Positions 1-37,865 of a DNA stretch of 37,865 nt are shown here, piece after piece. How positions within the stretch are numbered: position 1 is the first letter of the stretch; each line of letters begins with the position of its first letter. Below the pieces are notes generated by a model. That model was not told where the DNA came from. It was given only the letters and a program-made list of their open reading frames with translations, and searched no databases. The position numbers and the translations under genes were made by a program. Source of the stretch: a virus (lineage: Duplodnaviria; Heunggongvirae; Uroviricota; Caudoviricetes); the IMG/VR virus record IMGVR_UViG_2548876954_000011; one strand, 5' to 3'.

Positions 1-1032
1 TCAAAAACTTGCTATTGATGTTGGTAGTGTTGCCAGCGGATTAAACCGTAATGCAGTTTCCAGATGATCTGGTGCCAGATGTGCGTAACGCATAGTCATT
101 TTTATATCGTGGTGTCCGAGAATTTTTTGTAAGGCGAGAATGTTTCCACCCGACATCATGAAGTGCGCCGCAAACGTATGGCGCAGAACGTGTGTGAGTT
201 GACCGCGAGGGAGCACGATAGACGTTTTTTCCATCACGGATAAAAATCGAAAATAGCAGTCTGTGAAGAAATTGAACCCATCAAGCGCCATGATCTCTTC
301 GTAAAGCTCTTTACTGATAGGGATGCTTCTGTTTTTCTTCCCCTTCGTTCTTACAAAGGTAATTCGGTATTTGGTCACCTGTGAGCGGGTAAGATTTACG
401 GCTTCACGCCAGCGTGCGCCTGTGCTTAAGCATATCTTAACTACCAGTGCCAGAATTGGGTCCTGACGTTTGCAATCAGCCAGTAATTCAACAATCTGCT
501 CATGGGTAAGCCATGCCATCTCTTTTTCTGCGATGGTGAATTTTCGCATGTTCTCCAGTGGGTTCGGATACGACCATTCGCCCAGGCGGGATAGTTCGCT
601 AAAAACACTACTTAGATAGCTTTGCTCCAGGTTAATGGTGACCGGGCTTGCTCCTTTCTTCCATTTCTCGCTGAAGTAGATCTCTCCTGTCAGGCGTTTA
701 TCTCGATAGTGGGCAAACATTTTAGATGTGAGATCGGTTGCAAGGGGATTGCCCAGAGCGTCAACCATCAACAGCAGTTTGTCATAGACATGCTGGCCAG
801 CTGTCAGAGATTTACCATGTAGTTTGAACCATAGTTCAACCACGTCTTTCAGTGTTCGACGATCCACTGATTCGCCCAGCCAGGGCTTTGCTTCGGTTTC
901 TTCCATCGTGTGACGCTCAAAAGCCAGAGCTTCGCCTTTGGTGGCGAATTGTTTACGCACACGACGTCCGCTACGTCCGGCGGGGTAACATTCGCAAAGC
1001 CATTTTCCTGTGGTGAGTTTTCGTACTGCCAT
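1..1032 (-). CDS. int: Tyrosine site-specific integrase (P2/186 Int family)
   Basis: 343 aa; C-terminal catalytic region ...HVLRHTFAAHFMMSGGNILALQKILGHHDIKMTMRYAHL (R-H-R-Y type); stop codon is window positions 1-3; position next to the repressor as in 186. Confidence 0.9.
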   Translation of the reverse strand: MAVRKLTTGKWLCECYPAGRSGRRVRKQFATKGEALAFERHTMEETEAKPWLGESVDRRTLKDVVELWFKLHGKSLTAGQHVYDKLLLMVDALGNPLATDLTSKMFAHYRDKRLTGEIYFSEKWKKGASPVTINLEQSYLSSVFSELSRLGEWSYPNPLENMRKFTIAEKEMAWLTHEQIVELLADCKRQDPILALVVKICLSTGARWREAVNLTRSQVTKYRITFVRTKGKKNRSIPISKELYEEIMALDGFNFFTDCYFRFLSVMEKTSIVLPRGQLTHVLRHTFAAHFMMSGGNILALQKILGHHDIKMTMRYAHLAPDHLETALRFNPLATLPTSIASF

Positions 1033-1113
1033 AAAAAATACCCTCCAGTGGAGAGTATTTTTGCTGTATATATAACCAGTGTCAATGTATTAGATACATG
1101 TTGTCATACATCA

Positions 1114-2091
1114 TCACTTTTGGGTAACAATGTCATCATTTGCTGCTGATTTTTTATCTGCAAGTGTGCCTAGAATGTTAAATAAATTTGGAGGTGGCTG
1201 CGTTTTATCTGCGAATGCAGAATTAGCTGACATGTTCCAATCTTTAAACACATCAATAGCATCTTGTTTTGTCGCAGTTGAACCATAAATTTGTAAGAAG
1301 ACCTCACCAAACATTAGAGCGTGTTGTCTGTCTTTTCTTATGATTGCTTCATGTGTGTATTTTTTTGAATTGTTTAAACAAAAATAAGAAAGCCAAGAAA
1401 GTAATGCAACCCCAAGTAAGCCCCTAGTGAAATAATAAAAAAGTTCAATGGGGGTGGCGTCTTTTATATCTATTTTATAGAAAAATGTTAAAAAGGCGGC
1501 ACTTATAGATAATAATGATAAAAGTATTCCGGCTATCGCCCAATTGTAAGACATTGCAGTGAAATCCTTATCGTCCTGATGTAATTTTGCTTTGACACCC
1601 TGCACATATTCAGGAACTTTTTCGTCAATTTTATTTTGTTGAATTTTGCTTGAAAGTTTTTGGTTTTGAAGCTTTAACTCTTTGTTTTGGGCGTGTTGGA
1701 GTTTTAGCTGTGATGCTAGTTTTTCTTTACTGTCCATTGCAGTTAATAACTCTATCTGCAACTTGTTGAATTGGTCTAACTGCGAATTATGGCTTTTTTG
1801 AAACTCGCGTAGTTTATGTTCTAACTCATCAATTTTTAAAAGGTACTTATCTGCTTCACTGTTTTGCAATGATGTATGGTCAGGCATGAAGGACTCATAC
1901 ATATATTTTTTTTTAGAAAAATTTCGACTGTAAGCATCAAGCAGTATATCGAATTCATCAAACTCTAGAGAATCCAATAGGTTTTTCAAAGTATTATAGG
2001 TGTCATTAGATAAATGTGATTTTAATTCTCCTAATTTAATACTTCTAGACGTATATTTTTCACTATTACTTTTATAATCAGAACCACTCAT
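1114..2091 (-). CDS. Hypothetical coiled-coil protein with two predicted transmembrane helices; cargo gene inserted between repressor and integrase
   Basis: 325 aa ORF; Lys/Glu/Gln-rich heptad-like N-terminal half (…LQIELLTAMDSKEKLASQLKLQHAQNKELKLQNQKL…), hydrophobic segments AIAGILLSLLSISAAFLTFFY and GLLGVALLSWLSYFCL; visibly AT-rich compared with the phage backbone; same strand as repressor and int. Confidence 0.6.
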   Translation of the reverse strand: MSGSDYKSNSEKYTSRSIKLGELKSHLSNDTYNTLKNLLDSLEFDEFDILLDAYSRNFSKKKYMYESFMPDHTSLQNSEADKYLLKIDELEHKLREFQKSHNSQLDQFNKLQIELLTAMDSKEKLASQLKLQHAQNKELKLQNQKLSSKIQQNKIDEKVPEYVQGVKAKLHQDDKDFTAMSYNWAIAGILLSLLSISAAFLTFFYKIDIKDATPIELFYYFTRGLLGVALLSWLSYFCLNNSKKYTHEAIIRKDRQHALMFGEVFLQIYGSTATKQDAIDVFKDWNMSANSAFADKTQPPPNLFNILGTLADKKSAANDDIVTQK

Positions 2092-2103
2092 TCCAATATC
2101 CTT

Positions 2104-3048
2104 TTATAATTCTTCTATCAGAATAAAATTGCATTTTGCAATAACATCAATATCTGAAATTTTACATTCAAATGATAAATCATTGTCTGAAATTTTTAAT
2201 CTTCCTACAGGAATTCTAGTTAGGGTTCGAATGCTCACTTTCCCTTCTATTTCAACAATCCATTTACCATCTGTAATTTCATCGAATGATTGATTACATA
2301 GGTATGTTTTTTTTTCGGTGCTAACAATCAATGGTAATTGGATTGAGTCTGGTAGTAATGCTTTATCAAGCATATAGAAATTTGAATCAAATAGATTCCC
2401 GTCAGTAATTTTTTTGTGAGTAATAGCAATTACATCATTTCTTGCATCGTCAAACTTTGGGCCTTTACCAGTAGTTAGCCACATTAGTGAAGTACCCGTT
2501 TCGAGAGCGCACTTAATTATCCAGTCTGAAGGAAAAACATCACGCATATATCTTGTGGCTAATGTGCTTTTTGAAATACCTAAGTGATCAGCTAAGGCTT
2601 GGCGAGTCTTATAACCGTAAGCCCTAACAATTCGCTCTATTGCTTCCTTGCCACCCCGAGAATAATCAATGGTGTTTTCATTATCGAACTTTGGTTGTTT
2701 ATAGTGAACGTCATGATAAGAACCATCTTCGGAGTGTGTTTCAACATGCTGTTCTGGTGAAGGGGATGGCATTTGTTCGTCATCATCTGAACCAAATGCT
2801 AGCCATTTAATTGATGCTCCAGTTTCCATTGAGCAGATAACAACCCAATCTGCAGGAAATGTATCGCGGGCATATCTGTTAGCCATCGTGCTTTGGGAAA
2901 TACCTAGATGGTTACAGAATGCTTGGCGTGACTTGAAGCCATAAGCCATGAGTATCCGCTCGATTACTTTCTGACCACCGCGATTTTGTATGACAACGGC
3001 TTTCATATCGTCATCAATATGGCGAAATGTGAATTTTTGAGTTGACAT
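2104..3048 (-). CDS. CI-type immunity repressor candidate with two tandem CI-like HTH domains plus a C-terminal domain
   Basis: 314 aa; residues ~24-86 (GGQKVIERILMAYGFKSRQAFCNHLGISQSTMANRYARDTFPADWVVICSMETGASIKWLAFG) and ~132-194 (GGKEAIERIVRAYGYKTRQALADHLGISKSTLATRYMRDVFPSDWIIKCALETGTSLMWLTTG) are about 60% identical to each other and look like the phage CI-repressor N-terminal domain; divergent from the Apl/Cox-like gene, i.e. in the cI position of 186. Confidence 0.65.
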   Translation of the reverse strand: MSTQKFTFRHIDDDMKAVVIQNRGGQKVIERILMAYGFKSRQAFCNHLGISQSTMANRYARDTFPADWVVICSMETGASIKWLAFGSDDDEQMPSPSPEQHVETHSEDGSYHDVHYKQPKFDNENTIDYSRGGKEAIERIVRAYGYKTRQALADHLGISKSTLATRYMRDVFPSDWIIKCALETGTSLMWLTTGKGPKFDDARNDVIAITHKKITDGNLFDSNFYMLDKALLPDSIQLPLIVSTEKKTYLCNQSFDEITDGKWIVEIEGKVSIRTLTRIPVGRLKISDNDLSFECKISDIDVIAKCNFILIEEL

Positions 3049-3136
3049 ATTCTTTATGTGAACCTATTCTCCGTTTTGTGATGTTGTTATCACGATTAAA
3101 ACCAGCTCACCACAAGCTAAAAGGAGATGTTGCATC
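3049..3136. promoter_or_regulatory. Divergent lysis/lysogeny switch region (pL-like and pR-like promoters and operators expected)
   Basis: 88-bp intergenic region between the divergent repressor and Apl/Cox-like genes; AGGAG Shine-Dalgarno at 3122-3126 ten nt before the ATG at 3137. Individual operators were not resolved. Confidence 0.4.
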
Positions 3137-3358
3137 ATGACCCCTAACATTTCAATAACTCTGAATACGCCACATGTCACAATTGAGCGTTATAGCGAAC
3201 TTACTGGTCTTTCAATCGACACAATCAACGATATGCTGGCTGATGGCCGCATCCCTCGACATCGTCTCCGGAAGGACAAGAAAAGAGAAAAGGTAATGAT
3301 CAACCTTGCTGCTCTTACCGTTGATGCACTTACTGATTGCAATGTTGTATTCAACTAG
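3137..3358 (+). CDS. Small Apl/Cox-like excisionase or early regulator
   Basis: 73 aa basic protein, first gene of the rightward early operon, divergent from the repressor; family assigned from position only. Confidence 0.45.
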
Positions 3359-3390
3359 TTCCATTTTGGGATATGTCAGGGGTGTCGACC

Positions 3391-3900
3391 ATGTTTGATT
3401 ACCAAGTTTCCAAACATCCACATTTTGATGAAGCCTGTCGTGCATTCGCACTGCGCCACAATCTGGTGCAACTGGCAGAACGTGCAAGCATGAATGTGCA
3501 GATTCTGCGGAACAAGCTGAACCCAGCTCAACCTCATTTATTAACCGCACCAGAAATCTGGCTGCTTACCGATCTGACTGAAGATTCAACGCTGGTAGAT
3601 GGTTTTCTGGCACAGATTCATTGTCTGCCATGTGTACCGATTAATGAGGTGGCAAAAGAGAAACTGCCACATTACGTCATGAGTGCAACCGCAGAGATCG
3701 GGCGTGTTGCTGCAGGTGCGGTATCTGGCGATGTAAAAACCAGTGCCGGTCGTCGTGATGCCATCAGCAGCATTAATTCTGTAACACGACTGATGGCGCT
3801 GGCGGCTGTTTCATTGCAGGCCCGTTTACAGACTAACCCTGCGATGGCGAGTGCAGTTGATACTGTGACTGGCCTCGGTGCTTCATTCGGTTTGCTGTGA
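3391..3900 (+). CDS. 186 CII-like regulatory protein
   Basis: ATG at 3391 gives 169 aa ([49 protein letters not shown]…), which matches my recollection of the phage CII (CP76-type) family and the length of 186 CII; the ORF-track start at 3337 is in frame but probably upstream of the true start. Confidence 0.7.
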
Positions 3901-3907
3901 GGTGCTT

Positions 3908-4204
3908 ATGCTGACGAAAGAACCATCATTTGCATCGCTGCTGGTAAAACAAAGCCCGGCAATGCACTACGGTCACGGCTGGATCATGGGAGAGGATGGT
4001 AAACGCTGGCATCCATGTCATTCACAAGATGAATTGCTGTCTGAATTGACCACGAGAAAATGGAGAAAGTCCAAATGTATGCGGCAGAAAGTGAAGTGGT
4101 TTATCAGTTTCGTTACAGAGGGGAGAGTTATTCAGTACCTGAAGATGATTTGCTCTGTTGCTATCCGTCGTTGTCGGGCGATGGTAGCTACTTTTTCACG
4201 CTAA
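3908..4204 (+). CDS. Hypothetical early protein (extent uncertain)
   Basis: ATG at 3908 within the 3878-4204 ORF; N-terminal ~50 aa look protein-like, C-terminal part is W/C/R-rich and overlaps the better-looking 4060-4299 ORF in another frame. Confidence 0.3.
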   Translation: MLTKEPSFASLLVKQSPAMHYGHGWIMGEDGKRWHPCHSQDELLSELTTRKWRKSKCMRQKVKWFISFVTEGRVIQYLKMICSVAIRRCRAMVATFSR

Positions 4205-4299
4205 AGGATGGAACCTTTATACGTGGTGAAAAAGTACAAGAAGTGATGCGTATAAAGACATCACCTCTTGAATGTTATCGGCGAAGTATTTATCGGTAA
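4060..4299 (+). CDS. Hypothetical early protein
   Basis: 79 aa ORF with a balanced composition (MEKVQMYAAESEVVYQFRYRGESYSVPEDDLL…); position corresponds to fil/dhr-type small early genes of 186-like phages, homology not established. Confidence 0.4.
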   Translation: MEKVQMYAAESEVVYQFRYRGESYSVPEDDLLCCYPSLSGDGSYFFTLKDGTFIRGEKVQEVMRIKTSPLECYRRSIYR

Positions 4300-4538
4300 C
4301 GATCTATCAGTGTCTGTATCAGATGAGTGAATTCTTGTTGTTTAACCGAACCTAAAGGAAGTTTGTTTAATTCTTCGCGGAGGAGCTCAAAAAATGCAGA
4401 TTGATTTGCTGAGTCAGTTCGAAATAAGGAGTGGATCAGACCTGAAACAAGAATTCGTTGAACAGCAACCTCATCGCGAAGACTGGAGATCTCGTTTTCA
4501 AGTTGCTCTAAACGCTCTCTTTCAACCGGGTTCAACAT
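4290..4538 (-). CDS. Hypothetical small coiled-coil protein, antisense to the early operon
   Basis: 82 aa (MLNPVERERLEQLENEISSLRDEVAVQRILVSGLIHSL…); AGGAA-type Shine-Dalgarno about 8 nt upstream on the minus strand; AT-rich region. It overlaps a less protein-like plus-strand ORF (4394-4630). Confidence 0.4.
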   Translation of the reverse strand: MLNPVERERLEQLENEISSLRDEVAVQRILVSGLIHSLFRTDSANQSAFFELLREELNKLPLGSVKQQEFTHLIQTLIDRYR

Positions 4539-4619
4539 TGATGATTCCTTCTAGCTATCAATATGTTGGTAATGGATCATATCAAAAATTTTTTAGTAGA
4601 TGTGTTGTGGGATGCATAA

Positions 4620-4961
4620 ATGGCTATTGAAGGCGCTGCGGCGACTGTTCCATTAAGTCCCGGTGAACGCCTGAATGGACTTAATCACATAGCGGAATTA
4701 AGGGCGAAAGTATTTGGCCTGAATATTGAGTCAGAGCTTGAGCGGTTTATTAAAGATATGCGTGATCCACGGGATATCAATAATGAACAAAATAAACGGG
4801 CACTGGCTGCCATATTCTTTATGGCAAAAATTCCAGCTGAACGTCATAGCATCAGCATTAATGAGCTGACCACTGACGAAAAGCGGGAGCTGATTAAAGC
4901 AATGAATCATTTTCGTGCAGTGGTGAGCTTATTTCCCAGACGGCTAACCATGCCGAATTAA
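4620..4961 (+). CDS. Hypothetical protein
   Basis: 113 aa ORF in the AT-rich part of the early region; no recognisable motif. Confidence 0.4.
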   Translation: MAIEGAAATVPLSPGERLNGLNHIAELRAKVFGLNIESELERFIKDMRDPRDINNEQNKRALAAIFFMAKIPAERHSISINELTTDEKRELIKAMNHFRAVVSLFPRRLTMPN

Positions 4962-5028
4962 CCAACTAATGAAATTAATGGCGTAAACCCGCCGGGCATC
5001 CCTTTATCTAAATTCAGGAGAATTGATT

Positions 5029-5262
5029 ATGCGTAATATTGAAATCCTCACGACTAAAACCGGACCGGATGACGCAGGGCTTAATATTTTACTGACAGAG
5101 GCTCGTCTGGAAGAACGTCGGGCAAGGGCTGAAGCAATGGCAGCTCGCCTTGATAGCCTGGCGTGTCATATCACATCCCGCCAGCTAAACCACGTCGAAG
5201 CGGCAGAACTGCTGCGTGTAACTGCTGAAGCAATCCAGAACGAAGCGCAGGAGATCCACTAA
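5029..5262 (+). CDS. Hypothetical small early protein
   Basis: ATG at 5029 preceded by AGGAG (5016-5020); 77 aa; its stop overlaps the next start (TAATG). Confidence 0.5.
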   Translation: MRNIEILTTKTGPDDAGLNILLTEARLEERRARAEAMAARLDSLACHITSRQLNHVEAAELLRVTAEAIQNEAQEIH

Positions 5263-5489
5263 TGGCTGATGCAATGGATCTCGTACAGCAGCGCGTTGAA
5301 GAAGAACGCCAGCGCCATATCCGTGCTGCCCGTGCCAGAACGCCGGGCGTGTCTCGTGTGCTTTGCATTGAGTGTGAAGCGCCAATTCCGCCAGCACGAC
5401 GCCGCGCCATTCCGGGTGTGCAGCTTTGCATTACCTGCCAGGAAATCGCAGAGCTGAAAGGCAAACATTACAACGGAGGTGCTGTATGA
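5262..5489 (+). CDS. TraR/DksA-family C4 zinc-finger protein (P2 Orf82-like)
   Basis: 75 aa with CxxC…CxxC ([28 protein letters not shown]), typical of phage TraR-type zinc fingers. Confidence 0.7.
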
Positions 5490-5788
5490 CAAGGGCTGTG
5501 CGTATCCATCAATTAAAAATTGCACCTAAGTATTTCAACGCTGTGGTTGCAGGTCAAAAGACGGCTGAACTTCGTAAAGACGATCGTGGCTATAAAGTTG
5601 GTGATGTTCTTTCTCTTTGCGAATGGAAGCATGGCGTATTTACGGGTAGGGAATGGGCCGCTGTTATCTCTCATGTGCTTCCGGTTAATGACGTCATGGC
5701 AGTTTCAGAACAATGGGTGATGCTATCAATTCGCCCATTAACCCCATTAGAAGCTTTAGGATATGTTATTGCAGGAGGTGCTGTATGA
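5486..5788 (+). CDS. ASCH/DUF3850-like small protein
   Basis: ATG at 5486 preceded by GGAGG; 100 aa ([42 protein letters not shown]…); family recalled from memory. Confidence 0.5.
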
Positions 5789-6642
5789 GTACCATCCTGA
5801 AATGGGCGGGTAATAAAACTGCCATTATGTCCGAACTGAAAAAACATCTTCCTGCTGGCCCGCGACTGGTTGAACCTTTCGCGGGTTCCTGTGCTGTGAT
5901 GATGGAGACGGATTACCCCAGCTATCTTGTTGCGGATATTAATCCTGATTTAATCAACCTCTATAAAAAGGTTGCTGCTGATTGCGAGGCGTTTATATCT
6001 CGTGCCAGAGCTTTATTTGAGGAAGCAAACAGGGAGTTGGCTTATTACAACATAAGGCAGGAGTTTAATTACTCCACTGAAATTACTGATTTCATGAAAG
6101 CGGTATATTTCCTGTATCTCAATCGTCATGGTTACCGTGGGTTATGTCGTTATAACAAGAGCGGGCATTTCAACATTCCATACGGTAATTATAAAAATCC
6201 GTATTTCCCTGAAAAAGAAATTCGCGCATTTGCAGAGAAAGCCCAGCGAGCAACGTTTATCTGCGCCAGCTTTGATGAAACGCTGGCGATGCTGCAGGTG
6301 GGGGATGTGGTGTATTGCGATCCGCCTTATGACGGTACGTTTTCCGGCTATCACACTGACGGCTTCACTGAAGATGACCAGTATCACCTGGCATCTGTTC
6401 TTGAATATCGATCATCAGAAGGTCATCCAGTCATTGTTTCTAACAGTGACACATCCCTGATCCGTTCGCTGTATCGAAATTTCACTCACCACTACATCAA
6501 GGCAAAACGCAGCATCGGCGTGTCGGCTGGCGAGAGTAAATCTGCAACAGAAATCATCGCTGTTTCCGGGCCGCGCTGCTGGGTGGGATTTGATCCTTCG
6601 CGTGGCGTGGATAGTTCTGCCGTGTACGGAGTGCGTGCATGA
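5785..6642 (+). CDS. dam: DNA N6-adenine methyltransferase (Dam family)
   Basis: [23 protein letters not shown]…EPFAGSCAV (AdoMet motif) and [11 protein letters not shown] (DPPY catalytic motif); about 285 aa. Confidence 0.85.
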
Positions 6643-9053
6643 GCCATGCTGATATGAACAACTGCAGCGGCTTTAACGAGGCCGCCGCAGCATTCTCATG
6701 GAACAGCCCGAAAAAGGCTATTAACCCTTATCTGGACCCGGCGGAAGTTGCGCCGGTTTCTGCGCTTTCAAACCTGATCACTCTGTACGCTGCCGATAAC
6801 GAGCAGGAACAACTGCGCCGCGAGGCACTGAGTGATCAGGTCTGGGAGCGTTATTTCTTTAATGAATCCCGTGATCCTGTCCAGCGCGAAATGGAGCAGG
6901 ATAAGCTCATTAGCCGGGCAAAGTTGGCGCATGAGCAGCAGCGTTTTAACCCGGACATGGTCATTCTGGCAGACGTTAACGCCCAGCCTTCCCATATCAG
7001 CAGGCCGCTGATGCAACGTATTGAATACTTCAGCAGCCTTGGCAGGCCAAAGGCTTATTCCCGCTATTTGCGTGAGACGATTAAGCCATGTCTGGAACGG
7101 CTGGAGCATGTACGCGACAGTCAGCTATCCACTTCTTTTCGCTTTATGGCAAGCCATGAAGGGCTGGACGGCCTGCTGATTCTGCCTGAAATGAGTCAGG
7201 ATCAGGTGAAACGCCTGTCCACCCTTGTTGCTGCGCATATGAGCATGTGCCTTGATGCAGCTTGTGGCGATTTGTATGCCACCGATGACGTTAAGCCAGA
7301 AGAAATCCGCAAGACATGGGAAAAGGTGGCAGCAGAAACCCTGCGACTGGATGTCATACCGCCTGCGTTTGAGCAACTCCGCCGGAAAAGAAACCGCCGT
7401 AAACCCGTGCCCTATGAACTCATTCCGGGTTCGCTGGCGCGTATGTTGTGCGCCGACTGGTGGTACCGGAAATTATGGAAGATGCGTTGCGAATGGCGGG
7501 AAGAGCAGTTGCGTGCTGTTTGCCTGGTCAGCAAAAAAGCATCTCCCTATGTCAGCTATGAAGCCGTGATGCATAAACGTGAGCAGCGCCGTAAGTCGCT
7601 GGAGTTTTTCCGTTCTCATGAACTGGTGAACGAAGACGGCGACACGCTGGACATGGAGGATGTGGTAAACGCCAGCAGCAGCAACCCTGCGCATCGCCGC
7701 AATGAGATGATGGCCTGTGTTAAAGGTCTGGAGCTTATCGCGGAAATGCGCGGTGACTGCGCCGTTTTCTACACCATCACCTGTCCGTCACGTTTCCATT
7801 CCACGCTAAATAACGGCAGGCCCAACCCGACCTGGACAAATACGACGGTAAGACAAAGCAGTGATTATCTGGTCGGCATGTTTGCTGCATTTCGTAAGGC
7901 GATGCACAAAGCCGGATTGCGCTGGTATGGCGTGCGGGTGGCTGAGCCGCATCATGACGGTACAGTTCACTGGCACCTGTTGTGTTTTATGCGCAAAAAA
8001 GATCGCCGCACCATTACTGCTTTGTTGCGTAAGTTTGCCATTCGTGAAGACCGCGAGGAGCTGGGTAATAACACAGGACCACGCTTTAAGTCTGAGCTGA
8101 TAAACCCGCGCAAAGGTACGCCAACAAGCTACATCGCGAAATACATCAGTAAGAACATTGACGGGCGTGGTCTGGCTGGCGAGATCAGCAAGGAAACGGG
8201 TAAATCCCTGCGTGATAACGCTGAATACGTTAATGCCTGGGCGTCTCTTCATCGTGTTCAGCAATTCCGCTTCTTTGGCATTCCGGGGCGTCAGGCTTAC
8301 CGTGAACTGCGATTGCTGGCTGGTCAGGCGGCAAGGCAACAGGGGGACAAAAAAGCAGGTGCGGCGGTACTGGATAACCCACGCCTTGATGCCATCCTGG
8401 CTGCTGCTGATGCTGGTTGTTTTGCCACCTACATCATGAAGCAGGGCGGCGTACTGGTTCCCCGCAAATATCACCTCATCAGAACCGCTTATGAAATCAA
8501 CGAAGAGCCGACCGCCTATGGCGATCACGGCATTCGTATTTATGGCATCTGGTCACCCATTGCAGAGGGCAAGATCTGCACTCATGCAGTGAAGTGGAAA
8601 ATGGTTCGTAAGGCCGTTGACGTTCAGGAGGCGGCAGCCGACCAGGGCGCTTGCGCCCCTTGGACTCGTGGCAATAACTGTCCCCTTGCTGAAAATTTGA
8701 ACCAACAGGAGAAAGATAAATCAGCTGATGGGGACACCAGAACGGATATTACCCGCATGGATGACAGGGAGTTGCACGATTACCTGCACAGTATGAACAA
8801 AAAAGAGCGCCGGGAACTGGCTGCAAGGTTACGTCTGGTGAAACCGAAACGGCGTAGAGACTACAAACAGCGAATTACAGACCATCAACGACAGCAGCTC
8901 GTCTATGAACTGAAGTCCAGAGGATTTGATGGCAGCGAGAAAGAGGTCGATTTACTCCTTCGCGGCGGCAGTATTCCATCAGGAGCAGGCTTGCGTATCT
9001 TCTATCGGAACCAGCGTCTGAAGGAAGATGATAAGTGGCGGAACCTGTATTAA
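6639..9053 (+). CDS. A: Replication initiation endonuclease (P2 gpA-like rolling-circle initiator)
   Basis: 804 aa; HUH-type motif [10 protein letters not shown] (around 7963-7992) and active-site tyrosine region YIAKYISK (around 8131-8154); position after dam in the early operon. Confidence 0.9.
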
Positions 9054-9147
9054 TTACGCGGGTTAACAATTCGTGCTCTTAATAATACCAGGAATATCAG
9101 GCCGATGAACGTAAAAAAACGTTTTACATCAGTAAGATTATTATATA

Positions 9148-9163
9148 CTGTAAATATAAACAG
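9148..9163. promoter_or_regulatory. LexA box (SOS operator) overlapping a promoter for the downstream Tum/DinI-like genes
   Basis: CTGTAAATATAAACAG fits the CTGT-N8-ACAG LexA consensus exactly; TTTACA (9123-9128) and TATACT (9144-9149) give possible -35/-10 elements; sits 43 bp upstream of the ATG at 9206. Confidence 0.6.
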
Positions 9164-9205
9164 TGGTTATGTATACAGTATTGCTTTGGTGTCATAGGAG
9201 GAAAG

Positions 9206-9394
9206 ATGCAGGACTATTTTTTGGAGTCTTTGAAGCTCCAGCGCATTGATTTTTTTCTTAAGCTTGTAGCGGCTAGTGAGTGTAGTGATGAAGAGAAGGG
9301 GCTGGCTCTGCAGTGGGTTTCTGAATTAACTGATGAACTCATGGCAAAAATCAGAACCCATGAATACAACCGCTCAATGGATGTCATCAGTTGA
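9206..9394 (+). CDS. Hypothetical small protein, first gene of the SOS-controlled module
   Basis: 62 aa; AGGAGG at 9196-9201 just upstream of the ATG. Confidence 0.5.
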   Translation: MQDYFLESLKLQRIDFFLKLVAASECSDEEKGLALQWVSELTDELMAKIRTHEYNRSMDVIS

Positions 9395-9405
9395 GGTGAC
9401 TTTTT

Positions 9406-9639
9406 ATGCGCATTGAAATAATGATCGATAAAGAGCAGAAGATTAGCCAGTCTACCCTGGACGCCCTTGAATACGAGCTTTACCGCAATCTGCGCCCCCT
9501 ATATCCAAAAACGGTAATTCGCATCCGCAAAGGTAGCTCTAACGGTGTGGAACTGACCGGACTGCAACTGGACGAAGAAAGGAAGCAAGTGATGAAAATT
9601 ATGCAGAAAGTGTGGGAAGACGACAGCTGGCTGCATTAA
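9406..9639 (+). CDS. DinI-family protein (186 Tum-like antirepressor candidate)
   Basis: 77 aa, MRIEIMIDKEQKISQSTLDALEYELYRNLRPLYPKTVIRIRKG…WEDDSWLH, resembling DinI (MRIEVTI…); sits downstream of a LexA box, as tum does in 186. Confidence 0.7.
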   Translation: MRIEIMIDKEQKISQSTLDALEYELYRNLRPLYPKTVIRIRKGSSNGVELTGLQLDEERKQVMKIMQKVWEDDSWLH

Positions 9640-9772
9640 GAAACGTTGCTGGCGTCTGAACTTGCTTCTGGCGTCAGCAAGGTTGAACAACGAGCTGTGC
9701 GAGGCGTTAGCTCTGTGGTGCATGTCTATACCGCATAAGATCGCATGATTGTTTGAGGATCGTTTTTGCTCA

Positions 9773-9798
9773 GGCCCGCCAGAACTGGCGGGCTTTTG
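9773..9798 (+). terminator. Rho-independent terminator (possibly bidirectional)
   Basis: Perfect 9-bp GC-rich stem GCCCGCCAG / CTGGCGGGC with a 2-nt loop, followed by TTTT; an A/T run also lies on the other side. Confidence 0.5.
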
Positions 9799-9842
9799 CG
9801 TAGATCATGCAGGTGCATGAAAACCACTACATAAAGCGGGCA

Positions 9843-9861
9843 GGCGTGGCGGGGATACGAG
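9843..9861. other. Putative cos (cohesive end) site
   Basis: GGCGTGGCGGGGATACGAG resembles my recollection of the 186/P2 19-nt cohesive ends (GGCGTGGCGGGGAAAGCAT / GGCGAGGCGGGGAAAGCAC), 13 of the first 13 nt matching 186; recalled, not verified. Confidence 0.3.
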
Positions 9862-9889
9862 CGCGCGCTGAAAAGGTTTAGCTAAATTT

Positions 9890-9919
9890 TTGTCGATAGG
9901 TAGTTTTAGTTGTTATACA
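9890..9919 (+). promoter_or_regulatory. Putative sigma70 promoter for the ATPase/protease cassette
   Basis: TTGTCG, 17-nt spacer, then TTATAC/TATACA, inside a very AT-rich T-tract region upstream of the ATG at 10053. Confidence 0.3.
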
Positions 9920-10052
9920 AAAGTGTCACTGGTTTTGTTTTGAGCATTTGTGGTGCTAAAAATATTTTTTTTGGTTCAAAATTACCTTAAAAAGGTTTTT
10001 TTGGTGTATGATTGTTTGAAAAGTGGTTCAGTTTTGCCATAAGGGTGGTTAG

Positions 10053-11135
10053 ATGATAAACGTTACAAACGAAATGCTCATTGATGTTGTCAGTGATGCT
10101 CTTACCGGGAAGAGGGAAAGTCTCCTCATGCGGTTGCGGATTATGGCAAAAAAACTAAAAAAAGAATCTCCTGAATTAGCGGGTAAATTAGAAGATTTAC
10201 TTATTAATACAGGTGGCGCAATTGCAGTCGAAAGGGCTAATCCAGTTGTTCCTAAAATAACACCTGTTGATGCGGATACAAGACAAAAGCTGCTAGTTGA
10301 AACATATCCTGTGGTCATTGATGTTGAACCTGTTTGGCCAACAAAAACTGATGTTCAACTGAATCGATTTGTGGCTGAGTGGGAAATGAAAGAACGCCTT
10401 TATAAAGAAGGGTTGCATCCGTCCAAATCTCTTCTTATGGGAGGACCACCCGGTGTGGGGAAGACTTTGGCTGCAAAGTGGCTCGCTTTTAAACTCGATA
10501 TGCCATTGTTAACATTAGATCTCGCAAGTGTAATGAGTAGCTACTTGGGGAAAACGGGTAATAATATTAAGGCAGTCCTCAATTATGCTTCGTCATTCCC
10601 TTGTGTACTGCTTCTTGACGAATTTGATGCGATTGCTAAAAAAAGGGATGATGCAACAGATGTTGGAGAACTAAAAAGATTAGTTACAGTATTATTGCAA
10701 GCAATTGATGAATGGCCAAATACGTCTGTTCTTATAGCAGCAACTAACCATGCGGAGCTGCTTGATCCTGCTGCATGGAGAAGATTCGATCGAGTTATTG
10801 ATTTTGAATATCCAACACAAGACCTAATGAGAAGATATCTCTGTTCTAAAAATATTGGAGATAGCTTATCGTACTATATTGCTACAAAACTCGAAAAAGT
10901 TTCATATGCAGTTCTTGAGAGAGCTATAAATCAAGCTAAAAGAAATGCCATTATAGAAGATATTCCTTTAAGTTCAGCTTTAATTGATGAGTTGTTAGAT
11001 GGCGTGTCACTTGATGATGTTATAAAAAACATGTCAAACAACAATGTATCACAAAGAAAAATCGCTTTAGATTTGGGGATTTCAAGGTCACAAGTACGTA
11101 AGGTTTTGACGGTTGAGGATGAAGACAATGAATGA
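10053..11135 (+). CDS. AAA+ ATPase (IetA-like), first gene of the cargo cassette
   Basis: 360 aa; Walker A GGPPGVGKT (around 10440-10466), Walker B LLLDEFD (around 10610-10630); C-terminal HTH-like segment SQRKIALDLGISRSQVRKVL; AT-rich; stop overlaps the protease start (ATGAATGA). Confidence 0.85.
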   Translation: MINVTNEMLIDVVSDALTGKRESLLMRLRIMAKKLKKESPELAGKLEDLLINTGGAIAVERANPVVPKITPVDADTRQKLLVETYPVVIDVEPVWPTKTDVQLNRFVAEWEMKERLYKEGLHPSKSLLMGGPPGVGKTLAAKWLAFKLDMPLLTLDLASVMSSYLGKTGNNIKAVLNYASSFPCVLLLDEFDAIAKKRDDATDVGELKRLVTVLLQAIDEWPNTSVLIAATNHAELLDPAAWRRFDRVIDFEYPTQDLMRRYLCSKNIGDSLSYYIATKLEKVSYAVLERAINQAKRNAIIEDIPLSSALIDELLDGVSLDDVIKNMSNNNVSQRKIALDLGISRSQVRKVLTVEDEDNE

Positions 11136-13320
11136 TAAAAATATGCTTCTTGGCTATGGTGAAACACTAACTAACCCTGTTAAACTTAACAGAGGTGGAG
11201 GTGAAAAGAATAAACCTTACTCTTATTCAGAAAATAAACCAGTGATATCTGCTCAACTGGAAGAGTTGATTGAGGAAATTAATACCCTTCCATTGTTAGC
11301 AATGCCTGAAGGTAAGGCTGTAGCAAAATTTGTTTTGCATCCGGCATTCTTAGCAAAAAGTTATTTTCCAGTAAGTCTTTTTGAGCGATTTTCCCTAGAA
11401 AGCATAGGCAGTAAGGCTGTAAAAGTAAAACCTAGAAAAGATATTAAAAAAAGAGGGCGAAAAGAGGAATACACTACAGCGTGTATTTATGTTTCTGGCA
11501 AAAAAGAAAGTTTTCAATCATTCTTAGACTCTGTAAATCAAGATACCCTAACGAAAGGGCAGCAAAATGATTTTGTCACCTTAGAAAATATTTCAATACT
11601 GGAAGTTTCAGATAAAGTAAAAACGATTAATAGCAATGAAGTTATGAGTATTGAGGTCGCCTTACATACTCCTGATACAAGTTCCTCTATTGTCGATAGT
11701 TTTGAAGTTTTTGCTTCGCAAAATGGTGCTGTTATAGATAAGGCAAGAAGTATAAAGGTTAAGGGGCTAACCTTTATGCCTATTAAGGCTAGTAAAGATG
11801 TAGCTTTAAAAGTTGCAGAGTTTTCATTTCTCAGGACTTTGAGAGAACTTCCTGAATTAAGGCTAAGTGAGCCTGTTATATCACGTTCTGTGATTCAAAC
11901 ATCTAACCTTAGTTTACCATCTGAAGGAGCGGTAAACCCACATATAAAGGTTGCCATATTCGATGGTGGATTGGGGATCGATGATTTCAATCCTTGGGTA
12001 ACAGAGTACACTTTCAACGGTAATGCTAGTACTAATGCAAAACTTCTTTCTCATGGACAAGATGTCACCTCTACTGTGTTATTTGGTGTTCTTGGCTCTG
12101 AAACGGAAAAATTAAGTGTTCCTTATTGTAATATTGACCATTATCGTGTACTGGATTCCAATGTTAATAACTCAGATGTCGATCTTTTTGACGTTCTGAT
12201 CCGTATTAAAAGTGTATTAGAACAAAAAAAATATGATTATATCAATCTGAGCTTAGGACCTAGATTACCTGTTGATGACGATGACGTGCATGTGTGGACC
12301 TCAACTCTTGAGGAGATACTTGCATCAGGAGAAACACTTTGTACTGTCGCGGTTGGAAATGATGGTCAGCTGCCTGCCAAGTTAAATCGAATTCAACCAC
12401 CTGCTGATTTAGTTAATGGTCTGTCAGTAGGTGCAGCAACCTCTTTATCTGATAGTTGGGAAAGATGTTCTTACAGTTGTATTGGTCCTGGACGAAGCCC
12501 TGGCTTTGTGAAGCCTGATGGAGTTGCATTTGGAGGACATTCTGATGAGCCATTCCAGGTATACAGCCCTATGGTTAATGGTCTTGCCCGCACTGCGGGG
12601 ACTAGCTTTTCAGCTCCATTAGTCCTGAGGCAAGCAATCGCGTTAAGTGCTTCTCTAAATTACAACATTACACCACTTACGGCTAAAGCTCTGCTTATAC
12701 ATCATGCGGAGAGCAATAATATCAATCGTGCTGAAGTTGGTTGGGGACGATTTCCTCATGATCTTAGTGAAGTAATATTTTGTGATGATGATGAAGTTAA
12801 AGTTATATATCAAGGTACTTTAAAACCATCACAACACATGCGAGCACCTATTCCGTTTCCAGATGTACCTATGCGTGGATGTGTAAATTTAAGAGCGACA
12901 TTCTGCTTTTCCAGTCCTGTAGATGCGGAACATCCTTTGAATTATACAAGAAGCGGTCTAGAAGTAACCATGAGAAAAGGTGTTTCAGATAGTTCCGGGT
13001 TAACGTTTCCTCTTTTTAATCTAAAAAATGTTTATGCAGATGAAAATGAGCAACGTGTTGATGCACATAAATGGGAGACTACGTTAAGAAGTGAACACAA
13101 ATTTAAACCGAATGAGCTGACAAACCCATGCTTTGATATTATCTACTATGGTAGAGACTGTGGTATGCCTATTGATGTTGACGAGTTAGAAGAACTACCA
13201 TATGTTCTTGTCGTGACTTTATCTGCTGAAGAAATGCCGGATTTATATAACCTAATTAGGCAGAAATATCAAACCTTACAGCCTATACAAGTTCAACAGC
13301 AAATTATGTTACGTACTTAA
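11128..13320 (+). CDS. Subtilisin-like serine protease (peptidase S8 family, IetS-like), probably cytoplasmic
   Basis: 730 aa from the ATG at 11128 (GAGGA about 9 nt upstream; in-frame alternatives at 11113 and 11119); S8 catalytic motifs in the right order: D in VAIFDGGLG (codon 11962-11964), H in LSHGQDV (12052-12054), oxyanion N in AVGNDGQ, S in AGTSFSAP (12604-12606); no N-terminal signal peptide evident. Confidence 0.85.
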   Translation: MNDKNMLLGYGETLTNPVKLNRGGGEKNKPYSYSENKPVISAQLEELIEEINTLPLLAMPEGKAVAKFVLHPAFLAKSYFPVSLFERFSLESIGSKAVKVKPRKDIKKRGRKEEYTTACIYVSGKKESFQSFLDSVNQDTLTKGQQNDFVTLENISILEVSDKVKTINSNEVMSIEVALHTPDTSSSIVDSFEVFASQNGAVIDKARSIKVKGLTFMPIKASKDVALKVAEFSFLRTLRELPELRLSEPVISRSVIQTSNLSLPSEGAVNPHIKVAIFDGGLGIDDFNPWVTEYTFNGNASTNAKLLSHGQDVTSTVLFGVLGSETEKLSVPYCNIDHYRVLDSNVNNSDVDLFDVLIRIKSVLEQKKYDYINLSLGPRLPVDDDDVHVWTSTLEEILASGETLCTVAVGNDGQLPAKLNRIQPPADLVNGLSVGAATSLSDSWERCSYSCIGPGRSPGFVKPDGVAFGGHSDEPFQVYSPMVNGLARTAGTSFSAPLVLRQAIALSASLNYNITPLTAKALLIHHAESNNINRAEVGWGRFPHDLSEVIFCDDDEVKVIYQGTLKPSQHMRAPIPFPDVPMRGCVNLRATFCFSSPVDAEHPLNYTRSGLEVTMRKGVSDSSGLTFPLFNLKNVYADENEQRVDAHKWETTLRSEHKFKPNELTNPCFDIIYYGRDCGMPIDVDELEELPYVLVVTLSAEEMPDLYNLIRQKYQTLQPIQVQQQIMLRT

Positions 13321-13326
13321 CAATGT

Positions 13327-13350
13327 GGAGGGGTTCCCCCTCCTTTATTA
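13327..13350 (+). terminator. Rho-independent terminator after the protease gene
   Basis: GGAGGGG-TTC-CCCCTCC hairpin (7-bp GC stem) followed by TTTATTAA; occupies most of the 38-bp gap before the convergent portal gene. Confidence 0.55.
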
Positions 13351-13358
13351 AGATTTAT

Positions 13359-14408
13359 CTATGTTGATTGTGGGTCATCGTTTATTAAGTTATATTTTTC
13401 AAAATGGATAATATTAATTCCTAACCATTCATTAAATTCCTGTAATCGTTTTTGTAAAGGCATTAATTCATTTCGAACAAACACTCGACTCGCCTTCTCC
13501 ACATCCCCAAACCCCCCAACATTATTCGGCATAATCCCCATCATTTGCGGCGGCACACGATGCGCTGCCATCATGTCATCGCGGCTGACATTTTTGATAT
13601 TCAGAAACTCATCCTTCGCCGCGACTTCTGACAACGGGATGATCTGAAGCCCGTCCTTTTTGCCGTTAGGCGAGTACATAAACAGGTTGCGGAAGTTGCC
13701 AGGGCCTTTGGCGCTTTTCATCGCATTGCGGAGGTTGTTCACATCCTCCTGGTTCTGCGCGGCATCGGTCATGTACATGATGAAGCCTGCATGACTGCCG
13801 TTAATGTAATACTTGCGGCGGAACAGCGTGGCGGACTCGTTGAGCAGGGCTGATGGAATGGCAGAAAGATAACCTGGCAGGCCGTAGATCTCCTGGTTGA
13901 TGTCCGGTTCCATCAGATGAAAAATGCTGCCTTTCGTGAACTGATACGGCTGGGTTGTCATACCGTATTGCACAAACCAGTAGGTATCCAAGTCTAACCC
14001 GCGTCGGGTGTATTTTGCCAGAGCAGGCTCAAGGGCGATAACTTCACCGAAGCGGTTCGTGCGTTTCTCCAGGTAGGCGTTACCAAATACCAGATAGTCC
14101 TGCACAAAACGTGAAAAAGCCTGCTGGCTGAGCAGCGGGTGAGGGATGTAGGTACTGGTCAGAATGTTGCATTTCACCGCAATTGGTGAACTGTGATGCA
14201 CGGCGGCGCGGAAGGTGCGCGCCAGTCCGTCAAAGCTTACTGGCGGCTCATACCAGCGATCTGTCTGTACGCATTCCACATAGTCCAGCAGTTCGCGGCG
14301 GTCCAGAACAGGAACGGGATCGCCGAAGCTGAATGCCTCTGCTGAAGTCTGGCTTTTATGCTGGGTCTGGTTCTGCGACGCAGCGCGGTTCTTCTTACTC
14401 TTTCCCAT
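13359..14408 (-). CDS. Q: Portal protein (P2 gpQ-like)
   Basis: About 349 aa; first gene of the leftward late operon, overlapping the terminase stop (TGATG); length and position match P2 Q. Confidence 0.85.
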   Translation of the reverse strand: MGKSKKNRAASQNQTQHKSQTSAEAFSFGDPVPVLDRRELLDYVECVQTDRWYEPPVSFDGLARTFRAAVHHSSPIAVKCNILTSTYIPHPLLSQQAFSRFVQDYLVFGNAYLEKRTNRFGEVIALEPALAKYTRRGLDLDTYWFVQYGMTTQPYQFTKGSIFHLMEPDINQEIYGLPGYLSAIPSALLNESATLFRRKYYINGSHAGFIMYMTDAAQNQEDVNNLRNAMKSAKGPGNFRNLFMYSPNGKKDGLQIIPLSEVAAKDEFLNIKNVSRDDMMAAHRVPPQMMGIMPNNVGGFGDVEKASRVFVRNELMPLQKRLQEFNEWLGINIIHFEKYNLINDDPQST

Positions 14409-16174
14409 CAAAAAATCTCCACAATATTGCTGGTATTGGCGGACTCGCCCTGCAGCGGTTCGTTAAACAGTGCGTGCATTGTTGCCCAGGCCAGATCGGC
14501 ATGGCTGGCTTCTTCGCTGCGGCTGGCTTCATAGGTCGGGCGGTTGCCGCTGGCGGTGGTGGCGCGACGGATTGCCATAAATGACTGCGCTATGTCGGTG
14601 TGTCCGGCGTCAAACTCCAGACGACGGTGACTGATAATGTCGTAGGCTTTGAGTACCAGGGCGTTTTTAACGTTGGGGTTGTAGACAAACTCCCGGACGG
14701 CAGGAAAGAACGCTTTCACGTTCTCGTAAACCCCGTGACCAACACCTGTCGAGTCGATGCCGATGTATGTCACGTTGTACTGTTCGGTCAGTTTTTTGAT
14801 GGCGTCAGCCTGGGCGCGGAAGTCCATCCCGCGCCACTGGTGACGCTCAAGAATGCGGAACTTACCGCCCGGCACGGCTGGCGGTGCCACCACCACGCAC
14901 CCGGCGCTGTCGCCGTTTTGCGTACCTTTTGCCGGGTCATAACCGATCCATACTTCGCGCCAGCCAAACGGGCGCAGGGCCAGTGCATGAAAGTCGGTCC
15001 AGACTTCCCAGCTGTCCACCATGCACGCCTGCAGCTCGCTGAGCGGGAACACGGACGCGAGATCGTCCACGAACTCGCACATCAGCAGGTTCTGGTATTC
15101 GTCCGGGCTGTACTCCATGCGCAACTGGTCAAGGTCGAACAGGTTACAGCCGCCGCGCACCGCATCTTCCACGGTGACTATCTGGCGGTATTGCCCGTCT
15201 GCGCACAGCAGGCCGGGGGCCAGATTGCTATGGGACAGGTCGATGTCCACCTTGTCGGCTTTGTTGCGTCCACGGTTGAACAGCGCACCGGACCAGAACG
15301 GATAAGCACTGTGGGTCAGGCTGGATGGCGTGGAAAAATAGGTTTGTCGCCATTTTTTGTGAATAGCCATACCGGAAGCCACTTTGCGCAGCTCCTGGAA
15401 TTTCGGTATCCAGAAATATTCATCCAGATACAGGTTGCCGTGGTAACTCTGGGCCGTGCGGGCATTGGTGCCGAGGAAGTAAAGCGTGGCCCCGTTGGGA
15501 AGCACCATCGGATCGCCTTTCAGCTCCACCTCCACTTCTTTGGCGAAGTCGATGATGTACTGTTTAAAGACGTGGGCCTGTGCCTTACTGGCGGAAAGGA
15601 AAATCTGGTTACGTCCGGTTAGCAGGGCGTCAATCAGGGCTTCACGGGCAAAATAGAAGGTCGCGCCGATCTGGCGTGACTTCAGCAGGTTGCGGATGCG
15701 GTTGGTTTTTCCGGCTTCCCACCAGTGGCGCTGGTAGTTGAACATGGAGGAATGGAAGATTTCTTCCAGCTTCTCAATCTGCTCATCGGTGAAGACATTT
15801 TTTTCCGGCTGACGGCGCGGGCCTTTGTTGCGGTTGGCGACGTTAGGGTTTAAGTCAGCTTCGTTGCCGCCATTGTTAAACTTGCCGATCCGCGCGTGGC
15901 GCTCAGACTGGCGCGCCAGCAGGTCAATCTCTTTGAAATCTTTCCCTTCTTTGTGCTCCTTCATAATGAGCTGGCAGTAGCGTGCGGCGGTGGTGAGCTG
16001 CATCTGATCCAGCGGCCCATAGTCACCCCACTTGTCGCGTTTTTTCCAGCTGTGAACGGTTGCAACTTTCTCGCCCAGCATTTCAGCAATGCGGGCGACG
16101 CGGTATCCCTGAAAGTACAGCAGCATGGCCTGCCGACGGGGATCGAGATCTGCGGGTGTCAGTGTGGTGTTCAT
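14408..16174 (-). CDS. P: Terminase large (ATPase) subunit (P2 gpP-like)
   Basis: 588 aa (P2 P is about 590 aa); N-terminal HTH-like region, ATPase and nuclease regions; divergent from the O gene. Confidence 0.9.
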   Translation of the reverse strand: MNTTLTPADLDPRRQAMLLYFQGYRVARIAEMLGEKVATVHSWKKRDKWGDYGPLDQMQLTTAARYCQLIMKEHKEGKDFKEIDLLARQSERHARIGKFNNGGNEADLNPNVANRNKGPRRQPEKNVFTDEQIEKLEEIFHSSMFNYQRHWWEAGKTNRIRNLLKSRQIGATFYFAREALIDALLTGRNQIFLSASKAQAHVFKQYIIDFAKEVEVELKGDPMVLPNGATLYFLGTNARTAQSYHGNLYLDEYFWIPKFQELRKVASGMAIHKKWRQTYFSTPSSLTHSAYPFWSGALFNRGRNKADKVDIDLSHSNLAPGLLCADGQYRQIVTVEDAVRGGCNLFDLDQLRMEYSPDEYQNLLMCEFVDDLASVFPLSELQACMVDSWEVWTDFHALALRPFGWREVWIGYDPAKGTQNGDSAGCVVVAPPAVPGGKFRILERHQWRGMDFRAQADAIKKLTEQYNVTYIGIDSTGVGHGVYENVKAFFPAVREFVYNPNVKNALVLKAYDIISHRRLEFDAGHTDIAQSFMAIRRATTASGNRPTYEASRSEEASHADLAWATMHALFNEPLQGESANTSNIVEIF

Positions 16175-16220
16175 GGCACAAACCTACAGCCTTGAATGAA
16201 GGCTTTCCCCGCCTGCGGTT

Positions 16221-16238
16221 TGTGTGGTTGTCGGTACA
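16221..16238. promoter_or_regulatory. Ogr-type late promoter activator site (TGT-N12-ACA) in the P/O divergent region
   Basis: TGTGTGGTTGTCGGTACA between the divergent P and O genes; P2 late promoters carry a TGT-N12-ACA dyad near -55. Confidence 0.45.
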
Positions 16239-16316
16239 AATACCGCGCATTGTTTCACTGCCCCCATCACCGCAACCATAAGGCTCCAGTAAGTTTTTTC
16301 TAACGGAGCACGGCTC

Positions 16317-17150
16317 ATGACAGTGAAAGCAAAGCGTTTTCGCATCGGGGTGGAAGGTGCCACCACCGATGGACGCGAAATCCAGCGTGAATGGCTGGAA
16401 CAGATGGCAGCCAGCTACAACCCGGCGGTGTATACCGCGCTGATTAACCTTGAGCACATCAAGTCTTATCTGCCGGACAGCACCTTTAACCGCTACGGCA
16501 AGGTGACGGCGCTGTTTGCTGAAGAAATCACGGAAGGTCCGCTGGCAGGCAAGATGGCGCTGTATGCCGACGTTGAGCCAACGGAGTCCCTGGTGGAACT
16601 GGTGAAAAAAGGCCAGAAATTATTCACCTCTATGGAAGTCAGCCCGAAGTTCGCTGATACGGGCAAAGCCTACCTGGTCGGCCTGGCTGCCACTGATGAC
16701 CCTGCCAGTCTGGGTACGGAAATGCTGACATTCAGCGCCAGTGCAGCCCATAACCCGCTGGCAAACCGCAAGCAGAATCCTGCCAATCTCTTTACCGCTG
16801 CAGAGGAAACGGTGATCGAACTGGAAGAAATCCAGGACGACAAACCGTCCCTGTTTGCCCGCGTCACGGCGCTGTTTACCAAAAAAGAGCAGTCCGATGA
16901 CGCCAGGTTCTCTGATGTGCATAAGGCCGTGGAGCTGGTCGCCACTGAGCAGCAGAACCTGAGCGCACACACCGAAAAATCCCTGTCTGAGCAGGAAGAA
17001 CGTCTGTCTGAGCTGGAGACTGCCCTGCAGGCACAGCAGACCGCCTTTAACGAACTGGTGGACAAGCTGAGTCATGAAGACAGCCGCCAGGACTACCGCC
17101 AGCGTGCAACAGGCGGTAACGCCCCCGCTGACACTCTGACCAATTGCTGA
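16317..17150 (+). CDS. O: Capsid scaffolding protein (P2 gpO-like)
   Basis: 277 aa; MTVKAKRFRIGVEGATTDGREIQREWLEQMAASYNP… N-terminus typical of the GPO family; precedes the major capsid gene. Confidence 0.85.
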   Translation: MTVKAKRFRIGVEGATTDGREIQREWLEQMAASYNPAVYTALINLEHIKSYLPDSTFNRYGKVTALFAEEITEGPLAGKMALYADVEPTESLVELVKKGQKLFTSMEVSPKFADTGKAYLVGLAATDDPASLGTEMLTFSASAAHNPLANRKQNPANLFTAAEETVIELEEIQDDKPSLFARVTALFTKKEQSDDARFSDVHKAVELVATEQQNLSAHTEKSLSEQEERLSELETALQAQQTAFNELVDKLSHEDSRQDYRQRATGGNAPADTLTNC

Positions 17151-17166
17151 TGGAGCACAAAACCCG

Positions 17167-18225
17167 ATGAAGAAGAATACCCGCTTTGCTTTTAACGCTT
17201 ACCTGCAGCAGCTGGCGCGTCTGAATGGTGTGGCAGTTGAAGAACTGTCCAGCAAATTCACTGTGGAGCCGTCTGTGCAGCAGACGCTGGAAGACCAGAT
17301 CCAGCAGTCCGCCGCTTTCCTGACGCTGATTAACGTCACGCCAGTGACTGAGCAGTCCGGTCAGCTGCTGGGGCTGGGTGTTGGCAGCACCATTGCCGGA
17401 ACCACTGACACCACCGCGAAAGAGCGTGAACCTGTCGATCCGACGCTGATGGTCGATGTGGAATATAAATGCGAGCAGACCAACTTTGACACGGTGCTGA
17501 CCTACGCGAAGCTGGACCTGTGGGCGAAGTTTCAGGATTTCCAGGTGCGTATCCGTGACGCCATCGTGAAACGTCAGGCACTGGACCGCATCATGATCGG
17601 CTTTAACGGCGTGAAGCGTGCGAAAACCTCCAACCGTAGTGAAAACCCGCTGCTGCAGGATGTAAACAAAGGCTGGCTGCAGAAAATCCGTGAGGATGCA
17701 CCGGATCACGTCATGGGCAGCACCACCACGGGCGGTGAAACCACACCGGGCGCGGTGAAAGTCGGTAAAGGTGGCGAATATGCCAACCTGGACGCCGTGG
17801 TGATGGATGCCGTTAATGAGCTTATCGACGTGGTCTACCAGGACGATGACGATCTGGTGGTGATTTGCGGCCGTGAACTGCTGTCTGACAAGTATTTCCC
17901 GCTGGTCAACAAAGAGCAGGAAAACAGTGAAAAACTCGCTGCCGATATGATCATCAGTCAGAAACGCATGGGTGGCCTGCAGGCGGTGCGTGCGCCGTTC
18001 TTCCCGCCGAATGCACTGCTGATCACCCGTCTGGATAACCTGTCCATCTACTGGCAGGAAGACACCCGCCGCCGTTCAGTTATCGACAACCCGAAACGTG
18101 ACCGGATTGAAAACTTTGAATCCGTTAATGAAGCCTATGTGGTTGAGGACTACCGCTGCGCCGCACTGGTGGAAAACATCCAGATTGGTGATTTCAGCGC
18201 CGCCGCAGCCGAAACCGGAGCGTAA
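17167..18225 (+). CDS. N: Major capsid protein (P2 gpN-like)
   Basis: 352 aa (P2 N is about 357 aa); position between O and M. Confidence 0.9.
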   Translation: MKKNTRFAFNAYLQQLARLNGVAVEELSSKFTVEPSVQQTLEDQIQQSAAFLTLINVTPVTEQSGQLLGLGVGSTIAGTTDTTAKEREPVDPTLMVDVEYKCEQTNFDTVLTYAKLDLWAKFQDFQVRIRDAIVKRQALDRIMIGFNGVKRAKTSNRSENPLLQDVNKGWLQKIREDAPDHVMGSTTTGGETTPGAVKVGKGGEYANLDAVVMDAVNELIDVVYQDDDDLVVICGRELLSDKYFPLVNKEQENSEKLAADMIISQKRMGGLQAVRAPFFPPNALLITRLDNLSIYWQEDTRRRSVIDNPKRDRIENFESVNEAYVVEDYRCAALVENIQIGDFSAAAAETGA

Positions 18226-18228
18226 TCC

Positions 18229-18879
18229 ATGAGCCTGAGTCCCGCACGGCAGCATCGCCTGCGCGTTCAGGCTGAACAGGCCGCCCGCGAGGGCGGCAGT
18301 GTTCGCCACGCATCGGGCTATGACCTGATGCTGCTGCAACTGGCGGAAGACCGCCGCCGTCTCAAGGGCGTTCAGTCCACGGTCAAAAAAGCGGAAATCA
18401 AGGTGGAGCTGCTGCCGAAATATGCCGCCTGGGCGGAGGGAGTCCTGGCTGCCGGAGGCGCTCAACAGGATGACGTGCTGATGTACGTGATGCTGTGGCG
18501 CATTGATGCCGGAGATTATGCCGGGGCGCTGGAGATCGGGCGTCATGCCCTGCGTCATGGCTGGGTGATGCCGCTGGGTAACCGCAATGTGCAGACCGTG
18601 CTGGCAGAGGAAATGGCAGACGCGGCACAGAGCGCAATGCTTGCCACTACCGGGTTTGATGCCGATCTGTTGCTGCAGACGCTGGAGCTGACAGACGGTC
18701 TGGATATGCCGGACCAGTCACGGGCGCGTCTGCATAAAGCGATTGGCGCAGTCCTGAGTGAAAGCAATCCGGCTTCCGCCCTTAATCATCTCAACCAGGC
18801 GTTACAGCTCGATCCCCGCTGTGGCGTGAAAAAAGACAAACAGCAGCTGGAGCGCAGACTGCGCAATGACAGCCGCTGA
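18229..18879 (+). CDS. M: Terminase small (endonuclease) subunit (P2 gpM-like)
   Basis: 216 aa following N; synteny with P2 M. Confidence 0.8.
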   Translation: MSLSPARQHRLRVQAEQAAREGGSVRHASGYDLMLLQLAEDRRRLKGVQSTVKKAEIKVELLPKYAAWAEGVLAAGGAQQDDVLMYVMLWRIDAGDYAGALEIGRHALRHGWVMPLGNRNVQTVLAEEMADAAQSAMLATTGFDADLLLQTLELTDGLDMPDQSRARLHKAIGAVLSESNPASALNHLNQALQLDPRCGVKKDKQQLERRLRNDSR

Positions 18880-18974
18880 CAGAACGTGCCCCCGCGCACG
18901 GGCGGCACGGGGTGGCGAAAGGCACTGCCACATCAAAACCCCGTCCACCGCCCTCTATTTCAGGAGAAAGCAGC

Positions 18975-19439
18975 ATGAAGTTTGTTGCGCCAGAACAGAC
19001 ACCGGAACAGGCGGAAATCATCAGGAATACGCCGTTCTGGCCTGATGTGGACTTGTCGGAGTTTCGCAGTGTCATGCGCACTGACGGCACGGTGACGCAG
19101 CCGCGTTTAAAGCAGGTTGCGCTGTCGGCAATTTCGGAGGTCAACGCAGAGCTGTATGAGTTTCGCAGACGCCAGCAGATGCTGGGGTATGCCTCGCTGG
19201 AAGAGGTTCCGGCAGAACAGCTGGACGGGAAAAGTGAGCGCATTCAGCACTATTTCAACGCGGTTTACTGCTGGGCACGCGCCATGCTCAACGAACGATA
19301 CCAGGACTATGACGCCACGGTATCCGGTGTGAAGCGGGGCGAGGAACTGGCAGAAGCCAGCGGTGATTTGTGGCGTGACGCCCGCTGGGCCATCAGTCGG
19401 GTGCAGGATGCGCCGCATTGCACAGTGGAGCTTATCTGA
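18975..19439 (+). CDS. L: Head completion/stabilisation protein (P2 gpL-like)
   Basis: ATG at 18975 preceded by CAGGAGA; 154 aa; stop overlaps the X start (TGATG). Confidence 0.8.
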   Translation: MKFVAPEQTPEQAEIIRNTPFWPDVDLSEFRSVMRTDGTVTQPRLKQVALSAISEVNAELYEFRRRQQMLGYASLEEVPAEQLDGKSERIQHYFNAVYCWARAMLNERYQDYDATVSGVKRGEELAEASGDLWRDARWAISRVQDAPHCTVELI

Positions 19440-19642
19440 TGAAAGTGCGTGCGCATCAGTATGACACGGTGGACGCGCTTTGCTGGCGTCATTACGGGCG
19501 CACGCAGGGTGTCACGGAGCAGGTACTGAAGGCAAATCCGGGGCTTGCCGAATTTGGCCCCTTTTTACCTCACGGGCTGCAGGTGGAGCTGCCGGACATT
19601 CCGACCACCACTACCGTGCAGACCGTCCAGCTATGGGACTGA
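19439..19642 (+). CDS. X: Tail protein X (P2 gpX-like)
   Basis: 67 aa from the ATG at 19439, the same length as P2 X. Confidence 0.7.
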   Translation: MKVRAHQYDTVDALCWRHYGRTQGVTEQVLKANPGLAEFGPFLPHGLQVELPDIPTTTTVQTVQLWD

Positions 19643-19645
19643 ATT

Positions 19646-19861
19646 ATGACGCTTGAGCGAATCAGCGCCTTTATCACGTATTGCATCGCCGTTGTGCTGG
19701 CCTGGCTGGGCGATTTGTCCATCAAGGATGCCTCAACGCTGGGCGGCCTGATGATCGGTGTGCTGATGCTGGCTATCAACTGGTACTACAAACACAAAGC
19801 CTACCAGCTTCTGCGCGACGGGCAGATCTCGCGGGAGGACTATGAATCCATCAATCGTTAA
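19646..19861 (+). CDS. Small two-TMD holin (pinholin-like)
   Basis: 71 aa with two hydrophobic helices (ISAFITYCIAVVLAWLG; LGGLMIGVLMLAINWYY) and a charged C-terminus; immediately upstream of the endolysin. Confidence 0.6.
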   Translation: MTLERISAFITYCIAVVLAWLGDLSIKDASTLGGLMIGVLMLAINWYYKHKAYQLLRDGQISREDYESINR

Positions 19862-20357
19862 ACGCTGCCTTGTCGGGGCTGTGCTGGCTATTGCTGCCAC
19901 GCTGCCGGGTTTTCAGCAACTTCACACCTCCGTGGAGGGGCTGAAACTGATTGCCGATTACGAAGGCTGTCGTCTGCAGCCGTATCAGTGCAGCGCGGGT
20001 GTCTGGACCGACGGCATTGGTAATACATCTGGCGTCATTCCAGGCAAAACTATTACGGAACGACAGGCAGCGGAAGGGCTGATCTCCAACGTGCTACGTG
20101 TGGAGCGGGCGCTGGAAAGATGTGTGAAGCAACAGCCGCCGCAGAAGGTGTATGACTCGGTGGTGTCGTTTGCCTTCAACGTGGGAACGGGCAATGCCTG
20201 CAGTTCCACACTGGTGAAATTACTCAATCAGCGGCGCTGGGCAGATGCGTGCCGACAGTTGCCGCGCTGGGTGTATGTAAAAGGTGTTTTTAATCAGGGG
20301 CTGGATAACCGCCGTGCGCGGGAGATGGCCTGGTGCCTTAAAGGAGCTGGACTATGA
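19842..20357 (+). CDS. Endolysin (phage lysozyme) with an N-terminal SAR-like hydrophobic segment
   Basis: 171 aa; N-terminal CLVGAVLAIAATLPGF followed by a lysozyme-like core (…LIADYEGCRLQPYQCSAGVWTDGIGNT…). Confidence 0.8.
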   Translation: MNPSIVKRCLVGAVLAIAATLPGFQQLHTSVEGLKLIADYEGCRLQPYQCSAGVWTDGIGNTSGVIPGKTITERQAAEGLISNVLRVERALERCVKQQPPQKVYDSVVSFAFNVGTGNACSSTLVKLLNQRRWADACRQLPRWVYVKGVFNQGLDNRRAREMAWCLKGAGL

Positions 20358-20782
20358 CGCGTGCGCTGGCAGTAGTGGTGGCGCTGATACTCGTTGCGCT
20401 GGGCTGGCAGTCGTGGCGGCTTAACAGCGCCAGCCACACCATCGAAACGCAGCGCGCGGCGCTAGAAAGTAAAGCGCAGGAACTAACGAAGAAAAATAGC
20501 CAGTTGATCAGTCTGTCCATTCTGGCTGAAACCAACAACCGGGAGCAGGCGCGGCTCTATGCCGAATCAGAACAGACCAGCGCGCTGCTGAGACAACGAC
20601 AACACCGGATCGAGGAACTGAAACGTGAGAACGAGGATTTACGCCGCTGGGCTGATATTCCTTTGCCTACTGACATTATCCGGCTGCGGGAACGTCCGAC
20701 ACTCACCGGAGGTGCAGCTTACCGTCAGTGGTTGTCCGCGAGTGACGCCGTGTCGGCTGGATCAGGCAACGCCGCGCACTAA
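20354..20782 (+). CDS. i-spanin (Rz / P2 LysB-like)
   Basis: 142 aa; N-terminal TMD (ALAVVVALILVALGW) followed by coiled coil; AAGGAG at 20341-20346. Confidence 0.7.
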   Translation: MTRALAVVVALILVALGWQSWRLNSASHTIETQRAALESKAQELTKKNSQLISLSILAETNNREQARLYAESEQTSALLRQRQHRIEELKRENEDLRRWADIPLPTDIIRLRERPTLTGGAAYRQWLSASDAVSAGSGNAAH

Positions 20783-20915
20783 CGGTGATCTGAACGCGTT
20801 GCTGGATGAAACGGAGGCCGCCTGGGCGGTCTGTGCAGACAAAGTGGATATGATTATTGCTTGTCAGGAGCGAAACAGTGAACAAACCACAATCCCTGCG
20901 CCACGCCCTCAATAA
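20625..20915 (+). CDS. o-spanin lipoprotein (Rz1 / P2 LysC-like), embedded in and extending beyond the i-spanin gene
   Basis: Signal peptide with lipobox LTLSGC (MRTRIYAAGLIFLCLLTLSGC…); GTG start at 20625; different frame overlapping the 3' end of the i-spanin, the usual spanin arrangement. Confidence 0.55.
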   Translation: MRTRIYAAGLIFLCLLTLSGCGNVRHSPEVQLTVSGCPRVTPCRLDQATPRTNGDLNALLDETEAAWAVCADKVDMIIACQERNSEQTTIPAPRPQ

Positions 20916-21309
20916 AGCGGTGCCTTATGTCCGCAATAACCCGGACAAACTGCATCTGTTTGTGGATAACGGTTCGCTGGTTGCCACGGGGGCCAGCTCC
21001 ATGTCATGGGAGTACCGCTACACCCTGAACGTGGTGATTGAGGATTTCAGCGGCGACCAGAATCTGCTGATGGCCCCGGTTTTGCTGTGGTTGCGGGATA
21101 ACCAGCCCGATGCCATCAATAACCCGGCGTTACGGGAAAAGCTATTCACCTTTGAGGTGGATATTCTGCGCAACGATGTCTGTGATATCAGCCTTAACCT
21201 GCAACTGACGGAGCGTGTGCTGGTCAGTACTGACGGCAGTGTGTCGAGCGTTGAAGCTGTAGCAGAACCCGATGAACCTGAAGAAATGTGGACGGTGAAA
21301 CGTGGCTGA
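20878..21309 (+). CDS. R: Tail completion protein (P2 gpR-like)
   Basis: GTG at 20878 preceded by AGGAG (20865-20869); the ORF track starts it at 20857 (TTG); about 143 aa against 155 aa for P2 R. Confidence 0.65.
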   Translation: MNKPQSLRHALNKAVPYVRNNPDKLHLFVDNGSLVATGASSMSWEYRYTLNVVIEDFSGDQNLLMAPVLLWLRDNQPDAINNPALREKLFTFEVDILRNDVCDISLNLQLTERVLVSTDGSVSSVEAVAEPDEPEEMWTVKRG

Positions 21310-21748
21310 ACTGCAGAAGATGGACGACTGGCTGAGTGCCTTGCTGGCGAATCTGGAACCAGCCACGAGAAGCCGCATGATGCGCCAGCTGGCGCAGGAA
21401 CTGCGCCGGACACAGCAGCAGAATATCAGGATGCAGCGCAATCCAGATGGCAGCAGTTATGAACCGCGCAGGGTAACAGCACGCAGCAAAAAAGGCCGCA
21501 TCAAACGTCAGATGTTTGCAAAGTTGCGCACCACAAAATACCTGAAAACTGCCGCCAGCGCCGACTCTGCCAGCGTACAGTTTGAAGGCAAGGTGCAGCG
21601 TATTGCCTGTGTTCACCATTACGGCCTGCGTGATCGCGTCAGTCGCAAAGGACCGGAGGTCCGTTACGCAGAGCGCCGCCTGCTGGGTGTAAATGATGAT
21701 GTTGAGGCAATGACCCGCGACATGATTCTGCAATGGCTGGCGGGATGA
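21302..21748 (+). CDS. S: Tail completion / virion morphogenesis protein (P2 gpS-like)
   Basis: 148 aa; follows R; synteny. Confidence 0.7.
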   Translation: MAELQKMDDWLSALLANLEPATRSRMMRQLAQELRRTQQQNIRMQRNPDGSSYEPRRVTARSKKGRIKRQMFAKLRTTKYLKTAASADSASVQFEGKVQRIACVHHYGLRDRVSRKGPEVRYAERRLLGVNDDVEAMTRDMILQWLAG

Positions 21749-21752
21749 TCTT

Positions 21753-21770
21753 TGTATCAGCACTGATACA
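21753..21770. promoter_or_regulatory. Ogr-type late promoter site upstream of V
   Basis: TGTATCAGCACTGATACA, a perfect palindrome of TGT-N12-ACA form, centred about 55 bp upstream of the V ATG (21817). Confidence 0.5.
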
Positions 21771-21816
21771 AGTTGCAGCACTGCCGCCTTTCTTCCCCTG
21801 ATGGCAACCTTTCCCT

Positions 21817-22395
21817 ATGAACGCACAATTAACCGAAATCATGCGCCTTATCACCAACCTGATCCGCACAGGGGTAGTCACCGAAGTGGACAGGGAAAAC
21901 TGGCTTTGCCGGGTGAAAACGGGCGAGCTTGAAACCAACTGGATCAGCTGGCTGACGCTGCGTGCCGGGAATGCCCGTACATGGTGGCGACCATCGGAAG
22001 GTGAGCAGGTGGTGCTGCTGAGTCTGGGCGGCAATCTGGAAACCGCCTTTGCGCTGCCCGCTGTCTATTCGAATCAGTTCGCACCACCGTCGACGTCGGC
22101 GGACGCCTGCGTGACAGAACATCCTGACGGTGGCTGGTTTGAATACGAACCCGCCACCGGGCGCTGGTATGTCAGGGGCATCAAATCAATGGTCATTGAG
22201 GCTGCTGACAACATCACCATGAAAACCAGTGAGTTTGTACTGGAGGCTGACCGCACGCGCATTAACAGCGAAGTGGTGATCAATGGTGGTGTTACCCAGG
22301 GCGGCGGAGCGATGAGTTCTAACGGGATCGTGGTTGATGCGCATCAGCATACTGGCGTCCTGAAAGGCGGCGATACAACCGGAGGCCCGGTATGA
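21817..22395 (+). CDS. V: Baseplate spike/hub protein (P2 gpV-like)
   Basis: 192 aa; first gene of the baseplate operon; synteny with P2 V. Confidence 0.85.
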   Translation: MNAQLTEIMRLITNLIRTGVVTEVDRENWLCRVKTGELETNWISWLTLRAGNARTWWRPSEGEQVVLLSLGGNLETAFALPAVYSNQFAPPSTSADACVTEHPDGGWFEYEPATGRWYVRGIKSMVIEAADNITMKTSEFVLEADRTRINSEVVINGGVTQGGGAMSSNGIVVDAHQHTGVLKGGDTTGGPV

Positions 22396-22751
22396 CGCTT
22401 TATAGCGGGATGAACAATACCAGCGGCAAAGTCATTACTGATATTGATCATCTGCGCCAGTCGGTGCGGGACATTCTGCTGACACCGCAGGGTAGCCGTA
22501 TTGCCCGCCGGGAATATGGTTCCCTGCTGTCGGCACTGATAGATCAGCCACAAAATCCGGCATTACGCCTGCAGGTCATGTCGGCAGTGTATGTGGCGCT
22601 GAGTCGCTGGGAGCCACGGTTGACGCTGGATTCCATCACCATCAACAGCAATTTTGACGGTTCAATGGTGGTGGAGCTGACCGGGCGGCGGAATAACGGT
22701 GTGCCTGTGTCCCTTTCCGTATCAACAGGAGCAGAGAATGGCAGTGATTGA
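22392..22751 (+). CDS. W: Baseplate wedge protein (P2 gpW / T4 gp25-like)
   Basis: 119 aa (P2 W is about 115 aa); start overlaps the V stop. Confidence 0.85.
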   Translation: MTLYSGMNNTSGKVITDIDHLRQSVRDILLTPQGSRIARREYGSLLSALIDQPQNPALRLQVMSAVYVALSRWEPRLTLDSITINSNFDGSMVVELTGRRNNGVPVSLSVSTGAENGSD

Positions 22752-23646
22752 CCTTTCGCAGTTGCCTGCACCGCAGATTGTGGATGTGCCGGACTTTGAG
22801 ACGCTGCTTGCCGAACGCAAGGCAGAATTTGTGGCGCTTCATCCGAAAGATGAGCAGGAAGCAGTGATCCGCACGCTGGAACTGGAATCTGAACCCGCCA
22901 CTAAATTGTTGCAGGAGAACGCTTACCGTGAGTTGCTTCTGCGCCAGCGTATTAACGAAGCCGCGCAGGCGGTGATGGTGGCTTACGCGATGGGCGGCGA
23001 TCTTGACCAGCTCGCTGCCAACTACAACGTGACACGCCTGACGGTGACGCCTGCTGATAATGATGCTGTGCCGCCCGTTGCAGCTGTGATGGAAAGCGAT
23101 GAAGCGTTGCGCCTGCGTGTGCCTGCAGCCTTTGAAGGGCTTTCTGTTGCGGGGCCAACTGCAGCTTATGAATTTCATGCCCGAAGCGCCGACGGTCGGG
23201 TGGCGGATGCCAGTGCAACCAGCCCGGCACCTGCAGAGGTGGTGCTGACTGTCCTTAGCCGCGAAGGCGATGGAACTGCAGAAAAAGACCTGCTGGACGT
23301 GGTGGAAAAAGCTCTGAACAGTGAGAACGTCCGCCCGGTGGCTGACCGTCTTACGGTTCGCAGCGCAGAAATCATCCCGTATCGCGTGGAAGCCACCATT
23401 TTTCTCTATCCGGGACCGGAAGCAGAGCCGGTAATGGCAGCGGCAAAAGCTAGTCTGCAGAAGTACATTGCCAGCCAGACGAGGCTTGGTCGGGATATTC
23501 GCCGTAGCGCCATCTTTGCTGCTCTGCATGTTGAGGGTGTTCAACGTGTGGAACTGGCTTCTCCGCTGGCGGATGTGGTCCTGAACAAAACACAGGCGGC
23601 ATCATGTACGCAGTGGAGCGTAACCAACGGAGGAACGGATGAATAG
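22738..23646 (+). CDS. J: Baseplate protein J (P2 gpJ-like)
   Basis: ATG at 22738 preceded by AGGAG gives 302 aa, the same as P2 J. Confidence 0.85.
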   Translation: MAVIDLSQLPAPQIVDVPDFETLLAERKAEFVALHPKDEQEAVIRTLELESEPATKLLQENAYRELLLRQRINEAAQAVMVAYAMGGDLDQLAANYNVTRLTVTPADNDAVPPVAAVMESDEALRLRVPAAFEGLSVAGPTAAYEFHARSADGRVADASATSPAPAEVVLTVLSREGDGTAEKDLLDVVEKALNSENVRPVADRLTVRSAEIIPYRVEATIFLYPGPEAEPVMAAAKASLQKYIASQTRLGRDIRRSAIFAALHVEGVQRVELASPLADVVLNKTQAASCTQWSVTNGGTDE

Positions 23647-24244
23647 TCTGCTGCCACCGGGTTCAACTTCACTGGAGCGCCGACTGGCGCAAACCTGTAG
23701 CGGGATTTCTGATTTGCAGGTGCCGCTTCGTGACTTGTGGAATCCGGCTACCTGTCCGGTCAGCTTCCTGCCTTATCTCGCCTGGGCGTTCTCTGTGGAT
23801 CGCTGGGACGAGGGCTGGACAGAAAGCGTCAAACGCCAGGTAGTGAAGGATGCTTTTTATATTCATCAGCATAAAGGAACCACCAGTGCCGTGCGGCGGG
23901 TGGTGGAACCGTTCGGATTCCTGATCCGCATTATTGAGTGGTGGCAGACCGGAGAAACACCGGGCACGTTTCGCCTGGATATCGGCGTGCAGGACCAGGG
24001 CATCACTGAAGATACCTATCTGGAACTTGAGCGACTGATAAGCGATGCCAAACCATGTAGCCGCCACATGATCGGCATGTCCATCAATCTGCAGACCAGC
24101 GGCCCGCATTGGGTGGGAGCCGCCAGCTATCTTGGCGAAGAAATCACGATCTATCCGTATATCAACGAAACGATTATTTCCGGTGGCACCGCGCATGAAG
24201 GCGGGGCGGTCCATGTTATTGACACAATGAGAGTGAATCCATGA
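23639..24244 (+). CDS. I: Baseplate protein I (P2 gpI-like)
   Basis: 201 aa; overlaps the J stop; synteny. Confidence 0.8.
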   Translation: MNSLLPPGSTSLERRLAQTCSGISDLQVPLRDLWNPATCPVSFLPYLAWAFSVDRWDEGWTESVKRQVVKDAFYIHQHKGTTSAVRRVVEPFGFLIRIIEWWQTGETPGTFRLDIGVQDQGITEDTYLELERLISDAKPCSRHMIGMSINLQTSGPHWVGAASYLGEEITIYPYINETIISGGTAHEGGAVHVIDTMRVNP

Positions 24245-25647
24245 GCACAAAATTTTATACCCTGCTGACGGATATTGGCGCGGCGAAACTTGCCAGCGCC
24301 GCCGCGCTCGGTGTGCCGCTAAAAATTACCCATATGGCGGTGGGCGATGGCGGTGGAGTATTGCCAACGCCGGACGCAAAGCAGACGGCACTGGTAAATG
24401 AGAAACGCCGGGCTGCGCTGAATATGCTTTATATCGACACGCAGAACAGCAGCCAGATTATTGCCGAACAGGTGATCCCTGAAAACGAGGGCGGTTGGTG
24501 GATACGTGAAGTGGGCTTGTTTGATGAGTCCGGGGCATTGATTGCCGTGGGCAACTGCCCGGAAAGCTATAAGCCGCAACTGGCTGAAGGTAGCGGGCGC
24601 ACTCAGACCGTGCGCATGGTGCTGATTACCAGCAGCACGGACAATATCACCCTGAAAATCGACCCTGCTGTAGTGCTGGCAACCCGCAAGTATGTGGATG
24701 ACAAGGCACTGGAGCTGAAGGTGTACGCGGATGATCAGATGGCAAAACATCTTGCCGCACCGGACCCGCATTCACAGTACGCGCCAAAAGCCAGCCCGAC
24801 ATTTACCGGAACCCCCAAAGCGCCAACGCCAGCGGCGGGGAATAATACCACGCAGGTTGCGACCACTGCGTTTGTACAGGCGGCACTGACGGCCCTTATT
24901 AATGGTGCGCCAGCCACGCTGGACACGCTGAAAGAAATAGCCGCAGCCATTAACAATGATCCGAATTTCAGTACCACCATTAACAATGCGCTGGCACTAA
25001 AAGCACCGTTGTCGAGTCCGGCACTCACCGGAACGCCAACAGCCCCCACGGCGGCGCAGTCGGTCAACAATACACAGATTGCCACTACGGCTTTTGTGAA
25101 ATCGGCGATTGCAGGAATGGTGGGTTCTGCACCTGCTGCACTGGATACACTGAACGAACTGGCGGCGGCACTGGGGAATGATCCGAACTTTGCCACGACA
25201 ATGCTTAATGCGCTGGCAGGTAAACAACCGCTGGACAATACGCTTACCAATTTGAGTGGAAAGGATGTAGCTGGTCTTCTCACATACCTTGGTTTAGGAG
25301 AAGCGGCGAAAAGGGATGTGGGCACAGGAGATAATCAGATACCTGATATGTCTTACTGGTCTTCACCGGCAGGCGGAATTAATTTCCCGAATGGGTTCCA
25401 GATGCGATTCGGGACTATCGCTGGTACTGGTGGAAAATTATTTTCTACGCCATTTACAAATCAGTGCTATGGCATTGTTTTCGGACAAACATATGGAGCC
25501 AACTACTGGATGTTCAGCCCGATGTACAGAGCATCTGATCTGAGTAATACCGGTTTTGCATTCATTAACAAAGCCTGGTCTGGCGTTCCGGGGGTAGGTT
25601 CTCAGGACGCTGGTGAATCAGTTTTTTATATTGCAGTAGGGTATTAA
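24241..25647 (+). CDS. H: Tail fibre protein (P2 gpH-like) with an invertible C-terminal segment (current orientation)
   Basis: 468 aa; N-terminus MSTKFYTLLTDIGAAKLASAAALGVPLKITHMAVGDGGG is the conserved P2 H-type N-terminal domain; internal tandem ~72-aa repeats; the C-terminus beyond GLGE (from 25303) lies inside the invertible segment. Confidence 0.8.
   Translation: MSTKFYTLLTDIGAAKLASAAALGVPLKITHMAVGDGGGVLPTPDAKQTALVNEKRRAALNMLYIDTQNSSQIIAEQVIPENEGGWWIREVGLFDESGALIAVGNCPESYKPQLAEGSGRTQTVRMVLITSSTDNITLKIDPAVVLATRKYVDDKALELKVYADDQMAKHLAAPDPHSQYAPKASPTFTGTPKAPTPAAGNNTTQVATTAFVQAALTALINGAPATLDTLKEIAAAINNDPNFSTTINNALALKAPLSSPALTGTPTAPTAAQSVNNTQIATTAFVKSAIAGMVGSAPAALDTLNELAAALGNDPNFATTMLNALAGKQPLDNTLTNLSGKDVAGLLTYLGLGEAAKRDVGTGDNQIPDMSYWSSPAGGINFPNGFQMRFGTIAGTGGKLFSTPFTNQCYGIVFGQTYGANYWMFSPMYRASDLSNTGFAFINKAWSGVPGVGSQDAGESVFYIAVGY
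24790..25218 (+). repeat. Two tandem ~72-codon repeats inside the tail-fibre gene
   Basis: ASPTFTGTPKAPTPAAGNNTTQVATTAFVQAALTALINGAPATLDTLKEIAAAINNDPNFSTTINNALALK followed by APLSSPALTGTPTAPTAAQSVNNTQIATTAFVKSAIAGMVGSAPAALDTLNELAAALGNDPNFATTMLNALAGK. Confidence 0.7.
25277..25302. repeat. Left crossover site of the invertible segment (hix/gix/cix-like 26-bp site) inside gene H
   Basis: TTCTCACATACC-TT-GGTTTAGGAGAA, an imperfect palindrome of the Hin/Gin/Cin site type; encodes …LLTYLGLGE; inverted-repeat partner at 27074-27099. Confidence 0.6.
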
Positions 25648-25648
25648 T

Positions 25649-26092
25649 ATGGAAATGGTTTATAGCGCCTCAAATAATAGTTTTTTCGCTAAAAATGATG
25701 TGGCGAAATATGAACAGGCCGGATGGGAACTTGCTGATATTGTCGAAGTGACATATGACACTTACCTGGAATTTATTGAAGACAGAACGTTGCAAGGGAA
25801 AGTACGCATCGCGGGTGATGATGGCCTTCCCACCTGGGGGGAAATTCCACCGCCAACTCATGAGGAACAAATTGCCGCAGCCGAACTGGAAAAGCAGCAA
25901 TTGATTAATCAGGTCAACGAATACATATACAGTAAGCAATGGCCTGGTAAAGCAGCGATTGGTCGCCTGAAAGGTGAGGAACAGGCGCAATATAATTTGT
26001 GGCTGGATTATCTGGACGCACTGGAACTGGTTGATACCTCCAGTGCTCCAGATATTGAATGGCCTACGCCTCCGGCAGTTCAGGCCAGATGA
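25649..26092 (+). CDS. G: Tail fibre assembly protein (P2 gpG / Tfa-like), paired with the current H C-terminus
   Basis: 147 aa immediately after H; …NLWLDYLDALELVDTSSAPDIEWPTPP C-terminus typical of Tfa chaperones. Confidence 0.75.
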   Translation: MEMVYSASNNSFFAKNDVAKYEQAGWELADIVEVTYDTYLEFIEDRTLQGKVRIAGDDGLPTWGEIPPPTHEEQIAAAELEKQQLINQVNEYIYSKQWPGKAAIGRLKGEEQAQYNLWLDYLDALELVDTSSAPDIEWPTPPAVQAR

Positions 26093-26675
26093 CATCCGGC
26101 GCGGTGCTCGTATCTGTTGCCGTCACCGCGTCAATGTAATCAAGCACGGCGTTAAGCCGGGTGGTTTCTGCCTGCGTCAGCTTCCGCCCGGCCTGTAATT
26201 TCAGCTGAATCAGACTGATCGAAGCCATTGCAGCATCAATCAGTGACTGGCGCTGTGCTTCTGCCGCTTCTACTGCGGCGCTATGCTGTGCCTCAGTATC
26301 TGTCACCCATTTCTCACCATCCCATTCATCGTATGGAGTTAACGGGGCGATAGTGGTTGTATTTTCAGGATATTCGCCAATTTCGGTGATGGTGATTTCA
26401 TCGCCGTTTTCAGTGTTGTAAACAGTTTCGCCACGATGGTCAGCAACGTATTCCCAACTGGTTAAATCAGCCTTGCGGCAGATTGCGAAACCTTCTTTTT
26501 TGCTGCCCGGCGCATCAACGCAGGAATTAGCTGGAACGCCAGCGCCAACCGGCAGATATTCAACGGATGAACCAATATATTCACGCGTTTCGCCATTGTA
26601 GTTGTAAACGGTAATAAATCCAGCCTCAGTGGCAAAACCGTTTTCATCCAAAGTGATTTTTTTTGTGGTCATCAT
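26064..26675 (-). CDS. Alternative tail fibre assembly protein (Tfa'), paired with the alternative fibre C-terminus
   Basis: 203 aa on the opposite strand; C-terminus …RLNAVLDYIDAVTATDTSTAPDVIWPELPEA parallels that of the plus-strand Tfa; its start overlaps the stop of the alternative fibre segment. Confidence 0.7.
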   Translation of the reverse strand: MMTTKKITLDENGFATEAGFITVYNYNGETREYIGSSVEYLPVGAGVPANSCVDAPGSKKEGFAICRKADLTSWEYVADHRGETVYNTENGDEITITEIGEYPENTTTIAPLTPYDEWDGEKWVTDTEAQHSAAVEAAEAQRQSLIDAAMASISLIQLKLQAGRKLTQAETTRLNAVLDYIDAVTATDTSTAPDVIWPELPEA

Positions 26676-27073
26676 GCTGCCCTTACAATGTAGTTAAATG
26701 CAATGTTGCGCGGCCTTGTTTCAGTCCCACCCGTCGCATTAGTTTCCCTACTGGAGGTGCCTCCGGTTTTTAATACATCATCTGCGCTGGTAGCTGATGT
26801 TGCCCCGCTAACTCGGATAGCTAATAAATGCGTATGAGATTGGATTGCTCCTCCCTGCGCAGATAGCAATGCACGGCCACTATCTATCCCTCGACCATCA
26901 TCCCAGCCACGAATAAATTCACCGCGTAAATCAGGCACTTTATTTGTCGGATAAGCCTTCGCCAGTTCCGGGTATTCTTCAGCAGAAAAAGCGGCACCGT
27001 TGCATTTCAGCCAGCCTGTTGGCGGAGTGGCGGAAGGCCACGGAACAGGCACGCCAACGGGTAATGCCGAACC
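26672..27073 (-). other. Promoterless alternative tail-fibre C-terminal coding segment, expressed only after inversion
   Basis: Minus-strand frame reads …FLNVGLGE|GSALPVGVPVPWPSATPPTGWLKCNGAAFSAEEYPEL…; the GLGE junction is encoded by the right crossover site; resembles Mu/P1/e14-type variable fibre C-termini. Confidence 0.6.
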
Positions 27074-27099
27074 TTCTCCCAAACCAACGTTTAAGAAAA
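27074..27099. repeat. Right crossover site of the invertible segment
   Basis: TTCTCCCAAACC-AA-CGTTTAAGAAAA; its left half is the reverse complement of GGTTTGGGAGAA, matching the right half of the 25277-25302 site (GGTTTAGGAGAA) at 11 of 12 positions. Confidence 0.6.
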
Positions 27100-27154
27100 T
27101 GCAGAGGTAACAGCTAACTGGCATCATCTCCGGTTTTTATTCAGGGGGATGATC

Positions 27155-27721
27155 ATGCTTATTGGCTATGTACGCGTGTCAACAAATGACCAGAACACCG
27201 ATTTGCAACGTAATGCACTGAACTGCGCGGGATGTGAGCGGATTTTTGAGGACAAAATCAGTGGCACTAAGTCCGACAGACCGGGGCTGAAAAAACTACT
27301 CAGGACACTATCGGCAGGAGACACGCTGGTTGTCTGGAAGCTGGACAGGTTGGGGCGCAGTATGCGACATCTTGTTACGCTGATAGAAGAGTTGCGCCAG
27401 CGTGGTGTGAATTTCAGAAGCCTGACTGACAGTATTGATACCAGTACCCCAATGGGCCGTTTCTTTTTTCATGTCATGGGTGCCCTGGCTGAAATGGAAC
27501 GCGAACTGATAGTTGAACGTACCAGGGCAGGGCTGGCTGCAGCTCGTGCCAAAGGCAGAGTAGGTGGACGCCGTCCTAAGTTGACCACCGAACAGTGGGC
27601 ACAGATTGGGCGTTTACTCGAGGCCGGAGAATCAAGACAGCGTATTGCACTGATTTTTGATGTAGGCGTTTCTACCATTTATAGAAAATTTCCGGCAAAT
27701 AAGATCAATGAATCCCCCTGA
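27155..27721 (+). CDS. Serine DNA invertase (Gin/Hin/Cin/Pin family)
   Basis: MLIGYVRVSTNDQNTDLQRNAL… is near-identical to my recollection of the Mu Gin N-terminus; catalytic Ser in YVRVST; C-terminal HTH; adjacent to the invertible fibre segment. Confidence 0.9.
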   Translation: MLIGYVRVSTNDQNTDLQRNALNCAGCERIFEDKISGTKSDRPGLKKLLRTLSAGDTLVVWKLDRLGRSMRHLVTLIEELRQRGVNFRSLTDSIDTSTPMGRFFFHVMGALAEMERELIVERTRAGLAAARAKGRVGGRRPKLTTEQWAQIGRLLEAGESRQRIALIFDVGVSTIYRKFPANKINESP

Positions 27722-27769
27722 ATCAGCATTATGTTGATTATCCCTGCAAGCAGACAAATACCGTTATTT

Positions 27770-27787
27770 TGTGTGAATAACGACACA
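27770..27787. promoter_or_regulatory. Ogr-type late promoter site upstream of FI
   Basis: TGTGTGAATAACGACACA (TGT-N12-ACA) about 85 bp upstream of the FI ATG at 27864. Confidence 0.45.
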
Positions 27788-27863
27788 ACTGCGCTTAGCT
27801 GTTTGTCAGGCACAATCACTTCAACATAGGGCGAAGCCTAATCCAATCAGGAGGTTCGCCACT

Positions 27864-29036
27864 ATGGCTCAGGATTACCACCACGGGGTGCGCGTTGTTG
27901 AAGTCAACGAAGGCACCCGATCTATTACCACGGTGAGCACCGCCATCGTGGGTATGGTCTGCACGGGCGATGATGCCGATGCAAAAATGTTTCCTCTTAA
28001 TAAACCCGTGCTGATCACTGATGTGCTGACTGCCAGCGGTAAAGCGGGTGAGTCAGGTACTCTGGCCCGTTCGCTGGATGCCATCGCTGACCAGGCAAAA
28101 CCCGTGACCATTGTTGTGCGTGTGCCGCAGGGTGAAACGGAAGACGAAACCACGACCAATATCATCGGCGCAGTGACTGCTGAAGGTAAAAAAACAGGTA
28201 TGAAAGCCCTGTTATCTGCCCAGTCACAGCTCGGCGTTAAACCGCGCATTCTCGGCGTGCCAGGCCACGACACCAAGGCGGTAGCTACTGAGTTGCTGAG
28301 CGTGGCGCAAAGCCTGCGTGGATTTGCTTACCTGTCAGCGTATGGCTGCAAGACAGTGCAGGAGGCGATCACTTACCGCGAAAACTTCAGCCAGCGCGAA
28401 GGGATGCTGATCTGGCCTGACTTTACTGGCTGGGACACGGTGCTGAATGCCGAAGCAACGGCATATGCTACCGCCCGTGCGCTTGGTCTGCGCGCCAAAA
28501 TTGACGAGCAGACCGGATGGCACAAAAGCCTGTCCAATGTGGGCGTGAACGGTGTCACCGGAATTTCTGCAGATGTGTTCTGGGATCTGCAGGACCCGGC
28601 AACCGATGCAGGTCTGCTGAACCAGAACGACGTCACCACGCTTGTGCGTAAAGACGGTTTCCGCTTCTGGGGTTCCCGCTGCCTGAGTGATGACCCGCTC
28701 TTTGCCTTCGAAAACTACACCCGCACGGCGCAGGTGCTGATGGACACGATGGCAGAAGCACACATGTGGGCGGTGGATAAACCGCTTAACCCGTCGCTGG
28801 CCCGCGACATTATCGAAGGTATCCGCGCCAAAATGCGCAACCTGGTCAGTCAGGGCTATCTCATTGGTGGTGATTGCTGGCTGGACGAGTCGGTGAACGA
28901 CAAAGACACGCTTAAAGCCGGAAAACTCACCATCGACTACGACTACACGCCAGTGCCGCCACTTGAAAATCTGATGCTGCGCCAGCGCATCACCGATCAG
29001 TACCTGGTGAATTTCGCCAGCCAGGTCAGCGCGTAA
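27864..29036 (+). CDS. FI: Tail sheath protein (P2 gpFI-like)
   Basis: 390 aa (P2 FI is about 396 aa); first gene of the tail operon. Confidence 0.9.
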
Positions 29037-29045
29037 GGGGACAAC

Positions 29046-29561
29046 ATGGCTTTACCACGTAAATTAAAACATCTGAACTTGTTTAACGACGGGAACAACT
29101 GGCAGGGGATCGTTGAGTCGCTGACGCTGCCGAAATTCACCCGCAAATATGAGAAGTATCGCGGCGGCGGTATGCCGGGGGCGGTGGATGTGGATCTGGG
29201 ACTGGATGACAGTGCACTGGATACAGAATTTTCCATTGGTGGTACTGAACTGCTGCTGTTTAAGCAGATGGGCAAATCCACGGTGGATGGCATCCAGCTG
29301 CGCTTTACCGGCTCTATCCAGCGTGACGATACCGGGGAAGTGCAGGCCGTGGAGCTTGTCGTGCGTGGACGTCACAAAGAAGTGGATTCCGGCGAGTGGA
29401 AGACGGGCGAAAGCAACACCACCAAAGTGACCAGTACCAACAGCTACGCGAAGCTGACCATCAATGGTGAGGTGCTCTATGAAGTGGACCTTATCAACAT
29501 GGTGGAAATTGTGGACGGTGTGGACCTGATGGAAGCGCACCGCAACGCCCTCGGCCTCTGA
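29046..29561 (+). CDS. FII: Tail tube protein (P2 gpFII-like)
   Basis: 171 aa (P2 FII is about 172 aa). Confidence 0.9.
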   Translation: MALPRKLKHLNLFNDGNNWQGIVESLTLPKFTRKYEKYRGGGMPGAVDVDLGLDDSALDTEFSIGGTELLLFKQMGKSTVDGIQLRFTGSIQRDDTGEVQAVELVVRGRHKEVDSGEWKTGESNTTKVTSTNSYAKLTINGEVLYEVDLINMVEIVDGVDLMEAHRNALGL

Positions 29562-29615
29562 TATATCTGAACGGCGCGGAATGCCGCGCCAGAACCTAAT
29601 TTACAGGACAACAAA

Positions 29616-29918
29616 ATGAGCGATAAACAGACTGAAAAGACCATTCAACTGGATACCCCCATCATGCGCGGTAAAACAGAAATTACCGAAATTGTGTTGC
29701 GTAAACCGCAGTCTGGTGCGCTGCGCGGCACACGCCTGCAGGCCATTATGGATATGGATGTGAACGCGATGATGACCGTGATCCCCCGCATCTCCAGTCC
29801 GGCACTGACTGCACAGGAAATCGCAGAGATGGACCCGGCAGATCTCACAGCCATGTCGGTTGAGGTTGTCACTTTTTTGTTGAAGAAGTCGGTGCTTGCC
29901 GGTTTACCGACAGCCTGA
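29616..29918 (+). CDS. E: Tail assembly chaperone (P2 gpE-like)
   Basis: 100 aa immediately upstream of the tape-measure gene; contains the slippery site. Confidence 0.8.
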   Translation: MSDKQTEKTIQLDTPIMRGKTEITEIVLRKPQSGALRGTRLQAIMDMDVNAMMTVIPRISSPALTAQEIAEMDPADLTAMSVEVVTFLLKKSVLAGLPTA

Positions 29919-30052
29919 CGGTTGACGATCTGGTGGCAGATATCGCCACCATTTTTCACTGGCCGCCATCCGTTACTGACGTTATGCCGCTGACCGAAGT
30001 GCTGGAATGGCGGTATAAAGCGATTCAGAGAAGCGGGGCCAACGATGAGTGA
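29616..30052 (+). CDS. gpE+E' -1 frameshift extension product (tail assembly chaperone, long form)
   Basis: Slippery heptamer TTTTTTG at 29874-29880; the -1 frame stays open to a TGA at 30050-30052 (…FFVEEVGACRFTDSLTVDDLVADIATIFHWPPSVTDVMPLTEVLEWRYKAIQRSGANDE), overlapping the T start; this is the conserved E/E' (lambda G/GT-like) arrangement. Confidence 0.55.
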
Positions 30053-33000
30053 TAACAACCTGCGTCTGCAGGTCATTCTTAATGCGGTTGACAAGCTCAC
30101 CCGCCCATTTCGATCTGCGCAGGCCAGTTCAAGAGAACTGGCTGCTGCTGTCAAAAAATCCCGCGATGCAATAAAGCAGCTTGATCAGGCCGGGAGCAGT
30201 CTGGACAGCTTCCGAAAGCTGCAGGCAGAAAATCAGAAATTAGGCGACAGGCTGAACTATGCCCGCCAGCGTGCAAATTTGCTCAGTCAGGAACTGGGAG
30301 CGATGGGGCCGCCTTCGCAACGTCAGGTTGTTGCTCTGGGCCGTCAACGGCTGGCTGTTCAGCGCCTGGAAGAACGCCAGAAAAAGCTGCAGCAGCAGAC
30401 GGCGCTTGTGCGTGCTGAACTGTACCGGGCGGGAATTTCTGCGAAAGACGATGCGGGAGCAACTGCCCGTTTAGCCCGTGAAACATCACGTTATAACCAG
30501 GAACTTTCGAAACAGGAGGCGCGGCTGAAGCGACTGGGGGAAGCTCAGCGCAGGATGAATGCAGCGCGTGCCAGTTATGCCCGTTCGCTGGAGGTGCGTG
30601 ATCGTATTGCAGGTGCCGGAGCCACCACCACGGCTGCAGGGCTGGCAATGGGTGCGCCAGTGATGGCGGCAGTAAAAAGCTATACCAGCATGGAAGATGC
30701 CATGAAAGGTGTGGCAAAGCAGGTCAATGGTCTGCGTGACGATAATGGCAACCGCACTGCACGTTTTTATGAAATGCAGGATGCCATCAAGGCTGCCAGC
30801 GAATAGTTGCCGATGGAAAACGGTGCGGTGGACTTCGCTGCACTGGTTGAAGGTGGTGCGCGCATGAACGTCGCAAACCCTGACGACAGCTGGGAAGATC
30901 AGAAACGTGACCTGCTGGCCTTCGCCAGTACGGCAGCAAAGGCGGCAACAGCCTTTGAGCTGCCAGCGGATGAACTGTCAGAAAGTCTGGGGAAAATCGC
31001 CCAGCTCTACAAAATCCCCACCCGCAATATTGAACAGCTCGGTGATGCGCTGAACTATCTGGATGATAACGCCATGTCGAAAGGGGCAGACATCATTGAT
31101 GTGATGCAACGTCTGGGCGGTGTGGCTGACCGTCTGGATTATCGTAAAGCGGCGGCGCTGGGTTCCACCTTCCTGACACTGGGCGCTGCGCCAGAGGTTG
31201 CAGCCAGTGCAGCAAACGCGATGGTGCGTGAATTGTCCATTGCCACCATGCAAAGCAAGAGTTTCTTTGAAGGGATGAATCTGCTGAAACTCAATCCTGA
31301 AGTGATTGAAAAGCAGATGACGAAGGATGCGATGGGAACCATCCAGCGCGTGCTGGAGAAGGTAAACGCGCTGCCGCAGGACAAGCGCCTGTCTGCCATG
31401 ACTATGTTGTTTGGTAAAGAGTTTGGCGATGACGCGGCGAAACTGGCAAACAACCTGCCGGAACTGCAGCGTCAGTTAAAACTGACAGCGGGCAATGATG
31501 CGCTCGGCTCCATGCAGAAAGAATCCGACATTAACAAGGATTCACTTTCTGCGCAGTGGTTGCTGGTCAAAACCGGAGCGCAGAACACCTTCAGCAGCCT
31601 GGGCGAAACGCTGCGCCAGCCGCTGATGGATATTCTGTACACGGTGAAAAGCGTCACGGGGGCGTTGCGTCGCTGGGTGGAAGCTAACCCGGAACTGACA
31701 GGCACACTGATGAAAGCATCGGCTGTTGTGGCTGCGGTTACCGTCGGCCTCGGCACCTTAGCGGTGGCGCTGGCTGCAGTGCTGGGGCCGCTGGCAGTGA
31801 TCCGTCTGGGATTCTCTGTGTTGGGTATCAAAACGTTATCTTCCGTTACGGCAGCAGTAACTCGAACCAGCAGCGCGTTGTCCTGGCTGGCTGGCGCGCC
31901 ACTGGCACTGCTGCGACGCGGGCTTGCTTCATCGGGCAACGCCGCAGGTTTACTTACTGCGCCGTTGTCGTCTTTGCGCCGCACGGCATCACTGACGGGA
32001 AATGTCCTGAAAACTGTAGCAGGTGCGCCGGTTGCACTTTTGCGGTCTGGATTATCCGGTTTACGTGCTGTTGCTGTGATGTTTATGAATCCTCTGGCGG
32101 TACTGCGCGGTGGACTGGCCGCCGCAGGCACGGTGCTGCGAGTACTGGCATCTGGTCCACTGGCGATGCTGCGCGTTGCCCTGTATGCCATATCTGGTCT
32201 GTTAGGTGCTCTGCTCAGTCCGATAGGTCTTGTGGTTACTGCACTGGCGGGCGTGGCGCTGGTTGTCTGGAAATACTGGCAACCCATCACCGCATTTCTC
32301 GGTGGCGTGGTGGAAGGATTCAAAGCGGCGGCAGGTCCCATCAGTGCAGCGTTCGAACCGCTTAAGCCCGTGTTCCAGTGGATTGGCGACAAAGTGCAGG
32401 CGCTGTGGGGCTGGTTTACTGATCTGCTGACGCCCGTTAAGTCGACCTCTGCCGAACTGCAGAGCGCAGCGGCAATGGGGCGACGATTCGGGGAGGCACT
32501 GGCAGAAGGGCTGAATATGGTCATGCATCCGCTGGACTCCCTGAAATCCGGCGTTTCCTGGTTGCTGGAGAAACTCGGCATTGTCAGTAAAGAGGCTGCA
32601 AAGGCGAAACTGCCGGAAAGCGTGACGCGTCAGCAACCTGCGACGGTGAATGCAGACGGTAAAGTGATGATGCCATCGGGTGATTTTCCGTCATGGGGAT
32701 ATGGCTTTGCGGGGATGTATGACAGCGGCGGCTATATCCCGCGCGGGCAGTTTGGCATCGTCGGTGAAAACGGGCCGGAAATTGTTAACGGCCCGGCAAA
32801 CGTGACCAGCCGGAGAAATACAGCTGCACTGGCTGCCGTTGTCGCCGGAATGATGGGTGTTGCTGCCGCGCCAGCAGAGCTTCCACCGTTGCATCCTTTG
32901 GCGCTTCCCGCAAAAGGCGGTGAAGCGATGGTGAGTCGTGCAGCTACTGTGCCGCCCATTTACCGGATTGAAGCACCGACGCAGATCATCATCCAGACAC

Positions 33001-33122
33001 AGCCAGGACAAAGTGCGCAGGATATTGCGCGGGAGGTGGCCCGCCAGCTTGATGAACGTGAACGCAGGCTGAAGGCAAAAGCCAGGAGTAACTACAGCGA
33101 TCAGGGGGGATACGACGCATGA
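30045..33122 (+). pseudogene. T: Tail tape-measure protein (P2 gpT-like) interrupted by an in-frame TAG at 30804-30806
   Basis: ORFs 30045-30806 and 30807-33122 are in the same frame, separated only by TAG (…DAIKAASE*LPMENGAVDF…); together about 1025 codons with tape-measure features (N-terminal coiled coil, long Ala/Gly/Leu-rich helical repeats). Could be a nonsense mutation, a sequencing error or suppressor-dependent readthrough. Confidence 0.5.
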
Positions 33123-33604
33123 TGATGGTGCTGGGATTGTACGTGTTTATGCTGCGCACCGTGCCGTATCAGGAGCTGCAGTATCAACGCAGCTGGCGAC
33201 ATGCGGCAAACAGCCGGGTAAACCGACGTCCGTCCACGCAGTTTCTGGGACCGGACAACGACATGCTGACGCTTTCCGGTGTTCTTATGCCGGAGATAAC
33301 AGGTGGCAGGCTGTCGTTGCTGGCACTGGAGCAGATGGCAGAACAGGGGAAAGCATGGCCCCTGATTGAAGGCAGTGGCACGATTTATGGCATGTATGTG
33401 ATTGAGGGACTGAATCAGACTAAAACGGAGTTTTTCCGCGACGGTATGCCGCGCCGGATTGAGTTCACCCTGTCGCTCAAACGGGTGGATGAATCCCTGT
33501 CCGATATATTCGGTGATCTCAGTGCGCAACTGAATAATCTGCAGGACACAGCAACGTCTGCCTTAAGCGATATCAGTAAAACGGTGGGAGGGCTGCTGTC
33601 ATGA
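33119..33604 (+). CDS. U: Tail protein U (P2 gpU-like)
   Basis: 161 aa (P2 U is about 159 aa); overlaps the T stop. Confidence 0.85.
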   Translation: MMMVLGLYVFMLRTVPYQELQYQRSWRHAANSRVNRRPSTQFLGPDNDMLTLSGVLMPEITGGRLSLLALEQMAEQGKAWPLIEGSGTIYGMYVIEGLNQTKTEFFRDGMPRRIEFTLSLKRVDESLSDIFGDLSAQLNNLQDTATSALSDISKTVGGLLS

Positions 33605-34701
33605 ATTTCAGCTCTGAACTGCTTAACAAAGGCAACAAAACTCCCGCATTCAGCATCAGTATTGAGGGCAGGGATATCACCACTGTGCTGGATAACCGCC
33701 TGATGAGTTTGACGCTGACGGACAATCGGGGCTTTGAAGCGGACCAGCTTGATCTGGAGCTGGACGACGCCGACGGAAAAATCGTGCTGCCGCGCCGTGG
33801 TGCGGTTATTACGCTGGCGCTGGGCTGGAAGGGGCAGCCGCTTTTCCCGAAAGGGGCATTCACGGTGGACGAGATTGAACACACTGGCGCACCGGACCGC
33901 CTGACTATCCGGGCGCGAAGTGCTGATTTTCGTGAAACGCTGAATACCCGCCGTGAAAAGTCGTGGCACAAGACCACCGTCGGGGAAGTGGTGAAGGAAA
34001 TAGCTGTGCGGCACAAACTGAAGATGGCATTGGGTAAAGACCTGTCAGATAAACCCGTGGAACATATAGACCAGACCAATGAGAGTGACGGCAGTTTTCT
34101 GATGCGGCTGGCGCGCCAGTACGGTGCTATTGCGTCGGTGAAAAATGGCAATCTGTTATTCATCCGGCAGGGACAGGGTAAAAGCGCCAGCGGTAAACCA
34201 CTACCGGTTATCACTATCACACGTAAGGACGGCGACAGTCACCGCTTTACCCTGGCAGATCGCGGAGCCTACACGGGCGTAATTGCCAGCTGGTTGCATA
34301 CCCGCGAACCCGCGAAGAATGAAAGCACCACGGTGAAGCGTAAGCGCAGGACTAAGAAGCAGAAGAAAGAGCCGGAAGCGAAGCAGGGCGATTACCTGGT
34401 GGGTACAGATGAAAACGTGCTGGTACTTAATCGCACCTATGCCAACCGGAGCAACGCCGAACGGGCGGCGAAAATGCAGTGGGAACGCCTGCAACGCGGC
34501 GTTGCGTCATTCTCGCTACAACTGGCAGAAGGTCGGGCAGATCTCTACACGGAAATGCCAGTGAAAGTCAGTGGCTTTAAACAGCCGATAGATGATGCGG
34601 AATGGACCATTACGACTCTGACGCATACCGTCAGCCCCGATAACGGTTTTACAACCAGTCTGGAGCTTGAAGTGAGGATTGATGATTTCGAAATGGAATG
34701 A
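33601..34701 (+). CDS. D: Tail protein D (P2 gpD-like)
   Basis: 366 aa; last structural gene before ogr. Confidence 0.85.
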   Translation: MNFSSELLNKGNKTPAFSISIEGRDITTVLDNRLMSLTLTDNRGFEADQLDLELDDADGKIVLPRRGAVITLALGWKGQPLFPKGAFTVDEIEHTGAPDRLTIRARSADFRETLNTRREKSWHKTTVGEVVKEIAVRHKLKMALGKDLSDKPVEHIDQTNESDGSFLMRLARQYGAIASVKNGNLLFIRQGQGKSASGKPLPVITITRKDGDSHRFTLADRGAYTGVIASWLHTREPAKNESTTVKRKRRTKKQKKEPEAKQGDYLVGTDENVLVLNRTYANRSNAERAAKMQWERLQRGVASFSLQLAEGRADLYTEMPVKVSGFKQPIDDAEWTITTLTHTVSPDNGFTTSLELEVRIDDFEME

Positions 34702-34791
34702 TTCTTCGCAATGGAGAACTTTTAAGTTTGCAAAATGGAATAATGCGGTATCATTATTGTGAATTTAGCAAAAATGGGGAGAACTCGAAAA

Positions 34792-35010
34792 ATGATGATT
34801 TGCCCACTGTGTGGAAGTGCCGCCCATACTCGCAGCAGTTTTCAGGTATCTTCATTGACCAAAGAGCGTTACAACCAGTGCCAGAACATTAACTGCAGCC
34901 ATACTTTTGTTACCCATGAAACTTTTGTTCGTTCGATTGCAACGCCAAAAGAGTCAAATCCGGTTCAGCCGCATCCAATGAAATCAGGACAGGTGGCGCT
35001 CTCTCTTTGA
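34792..35010 (+). CDS. ogr: Late gene transcriptional activator, zinc-finger (P2 Ogr / 186 B-like)
   Basis: 72 aa from the ATG at 34792; CPLCGSAAH…CQNINCSH zinc-binding motif, resembling P2 Ogr (…CPLCQHAAH…CQNVNCS…). Confidence 0.8.
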   Translation: MMICPLCGSAAHTRSSFQVSSLTKERYNQCQNINCSHTFVTHETFVRSIATPKESNPVQPHPMKSGQVALSL

Positions 35011-35096
35011 CGCTGCCGCCATTTTGTCGCCATCGTTAAAAAACAGTGTTTCTAACGTCATGATTTTAAACAGCTTAAATTTCAGGCAACAAAAAA

Positions 35097-35133
35097 CCCA
35101 TCAACCTTGAACCGAAATGGCGGGGTTGATGGG
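35097..35133 (-). terminator. Hairpin followed by a T-run on the minus strand (possible ybjL terminator and/or part of the prophage-host junction)
   Basis: CCCATCAACC…GGTTGATGGG 10-bp stem with a 17-nt loop; AAAAAA on the plus side (TTTTTT on minus) at 35091-35096; about 110 bp downstream of the ybjL stop. Confidence 0.35.
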
Positions 35134-35245
35134 CTCCACAAAATGGGGACATCAAAGAAAAGCAGTGGCACTAATTAAGACTGATGCCCTGCGGAAAAGT
35201 TCTGCGGTTGTGCAAAAAAATTTCATTTTCAGGGCAACTTCAGTT

Positions 35246-36931
35246 TTATCCTAATCCTGGCCATACCATGACGATGATTGTCCCTGCCAGCGTCAGCAGG
35301 ACGTTGGCGATTGCATAGGTGCCCGCATAGCCCAGCGCCGGGATGTTACTGCGAGCTGTATCACTGATGATCTCCATTGCCGGCGCGCAGGTGCGTGCGC
35401 CCATCATTGCGCCGAACAACAGTGCGCGGTTCATTCGCAATACATAAGCACCGAACAAGAAACAGATAACCACTGGCACAAGACTGACAATCAATCCGGC
35501 AATCAACATCTGACCGCCAATCGCGCCCAGGCCGTTATTAATACCGCTACCGGCGCTCAGACCAACGCCTGCCATAAACACCATTAAGCCGAACTCTTTC
35601 ACCATGCTTAATGCACCCTGCGGAATGTAACCGAAGGTCGGGTGGTTAGCGCGCATAAATCCCAGCATAATTCCGGCGAATAACAACCCGGCAGCGTTCC
35701 CCATGCCGAAACTGAATGTGCTGAACTGGAAGGTGATCATCCCGATCATCAGCCCAATAACAAAGAAGGCGCAGAATGCCAGCAAGTCAGTGACCTGGCT
35801 GTGAATCGAGATAAAGCCGATGCGATCGGCGATGGTTTTTACGCGACGGGCATCGCCGCTGACTTGTAAAACGTCACCTTTGTTAAGCACGACGTTGTCA
35901 TCTATCGGCATCTCAATCTGGCTACGAATGACGCGGTTAAGGAAGCAACCGTGATCGGTCAACTTCAGTTGTGCGAGACGTTTGCCCACGGCGTTATGGT
36001 TTTTAACGACCACTTCTTCAGTGACGATACGCATGTCGAGAAGGTCACGATCGAAAACTTCTTTGCCGTTACGGAAGCTGGGATCGAGTCGTGCGTGGGC
36101 GTCGGGATAGCCTACCAACGCTATTTCATCGCCCATTTGTAGCACAGCATCACCGTCTGGATTCGCCAGAATCCCGTTACGTCGAATACGTTCAATGTAG
36201 CAGCCAGTTTGTCGATAAATACCCAGTTCACGCAGATTTTTGCCGTCGGTCCAGGCCACCAGCTCCGGGCCGACGCGGTAGGCGCGGATCACCGGTAAAT
36301 AAACCTTACGGTTGGCATCAGTGTCCAGACCACGTTCGCGGGCGATTTGCTGGGCGCTGGTCTGTAAGTCCTGATGCTGCAATTTCGGCAAGTAACGCGC
36401 ACCAACAATCAAACTCACCAGACCGATTAAATAGGTTAAGGCATACCCGAGGCTCAGATTATCCAGTGCCAGTGAGAGCTGCCTGCTTTCCATGCCGGAA
36501 TGACGCAGTGTATCGCCAGCACCGACCAGAACCGGTGTCGACGTCATAGAGCCAGCTAACATACCGGCCGTCAGGCCAATATCCCAGCCAAACAGCTTAC
36601 CTAACCCTAAGGCGATCACCAGCGCACTGCCAACCATCACCAGTGCTAACATTAGGTAATTTTTCCCATCGCGAAAAAAAATGGAAAAAAAGTTCGGTCC
36701 GGCTTCGACCCCGACGCAGAAAATAAACAGCATAAAGCCAAGATTAAGCGCGTCGGTGTTAATGCTGAAATGTTGTTGGCCTAATAACAGCGATACGACT
36801 AAAACGCCAATGGAATTACCCAGTTGGATCGAACCAAGTCGTAATTTCCCGAGACATAGCCCAAGCGCGAGGACCACAAATAATAACAGAATGTAATTCC
36901 CATTTAACAATTCGGCGACGTTTATATTCAC
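35246..36931 (-). CDS. ybjL: Putative transport protein YbjL (host)
   Basis: 561 aa, N-terminus [39 protein letters not shown]… matches the E. coli YbjL inner-membrane transporter in length and sequence as I recall it. Confidence 0.85.
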
Positions 36932-37200
36932 GGAGGCTAACTTCTTGTTTACTAGTAAGCTGTTGAAAGAAATGGTAATTTACGATAATGTTTTTTACCA
37001 GAATTCAGGGCGCAGATTCATTCAGCGCACCTAAACGATAGTAAAGTAACAATATATTTTACTAGTGTAATCACATTAGGTATCAACGGCTATATGAATT
37101 GCGTTGGCCTATATTAGCATGGAATGCGAAGCGGCTTTATCTTACTGAACGCCACACTGGCGAAAAATGTGTTCGATAGACGCAGTGTCAGGAGGAACGA

Positions 37201-37578
37201 GTGAAACATAAACAACGTTGGGCGGGGGCAATTTGCTGTTTTGTCCTCTTCATTGTGGTGTGTCTTTTTCTGGCGACGCACATGAAAGGCGCTTTTCGGG
37301 CTGCCGGGCATCCTGAAATCGGTTTGCTATTTTTCATTCTTCCTGGTGCAGTTGCCAGCTTCTTTTCACATCGTAGAGAAGTCCTGAAACCTCTGTTTGG
37401 CGCAATGCTGGCGGCACCCTGTTCGATGCTCATTATGCGGCTGTTTTTTTCACCGACGCGCTCATTCTGGCAAGAGCTGGCATGGTTATTAAGTGCGGTG
37501 TTCTGGTGTGCGCTGGGGGCATTGTGTTTCTTATTTATCAGTAGTTTGTTTAAACCACAGCACAGAAAAAATCAATAA
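37201..37578 (+). CDS. ybjM: Inner membrane protein YbjM (host)
   Basis: 125 aa hydrophobic protein between ybjL and grxA, as in the E. coli K-12 gene order. Confidence 0.7.
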   Translation: MKHKQRWAGAICCFVLFIVVCLFLATHMKGAFRAAGHPEIGLLFFILPGAVASFFSHRREVLKPLFGAMLAAPCSMLIMRLFFSPTRSFWQELAWLLSAVFWCALGALCFLFISSLFKPQHRKNQ

Positions 37579-37600
37579 AGCCCTCAACGCGAGGGCTTGT
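37578..37600. terminator. Bidirectional rho-independent terminator between the convergent ybjM and grxA
   Basis: AAGCCCTC-AACGC-GAGGGCTT hairpin flanked by A/T on both sides. Confidence 0.5.
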
Positions 37601-37607
37601 CAGACGA

Positions 37608-37865
37608 TCAGGCGTCCAGATTCTCTTTCACCCATGCAGCAAAATCGGTATAGCCGCCGATATGTTGCTGATCGACAAAAATCTGCGGCACGGTTTCTAC
37701 GGGTTTTCCTGCCTTTTGTTGTAGATCTTCTTTAGTGATCCCTTCCGCACGAATATCTACATACTGATACTGGAAATCATCGCGTTCATTGCTCAATTTC
37801 TCAGCCAGATCTTTTGCACGCACACAGTAAGGGCAACCCGGACGACCAAAAATAACGGTTTGCAT
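37608..37865 (-). CDS. grxA: Glutaredoxin 1 (host)
   Basis: 85 aa, MQTVIFGRPGCPYCVRAKDLAEKL… with the CPYC active site; the ATG is the last three bases of the window. Confidence 0.9.
   Translation of the reverse strand: MQTVIFGRPGCPYCVRAKDLAEKLSNERDDFQYQYVDIRAEGITKEDLQQKAGKPVETVPQIFVDQQHIGGYTDFAAWVKENLDA

Follow-up and report, generated by a model that had tools for sequence, protein, structure and literature searches.

A variable two-transmembrane cargo gene between cI and int of 186-like prophages: a possible single-gene anti-phage defence system

In phage 186 the repressor gene cI and the integrase gene int are adjacent (NC_001317; the two genes overlap by one base, 22433), as a sequence-only reading of the present locus had stated, and the question addressed here is what is encoded by the gene that separates them in virus record IMGVR_UViG_2548876954_000011 (Caudoviricetes; the whole 37,865-nt stretch analysed is referred to as the window). 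The separating ORF encodes 325 aa from an ATG start. Its position, its strand and its same-strand flanks (cI upstream and int downstream, both assigned with Pfam) agreed with that reading. The cI stop codon (2104-2106) lies 12 nt from the ATG, and the end of the ORF lies 81 nt from int. The proposed AT-richness was likewise recovered: GC content was 0.27-0.35 over ~1050-2400 vs 0.45-0.55 in most other 300-nt intervals of the first 8 kb, about 50% being the comparison value for the low-GC ORF. Coordinates are collected in Table 1.

Table 1. Features of the cI-int region in the window, with the basis of each assignment.
Feature	Coordinates	Strand	Basis
Integrase, downstream in the presumed lysogenic operon	1..1032	-	Pfam Int_N and Phage_integrase
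Promoter-like site TTGACA-17-AAAAAT, just upstream of int, at the left cassette border	1057..1085	-	consensus scan
Low-GC variable cassette relative to Klebsiella phage 4LV2017: cargo gene and the part of cI encoding Phage_CI_C	1091..2461		blastn, GC profile
Cargo ORF (325 aa and stop codon)	1114..2091	-	ORF list; PHROG 2628 match; 141 homologues
Conserved module, residues 141-300: pre-TM helix, predicted 2TM hairpin, cytoplasmic helices	1192..1671	-	conservation 0.65-0.91; dN/dS 0.13
Conserved helices, predicted cytoplasmic, residues 241-300, with KYTHEAIIRKDRQHALMFGEVFLQIYG and VFKDWNMS..SAF..PP	1192..1371	-	alignments; AF2
Predicted TM helix 2, residues ~217-240, with conserved R223-G224 motif	1372..1443	-	hydropathy; invariant columns
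Short acidic loop, predicted periplasmic, residues 207-216	1444..1473	-	residues 207-222: 1 K vs 3 D/E
Predicted TM helix 1, residues ~184-206	1474..1542	-	hydropathy up to 2.25
Variable coiled-coil stalk, residues 78-140, start of predicted helix 78-204	1672..1860	-	heptads; AF2 pLDDT 86-96
Predicted N-terminal bundle of three helices, residues 1-65	1897..2091	-	AF2 helices 4-22, 29-40 and 44-65, pLDDT ~80-87
AAGGA, Shine-Dalgarno sequence	2099..2103	-	7 nt 5' of ATG; read from the sequence
cI repressor, 314 aa, duplicated HTH	2104..3048	-	Pfam Phage_CI_repr (two copies) and Phage_CI_C

The ORF is a genuine gene rather than a fortuitous reading frame: it has 141 homologues (E<=1e-3; overall identity down to ~35% among those aligned) and a dN/dS of 0.38-0.43 over the whole gene, falling to 0.13 in a conserved module. 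The sequence-only reading had recognised no family for the protein; this did not hold, as residues 27-320 were matched by PHROG 2628 ('unknown function'; E=1.9e-72, profile positions 26-310 of 314). Among 5426 complete E. coli genomes, at least 151 had a family member, and the family is spread across the Enterobacterales. E. coli Ec1120 is a carrier at 99.3% identity, and the homologue in CFT073 is WP_000377448.1. Every context examined (the window and nine others) was a 186-like prophage with the gene between cI and int in that order, and the cI partners of the homologues were of both single-HTH (187-199 aa) and double-HTH (312-314 aa) types. A tblastn search of 50,697 deposited phage genomes returned no match to the protein, which makes this a family known almost entirely from prophages. 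No published work on PHROG 2628 was found in a literature search.

Co-transcription with cI in the lysogen is probable from the gene layout: both genes are on the same strand with the short gap given above, the ORF has its own Shine-Dalgarno sequence, no terminator-like site was seen on the minus strand from cI to int in a scan, and the annotated lysogenic operon of phage 186 (NC_001317) runs from pL/pE through cI-int-orf69 to a terminator. The gene would thus be expressed by the lysogen along with the repressor, from pL. The promoter-like site upstream of int is not claimed as a promoter, because the count of such sites in the consensus scan was no higher than the shuffled expectation.

The predicted protein begins with a Lys/Glu/Gln-rich half, as had been described (residues 1-180: 13.9% K and ~8% each of E and Q, with 13.9% L, 11% S and ~8% D). 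The coiled coil suggested for it was recovered as a single heptad register spanning residues ~71-133, within a single long helix (78-204) predicted by AlphaFold2 (AF2). Two TM segments were found by Kyte-Doolittle hydropathy (19-residue averaging), again in line with the sequence-only reading, and the order of TM pair, short acidic loop and following basic stretch predicted an N-in/C-in hairpin. The C-terminus is conserved and helical, with one AF2 helix after TM2 reaching residue 269 and another at 275-292; H257, A258, G262, W285 and N286 were invariant in the superfamily alignment. The AF2 models were monomers of moderate confidence (pLDDT 75 and 68, pTM 0.36 and 0.47) and are uninformative on oligomers or pores. 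With both ends predicted inside and a periplasmic loop of ~10 residues, nearly all of the protein would face the cytoplasm, the compartment in which phage products would be sensed.

Conservation was divided sharply along the protein. Purifying selection was strong in the module, at the dN/dS given above, vs 0.5-1.1 in the N-terminal half; within that half, residues 1-65 vary among homologues (column conservation 0.2-0.35; dN/dS 0.5-1.1) and the stalk gave 0.5-0.7. DNA homology with the prophage carrying homologue P0052 extended through int into the gene, covered its 3' half and then broke. Because the break falls mid-gene, the N-terminal half has been exchanged by recombination, and from these comparisons it is read as a variable, swapped segment. 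A conserved module joined to a variable, swapped N-terminal half is a split typical of a sensor with an effector. The N-terminal dN/dS is not convincingly above 1, and relaxed constraint on a coiled coil is a possible cause in place of an arms race.

The slot between cI and int is a true hotspot. Beside int genes of ~90-98% identity it held PD-Lambda-1, a KAP NTPase, a 63-aa ORF, a 349-aa protein of unknown function or a PHROG 2628 member; PD-Lambda-1 occupied it in vB_EcoM-813R9 (PADLOC E=3e-120; int DNA 95.5% identical) and the KAP P-loop NTPase in E2348/69. Phage 186, with an int that bears only distant similarity to that of the window, has nothing in the slot. The gene was thus found to be accessory, as had been supposed from the 186 gene order, with an empty slot in 186 and other cargo beside 90-98% identical int. 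A conserved core gene was considered and rejected, the gene being absent from phage 186 and from most prophages of the same int type (the window int type occurs in 1134 of 5426 E. coli genomes, and most such prophages lack a PHROG 2628 gene). In position, strand and variable slot content the window gene has the properties of cI-int hotspot cargo of P2/186-like prophages. Against Klebsiella phage 4LV2017, blastn-homologous segments (21-1090 and 2462-3500) enclosed the low-GC cassette, with its left border at 1088-1090; the cassette reaches into the Phage_CI_C domain (cI residues 209-306). IetA/IetS occupies the classical gpA-portal hotspot of the window prophage, which is in that sense a defence-carrying element. 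Guilt by association within the cI-int hotspot is imperfect, since some of its cargo, the 63-aa ORF included, has no known role.

These contexts bear on a reading in which the gene has a non-defence role in lysogenic conversion or phage physiology, modulating the host envelope, division or stress, or tethering a cI- or Int-dependent process of lysogeny to the membrane. The pairing of the cI C-terminal domain with the cargo in one variable cassette could reflect a link to repressor type, and among the Enterobacterales contexts examined the family occurred only in the cI-int slot; weak coiled-coil matches to cytoskeletal and division proteins were also obtained, and one homologue is named ZapB in its source. 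However, homologues stand beside both single- and double-HTH cI, which argues against a fixed repressor partner, the coiled-coil matches were below threshold and compositional, phage 186 and most prophages of the window int type do without the gene, and distant relatives of the module are associated with immune domains in settings other than prophages. We regard such a role as decidedly unlikely. Homology to a known non-defence function, which the sequence-only reading had named as one of the results that would speak against its proposal, was sought in Pfam, PHROG, PADLOC, NCBIfam and PDB searches and none was found. In PADLOC-DB v2.0.0 no family matched the window protein at E<=1, nor did any match homologue P0052 or P0097, the Pfam and NCBIfam defence models did not match the window protein, and PDB sequence searches with two profiles gave nothing below E ~0.09. 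Matches to HAUS-augmin3, DUF7603, SMC, FtsB and PalH in the Pfam, NCBIfam and PADLOC scans were set aside as sub-threshold, compositional coiled-coil or TM noise. The structure search proposed for remote homology was run with Foldseek; it returned generic helical hairpins only. One uncharacterised phage protein in BFVD was borderline (E=3.7e-4, TM-score 0.35).

Residues 141-300 were delineated here as a module which, judged by profile searches, is widespread and un-named. A search with the module profile returned 479 representative clusters (50% identity), in which the module was always C-terminal. When 140 representatives were clustered by their N-termini, the largest partner class (25/140) was TIR_2, assigned in both members scanned, and a second search found TIR domains in ~50 of 113 matches (Pfam E-values down to 8.5e-19). 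Another class fuses EAD11 to the module, and its gene lies directly 5' of one for an Mrr_cat+nSTAND3 NTPase; EAD11 was not detectable in this NTPase neighbour by blastp or phmmer. The window gene itself has no TIR, SMODS or SLOG domain or neighbour, the TIR_2 fusions being found in distant relatives of the module. Recurrent fusion of the module to the immune domains TIR and EAD11 independently points to an involvement in biological conflict, which had been proposed from operon context and protein architecture.

The same fusions weigh on superinfection exclusion, in which the hairpin in the inner membrane would block genome entry, via the tape-measure protein, the ejection channel or a host factor, with no cell death. 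Expression from a lysogenic operon and an inner-membrane location, the one inferred and the other predicted, are typical of Sie proteins, and no enzymatic domain was found in the window protein with Pfam or NCBIfam. A positional parallel also exists in Vibrio phages: K139 encodes its exclusion protein Glo at the cI-int position. In K139-like phages the equivalent position is a reported hotspot (PMC9122126). Yet only ~10 variable residues would be periplasmic, both the conserved and the variable surfaces being cytoplasmic, and a module that is elsewhere joined to cytoplasmic TIR or EAD11 domains, which serve signalling and effector systems inside the cell, is easier to explain as a triggered effector than as a passive block to entry. 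Exclusion was considered rather unlikely.

The fusions can also be read the other way round, with the module as a membrane sensor or anchor (for example of ejection or holin perturbation) and the N-terminal partner as the output: NAD+ depletion by TIR in the relatives, and a putative protein-protein output of the coiled coil in the phage protein. In single-protein systems catalysis is usually the task of the TIR domain, which in the fusions lies N-terminal to the module. The invariant polar motif after TM2 (E248, R252-K253-D254, H257, D284-W285-N286) moreover resembles a binding or allosteric site more than a pore lining. Against this, the N-terminal half of the phage protein is poorly conserved and has no recognisable enzymatic or toxic domain, which makes it an unlikely effector. 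Kaur et al. (2020) are said to have found that EAD domains mark effectors for recruitment to NTPases. In the Pfam description (PF19964) EAD domains likewise tag effectors for NTPase recruitment, a definition that puts the module on the effector side. We give this arrangement very little weight.

The explanation that we favour, at somewhat below an even chance, is an accessory 'moron', probably transcribed in the lysogen, that encodes a single-protein anti-phage defence system with a membrane effector half and a sensor half. The protein would sit in the inner membrane as a hairpin with both ends in the cytoplasm. The three-helix bundle and the coiled-coil stalk would act as sensor and regulator, setting which invader acts as a trigger, and the N-terminal half would keep the effector inactive until that trigger is met. 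Residues 141-300 would then oligomerise and compromise the membrane, and depolarisation or leakage would lead to an abortive outcome. If the defence assignment is right, a new single-gene family is present in ~3% of complete E. coli genomes (the model uropathogen CFT073 included) and in many other Enterobacterales, a membrane effector module common to TIR-based and STAND/EAD-based systems and missed by Pfam, NCBIfam and PADLOC is named, and the cI-int junction of 186-like coliphages is a third defence hotspot beside the two classical ones of P2. Sensor swapping within 325 aa would also make the protein well suited to work on the encoding of specificity. Should the defence prediction fail, the gene is one more uncharacterised prophage moron.

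A broader proposal is put forward tentatively, as a doubtful but possible extension. Residues 141-300 may be an un-named, widespread immune effector domain (2TM with a cytoplasmic E..R.HA..FG / WN signature) placed on interchangeable triggers, namely TIR, EAD11 with STAND NTPases, and the exchanged coiled-coil sensor; the 3' half of the gene and int may together serve as a recombination arm by which sensor specificity is swapped in lysogens. The locus would then provide a compact, naturally modular, single-gene sensor-effector system expressed from a repressor operon.

Among known effectors, a close architectural parallel is the SLATT 2TM family (of CBASS, and ThsH of type VII Thoeris), in which a two-TM hairpin is likewise followed by cytoplasmic helices. 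For SLATT effectors, assembly into oligomers that breach the membrane has been proposed (bioRxiv 10.64898/2025.12.03.692087). These effectors are found with nucleotide-signalling immune domains; TIR fusions were seen in distant relatives of the module. The predicted structure of the window protein has the SLATT layout (TM helices 184-206 and 217-240, N-in/C-in, helices after TM2), but it differs in its coiled-coil N-terminus and in having no signal-generating partner gene. Membership by sequence was rejected, as no SLATT or other named effector domain matched the module: the SLATT models (Pfam SLATT_1-5/fungal and NCBIfam) gave no match to the window protein at E<=1, SLATT was absent among the best 25 families listed for 36 isolated modules, and one of 75 distant relatives gave a marginal NCBIfam SLATT_1 match (E=1e-3). 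In the Foldseek search of BFVD, SLATT proteins appeared only at non-significant E-values (0.24-0.56).

Proteins of ~320 aa with an N-terminal TIR domain and a C-terminal 2TM region (for example from Vibrio, Pseudoalteromonas and Geodermatophilus) share the module, with its E...R.HA..FG, WN and F motifs. They differ in carrying TIR_2 where the phage protein has the bundle and coiled coil, and module identity to the window protein is ~20-30%. The two TIR-2TM genes with readable neighbourhoods lie outside 186-like prophages; both are standalone, near HEPN_AbiU2, NERD, an integrase and transposases. A 'TIR+TM' system has been validated in E. coli (PMC11350192). In TIR fusions generally the 2TM module could be a sensor or anchor rather than an effector.

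By location, a close counterpart is PD-Lambda-1, likewise a single-gene system in the cI-int slot on the same strand; the protein is unrelated, with DUF4041 and T5orf172/MUG113 domains and no TM hairpin. Its defence activity was reportedly tested experimentally by Vassallo et al. in 2022. Accessory genes within or beside the immunity unit that are made in the lysogen and protect against other phages include RexAB of lambda, BstA of BTP1, Glo of K139 and genes of the int-repressor region of cluster N mycobacteriophages. The window gene resembles these in its position beside the repressor and has no sequence relationship to them. RexB, a membrane protein with four TM helices that depends on RexA, has been proposed to depolarise cells; BstA is cytoplasmic and DNA-binding, and Glo is periplasmic.

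CyanoTRADDas_TM (PF20712) is also a 2TM domain and is attached to a conflict-system adaptor. Neither it nor DUF2207_C (PF20990) matched the window protein, even with E-values up to 1 accepted. Weak superfamily matches to the two were obtained in 4 and 7 of the 36 isolated modules, respectively (best E 0.04 and 0.0027; all fell short of the curated cut-offs), and probably reflect TM composition.

The ORF proposed by the sequence-only reading was recovered at exactly its coordinates in the ORF list, with the integrase gene downstream and the repressor gene upstream (table). The cI stop codon and the window-gene ATG were separated by 12 nt, a Shine-Dalgarno sequence (AAGGA) was read 7 nt upstream of the ATG, and a consensus scan for terminator-like sites gave none on the minus strand in the cI-int interval. 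The annotation of phage 186 (NC_001317) gives cI and int one base in common and places them with orf69 in a single lysogenic operon (cI-int-orf69), which is read from pL and pE as far as a terminator behind orf69; the premise that cI and int are adjacent in this phage was therefore right. A gene placed at this junction with no terminator would be expected to be produced in the lysogen, with transcription probably from pL. A promoter-like site (TTGACA-17-AAAAAT) was located directly upstream of int, in a scan whose overall number of sites was not above chance. Its -35 box sits at the left edge of this variable cassette, where homology to phages with other cargo stops (1088-1090), and from this placement int might retain its own promoter irrespective of cargo.

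Features of the window with positions, strands and basis of assignment
Feature	Position	Strand	Basis or remark
Tyrosine integrase int	1..1032	-	Pfam Int_N + Phage_integrase
Promoter-like site	1057-1085	-	
Segment replaced relative to phage 4LV2017	1091-2461		
Window gene	1114..2091	-	ORF list, 325 aa, ATG start
cI-type repressor	2104..3048	-	Two Phage_CI_repr HTH domains + Phage_CI_C
apl/cox	3137..3358	+	Beyond cI, opposite to cI
cII	3337..3900	+	Beyond cI, opposite to cI
Putative early-operon ORFs after cII	3878-4204, 4060-4299	+	
82-aa ORF	4290-4538	-	Leucine-zipper-like sequence
Putative gpA	6639-9053		Position and size; same-length 804-aa ORF there in related prophages has Phage_GPA
IetA/IetS pair	10053-13320	+	
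IetA, AAA+ ATPase	10053-11135	+	PADLOC IetA, E=7e-84
IetS, protease-like protein	11113-13320	+	PADLOC IetS, E=2e-48
Presumed portal gene	13359-14411	-	Flanks IetA/IetS
Host chromosome, right end	35246-37578		
YbjL-like Asp-Al_Ex/TrkA_C permease	35246-36931	-	Host chromosome
YbjM	37201-37578		Host chromosome

Among phages and prophages whose int DNA is about 90-98% identical, the cI-int slot held different cargo: a 558-aa PD-Lambda-1 protein (PADLOC E=3e-120; DUF4041 + T5orf172) in Escherichia phage vB_EcoM-813R9, a 63-aa ORF in strains ATCC 8739, W5-6 and K_EC180, and an unrelated 349-aa protein in Klebsiella phage 4LV2017. Phage 186, with an int of only distant similarity, has no cargo there. 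In EPEC (E. coli O127:H6 E2348/69; locus L026, 4599-7685) the slot carried a KAP-family P-loop NTPase of 505 aa and an additional cI-like gene of 307 aa beside the 189-aa cI. The window gene belongs to this class of hotspot cargo. The segment replaced relative to 4LV2017 covers the cargo gene plus the CI C-terminal-domain portion of cI (its 3’ third), and coincides with a low-GC tract (27-35%). Because this divergent, low-GC segment spans both, its extent suggests that cargo and repressor C-terminal domain are exchanged as one block. GC was 0.27-0.35 over about 1050-2400, in agreement with the earlier description of the gene as AT-rich; elsewhere in the first 8 kb, most 300-nt windows gave 0.45-0.55. 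Defence hotspots in or beside the cI-int region are already in the literature: K139-like Vibrio phages have one between cI and int (Rousset et al.; PMC9122126), and a 2026 survey gave the integrase-primase interval 8% of P2 defence systems (PMC13586616).

The order cI, family gene, int was found in ten further occurrences, all in 186-like prophages: E. coli with homologue P0052, Dickeya, Serratia, a JGI isolate genome, Klebsiella, four closer E. coli relatives (SA53-3 and 20KM2222 among them) and CFT073. The neighbouring cI was of single-HTH (187-199 aa) or double-HTH (312-314 aa) type. Across 5426 complete E. coli genomes, the integrase type of the window prophage (rcdA/ybjL site) was present in 1134, a family member was detectable in at least 151, and a close allele of the window gene in 7. 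The gene is thus accessory, an insertion rather than a core gene, as had been proposed. Because the right end of the window carries the YbjL-like permease and YbjM, and the int side in relatives carries rcdA, ybjJ and ybjI, the window prophage is placed at the rcdA/ybjL site. The uropathogen and model strain CFT073 carries a member of 323 aa (WP_000377448.1) in the same slot (locus L024, 2915-3886), convenient for transcriptomic and deletion tests.

The window protein matched PHROG 2628 over its full length (E=1.9e-72) and by sequence is a member of it. A family, annotated as ‘unknown function’, therefore exists where the sequence-only reading had recognised none. Scans against Pfam, NCBIfam and PADLOC gave no significant match. 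A protein search returned 141 homologues, nearly all labelled ‘hypothetical protein’ and, where an organism was named, from Enterobacterales genera in every case; no paper on the family was found in the literature. The two predicted transmembrane helices were reproduced by hydropathy (about 184-206 and about 217-240). The 10-residue acidic loop between them, the strongly basic stretch after the second and the signal-less 180-residue N-terminus indicate an N-in/C-in hairpin. AlphaFold2 (96-sequence alignment; mean pLDDT 74.7, pTM 0.36) predicted an all-helical protein with a small N-terminal bundle (helices 4-22, 29-40 and 44-65), a disordered linker (62-77), a single very long helix (78-204) running directly into TM1, a TM2 prolonged as a cytoplasmic helix up to residue 269, and helices 275-292 and 303-316. 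One heptad register was kept through residues about 71-133, consistent with a coiled-coil stalk; together with the long helix, this bears out the coiled coil assigned earlier to the N-terminal half.

Alignments divided the protein into hypervariable residues 1-140 (column conservation 0.20-0.36) and strongly conserved residues 141-300 (0.49-0.91; hereafter the module), the latter with motifs QQxRIDEKIPxYV, F(T/S)RGLLG (in TM2), KYTHESIxRKDRQHALxFGxxFLQIYG and VFKDWNMS..SAF..PP. In comparisons of close E. coli alleles, the module had a dN/dS of 0.13 and the N-terminal half of the gene one of 0.5-1.1 (cI 0.17, int 0.10); the module is under purifying selection and the N-terminal half is turning over. 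DNA homology to the prophage of P0052, a 36%-identical homologue, was unbroken over window 21-1448 (87.6% identity), a stretch that takes in int and the gene’s 3’ half, and ended there; the N-terminal half has therefore been exchanged by recombination.

A search of 1.84 billion representative proteins with a module profile (residues 140-325) matched 479 clusters at E<=1e-3 (310 at E<=1e-10), with the module at or near the C-terminus in every match listed. Only H257, A258, G262, W285 and N286 (window numbering) were invariant across the superfamily; E248, R255, F261, F282 and F293 were nearly so. The module is fused to immune domains elsewhere. The largest N-terminal partner class among distant members was TIR_2: 25 of 140 representatives formed one group by their N-termini (the two scanned from it were TIR_2), 9 of 75 members matched TIR_2 in a Pfam scan (best E 8.5e-19), and a second search found TIR domains in about 50 of 113 matches. 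The two TIR-2TM genes with a readable neighbourhood both stood alone in mobile, defence-like settings (HEPN_AbiU2, transposases, NERD, integrase). Other partners were an MgtE_N-like helical domain, several unknown domains and EAD11 (effector-associated domain 11). On three metagenomic contigs (L015, 243-3731; also L016 and L017) an EAD11-2TM gene directly preceded, by 124 bp, the gene of an Mrr_cat+nSTAND3 NTPase (766 aa) in which pairwise search detected no EAD11; the two genes may together form a STAND system whose effector acts at the membrane. The link between the window gene and TIR- and EAD11-associated proteins is new.

Taken together, the findings point to an accessory conflict gene that is probably expressed in the lysogen. 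The earlier lysogenic-conversion or defence reading is partly supported: it gains from the hotspot slot, the accessory status and the immune-domain fusions, so that a defence phenotype of some kind is probable, and is weakened by the match to 0 PADLOC families; a lysogenic-conversion role outside defence is unlikely. Our favoured mechanism, held at slightly less than even confidence, is a triggered, oligomerising membrane-effector hairpin with a variable cytoplasmic sensor/regulator. On triggering, the conserved hairpin would oligomerise and damage the membrane, and the variable bundle and coiled coil would sense or regulate in a trigger-specific manner, a role that TIR or EAD11/STAND would take in distant relatives. 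That the module is instead a sensor or anchor is improbable. Superinfection exclusion at the inner membrane, the main rival and a doubtful one, suits the expression context but fits less well with an almost wholly cytoplasmic protein whose module is common to intracellular immune systems. RexAB, BstA and K139 Glo, lysogen-expressed exclusion or abortive-infection genes beside repressors, are among the closest analogues of the window gene in its proposed mode of action. CBASS and type VII Thoeris offer another in their SLATT-type 2TM effectors (bioRxiv 10.64898/2025.12.03.692087), but the sequence test did not place the window protein in SLATT. Family and module are undescribed; the category (prophage hotspot moron, membrane protein, variable sensor region) is familiar. 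As a candidate the window gene is well delimited and open to experiment, though one of many of its kind.

The window prophage has a recognised defence system too, since IetA/IetS lies between putative gpA and the presumed portal gene, the classical P2 defence hotspot position. Its cI (314 aa, tandem HTH domains) differs from that of phage 186 (192 aa, one HTH). Doubled cI (309-314 aa by gene length) also occurred in E. coli prophages with family members: the P0052 neighbour is 312 aa with both Pfam domains recorded, and the repressor genes of SA53-3, 20KM2222 and CFT073 are 927-945 nt. EPEC E2348/69 has two separate cI-like genes, not one doubled cI. The 82-aa ORF, which had no Pfam or PADLOC match, lies on the opposite strand between the putative early-operon ORFs and a DUF5347 gene; a Klebsiella relative has a different, 152-aa opposite-strand ORF in the equivalent place, possibly another small slot with variable content.

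Follow-up and report, generated by a model that had tools for sequence, protein, structure and literature searches.

Seven dimers of the phage 186 CI repressor form a wheel that wraps and loops DNA. This wheel ranks among the most thoroughly studied alternatives to the lambda switch, and competition of pR, pL, FL and FR for seven head pairs accounts for its behaviour. Three operators are found at pR, and the distal sites FL and FR, ~300 bp away, compete for positions on the wheel (PMC3675496). The canonical repressor of this type measures ~190-210 aa (192 aa in 186 CI) and has one DNA-binding head (N-terminal domain, NTD) per subunit. The CI proteins of Salmonella phage PsP3 and of PhiECO3, the CFT073 P2-like prophage, have been described with 'a longer C-terminal domain' (Nilsson et al. 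2011; PMC3448106). The protein that we describe here does not follow the canonical pattern: it consists of 314 aa and has two heads instead of one, which makes it a variant and not an ordinary member of the 186-type CI proteins.

The protein is encoded by cI (2104..3048, minus strand, ATG start) in a window, i.e. the whole stretch of DNA that was analysed, of 37,865 nucleotides. The preliminary description had proposed cI as an immunity repressor. Three things agree in making it the candidate immunity repressor of an intact-looking 186/Fels-2-like (Peduoviridae) E. coli prophage: the domains it encodes, the nearest protein of solved structure, and a genetic map in which int, cargo and cI face apl and cII. 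The int gene (1-1032, minus strand) lies in a leftward lysogenic operon with a cargo gene (1114..2091, minus strand, 325 aa, encoding a protein with a coiled coil and membrane segments; phrog_2628, no assigned function) and cI, the operon's leading gene; neither cI nor the cargo gene had a match in PADLOC. The opposite strand carries an apl/cox-like gene (3137..3358, encoding an excisionase and switch repressor; phrog_575, E 1e-31), which comes first in the pR operon, and cII (3391..3900, encoding a lysogeny-establishment activator of the Phage_CP76 family; PF06892, E 1e-40), which has its ATG at 3391 and 169 aa as in homologues. Gene A is followed, as in PsP3, by a TumA-like ORF (9206-9394) and a DinI-like ORF (9406-9639). 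The gene order, int - cargo - cI / apl - cII - fil ... A - tumA/dinI, is that of annotated phage 186. E. coli Ec1120 harbours a near-identical, complete prophage with one annotated CI and no other annotated repressor.

Within cI, all on the minus strand, we distinguished an N-terminal arm (residues 1-20, 2989..3048), a first Phage_CI_repr helix-turn-helix (HTH) domain D1 (residues 21-89, 2782..2988, recognition helix SQSTMANRYARD), a linker (residues 90-128, 2665..2781), a second Phage_CI_repr HTH domain D2 (residues 129-197, 2458..2664, recognition helix SKSTLATRYMRD) and a C-terminal domain (CTD) of the 186-CI oligomerisation type (residues 198-314, 2107..2457). The Pfam search placed two PF07022 (Phage_CI_repr) matches in the protein, at 192 bits together against a cut-off of 22, and a single PF16452 (Phage_CI_C) match at residues 209-306 (110 bits), and a purpose-built NTD HMM gave nearly equal scores for D1 (137.4 bits, residues 21-89) and D2 (136.2 bits, residues 129-197). 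The earlier claim that one chain holds two intact HTH domains of the CI type is thus borne out, and so is the ~60% identity reported between residues 24-86 and 132-194, which we recomputed as 37/63 (59%); BLASTP of the D1 half against the D2 half gave 39/73 identities (E = 3e-31). The linker, which measures 39-45 aa depending on the domain limits used, was rightly called acidic and Pro/Ser-containing: among its residues 87-131 (45 aa), 12 are acidic, 3 basic, 4 Pro and 6 Ser. It is poorly conserved, varies in length and sequence across set A1 and is predicted to be disordered, with pLDDT <50 at residues 89-128 of an AlphaFold2 monomer model in which D1, D2 and the CTD are confident. No fixed arrangement or packing of D1 and D2 was found in this model (pTM 0.39).

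D2 appears to be as functional as D1. Its HMM score equals that of D1, and it is conserved as well as D1 (mean identity among homologues 75% for D2-D2 vs 72% for D1-D1). The recognition helices of both heads are nearly invariant across diverged homologues, a pattern that argues against one of the two not binding DNA, for instance D2 serving only as a structural spacer for packing of the CTD or the wheel, or D1 as a decoy or sensor that titrates Tum and tunes induction. Such a role would fit the TumA-like and DinI-like proteins encoded by the prophage, and NTDs do pack against each other in the 186 dimer crystal (PMC3675496), but as both copies also score as full-length Phage_CI_repr domains we regard it as very improbable. 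A minus-strand promoter-like match inside the linker (2708 to 2680) was considered as the source of an internal transcript for a D2-CTD protein and rejected, the number of such matches being at chance level and D2 having no in-frame start codon before it.

The best matches of the protein in both sequence and fold were the two structures of 186 CI, 2FJR (E 6e-26) and 2FKD (E 3e-9); the CTD (last 117 residues) superimposes on the 2FKD CTD with a TM score of 0.90 and an rmsd of 1.5 Å. The Pfam search, suggested, like this comparison, in the preliminary description, identifies the second copy as an HTH domain. Both repressors share the HTH family PF07022, the CTD fold, the position between int and apl-cII and several adjacent pR operators, although the single head of 186 CI is matched here by two heads and a disordered linker, and the identity is only ~30-35%. 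Repressors of the lambda CI/LexA type are marked by an S24 peptidase with its Ser-Lys dyad and Ala-Gly cleavage site, whereas our Pfam search found no Peptidase_S24 domain in the protein; LexA and lambda CI were distant fold matches of the CTD alone (E 6e-6 and weaker, 6-13% identity). Induction would probably proceed, as is likely in 186, through a Tum-type antirepressor, here the LexA-type Tum/DinI module (9206-9639), and not through self-cleavage. Nor is the protein of the type of the P2 C repressor, which measures ~99 aa, binds direct repeats and adjoins cox: it has 314 aa and CI-type domains.

The two-head layout is not an oddity of this prophage. It was found in 47 of the 123 homologues collected, and ~45 clusters (at 90% identity) have the same layout, the CFT073 prophage and Klebsiella phage 4LV2017 being represented among them. 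The CIs of these two belong to the same clade as the present one (56-58% identical overall, D1 90-96%) and have the same pR operator layout, but differ in their D2-CTD modules and cargo genes; the CFT073 cI is annotated 19 codons short (289 aa). A second double-headed lineage, that of phage PsP3, comprises at least 120 clusters, and among the relatives listed 120 of 120 were double-headed. The CI of this isolated 186-like phage (NP_958086, 286 aa) likewise combines two heads of PF07022 with a single PF16452 CTD, but its heads are only 33-47% identical to the present ones, its linker is shorter (~25 aa) and its recognition helices (SGWVQRD and STWVRRD) are unlike those found here. In two loci (L087 and L100) a double-headed cI lies, as a second gene, behind the single-head cI that belongs to the switch, i.e. 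it is carried as cargo. We found no functional study of the two heads of PsP3 CI, nor any study or description of tandem heads in 186-type CIs, in the literature searched, whose coverage excluded most subscription journals; the layout is common in databases, yet unstudied in the literature found.

The two heads were related to different single-head lineages. D1 with its arm is 84% identical to the NTD, arm included, of a 208-aa single-head CI (P0070), and a neighbour-joining tree of NTDs contains a split that joins D1 to this 208-aa class with 92% bootstrap support. D2 and CTD together are 79% identical to a complete 199-aa CI; compared separately with the 199-aa CI P0029, D2 is 78% identical to the NTD and the CTD 84% identical to the CTD. 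The protein thus has the arm-D1-linker-D2-CTD layout of the double-headed subfamily, which goes unnamed in the literature searched, its D1 belonging to the lineage of the 208-aa class and its D2 to that of the 199-aa class, and the comparison makes this layout look like a head-to-tail fusion of an NTD module of the 208-aa class to a complete CI of the 199-aa class. Homology at the DNA level to cI genes of the 199-aa type begins, in this clade, at their codon 4-5 (blastn), and we therefore rejected the idea that the region upstream of a 199-class gene had been copied and translated as the linker. One relative (L102), and it alone, retains a former TTGACAT (the -35 plus the start codon) and a Met, readable inside the linker.

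A tandem duplication was the explanation offered initially, read here as a recent event in place that gave two equivalent heads. D1 and D2 are indeed clearly homologous, but the domain phylogeny contradicts this origin, each head being nearer to its own single-head lineage than to the other. At third codon positions D1 and D2 are identical to an extent (0.48) that is not unusual among the remaining NTD comparisons (0.23-0.65) and hence gives no sign of a recent event. The layout is moreover common to the ~45 diverged clusters mentioned above and, as discussed below, the operators are laid out as in single-head relatives. Duplication within cI is, in our judgement, hardly credible. It looks as if this prophage inherited the two-head layout, which was then reshuffled, and on the basis of the sequences double-headed layouts seem to have arisen several times, with D1 taken from at least three NTD lineages.

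The reshuffling is most apparent in the 3' part of the gene. In the locus of the single-head cI P0029 (L008), the same cargo gene follows cI, and in a DNA comparison with this locus the identity is 0.45-0.55 in the 5' part of D2 and rises to 0.9-0.97 through the CTD and the cargo gene. This places a recombination breakpoint with a P0029-like locus inside D2, at ~2540-2600, and judged by this comparison the block of 3' D2, CTD and cargo gene was exchanged later with a single-head phage. Among relatives the CTDs of double-headed proteins are interleaved with those of single-head proteins. The suggestion that the cargo gene was acquired together with cI therefore holds for part of cI (CTD and cargo gene, 90-97% DNA identity), and the cargo gene is predicted to be co-transcribed with cI and is co-inherited with its CTD. 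The gene had also been called AT-rich, which is true of the CTD (GC 0.29) and the cargo gene (0.33) but not of D1 and D2 (0.44).

The early lytic promoter pR (3042..3070, plus strand) consists of TTGACA (3042-3047), a spacer of 17 nt and TATTCT (3065-3070); it matches the sigma-70 consensus at 10 of 12 positions, is conserved in relatives and has the same relative position as the annotated pR of phage 186. Sequence comparison assigned three conserved sites of the GTGA(A/T) type to it, over -35, -10 and +1: candidate operators O1 (TGGCGAAATGTGAAT, 3020..3034), inside cI codons 5-10 and conserved in double-headed and 208-aa-class loci, O2 (ATTCTTTATGTGAAC, 3049..3063), between -35 and -10, and O3 (TCTCCGTTTTGTGATG, 3068..3083), just past -10. 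The GTGA of O3 forms with TCAC (3090-3093) the palindrome GTGATGTTGTTATCAC (3078-3093), whose spacing varies from N7 to N9 among relatives. Operators had been expected in 3049-3136, where O2 and O3 were indeed found, but O1 lies in the first codons of cI, and the -35 hexamer of pR overlaps the cI start codon on the opposite strand. The DNA encoding the arm carries both O1 and the -35 hexamer, and synonymous codon choice is near-fixed there at codons 2-10 and 16 (27 diverged homologues).

The pR sites match those of the 208-aa-class single-head loci in sequence type and position and are unlike those of the 199-aa class (TCTCATTTGGGTAC type), suggesting that D1 is the head lineage matching the pR operators. 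By the same comparison, the D1 module brought along these operators, which overlap its first codons. The spacing of 29 and 20 bp differs from the regular two turns described for 186, whose pR operators are of the TCTCAATTGGGAGA type. We observed no doubled or respaced half-sites at pR, and the layout equals that of single-head relatives, which speaks against the changed half-site geometry put forward in the preliminary description. Single-head CIs with exactly the recognition helix of D2 use GTGAAC-type sites, so that D2 might recognise the very sites at pR that D1 does.

The pR sites are asymmetric, with a left half-site TSKCS and a right half-site GTGAW, and D1 and D2 of one chain could conceivably occupy the two unequal halves, each subunit reading a whole operator in the manner of the engineered single-chain 434 repressors. 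A linker of ~40 residues could span one site, and subclades whose D2 helices differ (ATRYM vs ANRY) also have different O2 sequences. However, the loci of 208-aa-class single-head CIs contain these three sites too, equally asymmetric and identically placed, so that the asymmetry needs no two kinds of head. The co-variation of O2 and the D2 helix goes back to one split in the tree, and O2 sequences of a similar kind are also found at single-head loci; we therefore did not accept it as functional evidence and regard it as a lead only. Together with the lack of D1-D2 packing in the AlphaFold2 model, this makes pairing of the two heads within one operator distinctly improbable.

We also searched for operators elsewhere in the window. 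The whole window was scanned with three patterns, namely 186 B-type sites (TTCAC N5 GTGAA), the pR-type site (TSKCS N4 GTGAW) and the 199-class site; the counts equalled those in shuffled sequence, i.e. no extra operator set was found in the window. An element between apl and cII (3359-3372, TTCCATTTTGGGAT) was considered as an FR-like operator of the D2 lineage, but its pattern, GTTC(C/G)AT(T/A)TTG(G/A/C)G, occurs in nearly all loci whatever their CI type, indicating that it is not a head-specific operator; more likely it belongs to the pE/cII region.

The best candidate for a target of D2 was found inside cI itself. Most double-headed cI genes have kept TCTCA(A/T)TTGGG(A/T)AC in the codons of the D2 N-terminal arm, and the site in this window (TTTTCATTATCGAAC, 2675..2689) is a diverged counterpart. 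It lies in coding DNA and is weak here, and its divergence in this prophage's own subclade makes a target of D2 at this place uncertain. The retained element is what remains of O1, an operator of the ancestral cI of the 199-aa type. Same-codon use in the D2-arm codons was 0.76 vs 0.39 in D2 (P(I/N)(E/G) subset, based on five codons and non-independent pairs). In a whole-gene measure of synonymous sites constraint was clear at codons 2-10 and 16, and the full-clade test is uninformative at the D2 arm, as the residues there differ. The retention of an operator-like site of the D2 lineage with excess synonymous conservation suggests a target in cis.

Alternatively, D2 may have no essential target in its own genome: D1 would run the prophage's own switch, while D2 would repress incoming phages with operators of the 199-aa or ATRYM class, one repressor thus giving the lysogen two immunity specificities. 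This would explain why D2 and the CTD form a complete, highly conserved CI of another lineage and why the pR operators are exclusively of the D1 type. Carriage of a double-headed cI as cargo in the two loci mentioned above, and the apparently repeated origin of layouts with different D1 lineages, also fit. Against it stands the retained site inside cI; in addition, occasional superinfection usually selects only weakly, yet D2 is conserved as well as D1. We therefore consider an immunity role as the main function of D2 unlikely.

The model that we favour, with somewhat better than even confidence in it as a whole, is a double-headed 186-type repressor of fusion origin in which D1 acts at pR and D2 forms a second tier. 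The CTD would dimerise and then assemble into a 186-like wheel, in which D2 would take the normal head position and D1 would hang from each subunit by a tether of ~40 residues. D1 would bind the three imperfect GTGA(A/T) half-site operators over -35, -10 and +1 of pR and shut off apl, cII and replication. D2 would give a separate second tier of DNA contacts, with the remnant operator inside cI, ~370 bp from pR, as best candidate; this could serve as an FL-like distal looping site without competing against pR for heads. Another possible target of D2 would be the operators of heteroimmune phages.

Known systems lend this model some plausibility. In the engineered single-chain 434 repressors, which are laboratory constructs, covalently linked HTH heads work. 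The engineered lambda-186 hybrid repressor (7JVT) has a 186 CTD that tolerates foreign heads, although there the head was replaced and not added. By analogy, the present protein looks like a natural version of such engineered module joining. A mycobacteriophage immunity repressor (PMC9283540) also uses two domains of one chain on DNA, but it is unrelated in fold and family, is a monomer, binds one asymmetric stoperator site and has a second domain that is no copy of the first.

The 186 wheel has been understood through competition for its seven head pairs, and a widespread natural version with fourteen head pairs of two kinds would directly test that model: does a second tier of heads remove the competition, add an operator class or add an immunity specificity? 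Our comparisons also indicate that immunity modules (head plus operators, CTD, cargo) have been shuffled in Peduoviridae prophages whose hosts are E. coli, Klebsiella, Salmonella and Enterobacter, the CFT073 prophage and phage PsP3 included. Automated annotation gives all these proteins the one name 'phage repressor protein CI', so that for such mosaics an immunity group predicted from the identity of the whole protein will mislead. It is conceivable, though we hold this only tentatively, that double-headed CIs are natural immunity proteins with two specificities and represent a general, unrecognised route by which 186-like phages evolve and broaden their immunity. If so, such phages would run their own switch on one set of heads, and the second set would loop to a private distal operator or repress heteroimmune competitors.

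The minus-strand ORF at 2104-3048 of the window encodes a CI protein of 314 aa in which Pfam recognises two Phage_CI_repr HTH domains, totalling 192 bits, and a single Phage_CI_C domain of 110 bits. The first and second heads, D1 (residues 21-89) and D2 (residues 129-197), scored 137.4 and 136.2 bits, respectively, with an HMM built from the domain, the two halves of the protein aligned to each other with E = 3e-31, and residues 24-86 and 132-194 are identical at 37 of 63 positions. The closest solved structures were those of phage 186 CI (2FJR, E 6e-26) and of its C-terminal oligomerisation domain, the CTD (2FKD, TM 0.90, rmsd 1.5 Å). The preliminary description of two homologous CI-type DNA-binding domains in one chain is borne out, both copies matching Phage_CI_repr, and the same holds for the acidic, Pro- and Ser-containing linker (12 D/E versus 3 K/R over the 45-residue spacer). 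AlphaFold2 predicted D1, D2 and the CTD confidently and residues 89-128 as disordered; its pTM of 0.39 implies that there is no fixed head-to-head arrangement.

The ORF lies between a tyrosine integrase gene (int, 1-1032, minus strand) and a cargo gene (1114-2091, minus strand) on one side and a Cox/Apl-like gene (3137-3358, plus strand) and cII (3391-3900, plus strand) on the other, with a Dam-type methylase gene (5713-6642), replication gene A, TumA-like and DinI-like ORFs and an IetA/IetS pair to the right of cII. Coliphage 186 has its genes in the same order, and a complete prophage in E. coli Ec1120 (98% identical to the window, between ybjL and rcdA) has one annotated CI, which together identify ORF 2104-3048 as the cI gene of the prophage. 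No competing repressor gene is apparent in the prophage, and the earlier label, immunity repressor with two CI-type heads, holds. The TumA-like (62 aa) and DinI-like (77 aa) ORFs (9206-9639, plus strand) follow gene A, comparable to tumA/tumB of PsP3, and probably form an SOS-controlled antirepressor module. The variable region that separates tum/dinI from the portal gene holds an anti-phage defence pair (10053-13320, plus strand), namely IetA, an AAA ATPase (E 7e-84), and IetS, an S8 protease (E 2e-48); in the Ec1120 prophage it holds a TIR-domain gene instead. Between fil and a DUF5347 gene, the stretch 4060-4600 has a low GC content (0.38-0.41) and carries one ORF of 82 aa on the minus strand (4290-4538, coiled-coil-like sequence) and one of 79 aa on the plus strand; it may be a small inserted moron, since fil and the DUF5347 gene overlap in Ec1120.

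A search of 5.8 billion proteins yielded 650 relatives of the window CI, and among the best 120 about 45 clusters were double-headed (292-330 aa), the remainder being single-head CIs of 186-210 aa. The hosts of the double-headed CIs include E. coli, Salmonella, Klebsiella, Enterobacter, Citrobacter, Kosakonia and Edwardsiella, and the layout also occurs in deposited phages (e.g. Klebsiella phage 4LV2017 and numerous prophage isolates of Klebsiella) and in the cI of a well-known prophage, the P2-like one of E. coli CFT073 (C_RS04425, L001 2603-3472). The annotated start of the latter gene is probably wrong: the RefSeq protein of 289 aa is 19 codons short, and an upstream in-frame ATG gives a 308-aa CI with the conserved MST..TFRH arm and a start codon that overlaps TTGACAT as in all relatives. 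The 286-aa CI of the isolated phage PsP3 (NC_005340, L009 3219-4079) likewise has two PF07022 domains, and all of its best 120 relatives (P0121-P0240) were double-headed, forming a lineage of their own. This family comprises at least 120 related clusters, one of them on 737 contigs, mostly Klebsiella, and has a variable head 1 (65% mean identity) and a conserved head 2 (89%). We found no description of tandem heads of 186-type CI in the literature searched.

The preliminary description had read the two heads as a tandem duplication within the gene, a reading that does not hold. A recent duplication would give equivalent heads; in a tree of all heads, however, 37 of 46 D1 copies and the heads of the 208-aa single-head CIs formed one clade (92% NJ bootstrap for the split uniting the main D1 clade with this class), whereas the D2 copies were dispersed among the heads of 187-199-aa single-head CIs. 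Nor did nucleotide-level comparison point to a recent event, as the third-codon-position identity of D1 and D2 (0.48) lies within the range of other comparisons of head-coding DNA (0.23-0.65). Residues 1-86 of the window CI, N-terminal arm included, share 84% identity with a 208-aa Salmonella CI (P0070) and residues ~120-314 share 79% with P0029, a complete 199-aa CI. In the window CI, intact heads from two different lineages are joined by a disordered tether and followed by a 186-type CTD.

DNA homology between double-headed and 199-aa-type genes starts at codon 4-5 of the latter, and in locus L102, where D1 comes from yet another head lineage, the linker retains TTGACAT (the former pR -35 and start codon) and, behind it, the former N-terminus (Met-Ser-Ile-Leu-Lys-Ala-Pro-Asn-Glu). 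On these grounds the double-headed layout is best explained by in-frame fusion of a head module onto a whole cI gene. The occurrence of D1 copies outside the main lineage (the P0048/P0051, P0049/P0050 and P0030 groups) and the separate PsP3 family suggest that such fusion occurred more than once. Alternatively, the 208-aa class could have derived from double-headed genes via loss of D2; whichever the direction, the heads are old and different.

The CTDs of double-headed CIs are polyphyletic and intermixed with single-head CTDs (e.g. 84% identity between the window CI and P0029, 84% between P0008 and P0036 and 91% between P0034 and P0091). When the window was aligned with L008, the contig encoding P0029, DNA identity was 0.45-0.55 over 2720-2600, 0.82-0.92 over 2540-2420, and 0.90-0.97 between the CTD end and nt 270 of the cargo gene, and the ORF following P0029 is the same cargo gene. 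The GC content changes at the boundary of the identity step. Given the rise within D2, the shared cargo gene and the same GC boundary, the stretch from the 3' part of D2 through the CTD to the cargo gene was swapped with a single-head phage as a single block, via recombination within the conserved head. The suggestion that an AT-rich cI was acquired together with the cargo gene thus holds for this block but not for the rest of cI, and the AT-richness itself for the CTD (GC 0.29; cargo gene 0.33) but not for D1 and D2 (0.44). The cargo protein (325 aa, phrog_2628, function unknown) has a coiled coil at its N-terminus and a C-terminal half that is hydrophobic and conserved, and gave no PADLOC match; that of CFT073 is a relative (54% identical across its C-terminal half) and that of 4LV2017 is not. 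The cI-int slot is filled by unrelated genes in 4LV2017, PsP3, L004 and L087, which points to a variable locus that is expressed in lysogens.

The early lytic promoter pR (TTGACA at 3042-3047, 17 nt, TATTCT at 3065-3070; 10/12 consensus match) overlaps the cI start codon with its -35 hexamer. We found three candidate operators of the form T(C/G)(T/G)C(C/G/T)-N4-GTGA(A/T): O1 (3020-3034, inside cI codons 5-10), O2 (3049-3063, between -35 and -10) and O3 (3068-3083, after the -10). The switch region proposed earlier (3049-3136) therefore contains O2 and O3 but not O1. The sites are position-matched across the whole double-headed clade and the 208-aa single-head loci (e.g. TGGCGTAATGTGAT, TGGCGTTTTGTGAT and CTCCGTTGTGTGAA in L004), whereas 199-aa single-head loci have TCTCATTTGGGTAC, TCTCTTATGCGATC and TTCCCATTTGGGGAC at the equivalent positions; for this reason the candidate pR operators travel with D1 and are of the D1 type. 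In 27 diverged double-headed genes (mean amino-acid identity 53%) synonymous choice was nearly invariant at cI codons 2-10 and 16, as would be expected of coding DNA with an embedded operator and promoter. The expected change in half-site geometry was not seen, type and positions being those of 208-aa single-head loci, and the second head leaves the pR layout without visible change. Tabulating recognition helices against pR sites over ~150 loci gave three patterns: SQSTMANRYARD (D1) pairs with GTGA(A/T) sites, SKSTLANRY(L/M)RD with GGG(T/G)AC-type sites and SKSTLATRYMRD, the helix of the window's D2, with GTGAAC/TTCAC-type sites in single-head phages. Most relatives, phages that encode a Dam-type methylase, have a GATC directly before the pR -10 (…G[CT]GATCCTATTCT); the window's subclade has GTGAACC there (3058-3070), hence no GATC. 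Directly after the apl stop codon lies TAGTTCCATTTTGGGATA (3356-3375), and this GTTC[CG]AT[TA]TTG... element, kept in nearly all 186-like loci with any CI type, may be part of a pE/cII-activated promoter region.

As to D2, the codons of its N-terminal arm (K-F/N/S-P-I/N-E) retain the 199-aa lineage's operator O1, TCTCA(A/T)TTGGG(A/T)AC, in most double-headed genes. Within the subset keeping this site, identical amino acids had identical codons in 76% of the distant pairs at the site versus 39% within D2 in the same pairs, which hints at constraint at the DNA level. This internal candidate operator lies ~370 bp from pR; the FL operator of 186 lies ~285 bp from pR, inside the NTD-CTD linker codons of cI, and FL and FR loop to the CI wheel, which aids repression of pR and relieves that of pL (PMC3675496). 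In the window's subclade the internal site reads TTTTCATTATCGAAC (2675-2689), a form kept in six relatives, all with the ATRYM form of the D2 helix; as a single evolutionary event, this co-occurrence is a lead and no proof. Other candidate D2 sites failed. A promoter-like match in the linker codons points toward D2 (TTCACT, 17 nt, GATAAT; 2680-2708, minus strand), but matches of this kind were no more numerous than by chance, and D2 is not preceded by an in-frame start codon.

Two IMG/VR contigs, L087 (1875-3424) and L100, carry two cI genes in tandem: a normal single-head cI (191 aa) adjoins apl, and 50 nt downstream follows a 307-aa double-headed cI with a mutated O1, succeeded by a gene for a 505-aa KAP-like NTPase. 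Judged from this arrangement, the double-headed CI is an additional lysogenic-operon gene rather than the switch repressor, which fits repression of other phages; the tandem could be an intermediate toward fusions or a repressor carried as cargo.

We propose that the CTD would assemble a 186-like wheel, in which pairs of D1 on flexible tethers would fill O1-O3 and block pR, and pairs of D2, at the normal head position, would contact DNA of a second class: the remnant operator inside cI, for looping, or else the operators that heteroimmune phages carry. Induction would proceed via a Tum/DinI-type antirepressor. That the 186 CTD accepts foreign heads is known from an engineered lambda-186 hybrid repressor (7JVT). 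Less probably, the second head might serve dual immunity only, which the double-headed cI beyond the switch in L087/L100 fits, or the two heads might act as a single-chain pseudo-dimer on each asymmetric site; least probable are a recent duplication into equivalent heads and one head being inert or a decoy. The window CI belongs to a double-headed variant of the 186 CI family that is widespread and uncharacterised, and it is possible, if rather doubtful, that such CIs are natural immunity repressors of two specificities that have arisen repeatedly.

Follow-up and report, generated by a model that had tools for sequence, protein, structure and literature searches.

Lambda bor and lom are phage morons, that is, accessory loci. 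Prophages also harbor convergent pairs in the form of type I toxin-antitoxin systems, such as the Bacillus prophage pair bsrG/SR4, whose transcripts converge and overlap at their 3′ ends. Convergent interference at pR/pL of phage 186 is reportedly the subject of a published study. According to the 186 annotation, a strong early promoter there faces a weaker leftward one that depends on repression of pR, and this leftward promoter, pL, drives cI-int from a position 60 to 100 bp from pR. Prophage genes that are antisense and self-promoted are typically lysogen-expressed accessory loci, and STMMW_20121 of prophage ST64B is both antisense and self-promoted (PMC7067206). Prophage BTP1 has an OOP-like RNA that is antisense to the 3′ end of cII, and STnc6030 is a prophage antisense RNA involved in superinfection exclusion in Salmonella prophages (PMC7067206).

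The DNA analyzed here (the window, 37,865 nucleotides) is a coliphage-186-like (Peduoviridae) prophage. Its early operon has the order pR-apl-cII-fil-ORF79-ORF82 (antisense)-DUF5347-tR1-DUF2732-zinc finger-ASCH-dam-A. A search of the literature found nothing on ORF82, on the function of DUF5347, or on 186-like early operons that contain antisense genes. The first-pass annotation had described the region between cII and the zinc-finger gene as an AT-rich island with a small antisense gene. The coordinates that it gave were exact for the 82-aa minus-strand ORF, the 113-aa plus-strand ORF (4620 to 4961), and a 78-aa plus-strand ORF at 4394 to 4630, but its map left out fil, ORF79, the tR1-like terminator, and the DUF2732 gene. 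The features of the region are the following.

3042 to 3070, plus strand: pR-like early promoter (TTGACA-17-TATTCT) from a promoter scan; its position matches 186 pR between cI and apl.
3908 to 4204, plus strand: fil, cell-division inhibitor family (PF10893, E value of 4.7e-23).
4075 to 4299, plus strand: ORF79, a conserved early gene (PHROG 4312), 74 aa from the ATG at 4075 or 79 aa from 4060.
4210 to 4645, no strand: mosaic segment separating cassette-bearing from cassette-less relatives, from alignment and sliding identity.
4227 to 4270, minus strand: terminator-like hairpin from a scan, with a 13-bp stem (4270-4237) and a TACTTTTTCA tail (4236-4227).
4290 to 4538, minus strand: ORF82, 82 aa (PHROG 26925; RefSeq "hypothetical protein" of the WP_001556502 / WP_000934004 type).
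4546 to 4549, minus strand: Shine-Dalgarno sequence AGGA, 7 nt 5′ of the ORF82 ATG (4538), read from the sequence.
4576 to 4584, minus strand: putative ORF82 promoter, a conserved extended -10 element TGATATGAT (TATGAT at 4581-4576) with no recognizable -35.
4620 to 4961, plus strand: DUF5347 early gene, 113 aa (PF17282, E value of 3.7e-33; PHROG 602, E value of 6.2e-56).
4980 to 5008, plus strand: homolog of the phage 186 terminator tR1, 3′ of DUF5347, from the 186 annotation and the identity of GGCGTAAACCCGCCGGGCAT in 186 and the window.
5029 to 5262: DUF2732 gene, between DUF5347/tR1 and the zinc-finger gene.

Transcription from the pR-like promoter converges on ORF82, which lies about 1.5 kb further downstream. 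The position of tR1 means that early pR transcripts have to traverse the ORF82 cassette first.

On comparison with its homologs, ORF82 is a genuine protein-coding gene on the minus strand, where PGAP also annotates it. Against 82-aa homologs at 63 to 70% identity, the differences at codon positions 1/2/3 were 17/14/51, 22/13/39, and 19/18/42. The pN/pS ratio was about 0.12 to 0.17 in the minus frame, denoting purifying selection in this frame only, and synonymous sites were near saturation. The protein matched the PHROG 26925 profile end to end (E value of 6.5e-57, residues 1 to 82 on positions 1 to 82 of 82), and its length and start are kept across 30 to 98% identity. An exhaustive hidden Markov model search delimited a family of about 13 to 23 clusters, 79 to 86 aa in length, found solely in Enterobacterales and all labeled "hypothetical." The gene context of one family member, P0016, was recovered via exact look-up; neither it nor P0017 had a match in viral or genome contigs, and tblastn of ORF82 against 50,697 deposited phage records found no homolog.

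The ORF82 protein (9.6 kDa) is acidic (pI 5.3), has no hydrophobic segment, and was modeled by AF2 as three helices with a pLDDT of 77.5. Searches of Pfam, NCBIfam, and PADLOC with ORF82 returned nothing meaningful, and a profile search of PDB sequences gave a best E value of 0.11. Sequence and fold searches yielded no functional match for either ORF82 or ORF79, and no PADLOC defense family matched ORF82, ORF79, fil, or DUF5347.

The 113-aa ORF had been grouped with the antisense gene in the AT-rich island, an assignment that we do not retain. It is an ordinary, core-like early operon gene. The DUF5347 assignment scores 114.2 bits against a Pfam gathering cutoff of 25 and covers profile positions 1 to 100 of 101, and the gene is found in relatives both with and without ORF82. 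The island itself is only weakly real. The GC content of 4290 to 4961 is indeed 0.414 versus 0.505 for the window, but 13.5% of same-size windows are as AT-rich or more so, the low-GC zone extends from about 4050 to 5100, and ORF82 (0.41) equals its neighbors ORF79 (0.417) and DUF5347 (0.442). The truly AT-rich islands of the window, with GC contents of 0.29 to 0.36, lie at about 1000 to 2500 and 10500 to 13300. The known variable/defense spot of this genome is occupied by IetAS, and ORF82 is located elsewhere.

The Shine-Dalgarno sequence that had been credited to ORF82 is present as AGGA at 4549-4546, and aligned upstream regions show its GG(G/A) core to be conserved. Further upstream, 43 nt from the gene, is the extended -10 element (TGnTATGAT), from which transcription is predicted to start near 4569. 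Four diverged loci all have TGnTAT..T in a spacer that is otherwise 75% identical, and a -10 hexamer matching in at least five of six positions occurs at -47 to -33 in 10 of 12 distinct ORF82 loci, versus a mean of 1.2 and a maximum of 6 in shuffles. The most distant locus (L043) has no -10 at the usual distance, and a consensus -35/-10 scan did not detect the putative promoter. A conserved TTGATAGCTA block lies 3′ of the -10; the idea that it is a shared operator was rejected, as the block shows no enrichment at other sites and does not occur in the pR region.

At the other end of the gene, the terminator-like hairpin starts 20 nt past the ORF82 stop, within the 3′ coding end of ORF79. It folds with -19.6 kcal/mol (z score of -5.8) in the minus-strand RNA versus -16.5 kcal/mol (z score of -2.7) in the plus-strand RNA, where the U-run is absent. 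The stem is conserved in loci L005, L007, L012, L019, and L022, apart from a single G-C pair replaced by A-T, and the U-run behind it occurs in the window and L019 only. A related hairpin is also found in phage 813R9, which has no cassette, and the hairpin may therefore belong to ORF79 or to the plus-strand RNA. Rfam gave no match for the ORF82 region; a sub-threshold Rfam CRISPR-DR hit at 3258-3304 was taken as chance.

ORF82 has an invariable partner. ORF79 encodes a soluble protein rich in beta structure, the two genes overlap by 10 nt at their stops, and every ORF82 locus examined has a convergent ORF79 homolog at its 3′ end, down to 30% ORF82 identity. The spacing ranges from the 10-nt overlap, for called ORFs, up to a few tens of nucleotides for tblastn matches. 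The pairing is seen in at least three gene orders, the arrangements being cII-fil/ORF79-ORF82-DUF5347, cII-ORF79-ORF82-fil-DUF5347, cII-(103 aa)-ORF79-ORF82-(212 aa)-DUF2732, and cII-ORF79-ORF82-(108 aa)-DUF2732. Co-occurrence is not obligate in both directions: ORF82 was never met without ORF79 in the loci examined, whereas ORF79 stands alone in Edwardsiella and in 531 (about 89%) of the 596 complete E. coli genomes that have fil/ORF79. Since ORF79 so often lacks ORF82, the latter is unnecessary for tolerating it, and adjacency by itself is no proof of a functional link.

In the other 65 E. coli genomes the cassette is present. E. coli W and strain KS-NP019 are natural carriers, and hundreds of strains have the empty allele. 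Relatives with and without the cassette have flanks that are 97 to 100% identical. The mosaic segment between these flanks takes in the 3′ end of ORF79, the whole of ORF82 plus the promoter region, and ~25 nt at the start of DUF5347. Compared with phage vB_EcoM-813R9, the ORF79 3′ end shows 50 to 67% identity, and ORF82 and the promoter region are absent from the phage. Three different CI/immunity regions precede the same cassette. Relative to the window copy, identity ranges from 0.36 to 0.70 for ORF82, 0.45 to 0.81 for cII, and 0.34 to 0.85 for A. Because its divergence keeps step with cII and A, ORF82 is not a recent foreign insertion. These comparisons point to ORF82/ORF79 as an old, lineage-specific two-gene arrangement that has often been lost, rather than a typical recently acquired moron.

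We tentatively favor, at a little less than an even chance, the reading that ORF82 is an accessory gene, independent of pR and probably expressed in the lysogen, that forms its own transcription unit and is functionally tied to ORF79. The unit would comprise the extended -10 promoter (4584-4576), the Shine-Dalgarno sequence, the ORF, and the hairpin with its U-tract (4270-4227), all opposing the pR operon. ORF82 is probably made in the dormant prophage, because it is antisense in a lytic operon and tail-to-tail with one early gene. In the lysogen, CI would repress pR and leave the ORF82 promoter free to fire, giving a small acidic three-helix protein that most likely binds another protein rather than DNA. 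Upon induction or infection, strong pR transcription would run head-on through the unit and shut it off by transcriptional interference, much as pR acts on pL in phage 186. The two situations share a lineage and a strong early promoter facing a leftward one; in contrast to pL, the ORF82 promoter is ~1.5 kb downstream of pR and inside the operon, and interference is what we infer there.

The invariable linkage suggests that ORF82 modulates or counteracts ORF79 or a process that ORF79 targets. Together the two genes fill the slot between fil and tR1/orf80 that is occupied in 186, which has no antisense gene there, by dhr, like fil a host-takeover gene. The equivalence is by position only, as ORF79 and 186 Dhr gave no BLASTP alignment at an E value of ≤100. 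The ORF79 message would also be overlapped by the ORF82 mRNA along its final ~70 nt, and an antisense effect could come on top.

A bolder version of the favored reading, which we regard as unlikely, is that ORF79 is an early effector, toxic or serving host takeover, and that the prophage-made ORF82 is its dedicated antagonist, the two forming an unrecognized convergent module of 186-like phages. If so, the antagonist would act through its protein, its 3′-overlapping antisense mRNA, or both, and head-on pR transcription would turn it off at induction, so that the module would time commitment from within or protect the lysogen from leaky expression of early genes. Such a module might recall bsrG/SR4 in being a convergent prophage pair with overlapping 3′ ends and one partner potentially harmful to the host. 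It differs from a type I system in that ORF79 is no small hydrophobic peptide, the product of ORF82 is a conserved protein, and ORF79 commonly occurs alone.

Should the favored reading be right, ORF82 would be a gene of a 186/P2-type prophage whose expression opposes the early lytic operon, and it would offer a simple natural test bed, beside the well-studied 186 pR/pL, for convergent interference deep in an operon. An unnamed protein now has a strand and a family assigned. ORF82 is a modest curiosity and no new kind of system, and its practical importance is modest, given a small family with no established function and no challenge to current understanding.

The best-surviving alternative is that ORF82 is a generic moron, serving lysogenic conversion, superinfection exclusion, or defense/anti-defense, and is unrelated to ORF79; the site would then be a tolerated insertion point and the pairing a matter of tight linkage. 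We consider this rather doubtful. Like bor, lom, and STMMW_20121, ORF82 is a small gene set in or against a lytic operon, with a promoter-like element and a terminator-like hairpin, and it would be expected to be on while the lytic promoters are repressed. Its GC content is below the genome average, in most relatives ORF79 works in its absence, and antisense, self-promoted prophage genes offer a precedent as accessory loci (PMC7067206). The first-pass annotation had called the antisense gene a typical moron signature, and moron-like traits are indeed seen in the Shine-Dalgarno sequence, the conserved -10-like element, the minus-strand hairpin and U-run, and the clean presence/absence among about 97 to 100% identical relatives (65 versus 531 E. 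coli genomes). The likeness does not extend to a distinct composition or a recent foreign origin, as the GC content is that of the neighbors and divergence follows the backbone with no sign of recent transfer. Also unlike the morons named, ORF82 is confined to 186-like early regions, is not known to benefit the host, and is always the convergent partner of ORF79, a partnership that outlasts rearrangements moving fil and replacing DUF5347. Finally, ORF82 gives no PADLOC match, lies outside the IetAS spot, and lacks the membrane segment that is common in exclusion proteins.

A role at the level of RNA or transcription, with the protein secondary, seems to us improbable. The convergent unit would brake or process the pR early transcript or exclude superinfecting relatives, acting by collision interference or through a ~340-nt sense/antisense duplex that includes the ORF79 3′ end, like lambda OOP/paQ; the exclusion variant would resemble STnc6030. 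Indeed, the genes overlap at their 3′ ends with no space for a terminator between them, the hairpin lies within the 3′ end of ORF79, and all pR transcripts cross the unit before reaching replication gene A. As with lambda OOP/paQ and the BTP1 RNA, a convergent transcript in the early rightward operon would overlap an upstream early gene at its 3′ end and terminate at a hairpin inside it, and the BTP1 RNA and STnc6030 serve as precedents in Salmonella prophages (PMC7067206). However, the ORF82 transcript would be the mRNA of a conserved, selected protein, and it would overlap ORF79 rather than cII. If the role lay in the RNA alone, neither the purifying selection seen with synonymous sites near saturation nor the conserved length and start would be maintained, and there is no Rfam match. 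A CII-activated, paQ-like promoter was considered and rejected: no half-sites lie near 4540 to 4640, and the window contains a single 186-type CII site (ATGTTTG-N13-CAAACAT), the one at pE (3391-3417), so that the ORF82 promoter is not a CII-activated antisense promoter of the paQ type.

That the plus-strand ORF at 4394 to 4630 is translated within the early operon, or that the segment is a noncoding spacer, so that ORF82 is no gene, is scarcely credible: this ORF has the sense orientation and a good Shine-Dalgarno sequence (GGAGGAG, 8 nt upstream), but the latter is the reverse complement of the conserved ORF82 ELLRE codons, the frame in homologous loci has 2 to 4 stops, no conserved start, an unrelated amino acid sequence, and a pN/pS of 1.3 to 2.3 (omega >1.5), and neither Pfam nor PHROG gave a family match. 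Homolog comparison thus effectively refutes the plus-strand gene. The first-pass annotation had left the coding strand in doubt, proposing that both strands be scored and both proteins searched for homologs and that conservation of 4394 to 4630 would overturn the antisense gene. The refuting condition fails because that ORF is not conserved; scoring favors the minus strand, and the searches led to PHROG 26925 and DUF5347/PHROG 602.

The gene upstream of the cassette also bears on how the region is annotated. The Fil domain match is confined to residues 5 to 51, and this N-terminal part is 60% identical to 186 Fil. Over its C-terminal ~45 codons, fil overlaps ORF79 in a different reading frame, and Fil standing alone is 62 aa. 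PGAP labels fil of E. coli W "incomplete," but a frameshift was rejected, the 98-aa ORF being intact. The RefSeq annotation of E. coli omits ORF79, a widespread early gene, because it is hidden beneath the over-long fil ORF.

ORF82, the 82-codon reading frame on the minus strand at 4290-4538, is a selected protein gene that lies opposite to transcription from pR, the early lytic promoter repressed by CI. It forms a conserved convergent pair with ORF79, and its presence is polymorphic. The DNA around it belongs to a coliphage-186-like (Peduoviridae) prophage, of which it forms the immunity and early region, with the following features:

1-1032, minus: integrase
1114-2091, minus: AT-rich 325-aa ORF, between integrase and cI
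2104-3048, minus: CI-type repressor, 314 aa
3042-3070: pR-like promoter
3137-3358: apl/cox-like gene
cII (PF06892), with a 186-type CII site, ATGTTTG-N13-CAAACAT, at 3391-3417
3908-4204: fil (PF10893)
4075-4299, plus: ORF79 (PHROG 4312)
4290-4538, minus, antisense to the operon: ORF82 (PHROG 26925)
4620-4961: DUF5347 gene
4980-5008: homologue of the 186 terminator tR1, whose core it matches exactly (GGCGTAAACCCGCCGGGCAT)
5029-5262: DUF2732 gene
Then DksA/TraR zinc-finger gene, ASCH/DUF3850 gene, dam and replication gene A (6639-9053)

In the annotated 186 genome, dhr occupies the interval from fil to tR1; in the window, that interval is taken up by ORF79, ORF82 and the DUF5347 gene. No similarity between ORF79 and 186 Dhr was detectable, and Dhr-family membership was rejected. 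The tR1-like site, between the DUF5347 and DUF2732 genes, was missed by a simple terminator scan.

The invariant convergent pairing of ORF79 and ORF82 is the main new result and the sole feature that merits experiment. At every locus examined, the ORF82 homologue is found in an early region of the 186 type and runs against the operon, and its 3' end abuts or overlaps that of an ORF79 homologue or lies at most a few tens of nucleotides away. This arrangement is kept across at least three gene orders (related loci are given by their L handles):

cII-fil/ORF79-ORF82-DUF5347: window, E. coli, Klebsiella, Lelliottia
cII-ORF79-ORF82-fil-DUF5347: L017-L033 and L046
cII-(103 aa)-ORF79-ORF82-212 aa-DUF2732: L034 and L036; L035 without the 103-aa gap
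cII-ORF79-ORF82-108 aa-DUF2732: L043, the most distant ORF82 member (30% identity)

In L043 the ORF79 homologue (3253-3462) is uncalled in the annotation and plainly present. The converse fails, ORF79 often occurring without ORF82.

The first-pass annotation had named ORF82, the 113-aa ORF at 4620-4961 and a plus-strand ORF at 4394-4630, all of which are present at exactly those coordinates, and had left the coding strand uncertain. It is now assigned to the minus strand by codon-position bias, pN/pS, PGAP calls and membership in PHROG 26925. Homologues from Lelliottia, Klebsiella and one metagenomic contig, all of 82 aa, are 63-70% identical; codon-aligned pairs in the minus frame differ at positions 1/2/3 by 17/14/51, 22/13/39 and 19/18/42. 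In this frame pN is 0.17-0.22 and pS 0.66-0.83, with pN/pS about 0.12-0.17 for comparisons in which pS is unsaturated. PGAP independently annotates the minus-strand ORF in RefSeq E. coli genomes as a hypothetical protein. We regard the strand question as settled, ORF82 being almost certainly the gene.

The family is already catalogued (PHROG 26925, RefSeq WP entries) and uncharacterised. With the family profile, HMMER was run exhaustively over 1.84 billion representatives and gave only about 13 related clusters, of 79-86 aa and all starting ML. A second profile search supplied names: every member was a "hypothetical protein," from E. coli, Klebsiella, Lelliottia, Pseudescherichia, Pantoea and Pectobacterium. 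Pfam, NCBIfam and PADLOC contain no family for ORF82, tblastn found no homologue among 50,697 deposited phage records, and no paper about the family was found in the literature. AlphaFold2 models a three-helix protein (pLDDT 77.5) with a long N-terminal helix, for which no significant match came from Foldseek (PDB and BFVD) or from searching PDB sequences by profile. It is acidic (pI 5.3) and lacks a hydrophobic segment. One protein cluster, P0015, is a truncated ORF82 of 33 aa.

ORF82 has its own translation signals, including the Shine-Dalgarno sequence noted earlier (AGGA, 7 nt upstream of the ATG), and plausible transcription signals. Its ATG and that of the divergent DUF5347 gene are separated by an 81-bp spacer. 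This includes a putative extended -10, TGATATGAT, at 4584-4576 (minus); in four loci where the rest of the spacer has only about 75% identity, its TG and T-A-T...T positions never vary. A -10 hexamer matching at 5/6 or more lies at -47 to -33 of the ATG in 10 of 12 distinct loci (shuffles: mean 1.2, maximum 6 in 5,000 trials), a count that is indicative only, the interval having been chosen post hoc and the loci being related. The site has no -35 and was not flagged by the consensus scan. On the other side, a 13-bp hairpin (4270-4237) lies 20 nt past the ORF82 stop, and TACTTTTTCA comes after it on the minus strand. Its RNA folds at -19.6 kcal/mol (z -5.8) on the minus strand and at -16.5 (z -2.7), without a following U-run, on the plus strand. 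Diverged loci retain the stem, with a single G-C to A-T exchange, whereas only the window and locus L019 have the U-run. We grade the hairpin a probable rather than a proven ORF82 terminator because it sits in ORF79 coding sequence. Since a related hairpin with a different upper stem is kept in the cassette-less phage vB_EcoM-813R9 (about 3335-3375 of its locus, L001), it may, independently of ORF82, have its own role in the early transcript, such as processing or pausing. The ORF82 unit was associated with no CII site, shared operator or Rfam family.

Interference between the convergent promoters pR and pL of 186 has reportedly been studied (PMC5001618), and their convergent behavior is stated in the 186 genome annotation. 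By analogy with these promoters and with the established behavior of prophage accessory loci (PMC7067206), the ORF82 unit would be transcribed while CI holds pR off and would be shut down by head-on pR transcription upon induction or infection. Over about 340 nt, among them the final ~70 nt of ORF79, the early transcript would be complementary to the ORF82 mRNA. Expression of ORF82 independently of pR or in the lysogen is somewhat more likely than not. The protein, being small, acidic and helical, would be expected to bind protein rather than DNA, and the most economical target would be ORF79 or its pathway, because the linkage of ORF82 to ORF79 is unbroken. That functional tie is tentative and less likely than not. 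The full reading, of a real gene expressed in this way and tied to ORF79, stands at somewhat less than an even chance. ORF82 was rejected as a defense-family member, as was a toxin-antitoxin family for ORF79/ORF82, since co-occurrence is one-sided.

Among known kinds, ORF82 comes closest to the prophage accessory genes, or morons, as the first-pass annotation had proposed. ORF82 is variably present and plausibly has its own promoter and terminator (candidate signals), but it is neither compositionally foreign nor recently acquired. Of 5,426 complete E. coli genomes, 596 have the fil/ORF79 segment; the cassette bearing ORF82 is present in 65 complete E. coli genomes, and the contiguous empty junction of the vB_EcoM-813R9 type in 531. 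An Edwardsiella prophage likewise has ORF79 alone. The "AT-rich island" described at 4290-4961 does have a GC content (0.414) below that of the window (0.505), but 13.5% of equal-length windows are as AT-rich or more, and ORF82 (0.41) is no different from ORF79 (0.417) and DUF5347 (0.442); the truly AT-rich parts (GC 0.29-0.36) are elsewhere. Because its identity to the window copy, 0.36-0.70, varies along with the identities of cII (0.45-0.81) and A (0.34-0.85), ORF82 is read as having evolved with the phage lineage, which excludes a recent import. The window and vB_EcoM-813R9 share 97-100% identity as far as about 4209 and again beyond about 4645; between these points identity falls to 50-67% in the 3' end of ORF79, and 813R9 lacks about 300 bp. 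From this alignment, alleles have been exchanged here through recombination within the conserved core of ORF79 and the 5' end of DUF5347. Three different CI/immunity modules are each followed by the same cassette, at about 99% identity. A generic moron unrelated to ORF79 would suit this polymorphism and sits poorly with the unbroken pairing; we consider it unlikely.

A unit acting mainly at the RNA or transcription level, of the OOP or STnc6030 type, is more doubtful still. The strong protein-level constraint disfavors this as the sole role. ORF82 is like lambda OOP/paQ and 186 pR/pL in geometry only. That ORF 4394-4630 (78 aa) is a real gene, which conservation might have favored, is effectively refuted: its frame gives pN/pS of 1.3-2.3 and contains 2-4 stops in homologous loci, its start and amino acid sequence are unconserved, and its good Shine-Dalgarno sequence reads as the reverse complement of conserved ORF82 codons.

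ORF79 is a widespread, conserved early gene with an invariant CCYPSLSGD...LKDGTF core. The last ~45 codons of fil, an open 98-codon ORF matched by the Fil domain at residues 5-51 only, overlap it in a different frame. In E. coli genomes RefSeq/PGAP annotates fil and omits ORF79, and other gene callers do the reverse; in Edwardsiella, ORF79 stands alone beside a 62-aa fil. The overlap seems to be what causes this gap in the annotation. In the ORF79-relative protein clusters P0040, P0020 and P0043, some entries fuse ORF79 with Fil, CII or Dam fragments (122-129 aa), presumably through deletions or frameshifts in degraded prophages.

Two assemblies labeled "DH5alpha" (NZ_CP026085.1 and NZ_CM135829.1, 4.83 Mb) contain the 441-bp cassette query at 99.1% identity, the same value as in E. 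coli W. A 186-like prophage is not expected in a K-12 derivative, so the strain label may be wrong. The CI-type repressor has a tandemly duplicated N-terminal HTH domain ("...GGQKVIERILMAYGFKSRQAF...WLAFG" and "...GGKEAIERIVRAYGYKTRQAL...WLTTG"); its 314 aa compare with 192 aa in phage 186 and 216 and 292 aa in relatives with the same cassette. The AT-richest part of the window (GC about 0.29-0.35) contains the 325-aa ORF at 1114-2091, which has no PADLOC match. The spot looks like a second variable accessory or defense slot, because relatives have other genes there (KAP NTPase, AAA_15/DUF4435, OLD-like). Downstream of gene A, a strongly AT-rich island (10053-13320), flanked by the replication region and by a 350-aa ORF that reads leftward (13359-14411), carries an IetA/IetS anti-phage defense pair (PADLOC E values of 6.7e-84 and 1.8e-48, respectively).

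Follow-up and report, generated by a model that had tools for sequence, protein, structure and literature searches.

A probable LexA-controlled, split tum operon in a 186/Fels-2-type prophage of Escherichia coli

How might a prophage whose immunity repressor carries no self-cleaving domain be induced by DNA damage, and which of the two small genes behind its LexA box would act on the repressor? The question is raised by positions 9123–9639 of the window, by which we mean the entire stretch of 37,865 nucleotides analysed here (IMG/VR virus record IMGVR_UViG_2548876954_000011), a complete P2/186-like (Peduoviridae) prophage of Escherichia coli. The original prediction for this locus was that induction proceeds through a LexA-controlled antirepressor and not through RecA-mediated cleavage of the repressor. 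We read the module at 9123–9639 as the SOS operon of a 186/Fels-2-type prophage, of the split kind described for Fels-2 and PSP3, with a probability of roughly 0.8. The sequence features, homologies, gene context and operator conservation were computed here, and LexA control and antirepression are taken from the literature on close relatives.

Three genes on the minus strand open the prophage: int (1–1032), an ORF of 325 amino acids of unknown function that separates cI from int as a moron (1114–2091), and the gene for the CI immunity repressor (2104–3048). [quoted passage not shown] Small early genes fill the interval between cII and the gene for a Dam methylase (5713–6642). The tum module is located directly 3' of replication gene A (6639–9053; Pfam Phage_GPA, 6.8e-127), a position common to all relatives. 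It contains two ORFs on the plus strand: orf62 (9206–9394), encoding a TumA-like putative antirepressor behind the Shine-Dalgarno sequence AGGAGG (9196–9201), and orf77 (9406–9639), encoding a TumB/DinI-like protein behind GAGGTG (9393–9398). Only 11 nt separate the two ORFs, which are probably translationally coupled.

The likely terminator of the tum operon is a GC-rich hairpin followed by TTTT at about 9772–9799 on the plus strand. The fold of 9637–9815 has a z-score of -3.75 with a 10-bp GC stem and UUUU, and the hairpin takes the position of t95a in 186. A consensus terminator scan did not call this hairpin because it is followed by only four T. A scan flagged an inter-cistronic hairpin at 9383–9400 as terminator-like; we considered it as an attenuator or a translational-coupling device and rejected it, as its z-score of -0.2 means that it folds no better than shuffled sequences. 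The cargo downstream of the module is the IetAS defence system.

The presumed target of orf62 is the CI repressor of 314 residues, in which Pfam recognises two copies of Phage_CI_repr and one Phage_CI_C, identifying it as a 186-type CI with a duplicated helix-turn-helix (HTH) domain. No Peptidase_S24 match was found in it by Pfam at E ≤ 0.01, in agreement with the original prediction that an obvious S24 domain is missing, and it is thereby not a self-cleaving repressor of the lambda type. With such a repressor, antirepression fits better than cleavage. The protein is 32% identical to the CI of 186, 36% to that of Fels-2 and 30% to that of PSP3; two HTH domains are also present in PSP3 CI, and Fels-2 CI has one.

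A LexA operator had been proposed at 9148–9163, and CTGTAAATATAAACAG is indeed present at these coordinates as the core of box 1, TACTGTAAATATAAACAGTG, which spans 9146–9165 on the plus strand. We scored sites with a matrix resembling a heterology index (HI-like), built from a set of 24 LexA operators of E. coli, the scores being approximate; on this matrix the training operators score 0.5–9.6 and the best site over 30 mononucleotide shuffles of the window scores 8.8. Box 1 scores 4.0. What had been described as a weaker second half-site around 9166–9180 is instead a complete second box, CAGTGGTTATGTATACAGTA (box 2; 9161–9180, plus strand; core GTGGTTATGTATACAG at 9163–9178), with a score of 7.35 that beats all 30 shuffles, and the cores of the two boxes overlap by 1 bp. 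Only three sites in the 37.9 kb outperform the best shuffle by the HI-like score, namely 9146–9165, 9161–9180 and 1062–1081. For the pattern CTGT-N8-ACAG, 0.45 matches are expected in the window and two are observed; the one at 11177–11192, inside the start region of ietS, has a poor score of 15.6 and is regarded as chance.

Conservation provides a stronger test than scoring against chance. We compared 17 loci with a gene of the orf62 family, comprising 186, PSP3, Fels-2, ESSI-2, Yersinia phage 06.16-2 and contigs found via six distant members of the family, the contig members being 32–46% identical to orf62. A LexA-like site is located 16–42 bp upstream of the orf62-family gene in 17 of the 17 loci, and for this reason we regard box 1 as a conserved, positioned operator. 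Within up to 18 kb, the only other LexA-like site was one upstream of int, in three of the 17.

The two boxes together have the architecture of a colicin-type dual operator, that is, two 16-bp CTG-N10-CAG-like boxes with one common base pair. The 37-bp sequence TACTGTAAATATAAACAGTGGTTATGTATACAGTATT has matches in hundreds of small plasmids of the Col type, where it immediately precedes the colicin Y and cloacin genes; the dual box of the window aligns almost base for base with the operators of these genes. In colicin operons, two overlapping SOS boxes are bound by two LexA dimers, resulting in very tight repression and expression in a subpopulation (PMC2994835). By analogy, two LexA dimers are expected on 9146–9180. 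The dual operator is found in the Fels-2 lineage, represented by the window, Fels-2 and phage 500465-1, the latter two with a box 1 identical to that of the window; a single box is found in 186, PSP3, ESSI-2 and other relatives. In the Fels-2 lineage, such a colicin-type operator may make tum induction all-or-none, of the subpopulation type.

That box 1 overlaps a plausible promoter, as originally proposed, agrees with the layout of the annotated p95 promoter of 186, in which TTCACA and TACTGT are separated by 18 nt and the LexA site opens with the six bases of the -10 element. In the window, a -35 element TTTACA can be read from the sequence at 9123–9128 (plus strand), followed after a 17-nt spacer by TACTGT at 9146–9151 (plus strand), which by analogy with p95 would be both the -10 element and the left arm of box 1. 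A generic sigma-70 scan of 8900–10100 called no promoter because TACTGT matches the -10 consensus at 3/6 positions. Since the scan made no call, the inferred p95 equivalent at 9123–9151 is modelled on the promoter of 186.

The proteins encoded by the two ORFs differ in how readily they can be recognised. The prediction that the 77-residue protein is DinI-like, and resembles the C-terminal part of 186 Tum, holds: orf77 matches Pfam DinI (PF06183) with 1.9e-22 (79.8 bits against a cut-off of 24.2) and DinI in the PDB (1GHH) with 6e-6, its C-terminal acidic motif VWEDDSW aligns with TWESADDW of E. coli DinI, and it is about 41–42% identical to residues 71–145 of 186 Tum, the DinI-like C-terminal half. 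Its identity is 99% to the DinI-like protein of Fels-2, 78% to PSP3 TumB and 30% to E. coli DinI. The 62-residue protein is 98.4% identical to STM2728 of Fels-2, belongs to PHROG 698 ('unknown function') and matched no family in a Pfam search; pairwise BLASTP gave no alignment with either 186 Tum or PSP3 TumA. Its family is small: among the 1.8 billion cluster representatives searched, 66 clusters were found, almost all of 55–75 residues. A profile built from 30 diverse family members aligned with residues 3–44 of 186 Tum (hhalign probability 95%, E 3e-8), and the comparison with PSP3 TumA was in the same register and weak (E 0.003, probability 10%). We conclude from the one profile comparison with 186 Tum that orf62 is homologous to the N-terminal part of Tum at the level of sequence profiles. 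On the profile and DinI matches, orf62 is the counterpart of the N-terminal half of Tum, and orf77 that of its DinI-like C-terminal half. An AF2 model of orf62 (pLDDT 88) forms a hairpin of two helices, residues 2–23 and 28–61, and a Foldseek search of BFVD with this model returned nothing at E ≤ 0.001, as expected for a two-helix hairpin.

This division agrees with what has been described for relatives. Tum of 186 is expressed from the LexA-regulated p95 and sequesters CI reversibly (PMC7708051); by binding CI it keeps the repressor off its operators (PMC3121763, PMC7708051). Lemire et al. describe it as an apparent fusion between an antirepressor and a DinI sequence (PMC3121763), and in Fels-2 and PSP3 tum is split in two by a stop codon (PMC3121763). 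The upstream gene of PSP3 is reported to be an antirepressor on the strength of a personal communication, quoted at second hand by way of Bunny et al. 2002 (PMC3121763); in the PSP3 record, tumA carries the label 'UV induction of prophage' and tumB is given as DinI-like. In Salmonella LT2, every lexA null survivor had lost Fels-2 (PMC12626290).

We therefore propose the following working model by combining these descriptions with the layout of the window. In a healthy lysogen, two LexA dimers on the boxes at 9146–9180 would cover the -10 element and the start region, keeping the promoter silent. Upon DNA damage, RecA would be activated, LexA would cleave itself and the tum promoter would fire, producing a short bicistronic orf62-orf77 mRNA ending at the hairpin near 9772–9799. 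The 62-residue helical hairpin would then bind the 186-type CI and block its binding to the operator, an inactivation by sequestration that would be reversible and involve no cleavage. The lytic promoter pR would open, apl, cII and the replication genes would be expressed and lytic growth would follow, while the 77-residue TumB would probably bind RecA filaments and tune the SOS signal. The core of the original prediction, LexA-controlled antirepression in place of RecA-mediated cleavage, is retained in this model in view of the 186-type CI without S24 and the split tum of Fels-2 and PSP3; its route to the antirepressor is not, as antirepression had been inferred from DinI-likeness and the homologue of the Tum N-terminus is the 62-residue ORF.

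A further LexA box indicates that the tum promoter might not be the only SOS input of this prophage. The best-scoring LexA site in the window (HI-like score 3.69) is CACTGGTTATATATACAGCA at 1081–1062 on the minus strand, which fills the 17-nt spacer of a strong minus-strand promoter, TTGACA-17-AAAAAT, at 1057–1085 (10/12 in the promoter scan), some 25 bp ahead of the start codon of int. Judged by its sequence, 1057–1085 looks like a LexA-repressed int promoter and a second SOS input. The LexA box upstream of int is conserved in 4LV2017, 813R9 and two contig loci (L020 and L021), and in these as in the window a moron separates cI from int, the inserted genes being different; in 186 and Fels-2, int abuts cI and there is no LexA site at that place. 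Where a moron lies between cI and int, the prophage may have gained an additional LexA-repressed promoter that serves int specifically. We found no description of a LexA-controlled int promoter in P2-like phages in the literature searched, which does not by itself prove novelty.

The action of orf62 on this particular CI is inferred: the compatibility of the two is assumed, the repressor being only 36% identical to Fels-2 CI and having an extra HTH domain. The C-terminal domain of this CI is 29% identical to that of Fels-2 CI, while the TumA proteins are 98% identical. Identical or 98%-identical TumA proteins occur with CIs, of one or two HTH domains, that are 27–39% identical to this CI in the C-terminal domain and 58–80% in the HTH domain, so that no co-variation of the two proteins is seen. 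Two readings are open to this pattern: TumA may recognise something conserved throughout the CI family and be a generic, cross-acting antirepressor like those of Gifsy, or some of the combinations are mismatched. A mismatch would mean that a Fels-2-type tum cassette recombined beside a foreign immunity region and that its TumA does not inactivate the double-HTH CI, leaving the prophage either not SOS-inducible or only cross-induced by, or cross-inducing, other prophages. In favour of a mismatch are the divergence of CIs paired with near-identical TumA and the rarity of the cI-moron-int layout, found in only seven of 5426 E. coli genomes against 1125 for the tum module. However, phages that have been isolated or induced combine the same TumA with six or more types of CI (Fels-2, 4LV2017, Cartapus, 813R9 and several Klebsiella phages), which argues that it tolerates CI diversity and against its being broken in all of them. 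The LexA box and both ORFs are also intact and 100% identical in several other genomes, and the conserved, apparently LexA-controlled int promoter of the same prophage suggests that SOS induction is in use. On balance, we consider a mismatch unlikely and keep orf62 as the probable antagonist of the resident CI.

It is still less likely, and in our view quite improbable, that the antirepressor is the DinI-like protein, or that this protein is required for antirepression with orf62 as a bystander. Both halves do reside in one polypeptide in 186, whose full-length Tum is the characterised antirepressor (PMC3121763; 186 annotation), and the 11-nt spacing with probable translational coupling would suit a joint function of orf62 and orf77. 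The relatives nevertheless separate the two genes. A DinI-like gene follows the orf62 homologue in loci of the Fels-2 type, in PSP3 and in loci of one contig type (L015–L017), but the orf62 family and the LexA box occur without any dinI in ESSI-2, Yersinia phage 06.16-2 and the contig loci L011, L013/14, L018/19 and L021; in most of the contig loci, ogr and the portal gene come immediately after the small gene. What accompanies the LexA box throughout the relatives is the orf62 homologue. Moreover, the PSP3 gene reported to be the antirepressor is the upstream one, non-polar dinI deletions in Gifsy prophages left induction unchanged (PMC3121763), and the 186 record describes the tum products that consist of the DinI part alone as 'modulating' SOS induction and does not call them inhibitors of CI. 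Because relatives keep the box and the orf62 homologue, often without dinI, and the Gifsy deletions are silent, we assign antirepression to orf62, which on this comparative sequence evidence is likely the antirepressor. Orf77 is probably accessory and would bind RecA filaments, tuning how strong the SOS signal is or how long it lasts. Resemblance to DinI is a mark of the accessory half of Tum, and a DinI-like protein with no effect on the repressor is therefore compatible with the model.

That the pair is merely a host-benefit SOS moron, a prophage copy of dinI modulating RecA with no role in the lysis-lysogeny decision, is scarcely credible: LexA-controlled DinI homologues are frequent in prophages and their deletion had no induction phenotype in the Gifsy phages (PMC3121763), and PGAP labels the pair only as 'hypothetical protein' and 'DinI-like family protein', but orf62 is homologous to Tum, keeps a fixed place behind gene A and goes strictly with prophages of the 186 CI/CII type, Fels-2 has been linked to the lethality that lexA null mutations cause in Salmonella (PMC12626290), and a repressor without a self-cleavage domain needs another SOS input.

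The SOS module is already known from 186, PSP3 and Fels-2, and its novelty is low because it corresponds to the described split tum locus of Fels-2 and PSP3. Three modest additions lend themselves to testing: a dual operator of the colicin type, an int promoter apparently under LexA control and the observation that TumA and CI fail to co-vary. Taken together, a generic TumA, the int promoter and the dual box could mean that the SOS wiring of this prophage family is broader and less specific than the textbook picture of 186, a view we hold tentatively and at somewhat less than even odds. Near-invariant TumA may be a generic antirepressor acting on heteroimmune 186-type CIs, presumably via the conserved HTH scaffold, in which case P2/186-like prophages residing in the same host would undergo cross-induction. 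Should a single TumA inactivate many heteroimmune CIs, the SOS response would induce P2/186-like prophages collectively. The LexA-controlled int promoter, if true, would provide a second SOS input into excision and make the supply of integrase itself an SOS function. The finding is mainly a point of annotation: the tum module is present in 1125 of 5426 complete E. coli genomes, or about a fifth, and the 62-residue gene is 'hypothetical' in more than 1000 of them, although it is most likely the switch turning DNA damage, including that by quinolone antibiotics, into prophage induction. As the prophage carries the IetAS defence system, its induction would also mobilise defence genes.

Among known systems, the dinI-gfoA/gftA operons of Gifsy-1/2/3 resemble the module in combining, within a single operon, a LexA box with a dinI homologue and a small antirepressor, and their repressors are likewise left uncleaved (PMC3121763). 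The order is reversed there, with dinI first, the antirepressor and repressor families are unrelated, and the phages are lambdoid. The colicin and cloacin operons resemble the module in the operator: their 37-bp operator, TACTGTA.ATA.AA.CAGTGGTTATGT.TACAGTATT, is almost identical to that of the window and contains two boxes with one common base pair, whereas it controls a plasmid toxin/lysis operon and not a prophage antirepressor. The p95-tum unit of 186 resembles the module in the LexA site over the -10 element TACTGT, in the position after gene A and in a CI without S24, with Tum residues 3–44 corresponding to orf62 and 71–145 to orf77. In 186, however, the halves are fused in one protein of 146 residues with internal starts, the LexA box is single and orf97 is next in the operon.

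PSP3 has the split arrangement after gene A, with a small gene of about 60 codons and a gene for a 77-residue DinI-like protein behind a LexA box, and its CI has two HTH domains as in the window. Its TumB is 78% identical to orf77, but its TumA is very divergent from orf62 (no BLASTP alignment; hhalign E 0.003) and the LexA box is single. Fels-2, with STM2728 and STM2726.1, shares the promoter, box 1, both ORFs (98% and 99% identical), the position after gene A and the 186-type switch. Box 2 of Fels-2 differs from that of the window at two positions (GTGGTTATATGTACAG in Fels-2), and its CI has a single HTH domain and is 36% identical to the CI of the window. In Fels-2, int adjoins cI and lacks a separate LexA box, whereas the int of the window has one, and the downstream cargo consists of STM2726 and others in Fels-2 and of IetAS in the window.

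The best-scoring LexA box of the window lies outside the tum operon. This third box, CACTGGTTATATATACAGCA, is located between a 325-aa ORF and the integrase gene, and it occupies the spacer of a TTGACA-17-AAAAAT promoter (1057-1085, minus strand) immediately upstream of int. This is possibly an SOS-induced integrase promoter, a kind for which we found no description in the literature that could be searched. The int LexA box is kept in relatives where a moron separates cI and int, namely 4LV2017, 813R9 and two of the compared loci with an orf62-family gene (L020 and L021); it is missing from 186, Fels-2 and further loci (L013-L018), in which int adjoins cI. The position between cI and int is occupied by unrelated genes in relatives and is therefore a moron slot. 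In the window it is filled by the 325-aa ORF (1114-2091, minus strand), which belongs to PHROG 2628 of unknown function, has a coiled-coil-like N-terminal half as well as hydrophobic segments, and gave no match in PADLOC.

A variable slot lies between the tum operon and the portal gene. Its cargo here is the IetAS anti-phage defence system (10053-13320, plus strand), for which PADLOC matched the AAA ATPase to IetA (6.7e-84) and the S8 subtilase to IetS (1.8e-48), whereas the cargo of relatives differs, a TIR protein and GAPS4 being examples. At the ietA/ietS junction, CTGTTAAACTTAACAG (11177-11192) is a second exact CTGT-N8-ACAG; it has a poor LexA score (15.6, lower values being better) and is probably a chance match. 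Directly 3' of the stop codon of orf77, the TumB/DinI-like gene, and upstream of the terminator hairpin, we noticed a long hairpin (9646-9681) with a direct repeat of CTGGCGTC; the region 9637-9815 as a whole folds far better than its shuffled versions (z = -3.75). In both 186 (L001, 6975-6999) and PSP3 (L004, 9030-9047), the LexA site of the tum promoter is preceded, at a distance of about 60 bp, by the conserved motif CATATCATG(T/A)ACATACAG. This motif resembles a LexA half-site.

More than 1000 complete E. coli genomes list homologues of orf62 (9206-9394), which encodes the TumA-like putative antirepressor, as "hypothetical protein". These homologues are labelled "unknown function" in PHROG 698 and sometimes bear the spurious name "levan regulatory protein"; these annotations have yet to take up the published TumA role. 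Identical or 98%-identical TumA is accompanied by at least six different CI types in related phages, whose CI C-terminal domains are 27-39% identical to that of the window, so that differences in immunity are not matched by differences in the antirepressor. Two readings suggest themselves: a generic antirepressor with cross-induction, or mismatched mosaics.

The CI of the window itself represents a rare immunity type, because no CI among the phage records is more than 58% identical to it; the type was found in 7 of 5426 E. coli genomes. This 186-type repressor (2104-3048, minus strand) consists of two tandem Phage_CI_repr HTH domains followed by the CI C-terminal domain, and the same tandem HTH arrangement is found in the CI proteins of PSP3 and Klebsiella phage 4LV2017.

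Follow-up and report, generated by a model that had tools for sequence, protein, structure and literature searches.

This locus raises the question of on which side of a phage packaging site cargo genes are carried, and whether the side has any significance. The window, i.e., the whole stretch of 37,865 nucleotides analyzed here (IMG/VR record IMGVR_UViG_2548876954_000011), contains a GC-rich 19-mer at 9843-9861 that the first-pass annotation likened to the cohesive end of phage 186. If this sequence were cos, an adjacent ATPase-protease cassette would come leftmost in the packaged genome, in contrast to P2, which keeps old and tin at the other end.

Judged by its gene content, the window looks like a complete 186/Fels-2-like (P2-family) prophage, since the cognate terminase, the portal, gpA, the integrase, CI, gpD, and Ogr were all found. 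The genes that set the layout are as follows.

1-1032, minus strand: integrase.
2104-3048, minus strand: CI repressor, followed by Fil.
5713-6642: Dam-type methylase.
6639-9053, plus strand: replication protein gpA (Pfam Phage_GPA, 6.8e-127), marking the right-arm side of the cos-proximal region.
9406-9639, plus strand: DinI/Tum-like protein (Pfam DinI, 1.9e-22), the last gene before cos, on its right-end side.
13359-14411, minus strand: portal protein, homolog of P2 gpQ (Pfam Phage_portal).
14408-16174, minus strand: terminase large subunit, homolog of P2 gpP (Pfam Terminase_6N, Terminase_6C, and Terminase_5), the expected cutter of cos.
Between the large and small terminase genes: scaffold and capsid genes; the tail genes follow the small terminase gene.
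18229-18879, plus strand: terminase small subunit, homolog of P2 gpM (Pfam Phage_term_smal, 1.4e-40).
33601-34701: gpD.
34759-35010: Ogr, followed by a host permease gene.

The packaging, head, replication, regulatory, and integration genes that we examined are all full-length, and about 35 kb lie between the int stop codon and ogr, which is comparable to phage SEN8 (35,203 bp). The DinI/Tum-like gene occupies the position of tum in 186 and of the DinI gene in Fels-2 and in the prophage of E. coli HS, and its presence hints that the prophage would respond to SOS signals. Two features of the left part of the window are of separate interest. The CI repressor ORF (314 aa) contains two Phage_CI_repr helix-turn-helix stretches in addition to the CI C-terminal domain, and may reflect a duplicated N-terminal domain or an over-extended ORF call. 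Between the integrase and CI genes, an interval reported as another accessory position of P2-like phages, lies a 325-aa ORF (1114-2091, minus strand) without a meaningful Pfam match.

The putative packaging site itself comprises two nested elements.

9843-9861, plus strand: predicted 19-nt cohesive-end sequence, GGCGTGGCGGGGATACGAG, identical to the mapped cos of E. coli HS and to the start of the SEN8 record.
9814-9868, plus strand: 55-bp cos core common to P2, 186, and P4 (a right-end arm of 29 bp, the 19-mer, and a left-end arm of 7 bp).

The 19-mer fits the P2-family cohesive-end form GGCG(A/T)GGCGGGG... and occurs once in the window, even with three mismatches allowed; shuffled sequences gave no matches. 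The resemblance to 186 noted at first is real, although it falls short of identity: 15 of 19 positions agree with the annotated 186 cohesive end GGCGTGGCGGGGAAAGCAT (NC_001317, positions 1-19), and 14 of 19 with that of P2, GGCGAGGCGGGGAAAGCAC. The four to five substitutions lie in the 3' part, which reads ATACGAG in the window against AAAGCAT or AAAGCAC.

As evidence for cos, the flanks carry more weight than the 19-mer alone. The cos of the P2 family reportedly has a core of 55 bp. We joined the right and left genome ends of P2, 186, and P4 and aligned the junctions; the 7 bp of the left-end part read T/C-GCGCGC in this alignment and CGCGCGC in the window. Alignment with known cos sites, the check proposed for the 19-mer, gave best ungapped matches of the 186, P2, and P4 cores at 9814-9868 and nowhere else, with 44, 42, and 43 of 55 positions identical, respectively; over 200 shuffles, the best scores averaged 28.7 and went no higher than 33-34. 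The 186 and P2 sites, which give 19-nt 5' cohesive ends, resemble that of the window in having a core of 29+19+7 bp and a homologous terminase, and in lying between the gpA region and the portal gene. By homology to the 186 annotation, the nicks are predicted at 9842/9843 on the top strand and 9861/9862 on the bottom strand, position 9843 being the predicted first base of the left end of the virion chromosome.

Evidence for a working packaging site is provided by relatives with the same 19-mer, above all by the prophage of E. coli HS. After induction of this strain, Zuend et al. (2021; PMC8008629) located the prophage packaging site by read-start analysis combined with PhageTerm; their cos is 5'-GGCGTGGCGGGGATACGAG-3' at NC_009800.1 926016-926034 (Suppl. 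Table 4; the work was not a dedicated end-sequencing study), and we confirmed that the sequence at these coordinates is the window 19-mer. Around it, the HS prophage and the window are identical at 140 of 152 positions from -126 to +26, counted from the first base of the 19-mer, and fully identical from -59 to +26; from +27 onwards they are unrelated (14/34). The gene order is the same (gpA, DinI, cos, cargo, portal). Unlike the window, the HS prophage carries a single 463-aa hypothetical protein as cargo and has an additional gene (225 aa) on the side of cos that faces gpA. Cleavage at the 19-mer was thus shown by others in the HS relative, and by analogy would occur in the window prophage.

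Other phages with the 19-mer of the window are SEN8, Fels-2, and Escherichia phage Cartapus (Felsduovirus/Elveevirus, Peduoviridae), each with different cargo between cos and the portal gene. For the plaque-forming Salmonella phage SEN8, the genome announcement gives ggcgtggcggggatacgag as cos (PMC5427200). The SEN8 record begins at the 19-mer, and two genes (128-1126 and 1183-2142), coding for an HNH endonuclease and a hypothetical protein, precede the portal gene. The corresponding cargo is STM2723.1 (565 aa) in Fels-2 and a DUF4145 protein in Cartapus, where a 'putative cos site' is annotated; the cos annotations of SEN8 and Cartapus are 'putative' ones that rest on homology. In Escherichia phage 500465-1, a TIR-domain protein is encoded between cos and the portal gene, a layout like that of the window.

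To delimit the site, we collected 80 loci encoding relatives of the window portal (60-94% identity), with one genome per species, and determined for every locus the positions of gpA, of the portal stop codon, and of the cos core. The cos survey used a regular expression that missed several of the more distant loci (for example, some from Pantoea, Rosenbergiella, and Stutzerimonas), and therefore percentages apply only to the 52 loci with both gpA and a core. A single core is present in each of these 52 loci, invariably within the interval from gpA to the portal gene; GGCGTGGCGGGGATACGAG is the commonest form of the 19-mer among the fetched loci. The following elements can be delimited in the window.

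9717-9869, plus strand: complete cos module, a conserved block from -126 to +26.
9720-9723, 9733-9736, 9743-9746, and 9815-9818, plus strand: GCAT boxes at offsets -123, -110, -100, and -28.
9774-9797, plus strand: GC-rich hairpin GCCCGCC-AGAACT-GGCGGGC followed by TTTT, read from the sequence, inside the cos module.

The boundaries of the module are sharp. With 65 distinct loci aligned on the 19-mer, the information content drops to about 0 just outside the block, at -127 and +27, and the DNA on both sides of the module is variable. In BLAST comparisons, matches to phages and to 1277 of 5426 complete E. coli genomes end at 9868-9872; at the other edge, the more distant relatives begin to match at about 9718-9720 and others earlier. 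The window, HS, P2, 186, and P4 share the offsets of the four GCAT boxes (-123/-122, -110, -100, and -28), although the lineages differ in the DNA that separates the boxes; across the window, GCAT has a background frequency of 0.65 per 150 bp. This positional conservation makes the boxes candidate terminase recognition elements. The hairpin is conserved at -70 to -46 across the 65 loci and is a probable terminator of the transcript from the gpA/DinI side; the terminator scan missed it because of its short T run. If the boxes are indeed recognition elements, the site would be strongly asymmetric, with nearly all recognition on the right-end side and 7 bp constrained on the left-end side.

Immediately beyond the module begins the cargo.

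9870-10052, plus strand: AT-rich leader of the cassette, beginning where the lineage-wide homology ends.
10053-11135, plus strand: IetA, AAA+ ATPase, 360 aa (PADLOC IetA PDLC02196, E 6.7e-84, residues 7-355; Pfam AAA, 5.4e-30).
11113-13320, plus strand: IetS, S8 (subtilase) serine protease, 735 aa (PADLOC IetS PDLC02197, E 1.8e-48; Pfam Peptidase_S8, 2.9e-17).
13327-13343, plus strand: terminator hairpin GGAGGGG-TTC-CCCCTCC followed by TTTATT, found by the terminator scan and filling the 38-bp gap before the portal stop codon.

An IetAS system consists of an adjacent AAA+ ATPase and S8 protease, and both window proteins are near full-length matches to the PADLOC models; by these matches the cargo (10053-13320) is an IetA/IetS pair, a predicted defense system. 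The ietS gene overlaps ietA by 23 bp, and the cassette is transcribed away from cos, convergently with the portal gene. Its promoter is presumed to lie within the leader, an assignment made from position, since the promoter scan gave no sigma-70 consensus hit at 9870-10052. The exact IetAS cassette is found in 11 of 5426 complete E. coli genomes, in every case in the slot between cos and the portal gene. One of these 11 genomes carries an IS4-like IS421 insertion at the locus (NZ_CM176496.1 3022554-3027683, hit H101). A pair of ORFs of 360 and 730 aa occupies a 3499-bp cos-portal slot in Silvania confinis, which compares with 3497 bp in the window; judged by the ORF sizes, it is probably an IetAS cassette in another genus.

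Taken together, these observations make it highly probable (about 0.93) that 9843-9861 is the true cohesive-end sequence of a functional cos of a 186/Fels-2-like prophage, and the doubt that remains concerns whether the prophage is still active. By analogy with other cos phages, the terminase (gpM, with gpP) would recognize elements almost wholly on the right-end side, namely the four GCAT boxes, the hairpin, and the 29-bp core arm, and would introduce the staggered nicks given above, producing 19-nt 5' cohesive ends. The asymmetry of the site would suggest, on the model of lambda cosB, an enzyme that stays on the right-end arm. Beyond the 19-mer, the site would constrain no more than about 7 bp (CGCGCGC), which leaves the stretch between +27 and the portal stop codon open to cargo. 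In the window, this slot holds the IetA/IetS operon with its own leader and terminator, and the cassette would lie about 210 bp from the left physical end of the DNA in the virion.

The most serious competing explanation is that the prophage is defective and has ceased to package DNA; the site would then be a relic of intact appearance, and a 'left end' would be physically meaningless here. A sequence does not prove inducibility, the exact cassette is as infrequent as 11 in 5426 genomes, and the IS421 insertion in one of them demonstrates that such prophages do decay. Nevertheless, we regard a relic as quite improbable: the cos module differs at only 12 of 152 positions from that of the inducible HS prophage and at none from -59 to +26, all examined genes from packaging to integration are full-length, and the int-ogr span is similar to SEN8 in length. 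Far less probable still is a true cos elsewhere, for instance in the 38-bp gap at 13321-13358 beside the portal gene, with 9843-9861 as a duplicated or decoy copy. The idea draws on the proximity of cos to the portal gene in P2 and 186, where only about 170-190 bp separate cos from the portal stop codon. However, the gap contains only the GC-rich terminator hairpin with its T tract and has no similarity to the cos core, which excludes it as a packaging site; the 19-mer, even when up to three mismatches are allowed, has no other match in the window, nor has the 55-bp core; and the relatives with both markers uniformly have one core, located in the gpA-portal interval. A merely accidental likeness of a GC-rich 19-mer to the 186 end, suggested by agreement at only 15 of 19 positions, is equally negligible and is rejected by the shuffle test (44/55 for the 186 core against at most 33), by the conserved box geometry and genomic position, and by identity to the mapped HS cos.

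With the site accepted as a probable cos, the position of the cargo can be considered. The cassette separates cos from the portal gene and would hence occupy the left end of the virion DNA, as the first-pass annotation proposed. In the window, 3497 bp separate cos from the portal stop codon, while the interval from gpA to cos (9053-9842) is minimal, 789 bp with only a 62-aa ORF and the DinI gene. Such a layout predominates in the lineage: 38 of the 52 loci have 1 kb or more between cos and the portal stop codon, six have 300-1000 bp, and only eight have less than 300 bp. The gpA-to-cos interval reaches at least 2 kb in 17 of the 52 relatives and hence represents a second variable slot. In 37 of the 38 loci with a long portal-side slot (at least 1 kb), the longest slot ORF reads away from cos towards the portal gene, and transcription across cos appears to be avoided. 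PADLOC defense families match eight of nine slot proteins sampled from the relatives, the families being a type II methyltransferase, bSEFIR, PDC-M01A/PtuA-like, PDC-S49, Old-like, AbiLi, and PDC-S59, together with a weaker match to a pAgo model. The Old-like protein, a 638-aa ATPase/Toprim protein (PADLOC Old, 2.7e-31) from Enterobacteriaceae bacterium RIT714, is encoded on the portal side of cos, opposite to the side of P2 old.

A different arrangement is found in P2 proper. There, old and tin lie on the right-end side of cos, the old-tin transcript starts about 150 bp from cos and reads away from it, and the portal gene lies within 187 bp of the left end. The contrast with P2 drawn at the outset extends to its lineage: cos and Q are 156-170 bp apart in 77 of 79 IMG/VR loci (L092-L171), a redundant sample with portals about 99% identical to P2 Q. 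The other two loci, rare exceptions, have 1.4-1.9 kb between cos and Q. The window departs from this arrangement, in which cargo separates gpA from cos and no more than about 200 bp separate cos from the portal gene. Phage 186 also differs from the window in having its accessory genes tum and orf97 on the right-end side of cos, whereas the window cargo is on the left-end side. The satellite P4 is closer in this respect. On the left-end side, its similarity to P2 stops right after CGCGCG(C), and gop and the neighboring accessory genes begin at this point, the junction also seen in the window. P4 has a defense hotspot next to its cos (Rousset et al. 2022); unlike the window prophage, it has no portal or terminase of its own.

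These data can be compared with published descriptions of the region. Rousset et al. (2022) described a defense hotspot 'adjacent to the cos site', between gpA and gpQ of P2-like phages, and a 2026 survey used the same gpA-gpQ definition; neither of the two papers states which side of cos holds the cargo. The survey also reported that P2 and P4 almost never exchange defense genes. The position between cosL and Q was described earlier as a place that picks up foreign genes, according to PMC5694545, which cites Dodd and Egan (1996) and Nakayama (1999); examples of genes acquired there (morons) are ctx of phiCTX and a case in phiRSY1. The window cassette fits the gpA-gpQ hotspot, as it lies in a variable, defense-rich region adjoining cos, and is a typical example of a defense slot on the left-end side. 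The side used by the hotspot depends on the lineage: P2 proper uses the gpA side, Fels-2/HS-like phages mostly use the portal side, and some phages carry cargo on both.

Thus, the geography proposed for this locus stands, i.e., the cos, the left-end cargo, and the contrast with P2, while the significance attached to it does not. The layout is not special: long portal-side slots prevail in the lineage, the same arrangement is seen in the packaging HS prophage and the plaque-forming SEN8, and the hotspot was proposed in the 1990s. The finding is in this sense already known, as the exact 19-mer has been in print twice as cos and the cosL-to-Q hotspot was proposed earlier. What is new are the boundaries of the module at -126 and +26, the geometry of the GCAT boxes, and the statistics for the lineage; no new mechanism is added.

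The idea that the order of DNA entry into a new host matters for a defense function is speculation, and nothing in the analysis favors it. Entry of the cassette ahead of or behind the rest of the genome would depend on packaging polarity. The right end of P2 is probably tail-proximal, although none of our conclusions relies on this. The hotspot may have changed sides of cos between lineages. If DNA entry is polar, cassettes of the Fels-2/HS lineage, in which the left-end hotspot begins exactly 7 bp past the cut, as in P4, would enter at the opposite time from old and tin, which are at the right end in P2. A special role of the position is doubtful for several reasons. Cargo is found on both sides of cos across the relatives; prophage defense acts from the integrated state, in which the position of cos is irrelevant; and the sharp boundaries are simply explained by the requirements of packaging and of the portal gene. 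The papers citing Chattoraj and Inman (1974) do not give the tail-bound end of P2, and a recent single-molecule study questions strict last-in-first-out ejection, even for lambda. We consider it unlikely that the left-end placement and the near-universal transcription away from cos were selected for function, be it the timing of expression during infection or the sparing of cos from transcription. An alternative is that the placement merely reflects where non-essential DNA is tolerated.

For annotation, the analysis fixes the predicted virion ends, with the left end at 9843, and identifies IetAS as cargo that would be packaged at the extreme left end. For the lineage, it provides a boundary rule, by which exchangeable cargo occupies all the DNA between position +27 past the cut and the portal stop codon. 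For the P2 family, the side of cos on which the gpA-gpQ hotspot lies, left open by the hotspot papers, is resolved as lineage-dependent.

What the first reader, a model, noticed from the sequence alone, without database searches (positions are those of the whole stretch)
9862..13358. AT-rich two-gene cargo cassette: AAA+ ATPase plus cytoplasmic S8 subtilisin-like protease, between cos/tum and the portal gene
The two genes are translationally coupled (ATGAATGA overlap), have their own AT-rich promoter region and their own terminator (13327-13350), and look compositionally foreign to the phage backbone (by eye, not computed). The ATPase has intact Walker A and B motifs and a C-terminal HTH-like tail. 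The protease has a complete S8 catalytic set (D in FDGG, H in SHGQ, N in GNDG, S in GTSFSAP), no signal peptide, and about 250 aa N-terminal and 200 aa C-terminal regions of unknown function. No P2-like structural or replication function maps here, and this location (between replication gene A and portal Q) is the position where P2-like phages carry variable cargo such as old/tin and, in published surveys, anti-phage systems. The architecture matches what I recall as the IetAS defence system (ATPase + S8 protease; Gao et al. 2020), so it is probably a member or relative of that poorly characterised family; mechanism and trigger are unknown.
Basis: partly seen in the sequence, partly recalled or inferred. 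Interest (0 to 1): 0.85.

Follow-up and report, generated by a model that had tools for sequence, protein, structure and literature searches.

The report
IetAS defence cassette in P2-like prophage
This is a two-gene ATPase-plus-protease cassette of the known IetAS anti-phage / toxin-antitoxin family, carried in the known cargo hotspot beside the cos site of a P2-like E. coli prophage; these exact proteins are already listed in a published hotspot survey, so it is real but ordinary.

Summary
Window 10053-11135 encodes a 360-aa AAA+ ATPase. Window 11128-13320 encodes a 730-aa cytoplasmic S8 peptidase. The two genes overlap by 8 nt (ATGAATGA). The cassette is 37.9% GC against 55.2% for the structural genes, and a hairpin terminator follows it at 13327-13343.

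PADLOC profiles identify the pair as IetA (E 6.7e-84) and IetS (E 1.8e-48). PHROGs and Pfam give no morphogenesis hit. D279, H309, N411 and S493 are invariant in 50 diverse homologues.

The proteins are identical to RefSeq WP_001513123 and WP_001513122. Rousset et al. 2022 list this pair at the gpA-gpQ hotspot of P2-like prophages. The same survey curates a related hotspot pair (47% identity for IetA, 37% for IetS) as ietAS. The finding is therefore already known.

It is a divergent subtype: it scores below NCBIfam's IteA/IteS equivalog cut-offs, and I found no evidence that it has been tested.

Results added here:
- The cassette fills the cos-Q spacer (167 bp in P2).
- It is 99.9% identical between two prophage backbones that are otherwise 95-97% identical.
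- IetA is a Cdc48/VAT-like unfoldase with an intact pore loop, an HTH tail and a conserved PVDxD(T/S)R motif.
- The N-terminus of IetS resembles tandem subtilase propeptides, and its C-terminus resembles a Tk-SP-type beta-sandwich.

The mechanism (an ATPase-guarded, zymogen-like abortive-infection protease) is inferred, not shown.

The parts
9772..9795 (+). Terminator-like hairpin (10-bp GC stem followed by UUUUG) after the DinI/tum-like gene. It isolates the cassette from early-operon read-through.
   Evidence: -23.7 kcal/mol, z -4.4, 0 of 200 shuffles fold as well. Sequence.
9843..9871 (+). cos: a 19-nt cohesive-end-like sequence GGCGTGGCGGGGATACGAG plus the conserved flank CGCGCGCTGA. This is the left boundary of the cargo.
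   Evidence: single match, 0 expected by chance.: P2 cosL is GGCGAGGCGGGGAAAGCAC TGCGCGCTGA.: homology to related phages ends at about 9869.
9872..10052 (+). AT-rich leader with putative, unproven promoter elements: a -10-like TATGAT at 10007-10012 and a 19-nt direct repeat TGGTTCAnnnTTnCCnTAA at 9972-9990 and 10024-10042 (a possible operator for the IetA HTH).
   Evidence: No consensus sigma-70 site at the scan threshold.
10053..11135 (+). ietA: a 360-aa classical-clade AAA+ ATPase, the antitoxin/guard. Identical to WP_001513123.1.
   Evidence: IetA E 6.7e-84; AAA 5.4e-30; VAT/Cdc48/p97 D2, E 1e-41.
10263..10295 (+). IetA N-terminal motif PVDADTRQKLL (P71, D75, R77 and L80 invariant). It is also present in the distant Acidovorax IteA. 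Its function is unknown.
10443..10466 (+). IetA Walker A GPPGVGKT (K137).
10536..10559 (+). IetA pore-loop-1 region SSYLGKTG. Y164-L165-G166 aligns to the W-V-G pore loop of VAT D2.
10608..10628 (+). IetA Walker B LLLDEFD (D189, E190).
10776..10790 (+). IetA second region of homology, WRRFD (arginine fingers R243 and R244). Sensor-1 N232 lies at 10740-10751.
11046..11108 (+). IetA C-terminal helix-turn-helix-like tail VSQRKIALDLGISRSQVRKVL.
   Evidence: sub-threshold HTH hits. (homologues carry Pfam HTH_23/HTH_50/HTH_7)..
11128..13320 (+). ietS: a 730-aa cytoplasmic S8 subtilase, the toxin/effector. Identical to WP_001513122.1. Its start overlaps the ietA stop by 8 nt.
   Evidence: IetS E 1.8e-48; Peptidase_S8 2.9e-17; phrog_3964 over residues 2-730.
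11128..11901 (+). IetS N-terminal module (residues 1-258): a helix plus two beta-alpha-beta-beta-alpha-beta (ferredoxin-like) units resembling subtilase I9 propeptides, followed by a conserved Arg/Pro-rich linker (FSFLRTLRELPELRL, 232-246).
11962..11964 (+). IetS catalytic Asp279.
12052..12054 (+). IetS catalytic His309.
12358..12360 (+). IetS oxyanion-hole Asn411.
12604..12606 (+). IetS catalytic Ser493 (GTSFSAP).
12760..13317 (+). IetS C-terminal all-beta domain (residues ~545-730), similar in placement to the beta-jelly-roll/P-domain of Tk-SP, KP-43 and kexin.
   Evidence: The Foldseek alignments of 479-602 columns to 3afg, 1wmd and 1ot5 extend well beyond the ~280-column catalytic core. 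The domain assignment is inferred.
13327..13343 (+). Intrinsic terminator hairpin for ietAS (7-bp stem, 6 GC pairs, followed by TTTATT). It ends 15 nt before the convergent portal-gene stop at 13359.

Best explanation
The cassette is a horizontally exchanged IetAS-family module (ietA AAA+ ATPase, ietS S8 protease). It sits in the cos-proximal cargo hotspot of a 186/P2-like E. coli prophage integrated next to rybB.

Likely mode of action, which is inferred:
1. In the lysogen the operon is expressed from its own weak promoter, probably autoregulated through the IetA HTH tail.
2. IetA assembles into a Cdc48/VAT-type ring and uses ATP to keep IetS harmless. It does this either by holding IetS in an inhibited complex or by repeatedly unfolding and resetting activated molecules. 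IetS is additionally restrained by its own propeptide-like N-terminal module.
3. When a competing phage infects, a phage protein titrates or inhibits this guard.
4. IetS is released and degrades essential proteins. The cell stops growing or dies before the invader completes its cycle (abortive infection). This protects the clonal lysogen population and hence the prophage.

What is shown here: the identity, anatomy, motif integrity, fold similarities, location and mobility of the cassette. What comes from the literature: the toxin/antitoxin roles, the anti-phage activity, the requirement for protease activity and the abortive-infection phenotype, all established for other IetAS members. What is my inference: the unfoldase-guard and zymogen steps. 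The confidence of 0.85 applies to the identity and general role; I would put the specific guard/zymogen mechanism at about 0.3-0.35.
For: Identity:
- PADLOC IetA E 6.7e-84 and IetS E 1.8e-48. Pfam AAA and Peptidase_S8.
- 36% and 24% collinear identity to NCBI-named IteA and IteS, including the PVDxDSR motif, the HTH tail and all catalytic motifs.
- 47% and 37% identity to the P2-hotspot pair that Rousset curated as ietAS.

Operon:
- The genes overlap by 8 nt here, in E. coli strain 127, Yersinia and Serratia, and by 1 nt in Vibrio and Leptospira.
- Terminators flank the unit.

Cargo status:
- 37.9% GC against 55.2% for the structural genes.
- The cassette fills the cos-Q spacer.
- A related phage carries a TIR gene in the same slot.
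- The cassette is 99.89% identical between two prophages whose flanking A, Q and P genes are 95.3-97.1% identical and whose int-cI regions are unrelated.

IetA as an unfoldase:
- Best PDB relatives are VAT, Cdc48 and p97 (E 1e-41 to 1e-35), and the Y-L-G pore loop aligns to W-V-G of VAT.
- Walker A/B, sensor 1, the Arg fingers and pore-loop residues L165-G166 are invariant; Y164 is Y, F or L.

IetS as a restrained protease:
- D279, H309, N411 and S493 are invariant.
- The AF2 model has pLDDT 82.6 and pTM 0.86.
- The best whole-chain match is the propeptide-bearing ProN-Tk-SP (E 3.5e-20, 602 columns).
- The N-module never occurs apart from IetS-length proteins among 531 representative clusters.

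Literature:
- IetS is the toxin and IetA the antitoxin on pTiC58. Protease activity is needed for defence. An ietA mutant could not be constructed. The mechanism is 'unknown' (PMC13069673).
- A B. cereus ietAS acts by abortive infection and becomes toxic on expression of a single phage gene (bioRxiv 10.1101/2022.08.27.505566).
- E. coli ietAS is mostly prophage-borne (bioRxiv 10.1101/2022.08.21.504612).
Against: - No experiment exists for this subtype. It scores far below NCBIfam's equivalog cut-offs, so phenotypes of tested IetAS systems may not transfer.
- No complex model could be built, so an IetA-IetS contact is not shown.
- The pore-loop aromatic residue is Leu in some family members.
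- The promoter and operator are not established.
- Reported anti-phage effects of E. coli ietAS alone were weak in a 29-phage panel.
Confidence: 0.85

Rival explanations
1. The cassette is primarily an addiction (post-segregational killing) module that stabilises the prophage, as IetAS does for plasmid pTiC58. Anti-phage activity would be incidental or absent in this subtype.
For: IetAS was discovered as a plasmid-stability toxin-antitoxin pair (cited in PMC13069673). Full-length homologues sit on many plasmids, including Rhizobium and Agrobacterium replicons. Rousset notes plasmid-maintenance genes in the same P2 hotspot.
Against: An integrated prophage at rybB gains little from segregational killing. 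The slot is dominated by defence cargo (old/tin, retrons, TIR). Other IetAS members protect against phage. The two roles are not mutually exclusive.
Confidence: 0.25
2. IetA and IetS form a two-component ATP-dependent protease, like ClpXP or the proteasome. IetA would unfold selected phage or host substrates and hand them to IetS. The ATPase would then be an activator or specificity factor rather than a brake.
For: IetA belongs to the same clade as proteasomal, FtsH and Cdc48 unfoldases and keeps pore-loop residues. The genes are translationally coupled.
Against: Subtilases are monomeric open-cleft enzymes, not chambered proteases. Genetics in other members makes IetS toxic without functional IetA, and an ietA mutant was unclonable, which is the opposite of an obligatory activator. 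No docking motif is known.
Confidence: 0.12
3. The two proteins serve the phage's own life cycle, as a prohead protease plus a packaging or assembly ATPase, or in processing of a regulator.
For: The cassette lies next to the portal and terminase genes.
Against: PHROGs gives only unknown-function families, and Pfam, PADLOC and NCBIfam give no morphogenesis family. P2 itself has only 167 bp in this position. The relative 500465-1 has different genes there. The GPO scaffold/protease and both terminase subunits are encoded separately. The same pair occurs outside phages, in integrase/Prim-Pol islands, on plasmids and next to transposases.
Confidence: 0.02
4. The cassette is decaying, non-functional cargo.
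For: It is rare, present in 11 of 5,426 complete E. coli genomes, and no strong promoter was detected.
Against: Both ORFs are intact. The proteins are identical to those of E. coli strain 127, and the DNA is at least 99.6% identical in all 11 genomes. All ATPase and catalytic residues are conserved. The 90%-identity cluster holds 160 member sequences on 99 contigs in E. coli and Salmonella.
Confidence: 0.03

Closest known systems
IetAS (Gao et al. 2020 defence system; originally the ietA/ietS toxin-antitoxin pair of Agrobacterium plasmid pTiC58, Yamamoto et al. 2009)
   Same: Same two-gene order (AAA+ ATPase, then S8 protease). Full-length matches to the PADLOC IetA and IetS profiles. A shared N-terminal PVDxD(S/T)R motif and HTH tail in IetA. 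The same N-module, S8 domain and C-domain layout, with the catalytic D/H/N/S, in IetS.
   Different: A divergent subtype: 36% (IetA) and 24% (IetS) identity to an NCBI-named IteA/IteS pair, and bit scores at roughly one half and one seventh of NCBIfam's equivalog cut-offs. I found no evidence that it has been tested. The Gao and Yamamoto papers were not readable here.
The P2-hotspot ietAS of Rousset et al. 2022 (Table S5B system 7, 400 occurrences)
   Same: Same hotspot between gpA and gpQ, same architecture, collinear alignment. The exact proteins of this window appear in their Table S5A.
   Different: Only 47% (IetA) and 37% (IetS, first 400 aa) identical to that common variant. This variant is much rarer, in 11 of 5,426 complete genomes.
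ietHAS (Liu-DS4, NAR 2026, PMC13069673)
   Same: An IetA/IetS core. Protease activity is required for defence and IetA behaves as the antitoxin.
   Different: ietHAS has a third, essential SNF2-type helicase gene. None is present here or in the five other loci inspected.
old and tin of phage P2 (classical cargo of the same hotspot)
   Same: Accessory anti-phage cargo between gene A and portal gene Q.
   Different: The proteins are unrelated. From my knowledge of the P2 map, old and tin lie on the A side of cos, whereas this cassette lies on the Q side, in the 167-bp cos-Q spacer of P2.
ATPase-guarded effectors: the TRIP13/HORMA off-switch in CBASS and the AriA-AriB pair in PARIS (functional analogy only)
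   Same: An ATPase restrains an effector until a phage cue arrives. IetA gives weak PADLOC TRIP13 hits (E 3e-12).
   Different: The effector and sensor logic differ. IetA is closest to Cdc48/VAT rather than to TRIP13. The analogy is inferred, not tested.
Pro-subtilases with a C-terminal beta-domain (Tk-SP, KP-43, kexin/furin, PCSK9)
   Same: A propeptide-like fold, then the S8 core, then a beta-sandwich.
   Different: IetS is cytoplasmic, has two ferredoxin-like units plus a long helix, shows 9-18% identity to the propeptide- and C-domain-bearing matches, has no Pfam I9 hit, and is partnered with an AAA+ protein.

Membership tests
IetAS defence/TA system | An AAA+ ATPase matching IetA profiles | tested here: met
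   PADLOC PDLC02196 E 6.7e-84, residues 7-355 against profile positions 5-371 of 374. Walker A/B, sensor 1 and the Arg fingers are invariant.
IetAS defence/TA system | An S8 serine protease matching IetS profiles with an intact catalytic set | tested here: met
   PADLOC PDLC02197 E 1.8e-48, and five further IetS models also hit. D279, H309, N411 and S493 are invariant in 50 homologues.
IetAS defence/TA system | The two genes are adjacent on the same strand, with ietA upstream | tested here: met
   8-nt overlap. The same arrangement is found in E. coli 127, Yersinia, Serratia, Vibrio and Leptospira loci.
IetAS defence/TA system | Scores above NCBIfam equivalog cut-offs (IteA_antiphage NF042959, 510 bits; IteS_antiphage NF042956, 900 bits) | tested here: not met
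   247.7 and 122.8 bits. Both are the top NCBIfam hits but well below cut-off, so this is a divergent subtype rather than an equivalog of the exemplar.
IetAS defence/TA system | Protection against phage that depends on the protease active site | not testable with these tools
   Reported for other members only.
IetAS defence/TA system | IetS is toxic and is neutralised by IetA | not testable with these tools
   Reported for pTiC58 and ietHAS.
P2-like cos-proximal defence hotspot cargo (Rousset et al. 2022) | Located between replication gene A and portal gene Q, next to cos, and variable among related phages | tested here: met
   Gene A at 6639-9053, cos at 9843-9861, Q at 13359-14411. A TIR gene occupies the same slot in phage 500465-1. 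This exact protein pair is listed in Table S5A.
Classical-clade AAA+ unfoldases (Cdc48/VAT/FtsH/proteasomal) | Walker A/B, pore-loop-1 aromatic-hydrophobic-Gly, and a second region of homology with Arg fingers | tested here: met
   Best PDB matches are VAT, Cdc48 and p97 (E down to 2.9e-41). YLG aligns to WVG. Motif conservation. Ring assembly and threading were not tested.
Subtilase zymogens with an I9-type propeptide | An N-terminal beta-alpha-beta-beta-alpha-beta propeptide that docks on the catalytic domain and inhibits it | tested here: inconclusive
Phage morphogenesis protease / packaging ATPase | Match to prohead-protease or terminase families | tested here: not met
   No such hit in Pfam, PHROGs, NCBIfam or PADLOC.

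The most novel reading that the evidence does not exclude
This divergent IetAS subtype may work as a 'guarded zymogen'. In this reading, a cytoplasmic subtilase is held in check by its own tandem propeptide-like domains and also by a Cdc48-like unfoldase that continuously resets it. The conserved IetA PVDxD(T/S)R motif would serve as the contact or pseudo-substrate, and a phage protein that jams the unfoldase would act as the trigger. No defence system has yet been shown to use an AAA+ unfoldase as the off-switch of a protease effector. This small prophage-borne pair would be a tractable model for testing it.
Probability: 0.3. Interest if true: 0.55.

Novelty: already known. Interest (0 to 1): 0.22.

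Why it matters
As a discovery it matters little. The family, the hotspot and these exact proteins are already in the literature and in RefSeq.

Its residual value is as a compact natural example of an IetAS subtype that I found no evidence has been tested, from a family whose mechanism was still described as unknown in 2026. Several points make concrete mutational and structural tests possible:
- The intact Cdc48-like pore loop of IetA.
- The family-wide N-terminal motif of IetA.
- The HTH tail with candidate operator repeats.
- The propeptide-like N-module of IetS.

The 99.9% identity of the cassette between backbones that are 95-97% identical is also a clean illustration of cassette swapping at the cos-Q junction of P2-like phages.

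Tried and rejected
- A sequence search of the PDB found no solved IetA or IetS. Only subtilisin E matched IetS (E 0.0025), and generic AAA+ proteins matched IetA.
- A megablast of the cassette against 50,697 GenBank phage records found nothing. The cassette is known only from prophages in bacterial assemblies.
- The consensus promoter scan found no site upstream of ietA. A relaxed scan gave only 8/12 matches, so I do not claim a promoter.
- Pfam found nothing in the IetS N- and C-terminal regions or in the IetA N-terminal region, even at E up to 10.
- The Gao 2020 and Yamamoto 2009 papers are not held, so I rely on how later papers cite them.
- The supplements of the 2026 P2/P4 preprint do not mention ietAS, and one look-up timed out.
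- Literature searches for a structural or mechanistic IetAS study found none.
- tblastn against plasmids did not return pTiC58 itself at E below 1e-10, so direct similarity to the founding pair was not measured.
- A complex prediction (IetA with IetS) is not possible with the tools, and model coordinates are not exposed. I therefore could not check whether the N-module occludes the active site.
- The morphogenesis reading was rejected, and so was the decayed-cargo reading.

Full report
**What is there.**
The window is an E. coli P2-family (186-like) prophage. It contains, in order:
- integrase at 1-1032 (-);
- cI at 2104-3048 (-);
- cII, a Dam-like methylase and replication gene A (6639-9053);
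- a 62-aa ORF and a DinI/tum-like gene (9406-9639);
- the cassette;
- the convergent portal gene Q (13359-14411, -) and terminase gene P, followed by the late genes.

The right flank holds rybB (35088-35166, Rfam 105 bits) and grxA-ybjM-ybjL. The host junction lies at about 35076.

**Checking the observation.**
- The two ORFs are 10053-11135 (360 aa) and 11128-13320 (730 aa). The ietS ATG and the ietA TGA share the octamer ATGAATGA, and a GAGGA Shine-Dalgarno sequence lies 8 nt upstream. RefSeq calls the same starts in E. coli strain 127, and both proteins are identical to WP_001513123.1 and WP_001513122.1.
- The cassette is 37.9% GC, against 55.2% for the structural genes.
- A 7-bp hairpin with 6 GC pairs, followed by TTTATT, lies at 13327-13343.
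- A stronger hairpin followed by UUUU lies at 9772-9795, downstream of the DinI gene (z -4.4). The cassette is therefore bracketed by terminators and probably needs its own promoter.
- No consensus promoter was found. Only 8/12 matches exist, together with a -10-like TATGAT (10007-10012) that is conserved in Yersinia and Serratia copies. The promoter claim is plausible but unproven.
- Neither protein has a hydrophobic segment.

**Identity.**
- PADLOC gives IetA at E 6.7e-84 (near full length) and IetS at E 1.8e-48, with five further IetS models also hitting.
- Pfam gives AAA (5.4e-30) and Peptidase_S8 (2.9e-17).
- PHROGs gives full-length matches to two unknown-function families and nothing morphogenetic.
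- NCBIfam's best hits are IteA_antiphage and IteS_antiphage, but at 247.7 against 510 bits and 122.8 against 900 bits. Pairwise identity to an NCBI-named IteA/IteS pair on an Acidovorax plasmid is 36% and 24%, collinear through all motifs. This is therefore a divergent IetAS subtype.

**Already catalogued.**
Rousset et al. 2022 (PMC9122126) defined the gpA-gpQ cos-proximal hotspot of P2-like phages. [quoted passage not shown] Their Table S5B ranks a related pair seventh (400 occurrences), annotated 'ietAS (Gao et al, 2020)'. That variant is 47% (IetA) and 37% (IetS) identical to ours. Our variant occurs at 99.6% identity or higher in 11 of 5,426 complete E. coli genomes, always chromosomal. 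It occurs in no GenBank phage record.

**Location and mobility.**
- The 19-mer GGCGTGGCGGGGATACGAG (9843-9861) plus CGCGCGCTGA matches P2 cosL, GGCGAGGCGGGGAAAGCAC TGCGCGCTGA.
- Homology to related phages stops at about 9869.
- In P2, cosL and the Q stop are 167 bp apart. Here they are 3.5 kb apart, so the cassette occupies the cos-Q spacer.
- Phage 500465-1 has a TIR-domain gene in the same slot.
- Between this window and the strain 127 prophage, the cassette differs at 4 of 3,497 positions (99.89% identity). Gene A is 96.2% identical, Q 95.3% and P 97.1%, and the int-cI regions are unrelated. This indicates recent exchange of the cassette as a unit.
- Close homologues sit after gene A in a Serratia P2-like prophage and in an integrase/Prim-Pol island in Yersinia. 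More distant ones lie next to integrases, transposases or a reverse transcriptase in Vibrio and Leptospira, and on many plasmids.

**Anatomy of IetA.**
- Its best solved relatives are VAT, Cdc48 and p97 (E 2.9e-41 to 1e-34). Y164-L165-G166 aligns with the W-V-G pore loop of VAT D2.
- In 50 homologues, Walker A (K137), Walker B (D189, E190), sensor 1 (N232), R243/R244 and pore-loop residues L165-G166 are invariant. Position 164 is Y, F or L.
- An N-terminal motif PVDxD(T/S)RQxLL is invariant at P71, D75, R77 and L80, and it persists in the distant Acidovorax IteA.
- The C-terminal 30 residues are HTH-like. The Pfam hits here are sub-threshold, but Pfam HTH_23, HTH_50 or HTH_7 is detected in many homologues.
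- A 19-nt direct repeat (9972-9990 and 10024-10042, 52 nt apart) flanks the -10-like element. It is a candidate operator and is untested.

**Anatomy of IetS.**
- More than 1,000 homologues of about 725-735 aa keep the whole architecture. D279, H309, N411 and S493 are invariant.
- The AlphaFold2 model is confident (pLDDT 82.6, pTM 0.86).
- The best Foldseek match is ProN-Tk-SP, which has a propeptide, an S8 domain and a beta-jelly-roll (E 3.5e-20, 602 columns). KP-43, S1P and Kex2 follow, all of which have C-terminal beta-domains.
- An exhaustive phmmer search of 1.84 billion representatives finds this module in 531 clusters. In all 150 listed hits it sits at residues about 1-255, and the proteins never exceed about 766 aa. 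It is therefore an IetS-specific module, not a shuffled sensor domain.

**Mechanism.**
From the literature:
- IetS is a toxin and IetA its antitoxin on pTiC58.
- Protease activity is required for defence.
- An ietA mutant could not be constructed.
- The anti-phage mechanism 'remains unknown' (PMC13069673).
- A B. cereus ietAS acts by abortive infection and becomes toxic when a single SPbeta gene is expressed.
- E. coli ietAS is typically prophage-borne and has modest activity alone.

Combining this with the anatomy, I infer an ATP-driven guard. An IetA ring holds or resets IetS, whose propeptide-like module adds autoinhibition. A phage factor disables the guard, and IetS then proteolyses essential targets and aborts the infection. 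The HTH tail probably autoregulates the operon. The guard, zymogen and operator steps are all inference.

**Rivals.**
- A prophage-addiction role is possible and not exclusive.
- An activator-type AAA+ protease goes against the antitoxin genetics.
- A morphogenesis role is rejected.
- Dead cargo is rejected.

**Verdict.**
It is a catalogued IetAS-family cassette in the catalogued P2 hotspot. Its residual interest is as a divergent subtype, which I found no evidence has been tested, of a family whose mechanism is unsolved.

Noticed in passing
window 1114-2091 (-): A very AT-rich (about 30-35% GC) 325-aa ORF lies between the integrase and cI. Its N-terminal half is coiled-coil-like, and by eye there are two hydrophobic, TM-like stretches (about residues 185-205 and 225-245). 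It matches only phrog_2628 (unknown function, E 1.9e-72) and nothing in Pfam, PADLOC or NCBIfam. It is absent from the related strain 127 prophage, where int and cI abut. It is a candidate second cargo gene (exclusion or abortive-infection type) in the int-cI slot.
   Followed up: partly
window 2104-3048 (-): The cI repressor ORF is 314 aa and carries two tandem copies of the Phage_CI_repr HTH domain (about residues 20-88 and 128-196, clearly paralogous) before the Phage_CI_C domain. The CI of the strain 127 relative is 210 aa. A duplicated DNA-binding domain in a 186-type CI looks unusual.
   Followed up: partly
window 35076-35166: A full-length RybB sRNA gene (Rfam RF00110, 105 bits) lies on the minus strand immediately beside the prophage/host junction (about 35076). 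The prophage therefore sits at the 3' end of rybB. In 1,116 of 5,426 complete E. coli genomes one match covers at least 80% of window 33800-37865, spanning P2-like D/ogr genes and this flank.
   Followed up: partly
window 9843-9871 compared with L008 1-29: The cargo lies on the portal side of cos, in the spacer that is only 167 bp long in P2. From my memory of the P2 map, its old and tin genes lie on the other (gene A) side of cos. In virion DNA this cassette would sit at the extreme left end.
   Followed up: partly
window 9862-13358 compared with L001: The cassette is 99.89% identical between two prophages whose flanking genes are 95.3-97.5% identical and whose int-cI modules are unrelated. 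This is a sharp signature of recent cassette exchange, with breakpoints at cos and at the Q stop codon.
   Followed up: yes
L001 2564-4321 (E. coli strain 127): In the relative that carries the same cassette, an annotated 'anti-phage dCTP deaminase' gene lies directly outside the integrase. This is a second defence gene at the prophage edge.
   Followed up: no
window 5713-6642 (+): A Dam-like orphan N6-adenine methyltransferase lies in the early operon just upstream of gene A and overlaps its start (PADLOC oMTase E 1e-111; Pfam MethyltransfD12).
   Followed up: no
window 26064-27721: The tail-fibre region has minus-strand ORFs (26064-26675, 26672-27127) facing plus-strand fibre genes, next to a 190-aa plus-strand ORF (27149-27721), with local GC dips. 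It looks like an invertible host-range segment with its invertase, but I did not check this.
   Followed up: no
L007 5582-6691 (Acidovorax plasmid p1-T1): The NCBI-named iteA/iteS pair there is flanked by an integrase and a Shedu nuclease gene, forming a small defence island on a mobilisable plasmid.
   Followed up: no

What the first reader, a model, noticed from the sequence alone, without database searches (positions are those of the whole stretch)
25277..27721. Gin/Hin-type invertible tail-fibre segment carrying two alternative fibre C-termini and two chaperones
A 26-bp hix/gix-like site lies inside gene H (25277-25302) and a partner in inverted orientation lies just upstream of the invertase gene (27074-27099). 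Both encode the junction peptide GLGE in their respective reading directions. Between them are the current H C-terminus with its Tfa on the plus strand, and a promoterless alternative C-terminus with its own Tfa on the minus strand. Inversion by the adjacent Gin-like recombinase would switch the receptor-binding tip and thus host range. This is a Mu G-segment-like module grafted onto a P2-type tail fibre.
Basis: partly seen in the sequence, partly recalled or inferred. Interest (0 to 1): 0.6.

Follow-up and report, generated by a model that had tools for sequence, protein, structure and literature searches.

The report
Invertible tail-fibre switch, P2-like prophage
This E. coli P2-like prophage carries a flip-flop DNA segment, run by a Gin/Pin-type invertase, that swaps the tip of its tail fibre and the matching chaperone; it is real and well supported, but it is an ordinary example of a system already documented in P2-like prophages.

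Summary
Two 26-bp hix/gix/cix-type sites (25277-25302 and 27074-27099) lie in inverted orientation. They are the only such matches in the window (0.01 expected by chance). They bracket two convergent cassettes, each holding a fibre tip and a chaperone. A 188-aa serine invertase follows, closely related to Mu Gin (E 1e-92).

A metagenome contig 99.7% identical to this prophage has the segment flipped, with H fused in frame to the collar tip. That places the crossover within 7 bp containing the core TT. Near-identical E. coli prophages (flanks 99.97-100%) differ only by a 1.8-kb inversion bounded by the same sites. Both recombinant junctions occur in public data.

The 5' end of the invertase gene is homologous to the annotated P1 cin enhancer.

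One refinement: the closest classical relative is the e14 Pin/P-segment, not Mu G.

Inversion of homologous segments in P2-like prophages of EPEC E2348/69 has been shown experimentally, and one of them has an identical right-hand site. The system is therefore already known.

This prophage copy also has an amber codon in its tape-measure gene, so it may not make infectious virions.

The parts
24241..25289 (+). Constant N-terminal part of tail-fibre gene H (Hc), kept in both orientations
   Evidence: PF12571 over aa 1-150, E 2.4e-64. 95-100% identical in dozens of related loci whatever the cassette downstream. Residues 181-340 are 80% identical to the constant part of P1 S next to cixR.
25277..25302 (+). 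Left crossover site (hix/cix-like, core TT) inside H
   Evidence: The outer half, TTCTC(A/G)CATACC, is fixed in most of the related loci.
25290..27086 (.). Invertible segment of 1797 bp between the two core dinucleotides
   Evidence: Found flipped in L089, in L096, and in the E. coli relatives L004/L005 compared with L003. GC is 42-48% against 55% in the flanks.
25290..25647 (+). Currently expressed fibre tip Hv1 (weakly gp53-like C-terminus)
   Evidence: In frame with Hc. PF21882 hit of 19.1 bits, below the 24.9-bit cut-off. Relatives are annotated as gp53-like domain-containing proteins.
25649..26092 (+). Tfa1, the chaperone that goes with Hv1 (147 aa)
   Evidence: PF02413, E 3.3e-30.
26064..26675 (-). 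Tfa2, the chaperone that goes with Hv2 (203 aa); its 3' end overlaps the 3' end of Tfa1 by 29 nt
   Evidence: PF02413, E 8.2e-31. 79% aa identical to e14 TfaE.
26672..27086 (-). Silent alternative fibre tip Hv2 (Collar domain); fuses in frame to Hc after inversion to give a 487-aa H
   Evidence: PF07484, E 2.3e-15. The fused protein matches the T4 gp37 tip, 2XGF, at E 4e-19. An identical 487-aa protein exists in ENA. Its stop overlaps the Tfa2 start by 4 nt, ATGA.
27074..27099 (+). Right crossover site (core AA), which starts 81 bp upstream of the invertase start
   Evidence: It sits at the same offset in nearly all of the 80 related loci. It is identical to the right site of the EPEC E2348/69 P2 remnant, which was shown to invert experimentally.
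27155..27721 (+). Gin/Pin-type serine DNA invertase (188 aa)
   Evidence: Mu Gin 3uj3, E 1.2e-92, full length. Ser9 and the wild-type Met114 are present. PF00239 and PF02796. 85% aa identical to e14 PinE.
27173..27244 (+). Putative recombinational enhancer (Fis sites) inside the invertase gene, nt 19-90
   Evidence: Homologous to the annotated P1 cin enhancer, cin nt 19-90: 56/72 identical against 71% for the rest of the gene. Synonymous-codon conservation is raised at both ends of the element. Conserved G-N13-C 15-mers lie at gene nt 22-36 and 71-85.

Best explanation
This is a two-state, invertase-driven host-range switch of the Hin/Gin/Cin/Pin class, sitting at the Z/fun position of a P2-like (Peduoviridae) E. 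coli prophage. The late V-W-J-I-H operon transcribes the constant part of H up to the left site. Whatever lies to the right of that site supplies the receptor-binding tip and, directly downstream, its cognate Tfa chaperone. In the orientation seen here, the gp53-like tip Hv1 and Tfa1 are expressed, while the collar-type tip Hv2 and Tfa2 face the wrong way and have no detectable promoter. The invertase binds the two 26-bp sites as dimers. It is probably activated by Fis bound to the enhancer inside its own 5' coding region, which begins about 87 bp from the right site. It cuts at the central TT/AA dinucleotides through Ser9, rotates one pair of subunits by 180 degrees and religates. That flips the 1797-bp segment and yields Hc-Hv2 (487 aa) followed by Tfa2. 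A lysogen population would therefore release virions of two receptor specificities. What the data show: the sites, the preserved reading frame, an intact invertase, and both orientations and both recombinant junctions in near-identical natural elements. What is inferred: Fis dependence, silence of the minus-strand cassette, and the consequence for host range.
For: Sites and chance expectation. Gene content. Invertase close to Mu Gin over its full length, with Ser9, wild-type Met114 and the Q-x-x-R-L motif. The in-silico inverted H exists at 100% identity (P0002). Its contig, L089, is 99.66% identical to the inverted window over 7.7 kb. The recombinant site there, TTCTCACATACC TT GGTTTGGGAGAA, confines the crossover to site positions 13-19. 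The right recombinant junction is found in L096, which is colinear with the inverted window over 4.3 kb at 95.3%. E. coli APEC 16-1068 against E16002 and SF-468: flanks 99.97-100% identical, interior of 1799 bp reversed at 99.9%, breakpoints inside the homologous sites. Among the IMG/VR relatives in which a collar-type cassette was detected, it is silent in 26 and flipped in 18. The Hc-collar junction occurs in 374 complete E. coli genomes and the window-type junction in 4. Inversion was shown experimentally by sequencing and PCR in P2-like prophages of EPEC E2348/69 (PMC4272514), one of which has the identical right site. Enhancer homology.
Against: There are no reads from this strain, so flipping of this very copy is not observed directly. 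The two sites agree at only 20 of 26 positions, and the outer half of the right site has two mismatches to the consensus; however, it is conserved in all relatives, including the experimentally flipping one. The Fis sites are placed by homology and synonymous-site conservation, not by a validated Fis model, and the two candidate cores are 49 bp apart centre to centre rather than the 48 bp I recall for hin. The synonymous-site test uses non-independent pairs. The tape-measure gene of this copy carries an in-frame TAG, so the switch may have no phenotypic output from this prophage.
Confidence: 0.9

Rival explanations
1. The switch is a frozen relic in this copy. The architecture is that of an invertible segment, but the prophage is defective and the segment no longer flips, or flips without consequence.
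For: An amber codon at 30804-30806 interrupts the tape-measure gene, where phage 500465-1 has CAG. All public copies 100% identical to the window that I saw are in the same orientation (L007, L008).
Against: The invertase ORF is full length with the catalytic Ser9. Both sites are intact and identical or near-identical to those of elements seen in both orientations. The EPEC P2 remnant, which lacks most of the prophage, still flips. A second, 100% identical assembly has a contig that ends exactly at the core of the right site, as expected for a mixed population. The TAG could also be suppressed or be a sequencing error.
Confidence: 0.12
2. The orientation differences among relatives arise from general homologous recombination or horizontal replacement of cassettes, not from site-specific inversion by the adjacent recombinase.
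For: The interior is highly mosaic among relatives. Cassettes of different kinds sit between the same Hc and invertase, and the distance between sites ranges from 1100 to 1984 bp. Low GC suggests foreign origin. A preprint describes this locus as a hotspot for swapping receptor-binding proteins.
Against: The inverted repeats are only about 18-26 bp, too short for efficient RecA recombination. The breakpoints coincide with the sites and fall in a 7-bp interval containing the core. The interiors are 99.9-100% identical between the two orientations, so these are simple flips and not replacements. In FRphi, deleting gin abolishes the rearrangements (PMC13418256). Cassette exchange is real, but it is an additional and slower process.
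Confidence: 0.03
3. The two 26-mers are a chance inverted repeat, and the minus-strand ORFs are unrelated leftovers.
For: Identity between the sites is only 20 of 26, and the repeat finder did not list the pair among its top inverted repeats.
Against: 0.01 matches are expected by chance and 2 are found. The position and sequence are conserved in nearly all of about 80 relatives. The reading frame is preserved across the junction. The predicted fusion protein exists.
Confidence: 0.01

Closest known systems
e14 cryptic prophage P-segment with PinE (E. coli K-12: stfP-tfaP / tfaE-stfE / pinE)
   Same: The layout is the same: fibre C-terminus plus Tfa, a convergent Tfa plus C-terminus, then the invertase. 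The invertase is 85% aa identical. DNA is 80-84% identical over Tfa2, the start of Hv2 and the invertase. The core is TT/AA, and the right site differs by 1 nt. The e14 segment flips to about 1:1 in culture.
   Different: e14 is a lambdoid remnant with a truncated, nonfunctional tail module. Here the switch sits in a P2-type H gene within an otherwise complete P2-like tail operon. The Hv1/Tfa1 cassette is only 55% aa identical or unrelated.
Invertible tail-fibre loci of P2-like prophages in EPEC E2348/69 (Goldberg et al. 2014, PMC4272514)
   Same: The position is the same, just upstream of FI (sheath). The cassette types are the same (collar tip with a 200-aa Tfa, gp53-like tip with a 147-aa Tfa). 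The 26-bp right site is identical, and the invertase is 77-80% aa identical. Inversion was shown by paired-end sequencing and PCR.
   Different: One EPEC locus is a prophage remnant. The other has three repeats of 215 bp and four states. The window has the simple two-site, two-state form.
Phage Mu G segment with Gin
   Same: The logic is the same: constant Sc, alternative Sv/Sv', cognate U/U', and an invertase just outside the segment that carries the enhancer in its 5' end. The invertase scores E 1e-92 against the Gin structure 3uj3.
   Different: The G segment is 3 kb and its core is TC/GA. The G-segment cassettes have no DNA homology to this segment (Tfa about 33% aa). Only the invertase matches, at 70% DNA.
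Phage P1 C segment with Cin
   Same: The core is TT/AA and the site family is the same. The P1 record annotates an enhancer at cin nt 19-90, homologous to window 27173-27244 (56/72). The constant part of P1 S next to cixR is 80% aa identical to Hc residues 181-340.
   Different: cin lies on the other side of the segment, with cixL at its 3' end. The segment is 4.2 kb and the virion is different.
Salmonella Hin/hix flagellar phase variation
   Same: The recombinase subclass, the 26-bp sites and the Fis/enhancer invertasome mechanism are shared.
   Different: Hin flips a promoter, not a coding cassette. The hin gene lies inside the invertible segment.
Multi-inversion fibre shufflons (FRphi Gin in Enterobacter, PMC13418256; p15B Min)
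   Same: A Gin-family invertase diversifies tail-fibre C-termini. Host range depends on the locked state.
   Different: Those systems have three or more sites and C-termini. Only two sites exist here.

Membership tests
Fis/enhancer-dependent DNA invertase systems (Hin/Gin/Cin/Pin) | Small serine recombinase with an N-terminal catalytic domain carrying the nucleophilic Ser9/10 and a C-terminal HTH domain | tested here: met
   PF00239 and PF02796. Full-length alignment to Gin at E 1.2e-92, with Ser9 present in MLIGYVRVSTNDQ.
Fis/enhancer-dependent DNA invertase systems (Hin/Gin/Cin/Pin) | Two 26-bp sites, each an imperfect dyad of 12-bp half-sites around a 2-bp core; the cores are identical and the sites are in inverted orientation | tested here: met
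   The half-sites match each other at 9/12 and 8/12, and the core is TT on the left and AA on the right. The same scan recovers the annotated Mu and P1 crossover points.
Fis/enhancer-dependent DNA invertase systems (Hin/Gin/Cin/Pin) | Recombinational enhancer of about 65-72 bp with a Fis site at each end, close to one recombination site | tested here: inconclusive
   Window 27173-27244 is homologous to the annotated P1 enhancer (56/72) and begins about 87 bp from the centre of the right site. Synonymous-codon identity is 0.59 in codons 7-30 against 0.43 elsewhere, with peaks at both ends. Conserved G-N13-C 15-mers are present. Fis binding itself was not tested.
Fis/enhancer-dependent DNA invertase systems (Hin/Gin/Cin/Pin) | Invertase residues that contact Fis and the enhancer (Hin Q151, R154, L155; basic helix B), and the wild-type residue at the position where a mutation gives Fis independence (Gin M114) | tested here: met
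   The window has EQWAQIGRLL and Gin has AEWEQAGRLL. The helix-B region reads RPGLKKLLRTL. Met is present in ALAEMEREL, where the Fis-independent Gin crystal mutant has Val. Mapping these positions to Hin numbering rests on my own knowledge of the Hin sequence.
Fis/enhancer-dependent DNA invertase systems (Hin/Gin/Cin/Pin) | The segment is actually found in both orientations, with the exchange at the core | tested here: met
   Comparative evidence only: L089, L096, and L003 against L004/L005. The crossover interval is 7 bp and includes the core. This was not observed within a single culture of this strain.
Fis/enhancer-dependent DNA invertase systems (Hin/Gin/Cin/Pin) | Dependence on Fis and on negative supercoiling | not testable with these tools
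   Needs in vitro inversion assays or a fis mutant.
P2-like (Peduoviridae) tail module | Gene order V-W-J-I-H-G(Tfa) followed by FI-FII-E-T-U-D, with an Ogr-type late promoter before FI | tested here: met
   Pfam hits to Baseplate_J, Tail_P2_I, Phage_tail_fib and the sheath. The flanks are 96-100% identical to Peduoviridae phages. TGT-N12-ACA lies at 27770-27787. In P2 itself, fun(Z) occupies the place of the cassette and invertase.
Tail-fibre tip plus cognate Tfa chaperone cassettes | Each alternative C-terminus is followed directly by its own Caudo_TAP chaperone in the same direction | tested here: met
   Hv1/Tfa1 are separated by a 1-nt gap. Hv2/Tfa2 overlap by 4 nt, ATGA.

The most novel reading that the evidence does not exclude
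In this prophage lineage the invertase may be under an extra layer of control or mobility not described for Gin, Cin or Pin. A perfect 12-bp inverted repeat (ATTCAGGGGGAT / ATCCCCCTGAAT) brackets the invertase ORF exactly: one arm covers its ribosome-binding site and the other its stop codon. A terminator-like hairpin lies between the right site and the start codon. This could sequester the RBS in the full-length mRNA and set a low flipping rate, or it could mark the invertase gene as a self-contained mobile cassette. Combined with the amber tape-measure gene, the invertase might be kept for its action in trans on other prophage segments rather than for this phage's own host range.
Probability: 0.06. 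Interest if true: 0.45.

Novelty: already known. Interest (0 to 1): 0.15.

Why it matters
It matters mainly for annotation. The 151-aa minus-strand 'phage tail protein' is a promoterless alternative C-terminus, not a separate gene, and the H protein of such prophages has two forms. Host-range prediction from a single assembly of a P2-like prophage is therefore incomplete, and assemblies may break or mis-orient at these sites. Biologically it is one more instance of bet-hedging on receptor specificity. The locus is also a hotspot where fibre-tip and chaperone cassettes are exchanged among P2-like, e14-like, P1-like and Mu-like elements through the shared crossover sites and the conserved region next to them.

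Tried and rejected
1. The repeat finder with default settings did not report the pair. The exact-seed and extension method misses a 26-bp repeat of 77% identity, so a pattern search was used instead.
2. I looked for additional sites that would make this a multi-inversion shufflon. There are none in the window at up to 3 mismatches. Most of the related loci also show two, or fewer where the fetched stretch is short.
3. I tried to fix the exact Fis cores from the literature. The papers that would give the hin, gin and cin Fis-site sequences were not held. I used the annotated enhancer in the P1 record and synonymous-site conservation instead.
4. NCBIfam gives no family-level name for H, either Tfa or Hv2, and only sub-threshold hits for the invertase. 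Hv1 reaches only a sub-threshold Pfam gp53-like_C hit.
5. Neither Tfa has a relative with a solved structure detectable by sequence.
6. Consensus promoter scanning found no sigma-70-like promoter for the minus-strand cassette or for the invertase. The number of hits in the region equals the shuffled expectation, so the scan is uninformative.
7. The Mu G-segment as the direct source of the module is rejected. Only the invertase is homologous at DNA level.


Full report
**What is in the sequence**

The region lies in the tail module of a P2-like prophage. Pfam identifies baseplate J (22699-23646), P2 gpI (23639-24244) and the tail fibre H (24241-25647, PF12571 at the N-terminus). A Caudo_TAP chaperone follows at 25649-26092. 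On the minus strand there is a second Caudo_TAP chaperone (26064-26675) and a Collar-domain ORF (26672-27127). On the plus strand there is a resolvase/invertase with an HTH_7 domain, followed by the tail sheath FI at 27864-29036.

The left 26-mer, 25277-25302, is TTCTCACATACC TT GGTTTAGGAGAA. The right one, 27074-27099, is TTCTCCCAAACC AA CGTTTAAGAAAA. Read as an inverted pair they agree at 20 of 26 positions, and the similarity stops at the edges of the sites. A degenerate hix-family pattern with up to three mismatches hits only these two places in the 37.9-kb window, against 0.01 expected from dinucleotide shuffles.

A half-site scan built on the same consensus was applied to the Mu and P1 records. 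It returns exactly the annotated G-segment boundaries and the annotated cixL/cixR crossover points at its central dinucleotide. The central TT/AA here is therefore the expected cleavage point.

Both sites encode GLGE in the same codon phase. Exchange at the core joins Hc to the minus-strand C-terminus without a frameshift and gives a 487-aa H.

**Where the window comes from**

The window is 100% identical over 9.4 kb to NCBI assembly GCA_000446905.2 (AIBS01000021.1). It is also 100% identical to a contig of GCA_034321405.1. The right-hand flank, ybjL-ybjM-grxA, is 99.8% identical to E. coli.

The prophage backbone is 96-100% identical to Peduoviridae such as Escherichia phage 500465-1 (Wadgaonvirus) and to several Klebsiella P2-like phages. 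In P2 itself, the space between the fibre genes and FI is occupied by fun(Z). The second cassette and the invertase therefore sit at the Z/fun hotspot.

**Evidence that the segment inverts**

I built the inverted sequence in silico and searched for its products.

1. A protein search with the predicted 487-aa fusion returned P0002, at 100% identity and 100% coverage, from an ENA metagenome assembly.
   - Its contig, L089, is colinear with the inverted window over all 7,700 bp at 99.66% identity.
   - Against the window as given, the alignment breaks at 25303 and resumes on the opposite strand at 27087, at 100% identity over 652 bp.
   - The recombinant site in L089 is TTCTCACATACC TT GGTTTGGGAGAA. 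Positions 1-12 come from the left site, and the diagnostic G at position 20 comes from the right site. The crossover therefore lies in positions 13-19, which include the core.
2. An exact search for the predicted right recombinant junction found three metagenome contigs. L096 is colinear with the inverted window over 4.3 kb at 95.3%.
3. Eleven complete E. coli genomes carry a version of the interior that is about 90% identical. Four of them have the window-type left junction.
   - APEC 16-1068 (L003) and APEC E16002/SF-468 (L004, L005) encode identical flanking proteins.
   - Their flanks are 99.97-100% identical, and their 1,799-bp interiors are 99.9% identical on opposite strands.
   - The breakpoints fall inside the homologous sites.
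4. The Hc-collar junction is present in 374 complete E. coli genomes.
5. Of the 80 IMG/VR loci with invertases 86-100% identical, a collar-type cassette was detected in 44. It is in the silent orientation in 26 and flipped in 18.
6. The right site always starts 81 bp upstream of the invertase start. Its outer half (CGTTTA[A/T]GAAAA) is fixed, as is the outer half of the left site in H. The inner halves travel with the cassettes. That is what exchange at the centre predicts.
7. The contig of the second identical assembly ends exactly at 27087, the last base of the right core. This is the pattern expected if the sequenced culture was mixed. A repeat shared with another prophage could also cause it.

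**The recombinase and its enhancer**

The invertase most likely starts at 27155 and is 188 aa, as annotated in relatives. It aligns end to end with Mu Gin (PDB 3uj3, E 1.2e-92). It has the nucleophile Ser9, and it has Met at the position where M114V makes Gin independent of Fis. The Q-x-x-R-L motif of DNA-binding-domain helix 1 and the basic helix-B region are present. The Johnson laboratory reports these as conserved only in Fis-dependent invertases.

The P1 GenBank record annotates the Cin enhancer at cin nt 19-90. The homologous stretch here is 27173-27244. It is 56/72 identical to P1, 52/72 to Mu and 63/72 to e14, in each case above the identity of the rest of the gene. It begins about 87 bp from the centre of the right site, close to the roughly 100 bp described for hin.

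I compared ten invertase genes: the window, e14 pinE, Mu gin, P1 cin, two EPEC genes and four IMG/VR genes. Codons encoding identical amino acids are identical in 59% of comparisons within codons 7-30, against 43% in codons 31-180. Conservation peaks at codons 1-12 and 25-36 and dips between them. That fits two protein-binding sites at the ends of an enhancer. Conserved 15-mers of the form G-N13-C lie at gene nt 22-36 and 71-85.

This evidence is suggestive, not proof. The pairs are not independent, recombination among invertase genes could mimic the pattern, and Fis binding was not modelled.

**How it most likely works**

The late operon reads through Hc. In the present orientation it produces Hc-Hv1 (468 aa, with a tip that is weakly gp53-like) and Tfa1.

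The minus-strand cassette has no recognisable promoter, though the scan is uninformative there. Its apparent ATG at 27127 lies outside the segment in the invertase leader, with GGAG abutting it. I therefore read the 151-aa ORF as an artefact of ORF calling and not as a gene.

After inversion the operon produces Hc-Hv2 (487 aa). The tip of Hc-Hv2 is related to the T4 gp37 and gp12 collar and tip regions (2XGF, E 4e-19). Tfa2 follows, translationally coupled through ATGA.

The change in host range is inferred from the roles of these domains and from Mu, P1 and FRphi. In FRphi, gin deletion locks the fibre and only one isoform infects the test host.

**Comparison with known systems**

The architecture is that of the Mu G, P1 C and e14 P segments. 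By sequence the nearest classical system is e14:
- PinE is 85% aa identical.
- DNA is 80-84% identical over Tfa2, the start of Hv2 and the invertase.
- TfaE is 79% aa identical.
- The right site differs by one base.

Mu shares only the invertase (70% DNA), and its core is TC/GA instead of TT/AA. Residues 181-340 of Hc are 80% identical to the constant part of P1 S next to cixR. This is the kind of shared sequence that allows cassettes to move between phage types.

Most importantly, Goldberg et al. (PMC4272514) showed by paired-end sequencing and PCR that segments in two P2-like prophages of EPEC E2348/69 invert in culture. I fetched both loci.
- The one at 2.977-2.979 Mb has the same order: collar tip, 200-aa Tfa, 147-aa Tfa, gp53-like tip, recombinase, sheath. 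It has exactly the same 26-bp right site as the window, and its invertase is 77% identical.
- The other is a three-site, four-state version.

[quoted passage not shown] GenBank phage records such as 500465-1 already annotate the same genes.

**Verdict**

Comparative evidence localises the exchange to within 7 bp.

The finding is not novel. It is a standard two-site member of the Pin/Gin/Cin family, of the kind already shown to operate in P2-like prophages. Interest is low. Its practical value is for annotation and for host-range prediction.

**Caveats**

No read-level data exist for this strain. Fis dependence and the phenotypic output are inferred. This prophage copy has an amber codon in its tape-measure gene, which may make the switch moot for virion production.

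Noticed in passing
window 30804-30806 (within 30045-33122): The tape-measure gene has an in-frame TAG where Escherichia phage 500465-1 has CAG (Gln254). The two genes are otherwise the same length and 98.9% identical. This prophage copy may be tail-defective unless the codon is suppressed or is a sequencing error.
   Followed up: partly
window 10053-11135 and 11113-13320: An AAA ATPase and an S8 subtilase match the PADLOC IetA (E 6.7e-84) and IetS (E 1.8e-48) models. This is an IetAS anti-phage defence pair carried between the replication gene and the portal gene, at the P2 old/tin-type hotspot.
   Followed up: partly
window 27139-27150 and 27712-27723: A perfect 12-bp inverted repeat (ATTCAGGGGGAT / ATCCCCCTGAAT) brackets the invertase ORF. 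One arm covers its ribosome-binding site and the other its stop codon. It is perfect in 19 of the 72 related loci scored and 1-2 mismatches off in about 25 more, and it is absent from relatives whose invertase has a different 3' end. Only one possible compensatory pair was seen. A terminator-like hairpin lies at 27116-27135. Function unknown.
   Followed up: partly
L008 (GCA_034321405.1 JAXLMN010000004.1), contig end = window 27087: A second assembly, 100% identical to the window, has a contig that terminates exactly at the core dinucleotide of the right crossover site. This is the break expected if both orientations were present in the sequenced culture, or if the site borders a repeat.
   Followed up: no
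window 25290-27721: GC content falls from about 55% in the flanking tail genes to 42-48% inside the invertible segment and about 50% in the invertase. The GC skew changes sign near 26050-26100, where the two chaperone genes converge and overlap by 29 nt. The interior is highly mosaic among relatives, with site-to-site distances of 1100-1984 bp.
   Followed up: partly
window 27770-27787: TGTGTGAATAACGACACA, a TGT-N12-ACA dyad of the kind bound by Ogr-type activators at P2 late promoters, lies between the invertase stop and FI. It corresponds to the annotated activator site of pF in P2.
   Followed up: no
window 1-3048 and 35246-37865: An integrase lies at the left edge (1-1032, minus strand). 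Beside it are a 186-type CI repressor ORF (2104-3048) and a 325-aa coiled-coil ORF of unknown function (1114-2091). The host genes ybjL, ybjM and grxA lie at the right edge. EPEC E2348/69 has an ogr-family gene at the same chromosomal position.
   Followed up: no
L038, L041, L052 (IMG/VR loci): A few related loci carry three or four hix-like sites and duplicated Hc or invertase matches on opposite strands. This suggests tandem or rearranged prophages, or multi-site versions of the switch.
   Followed up: no
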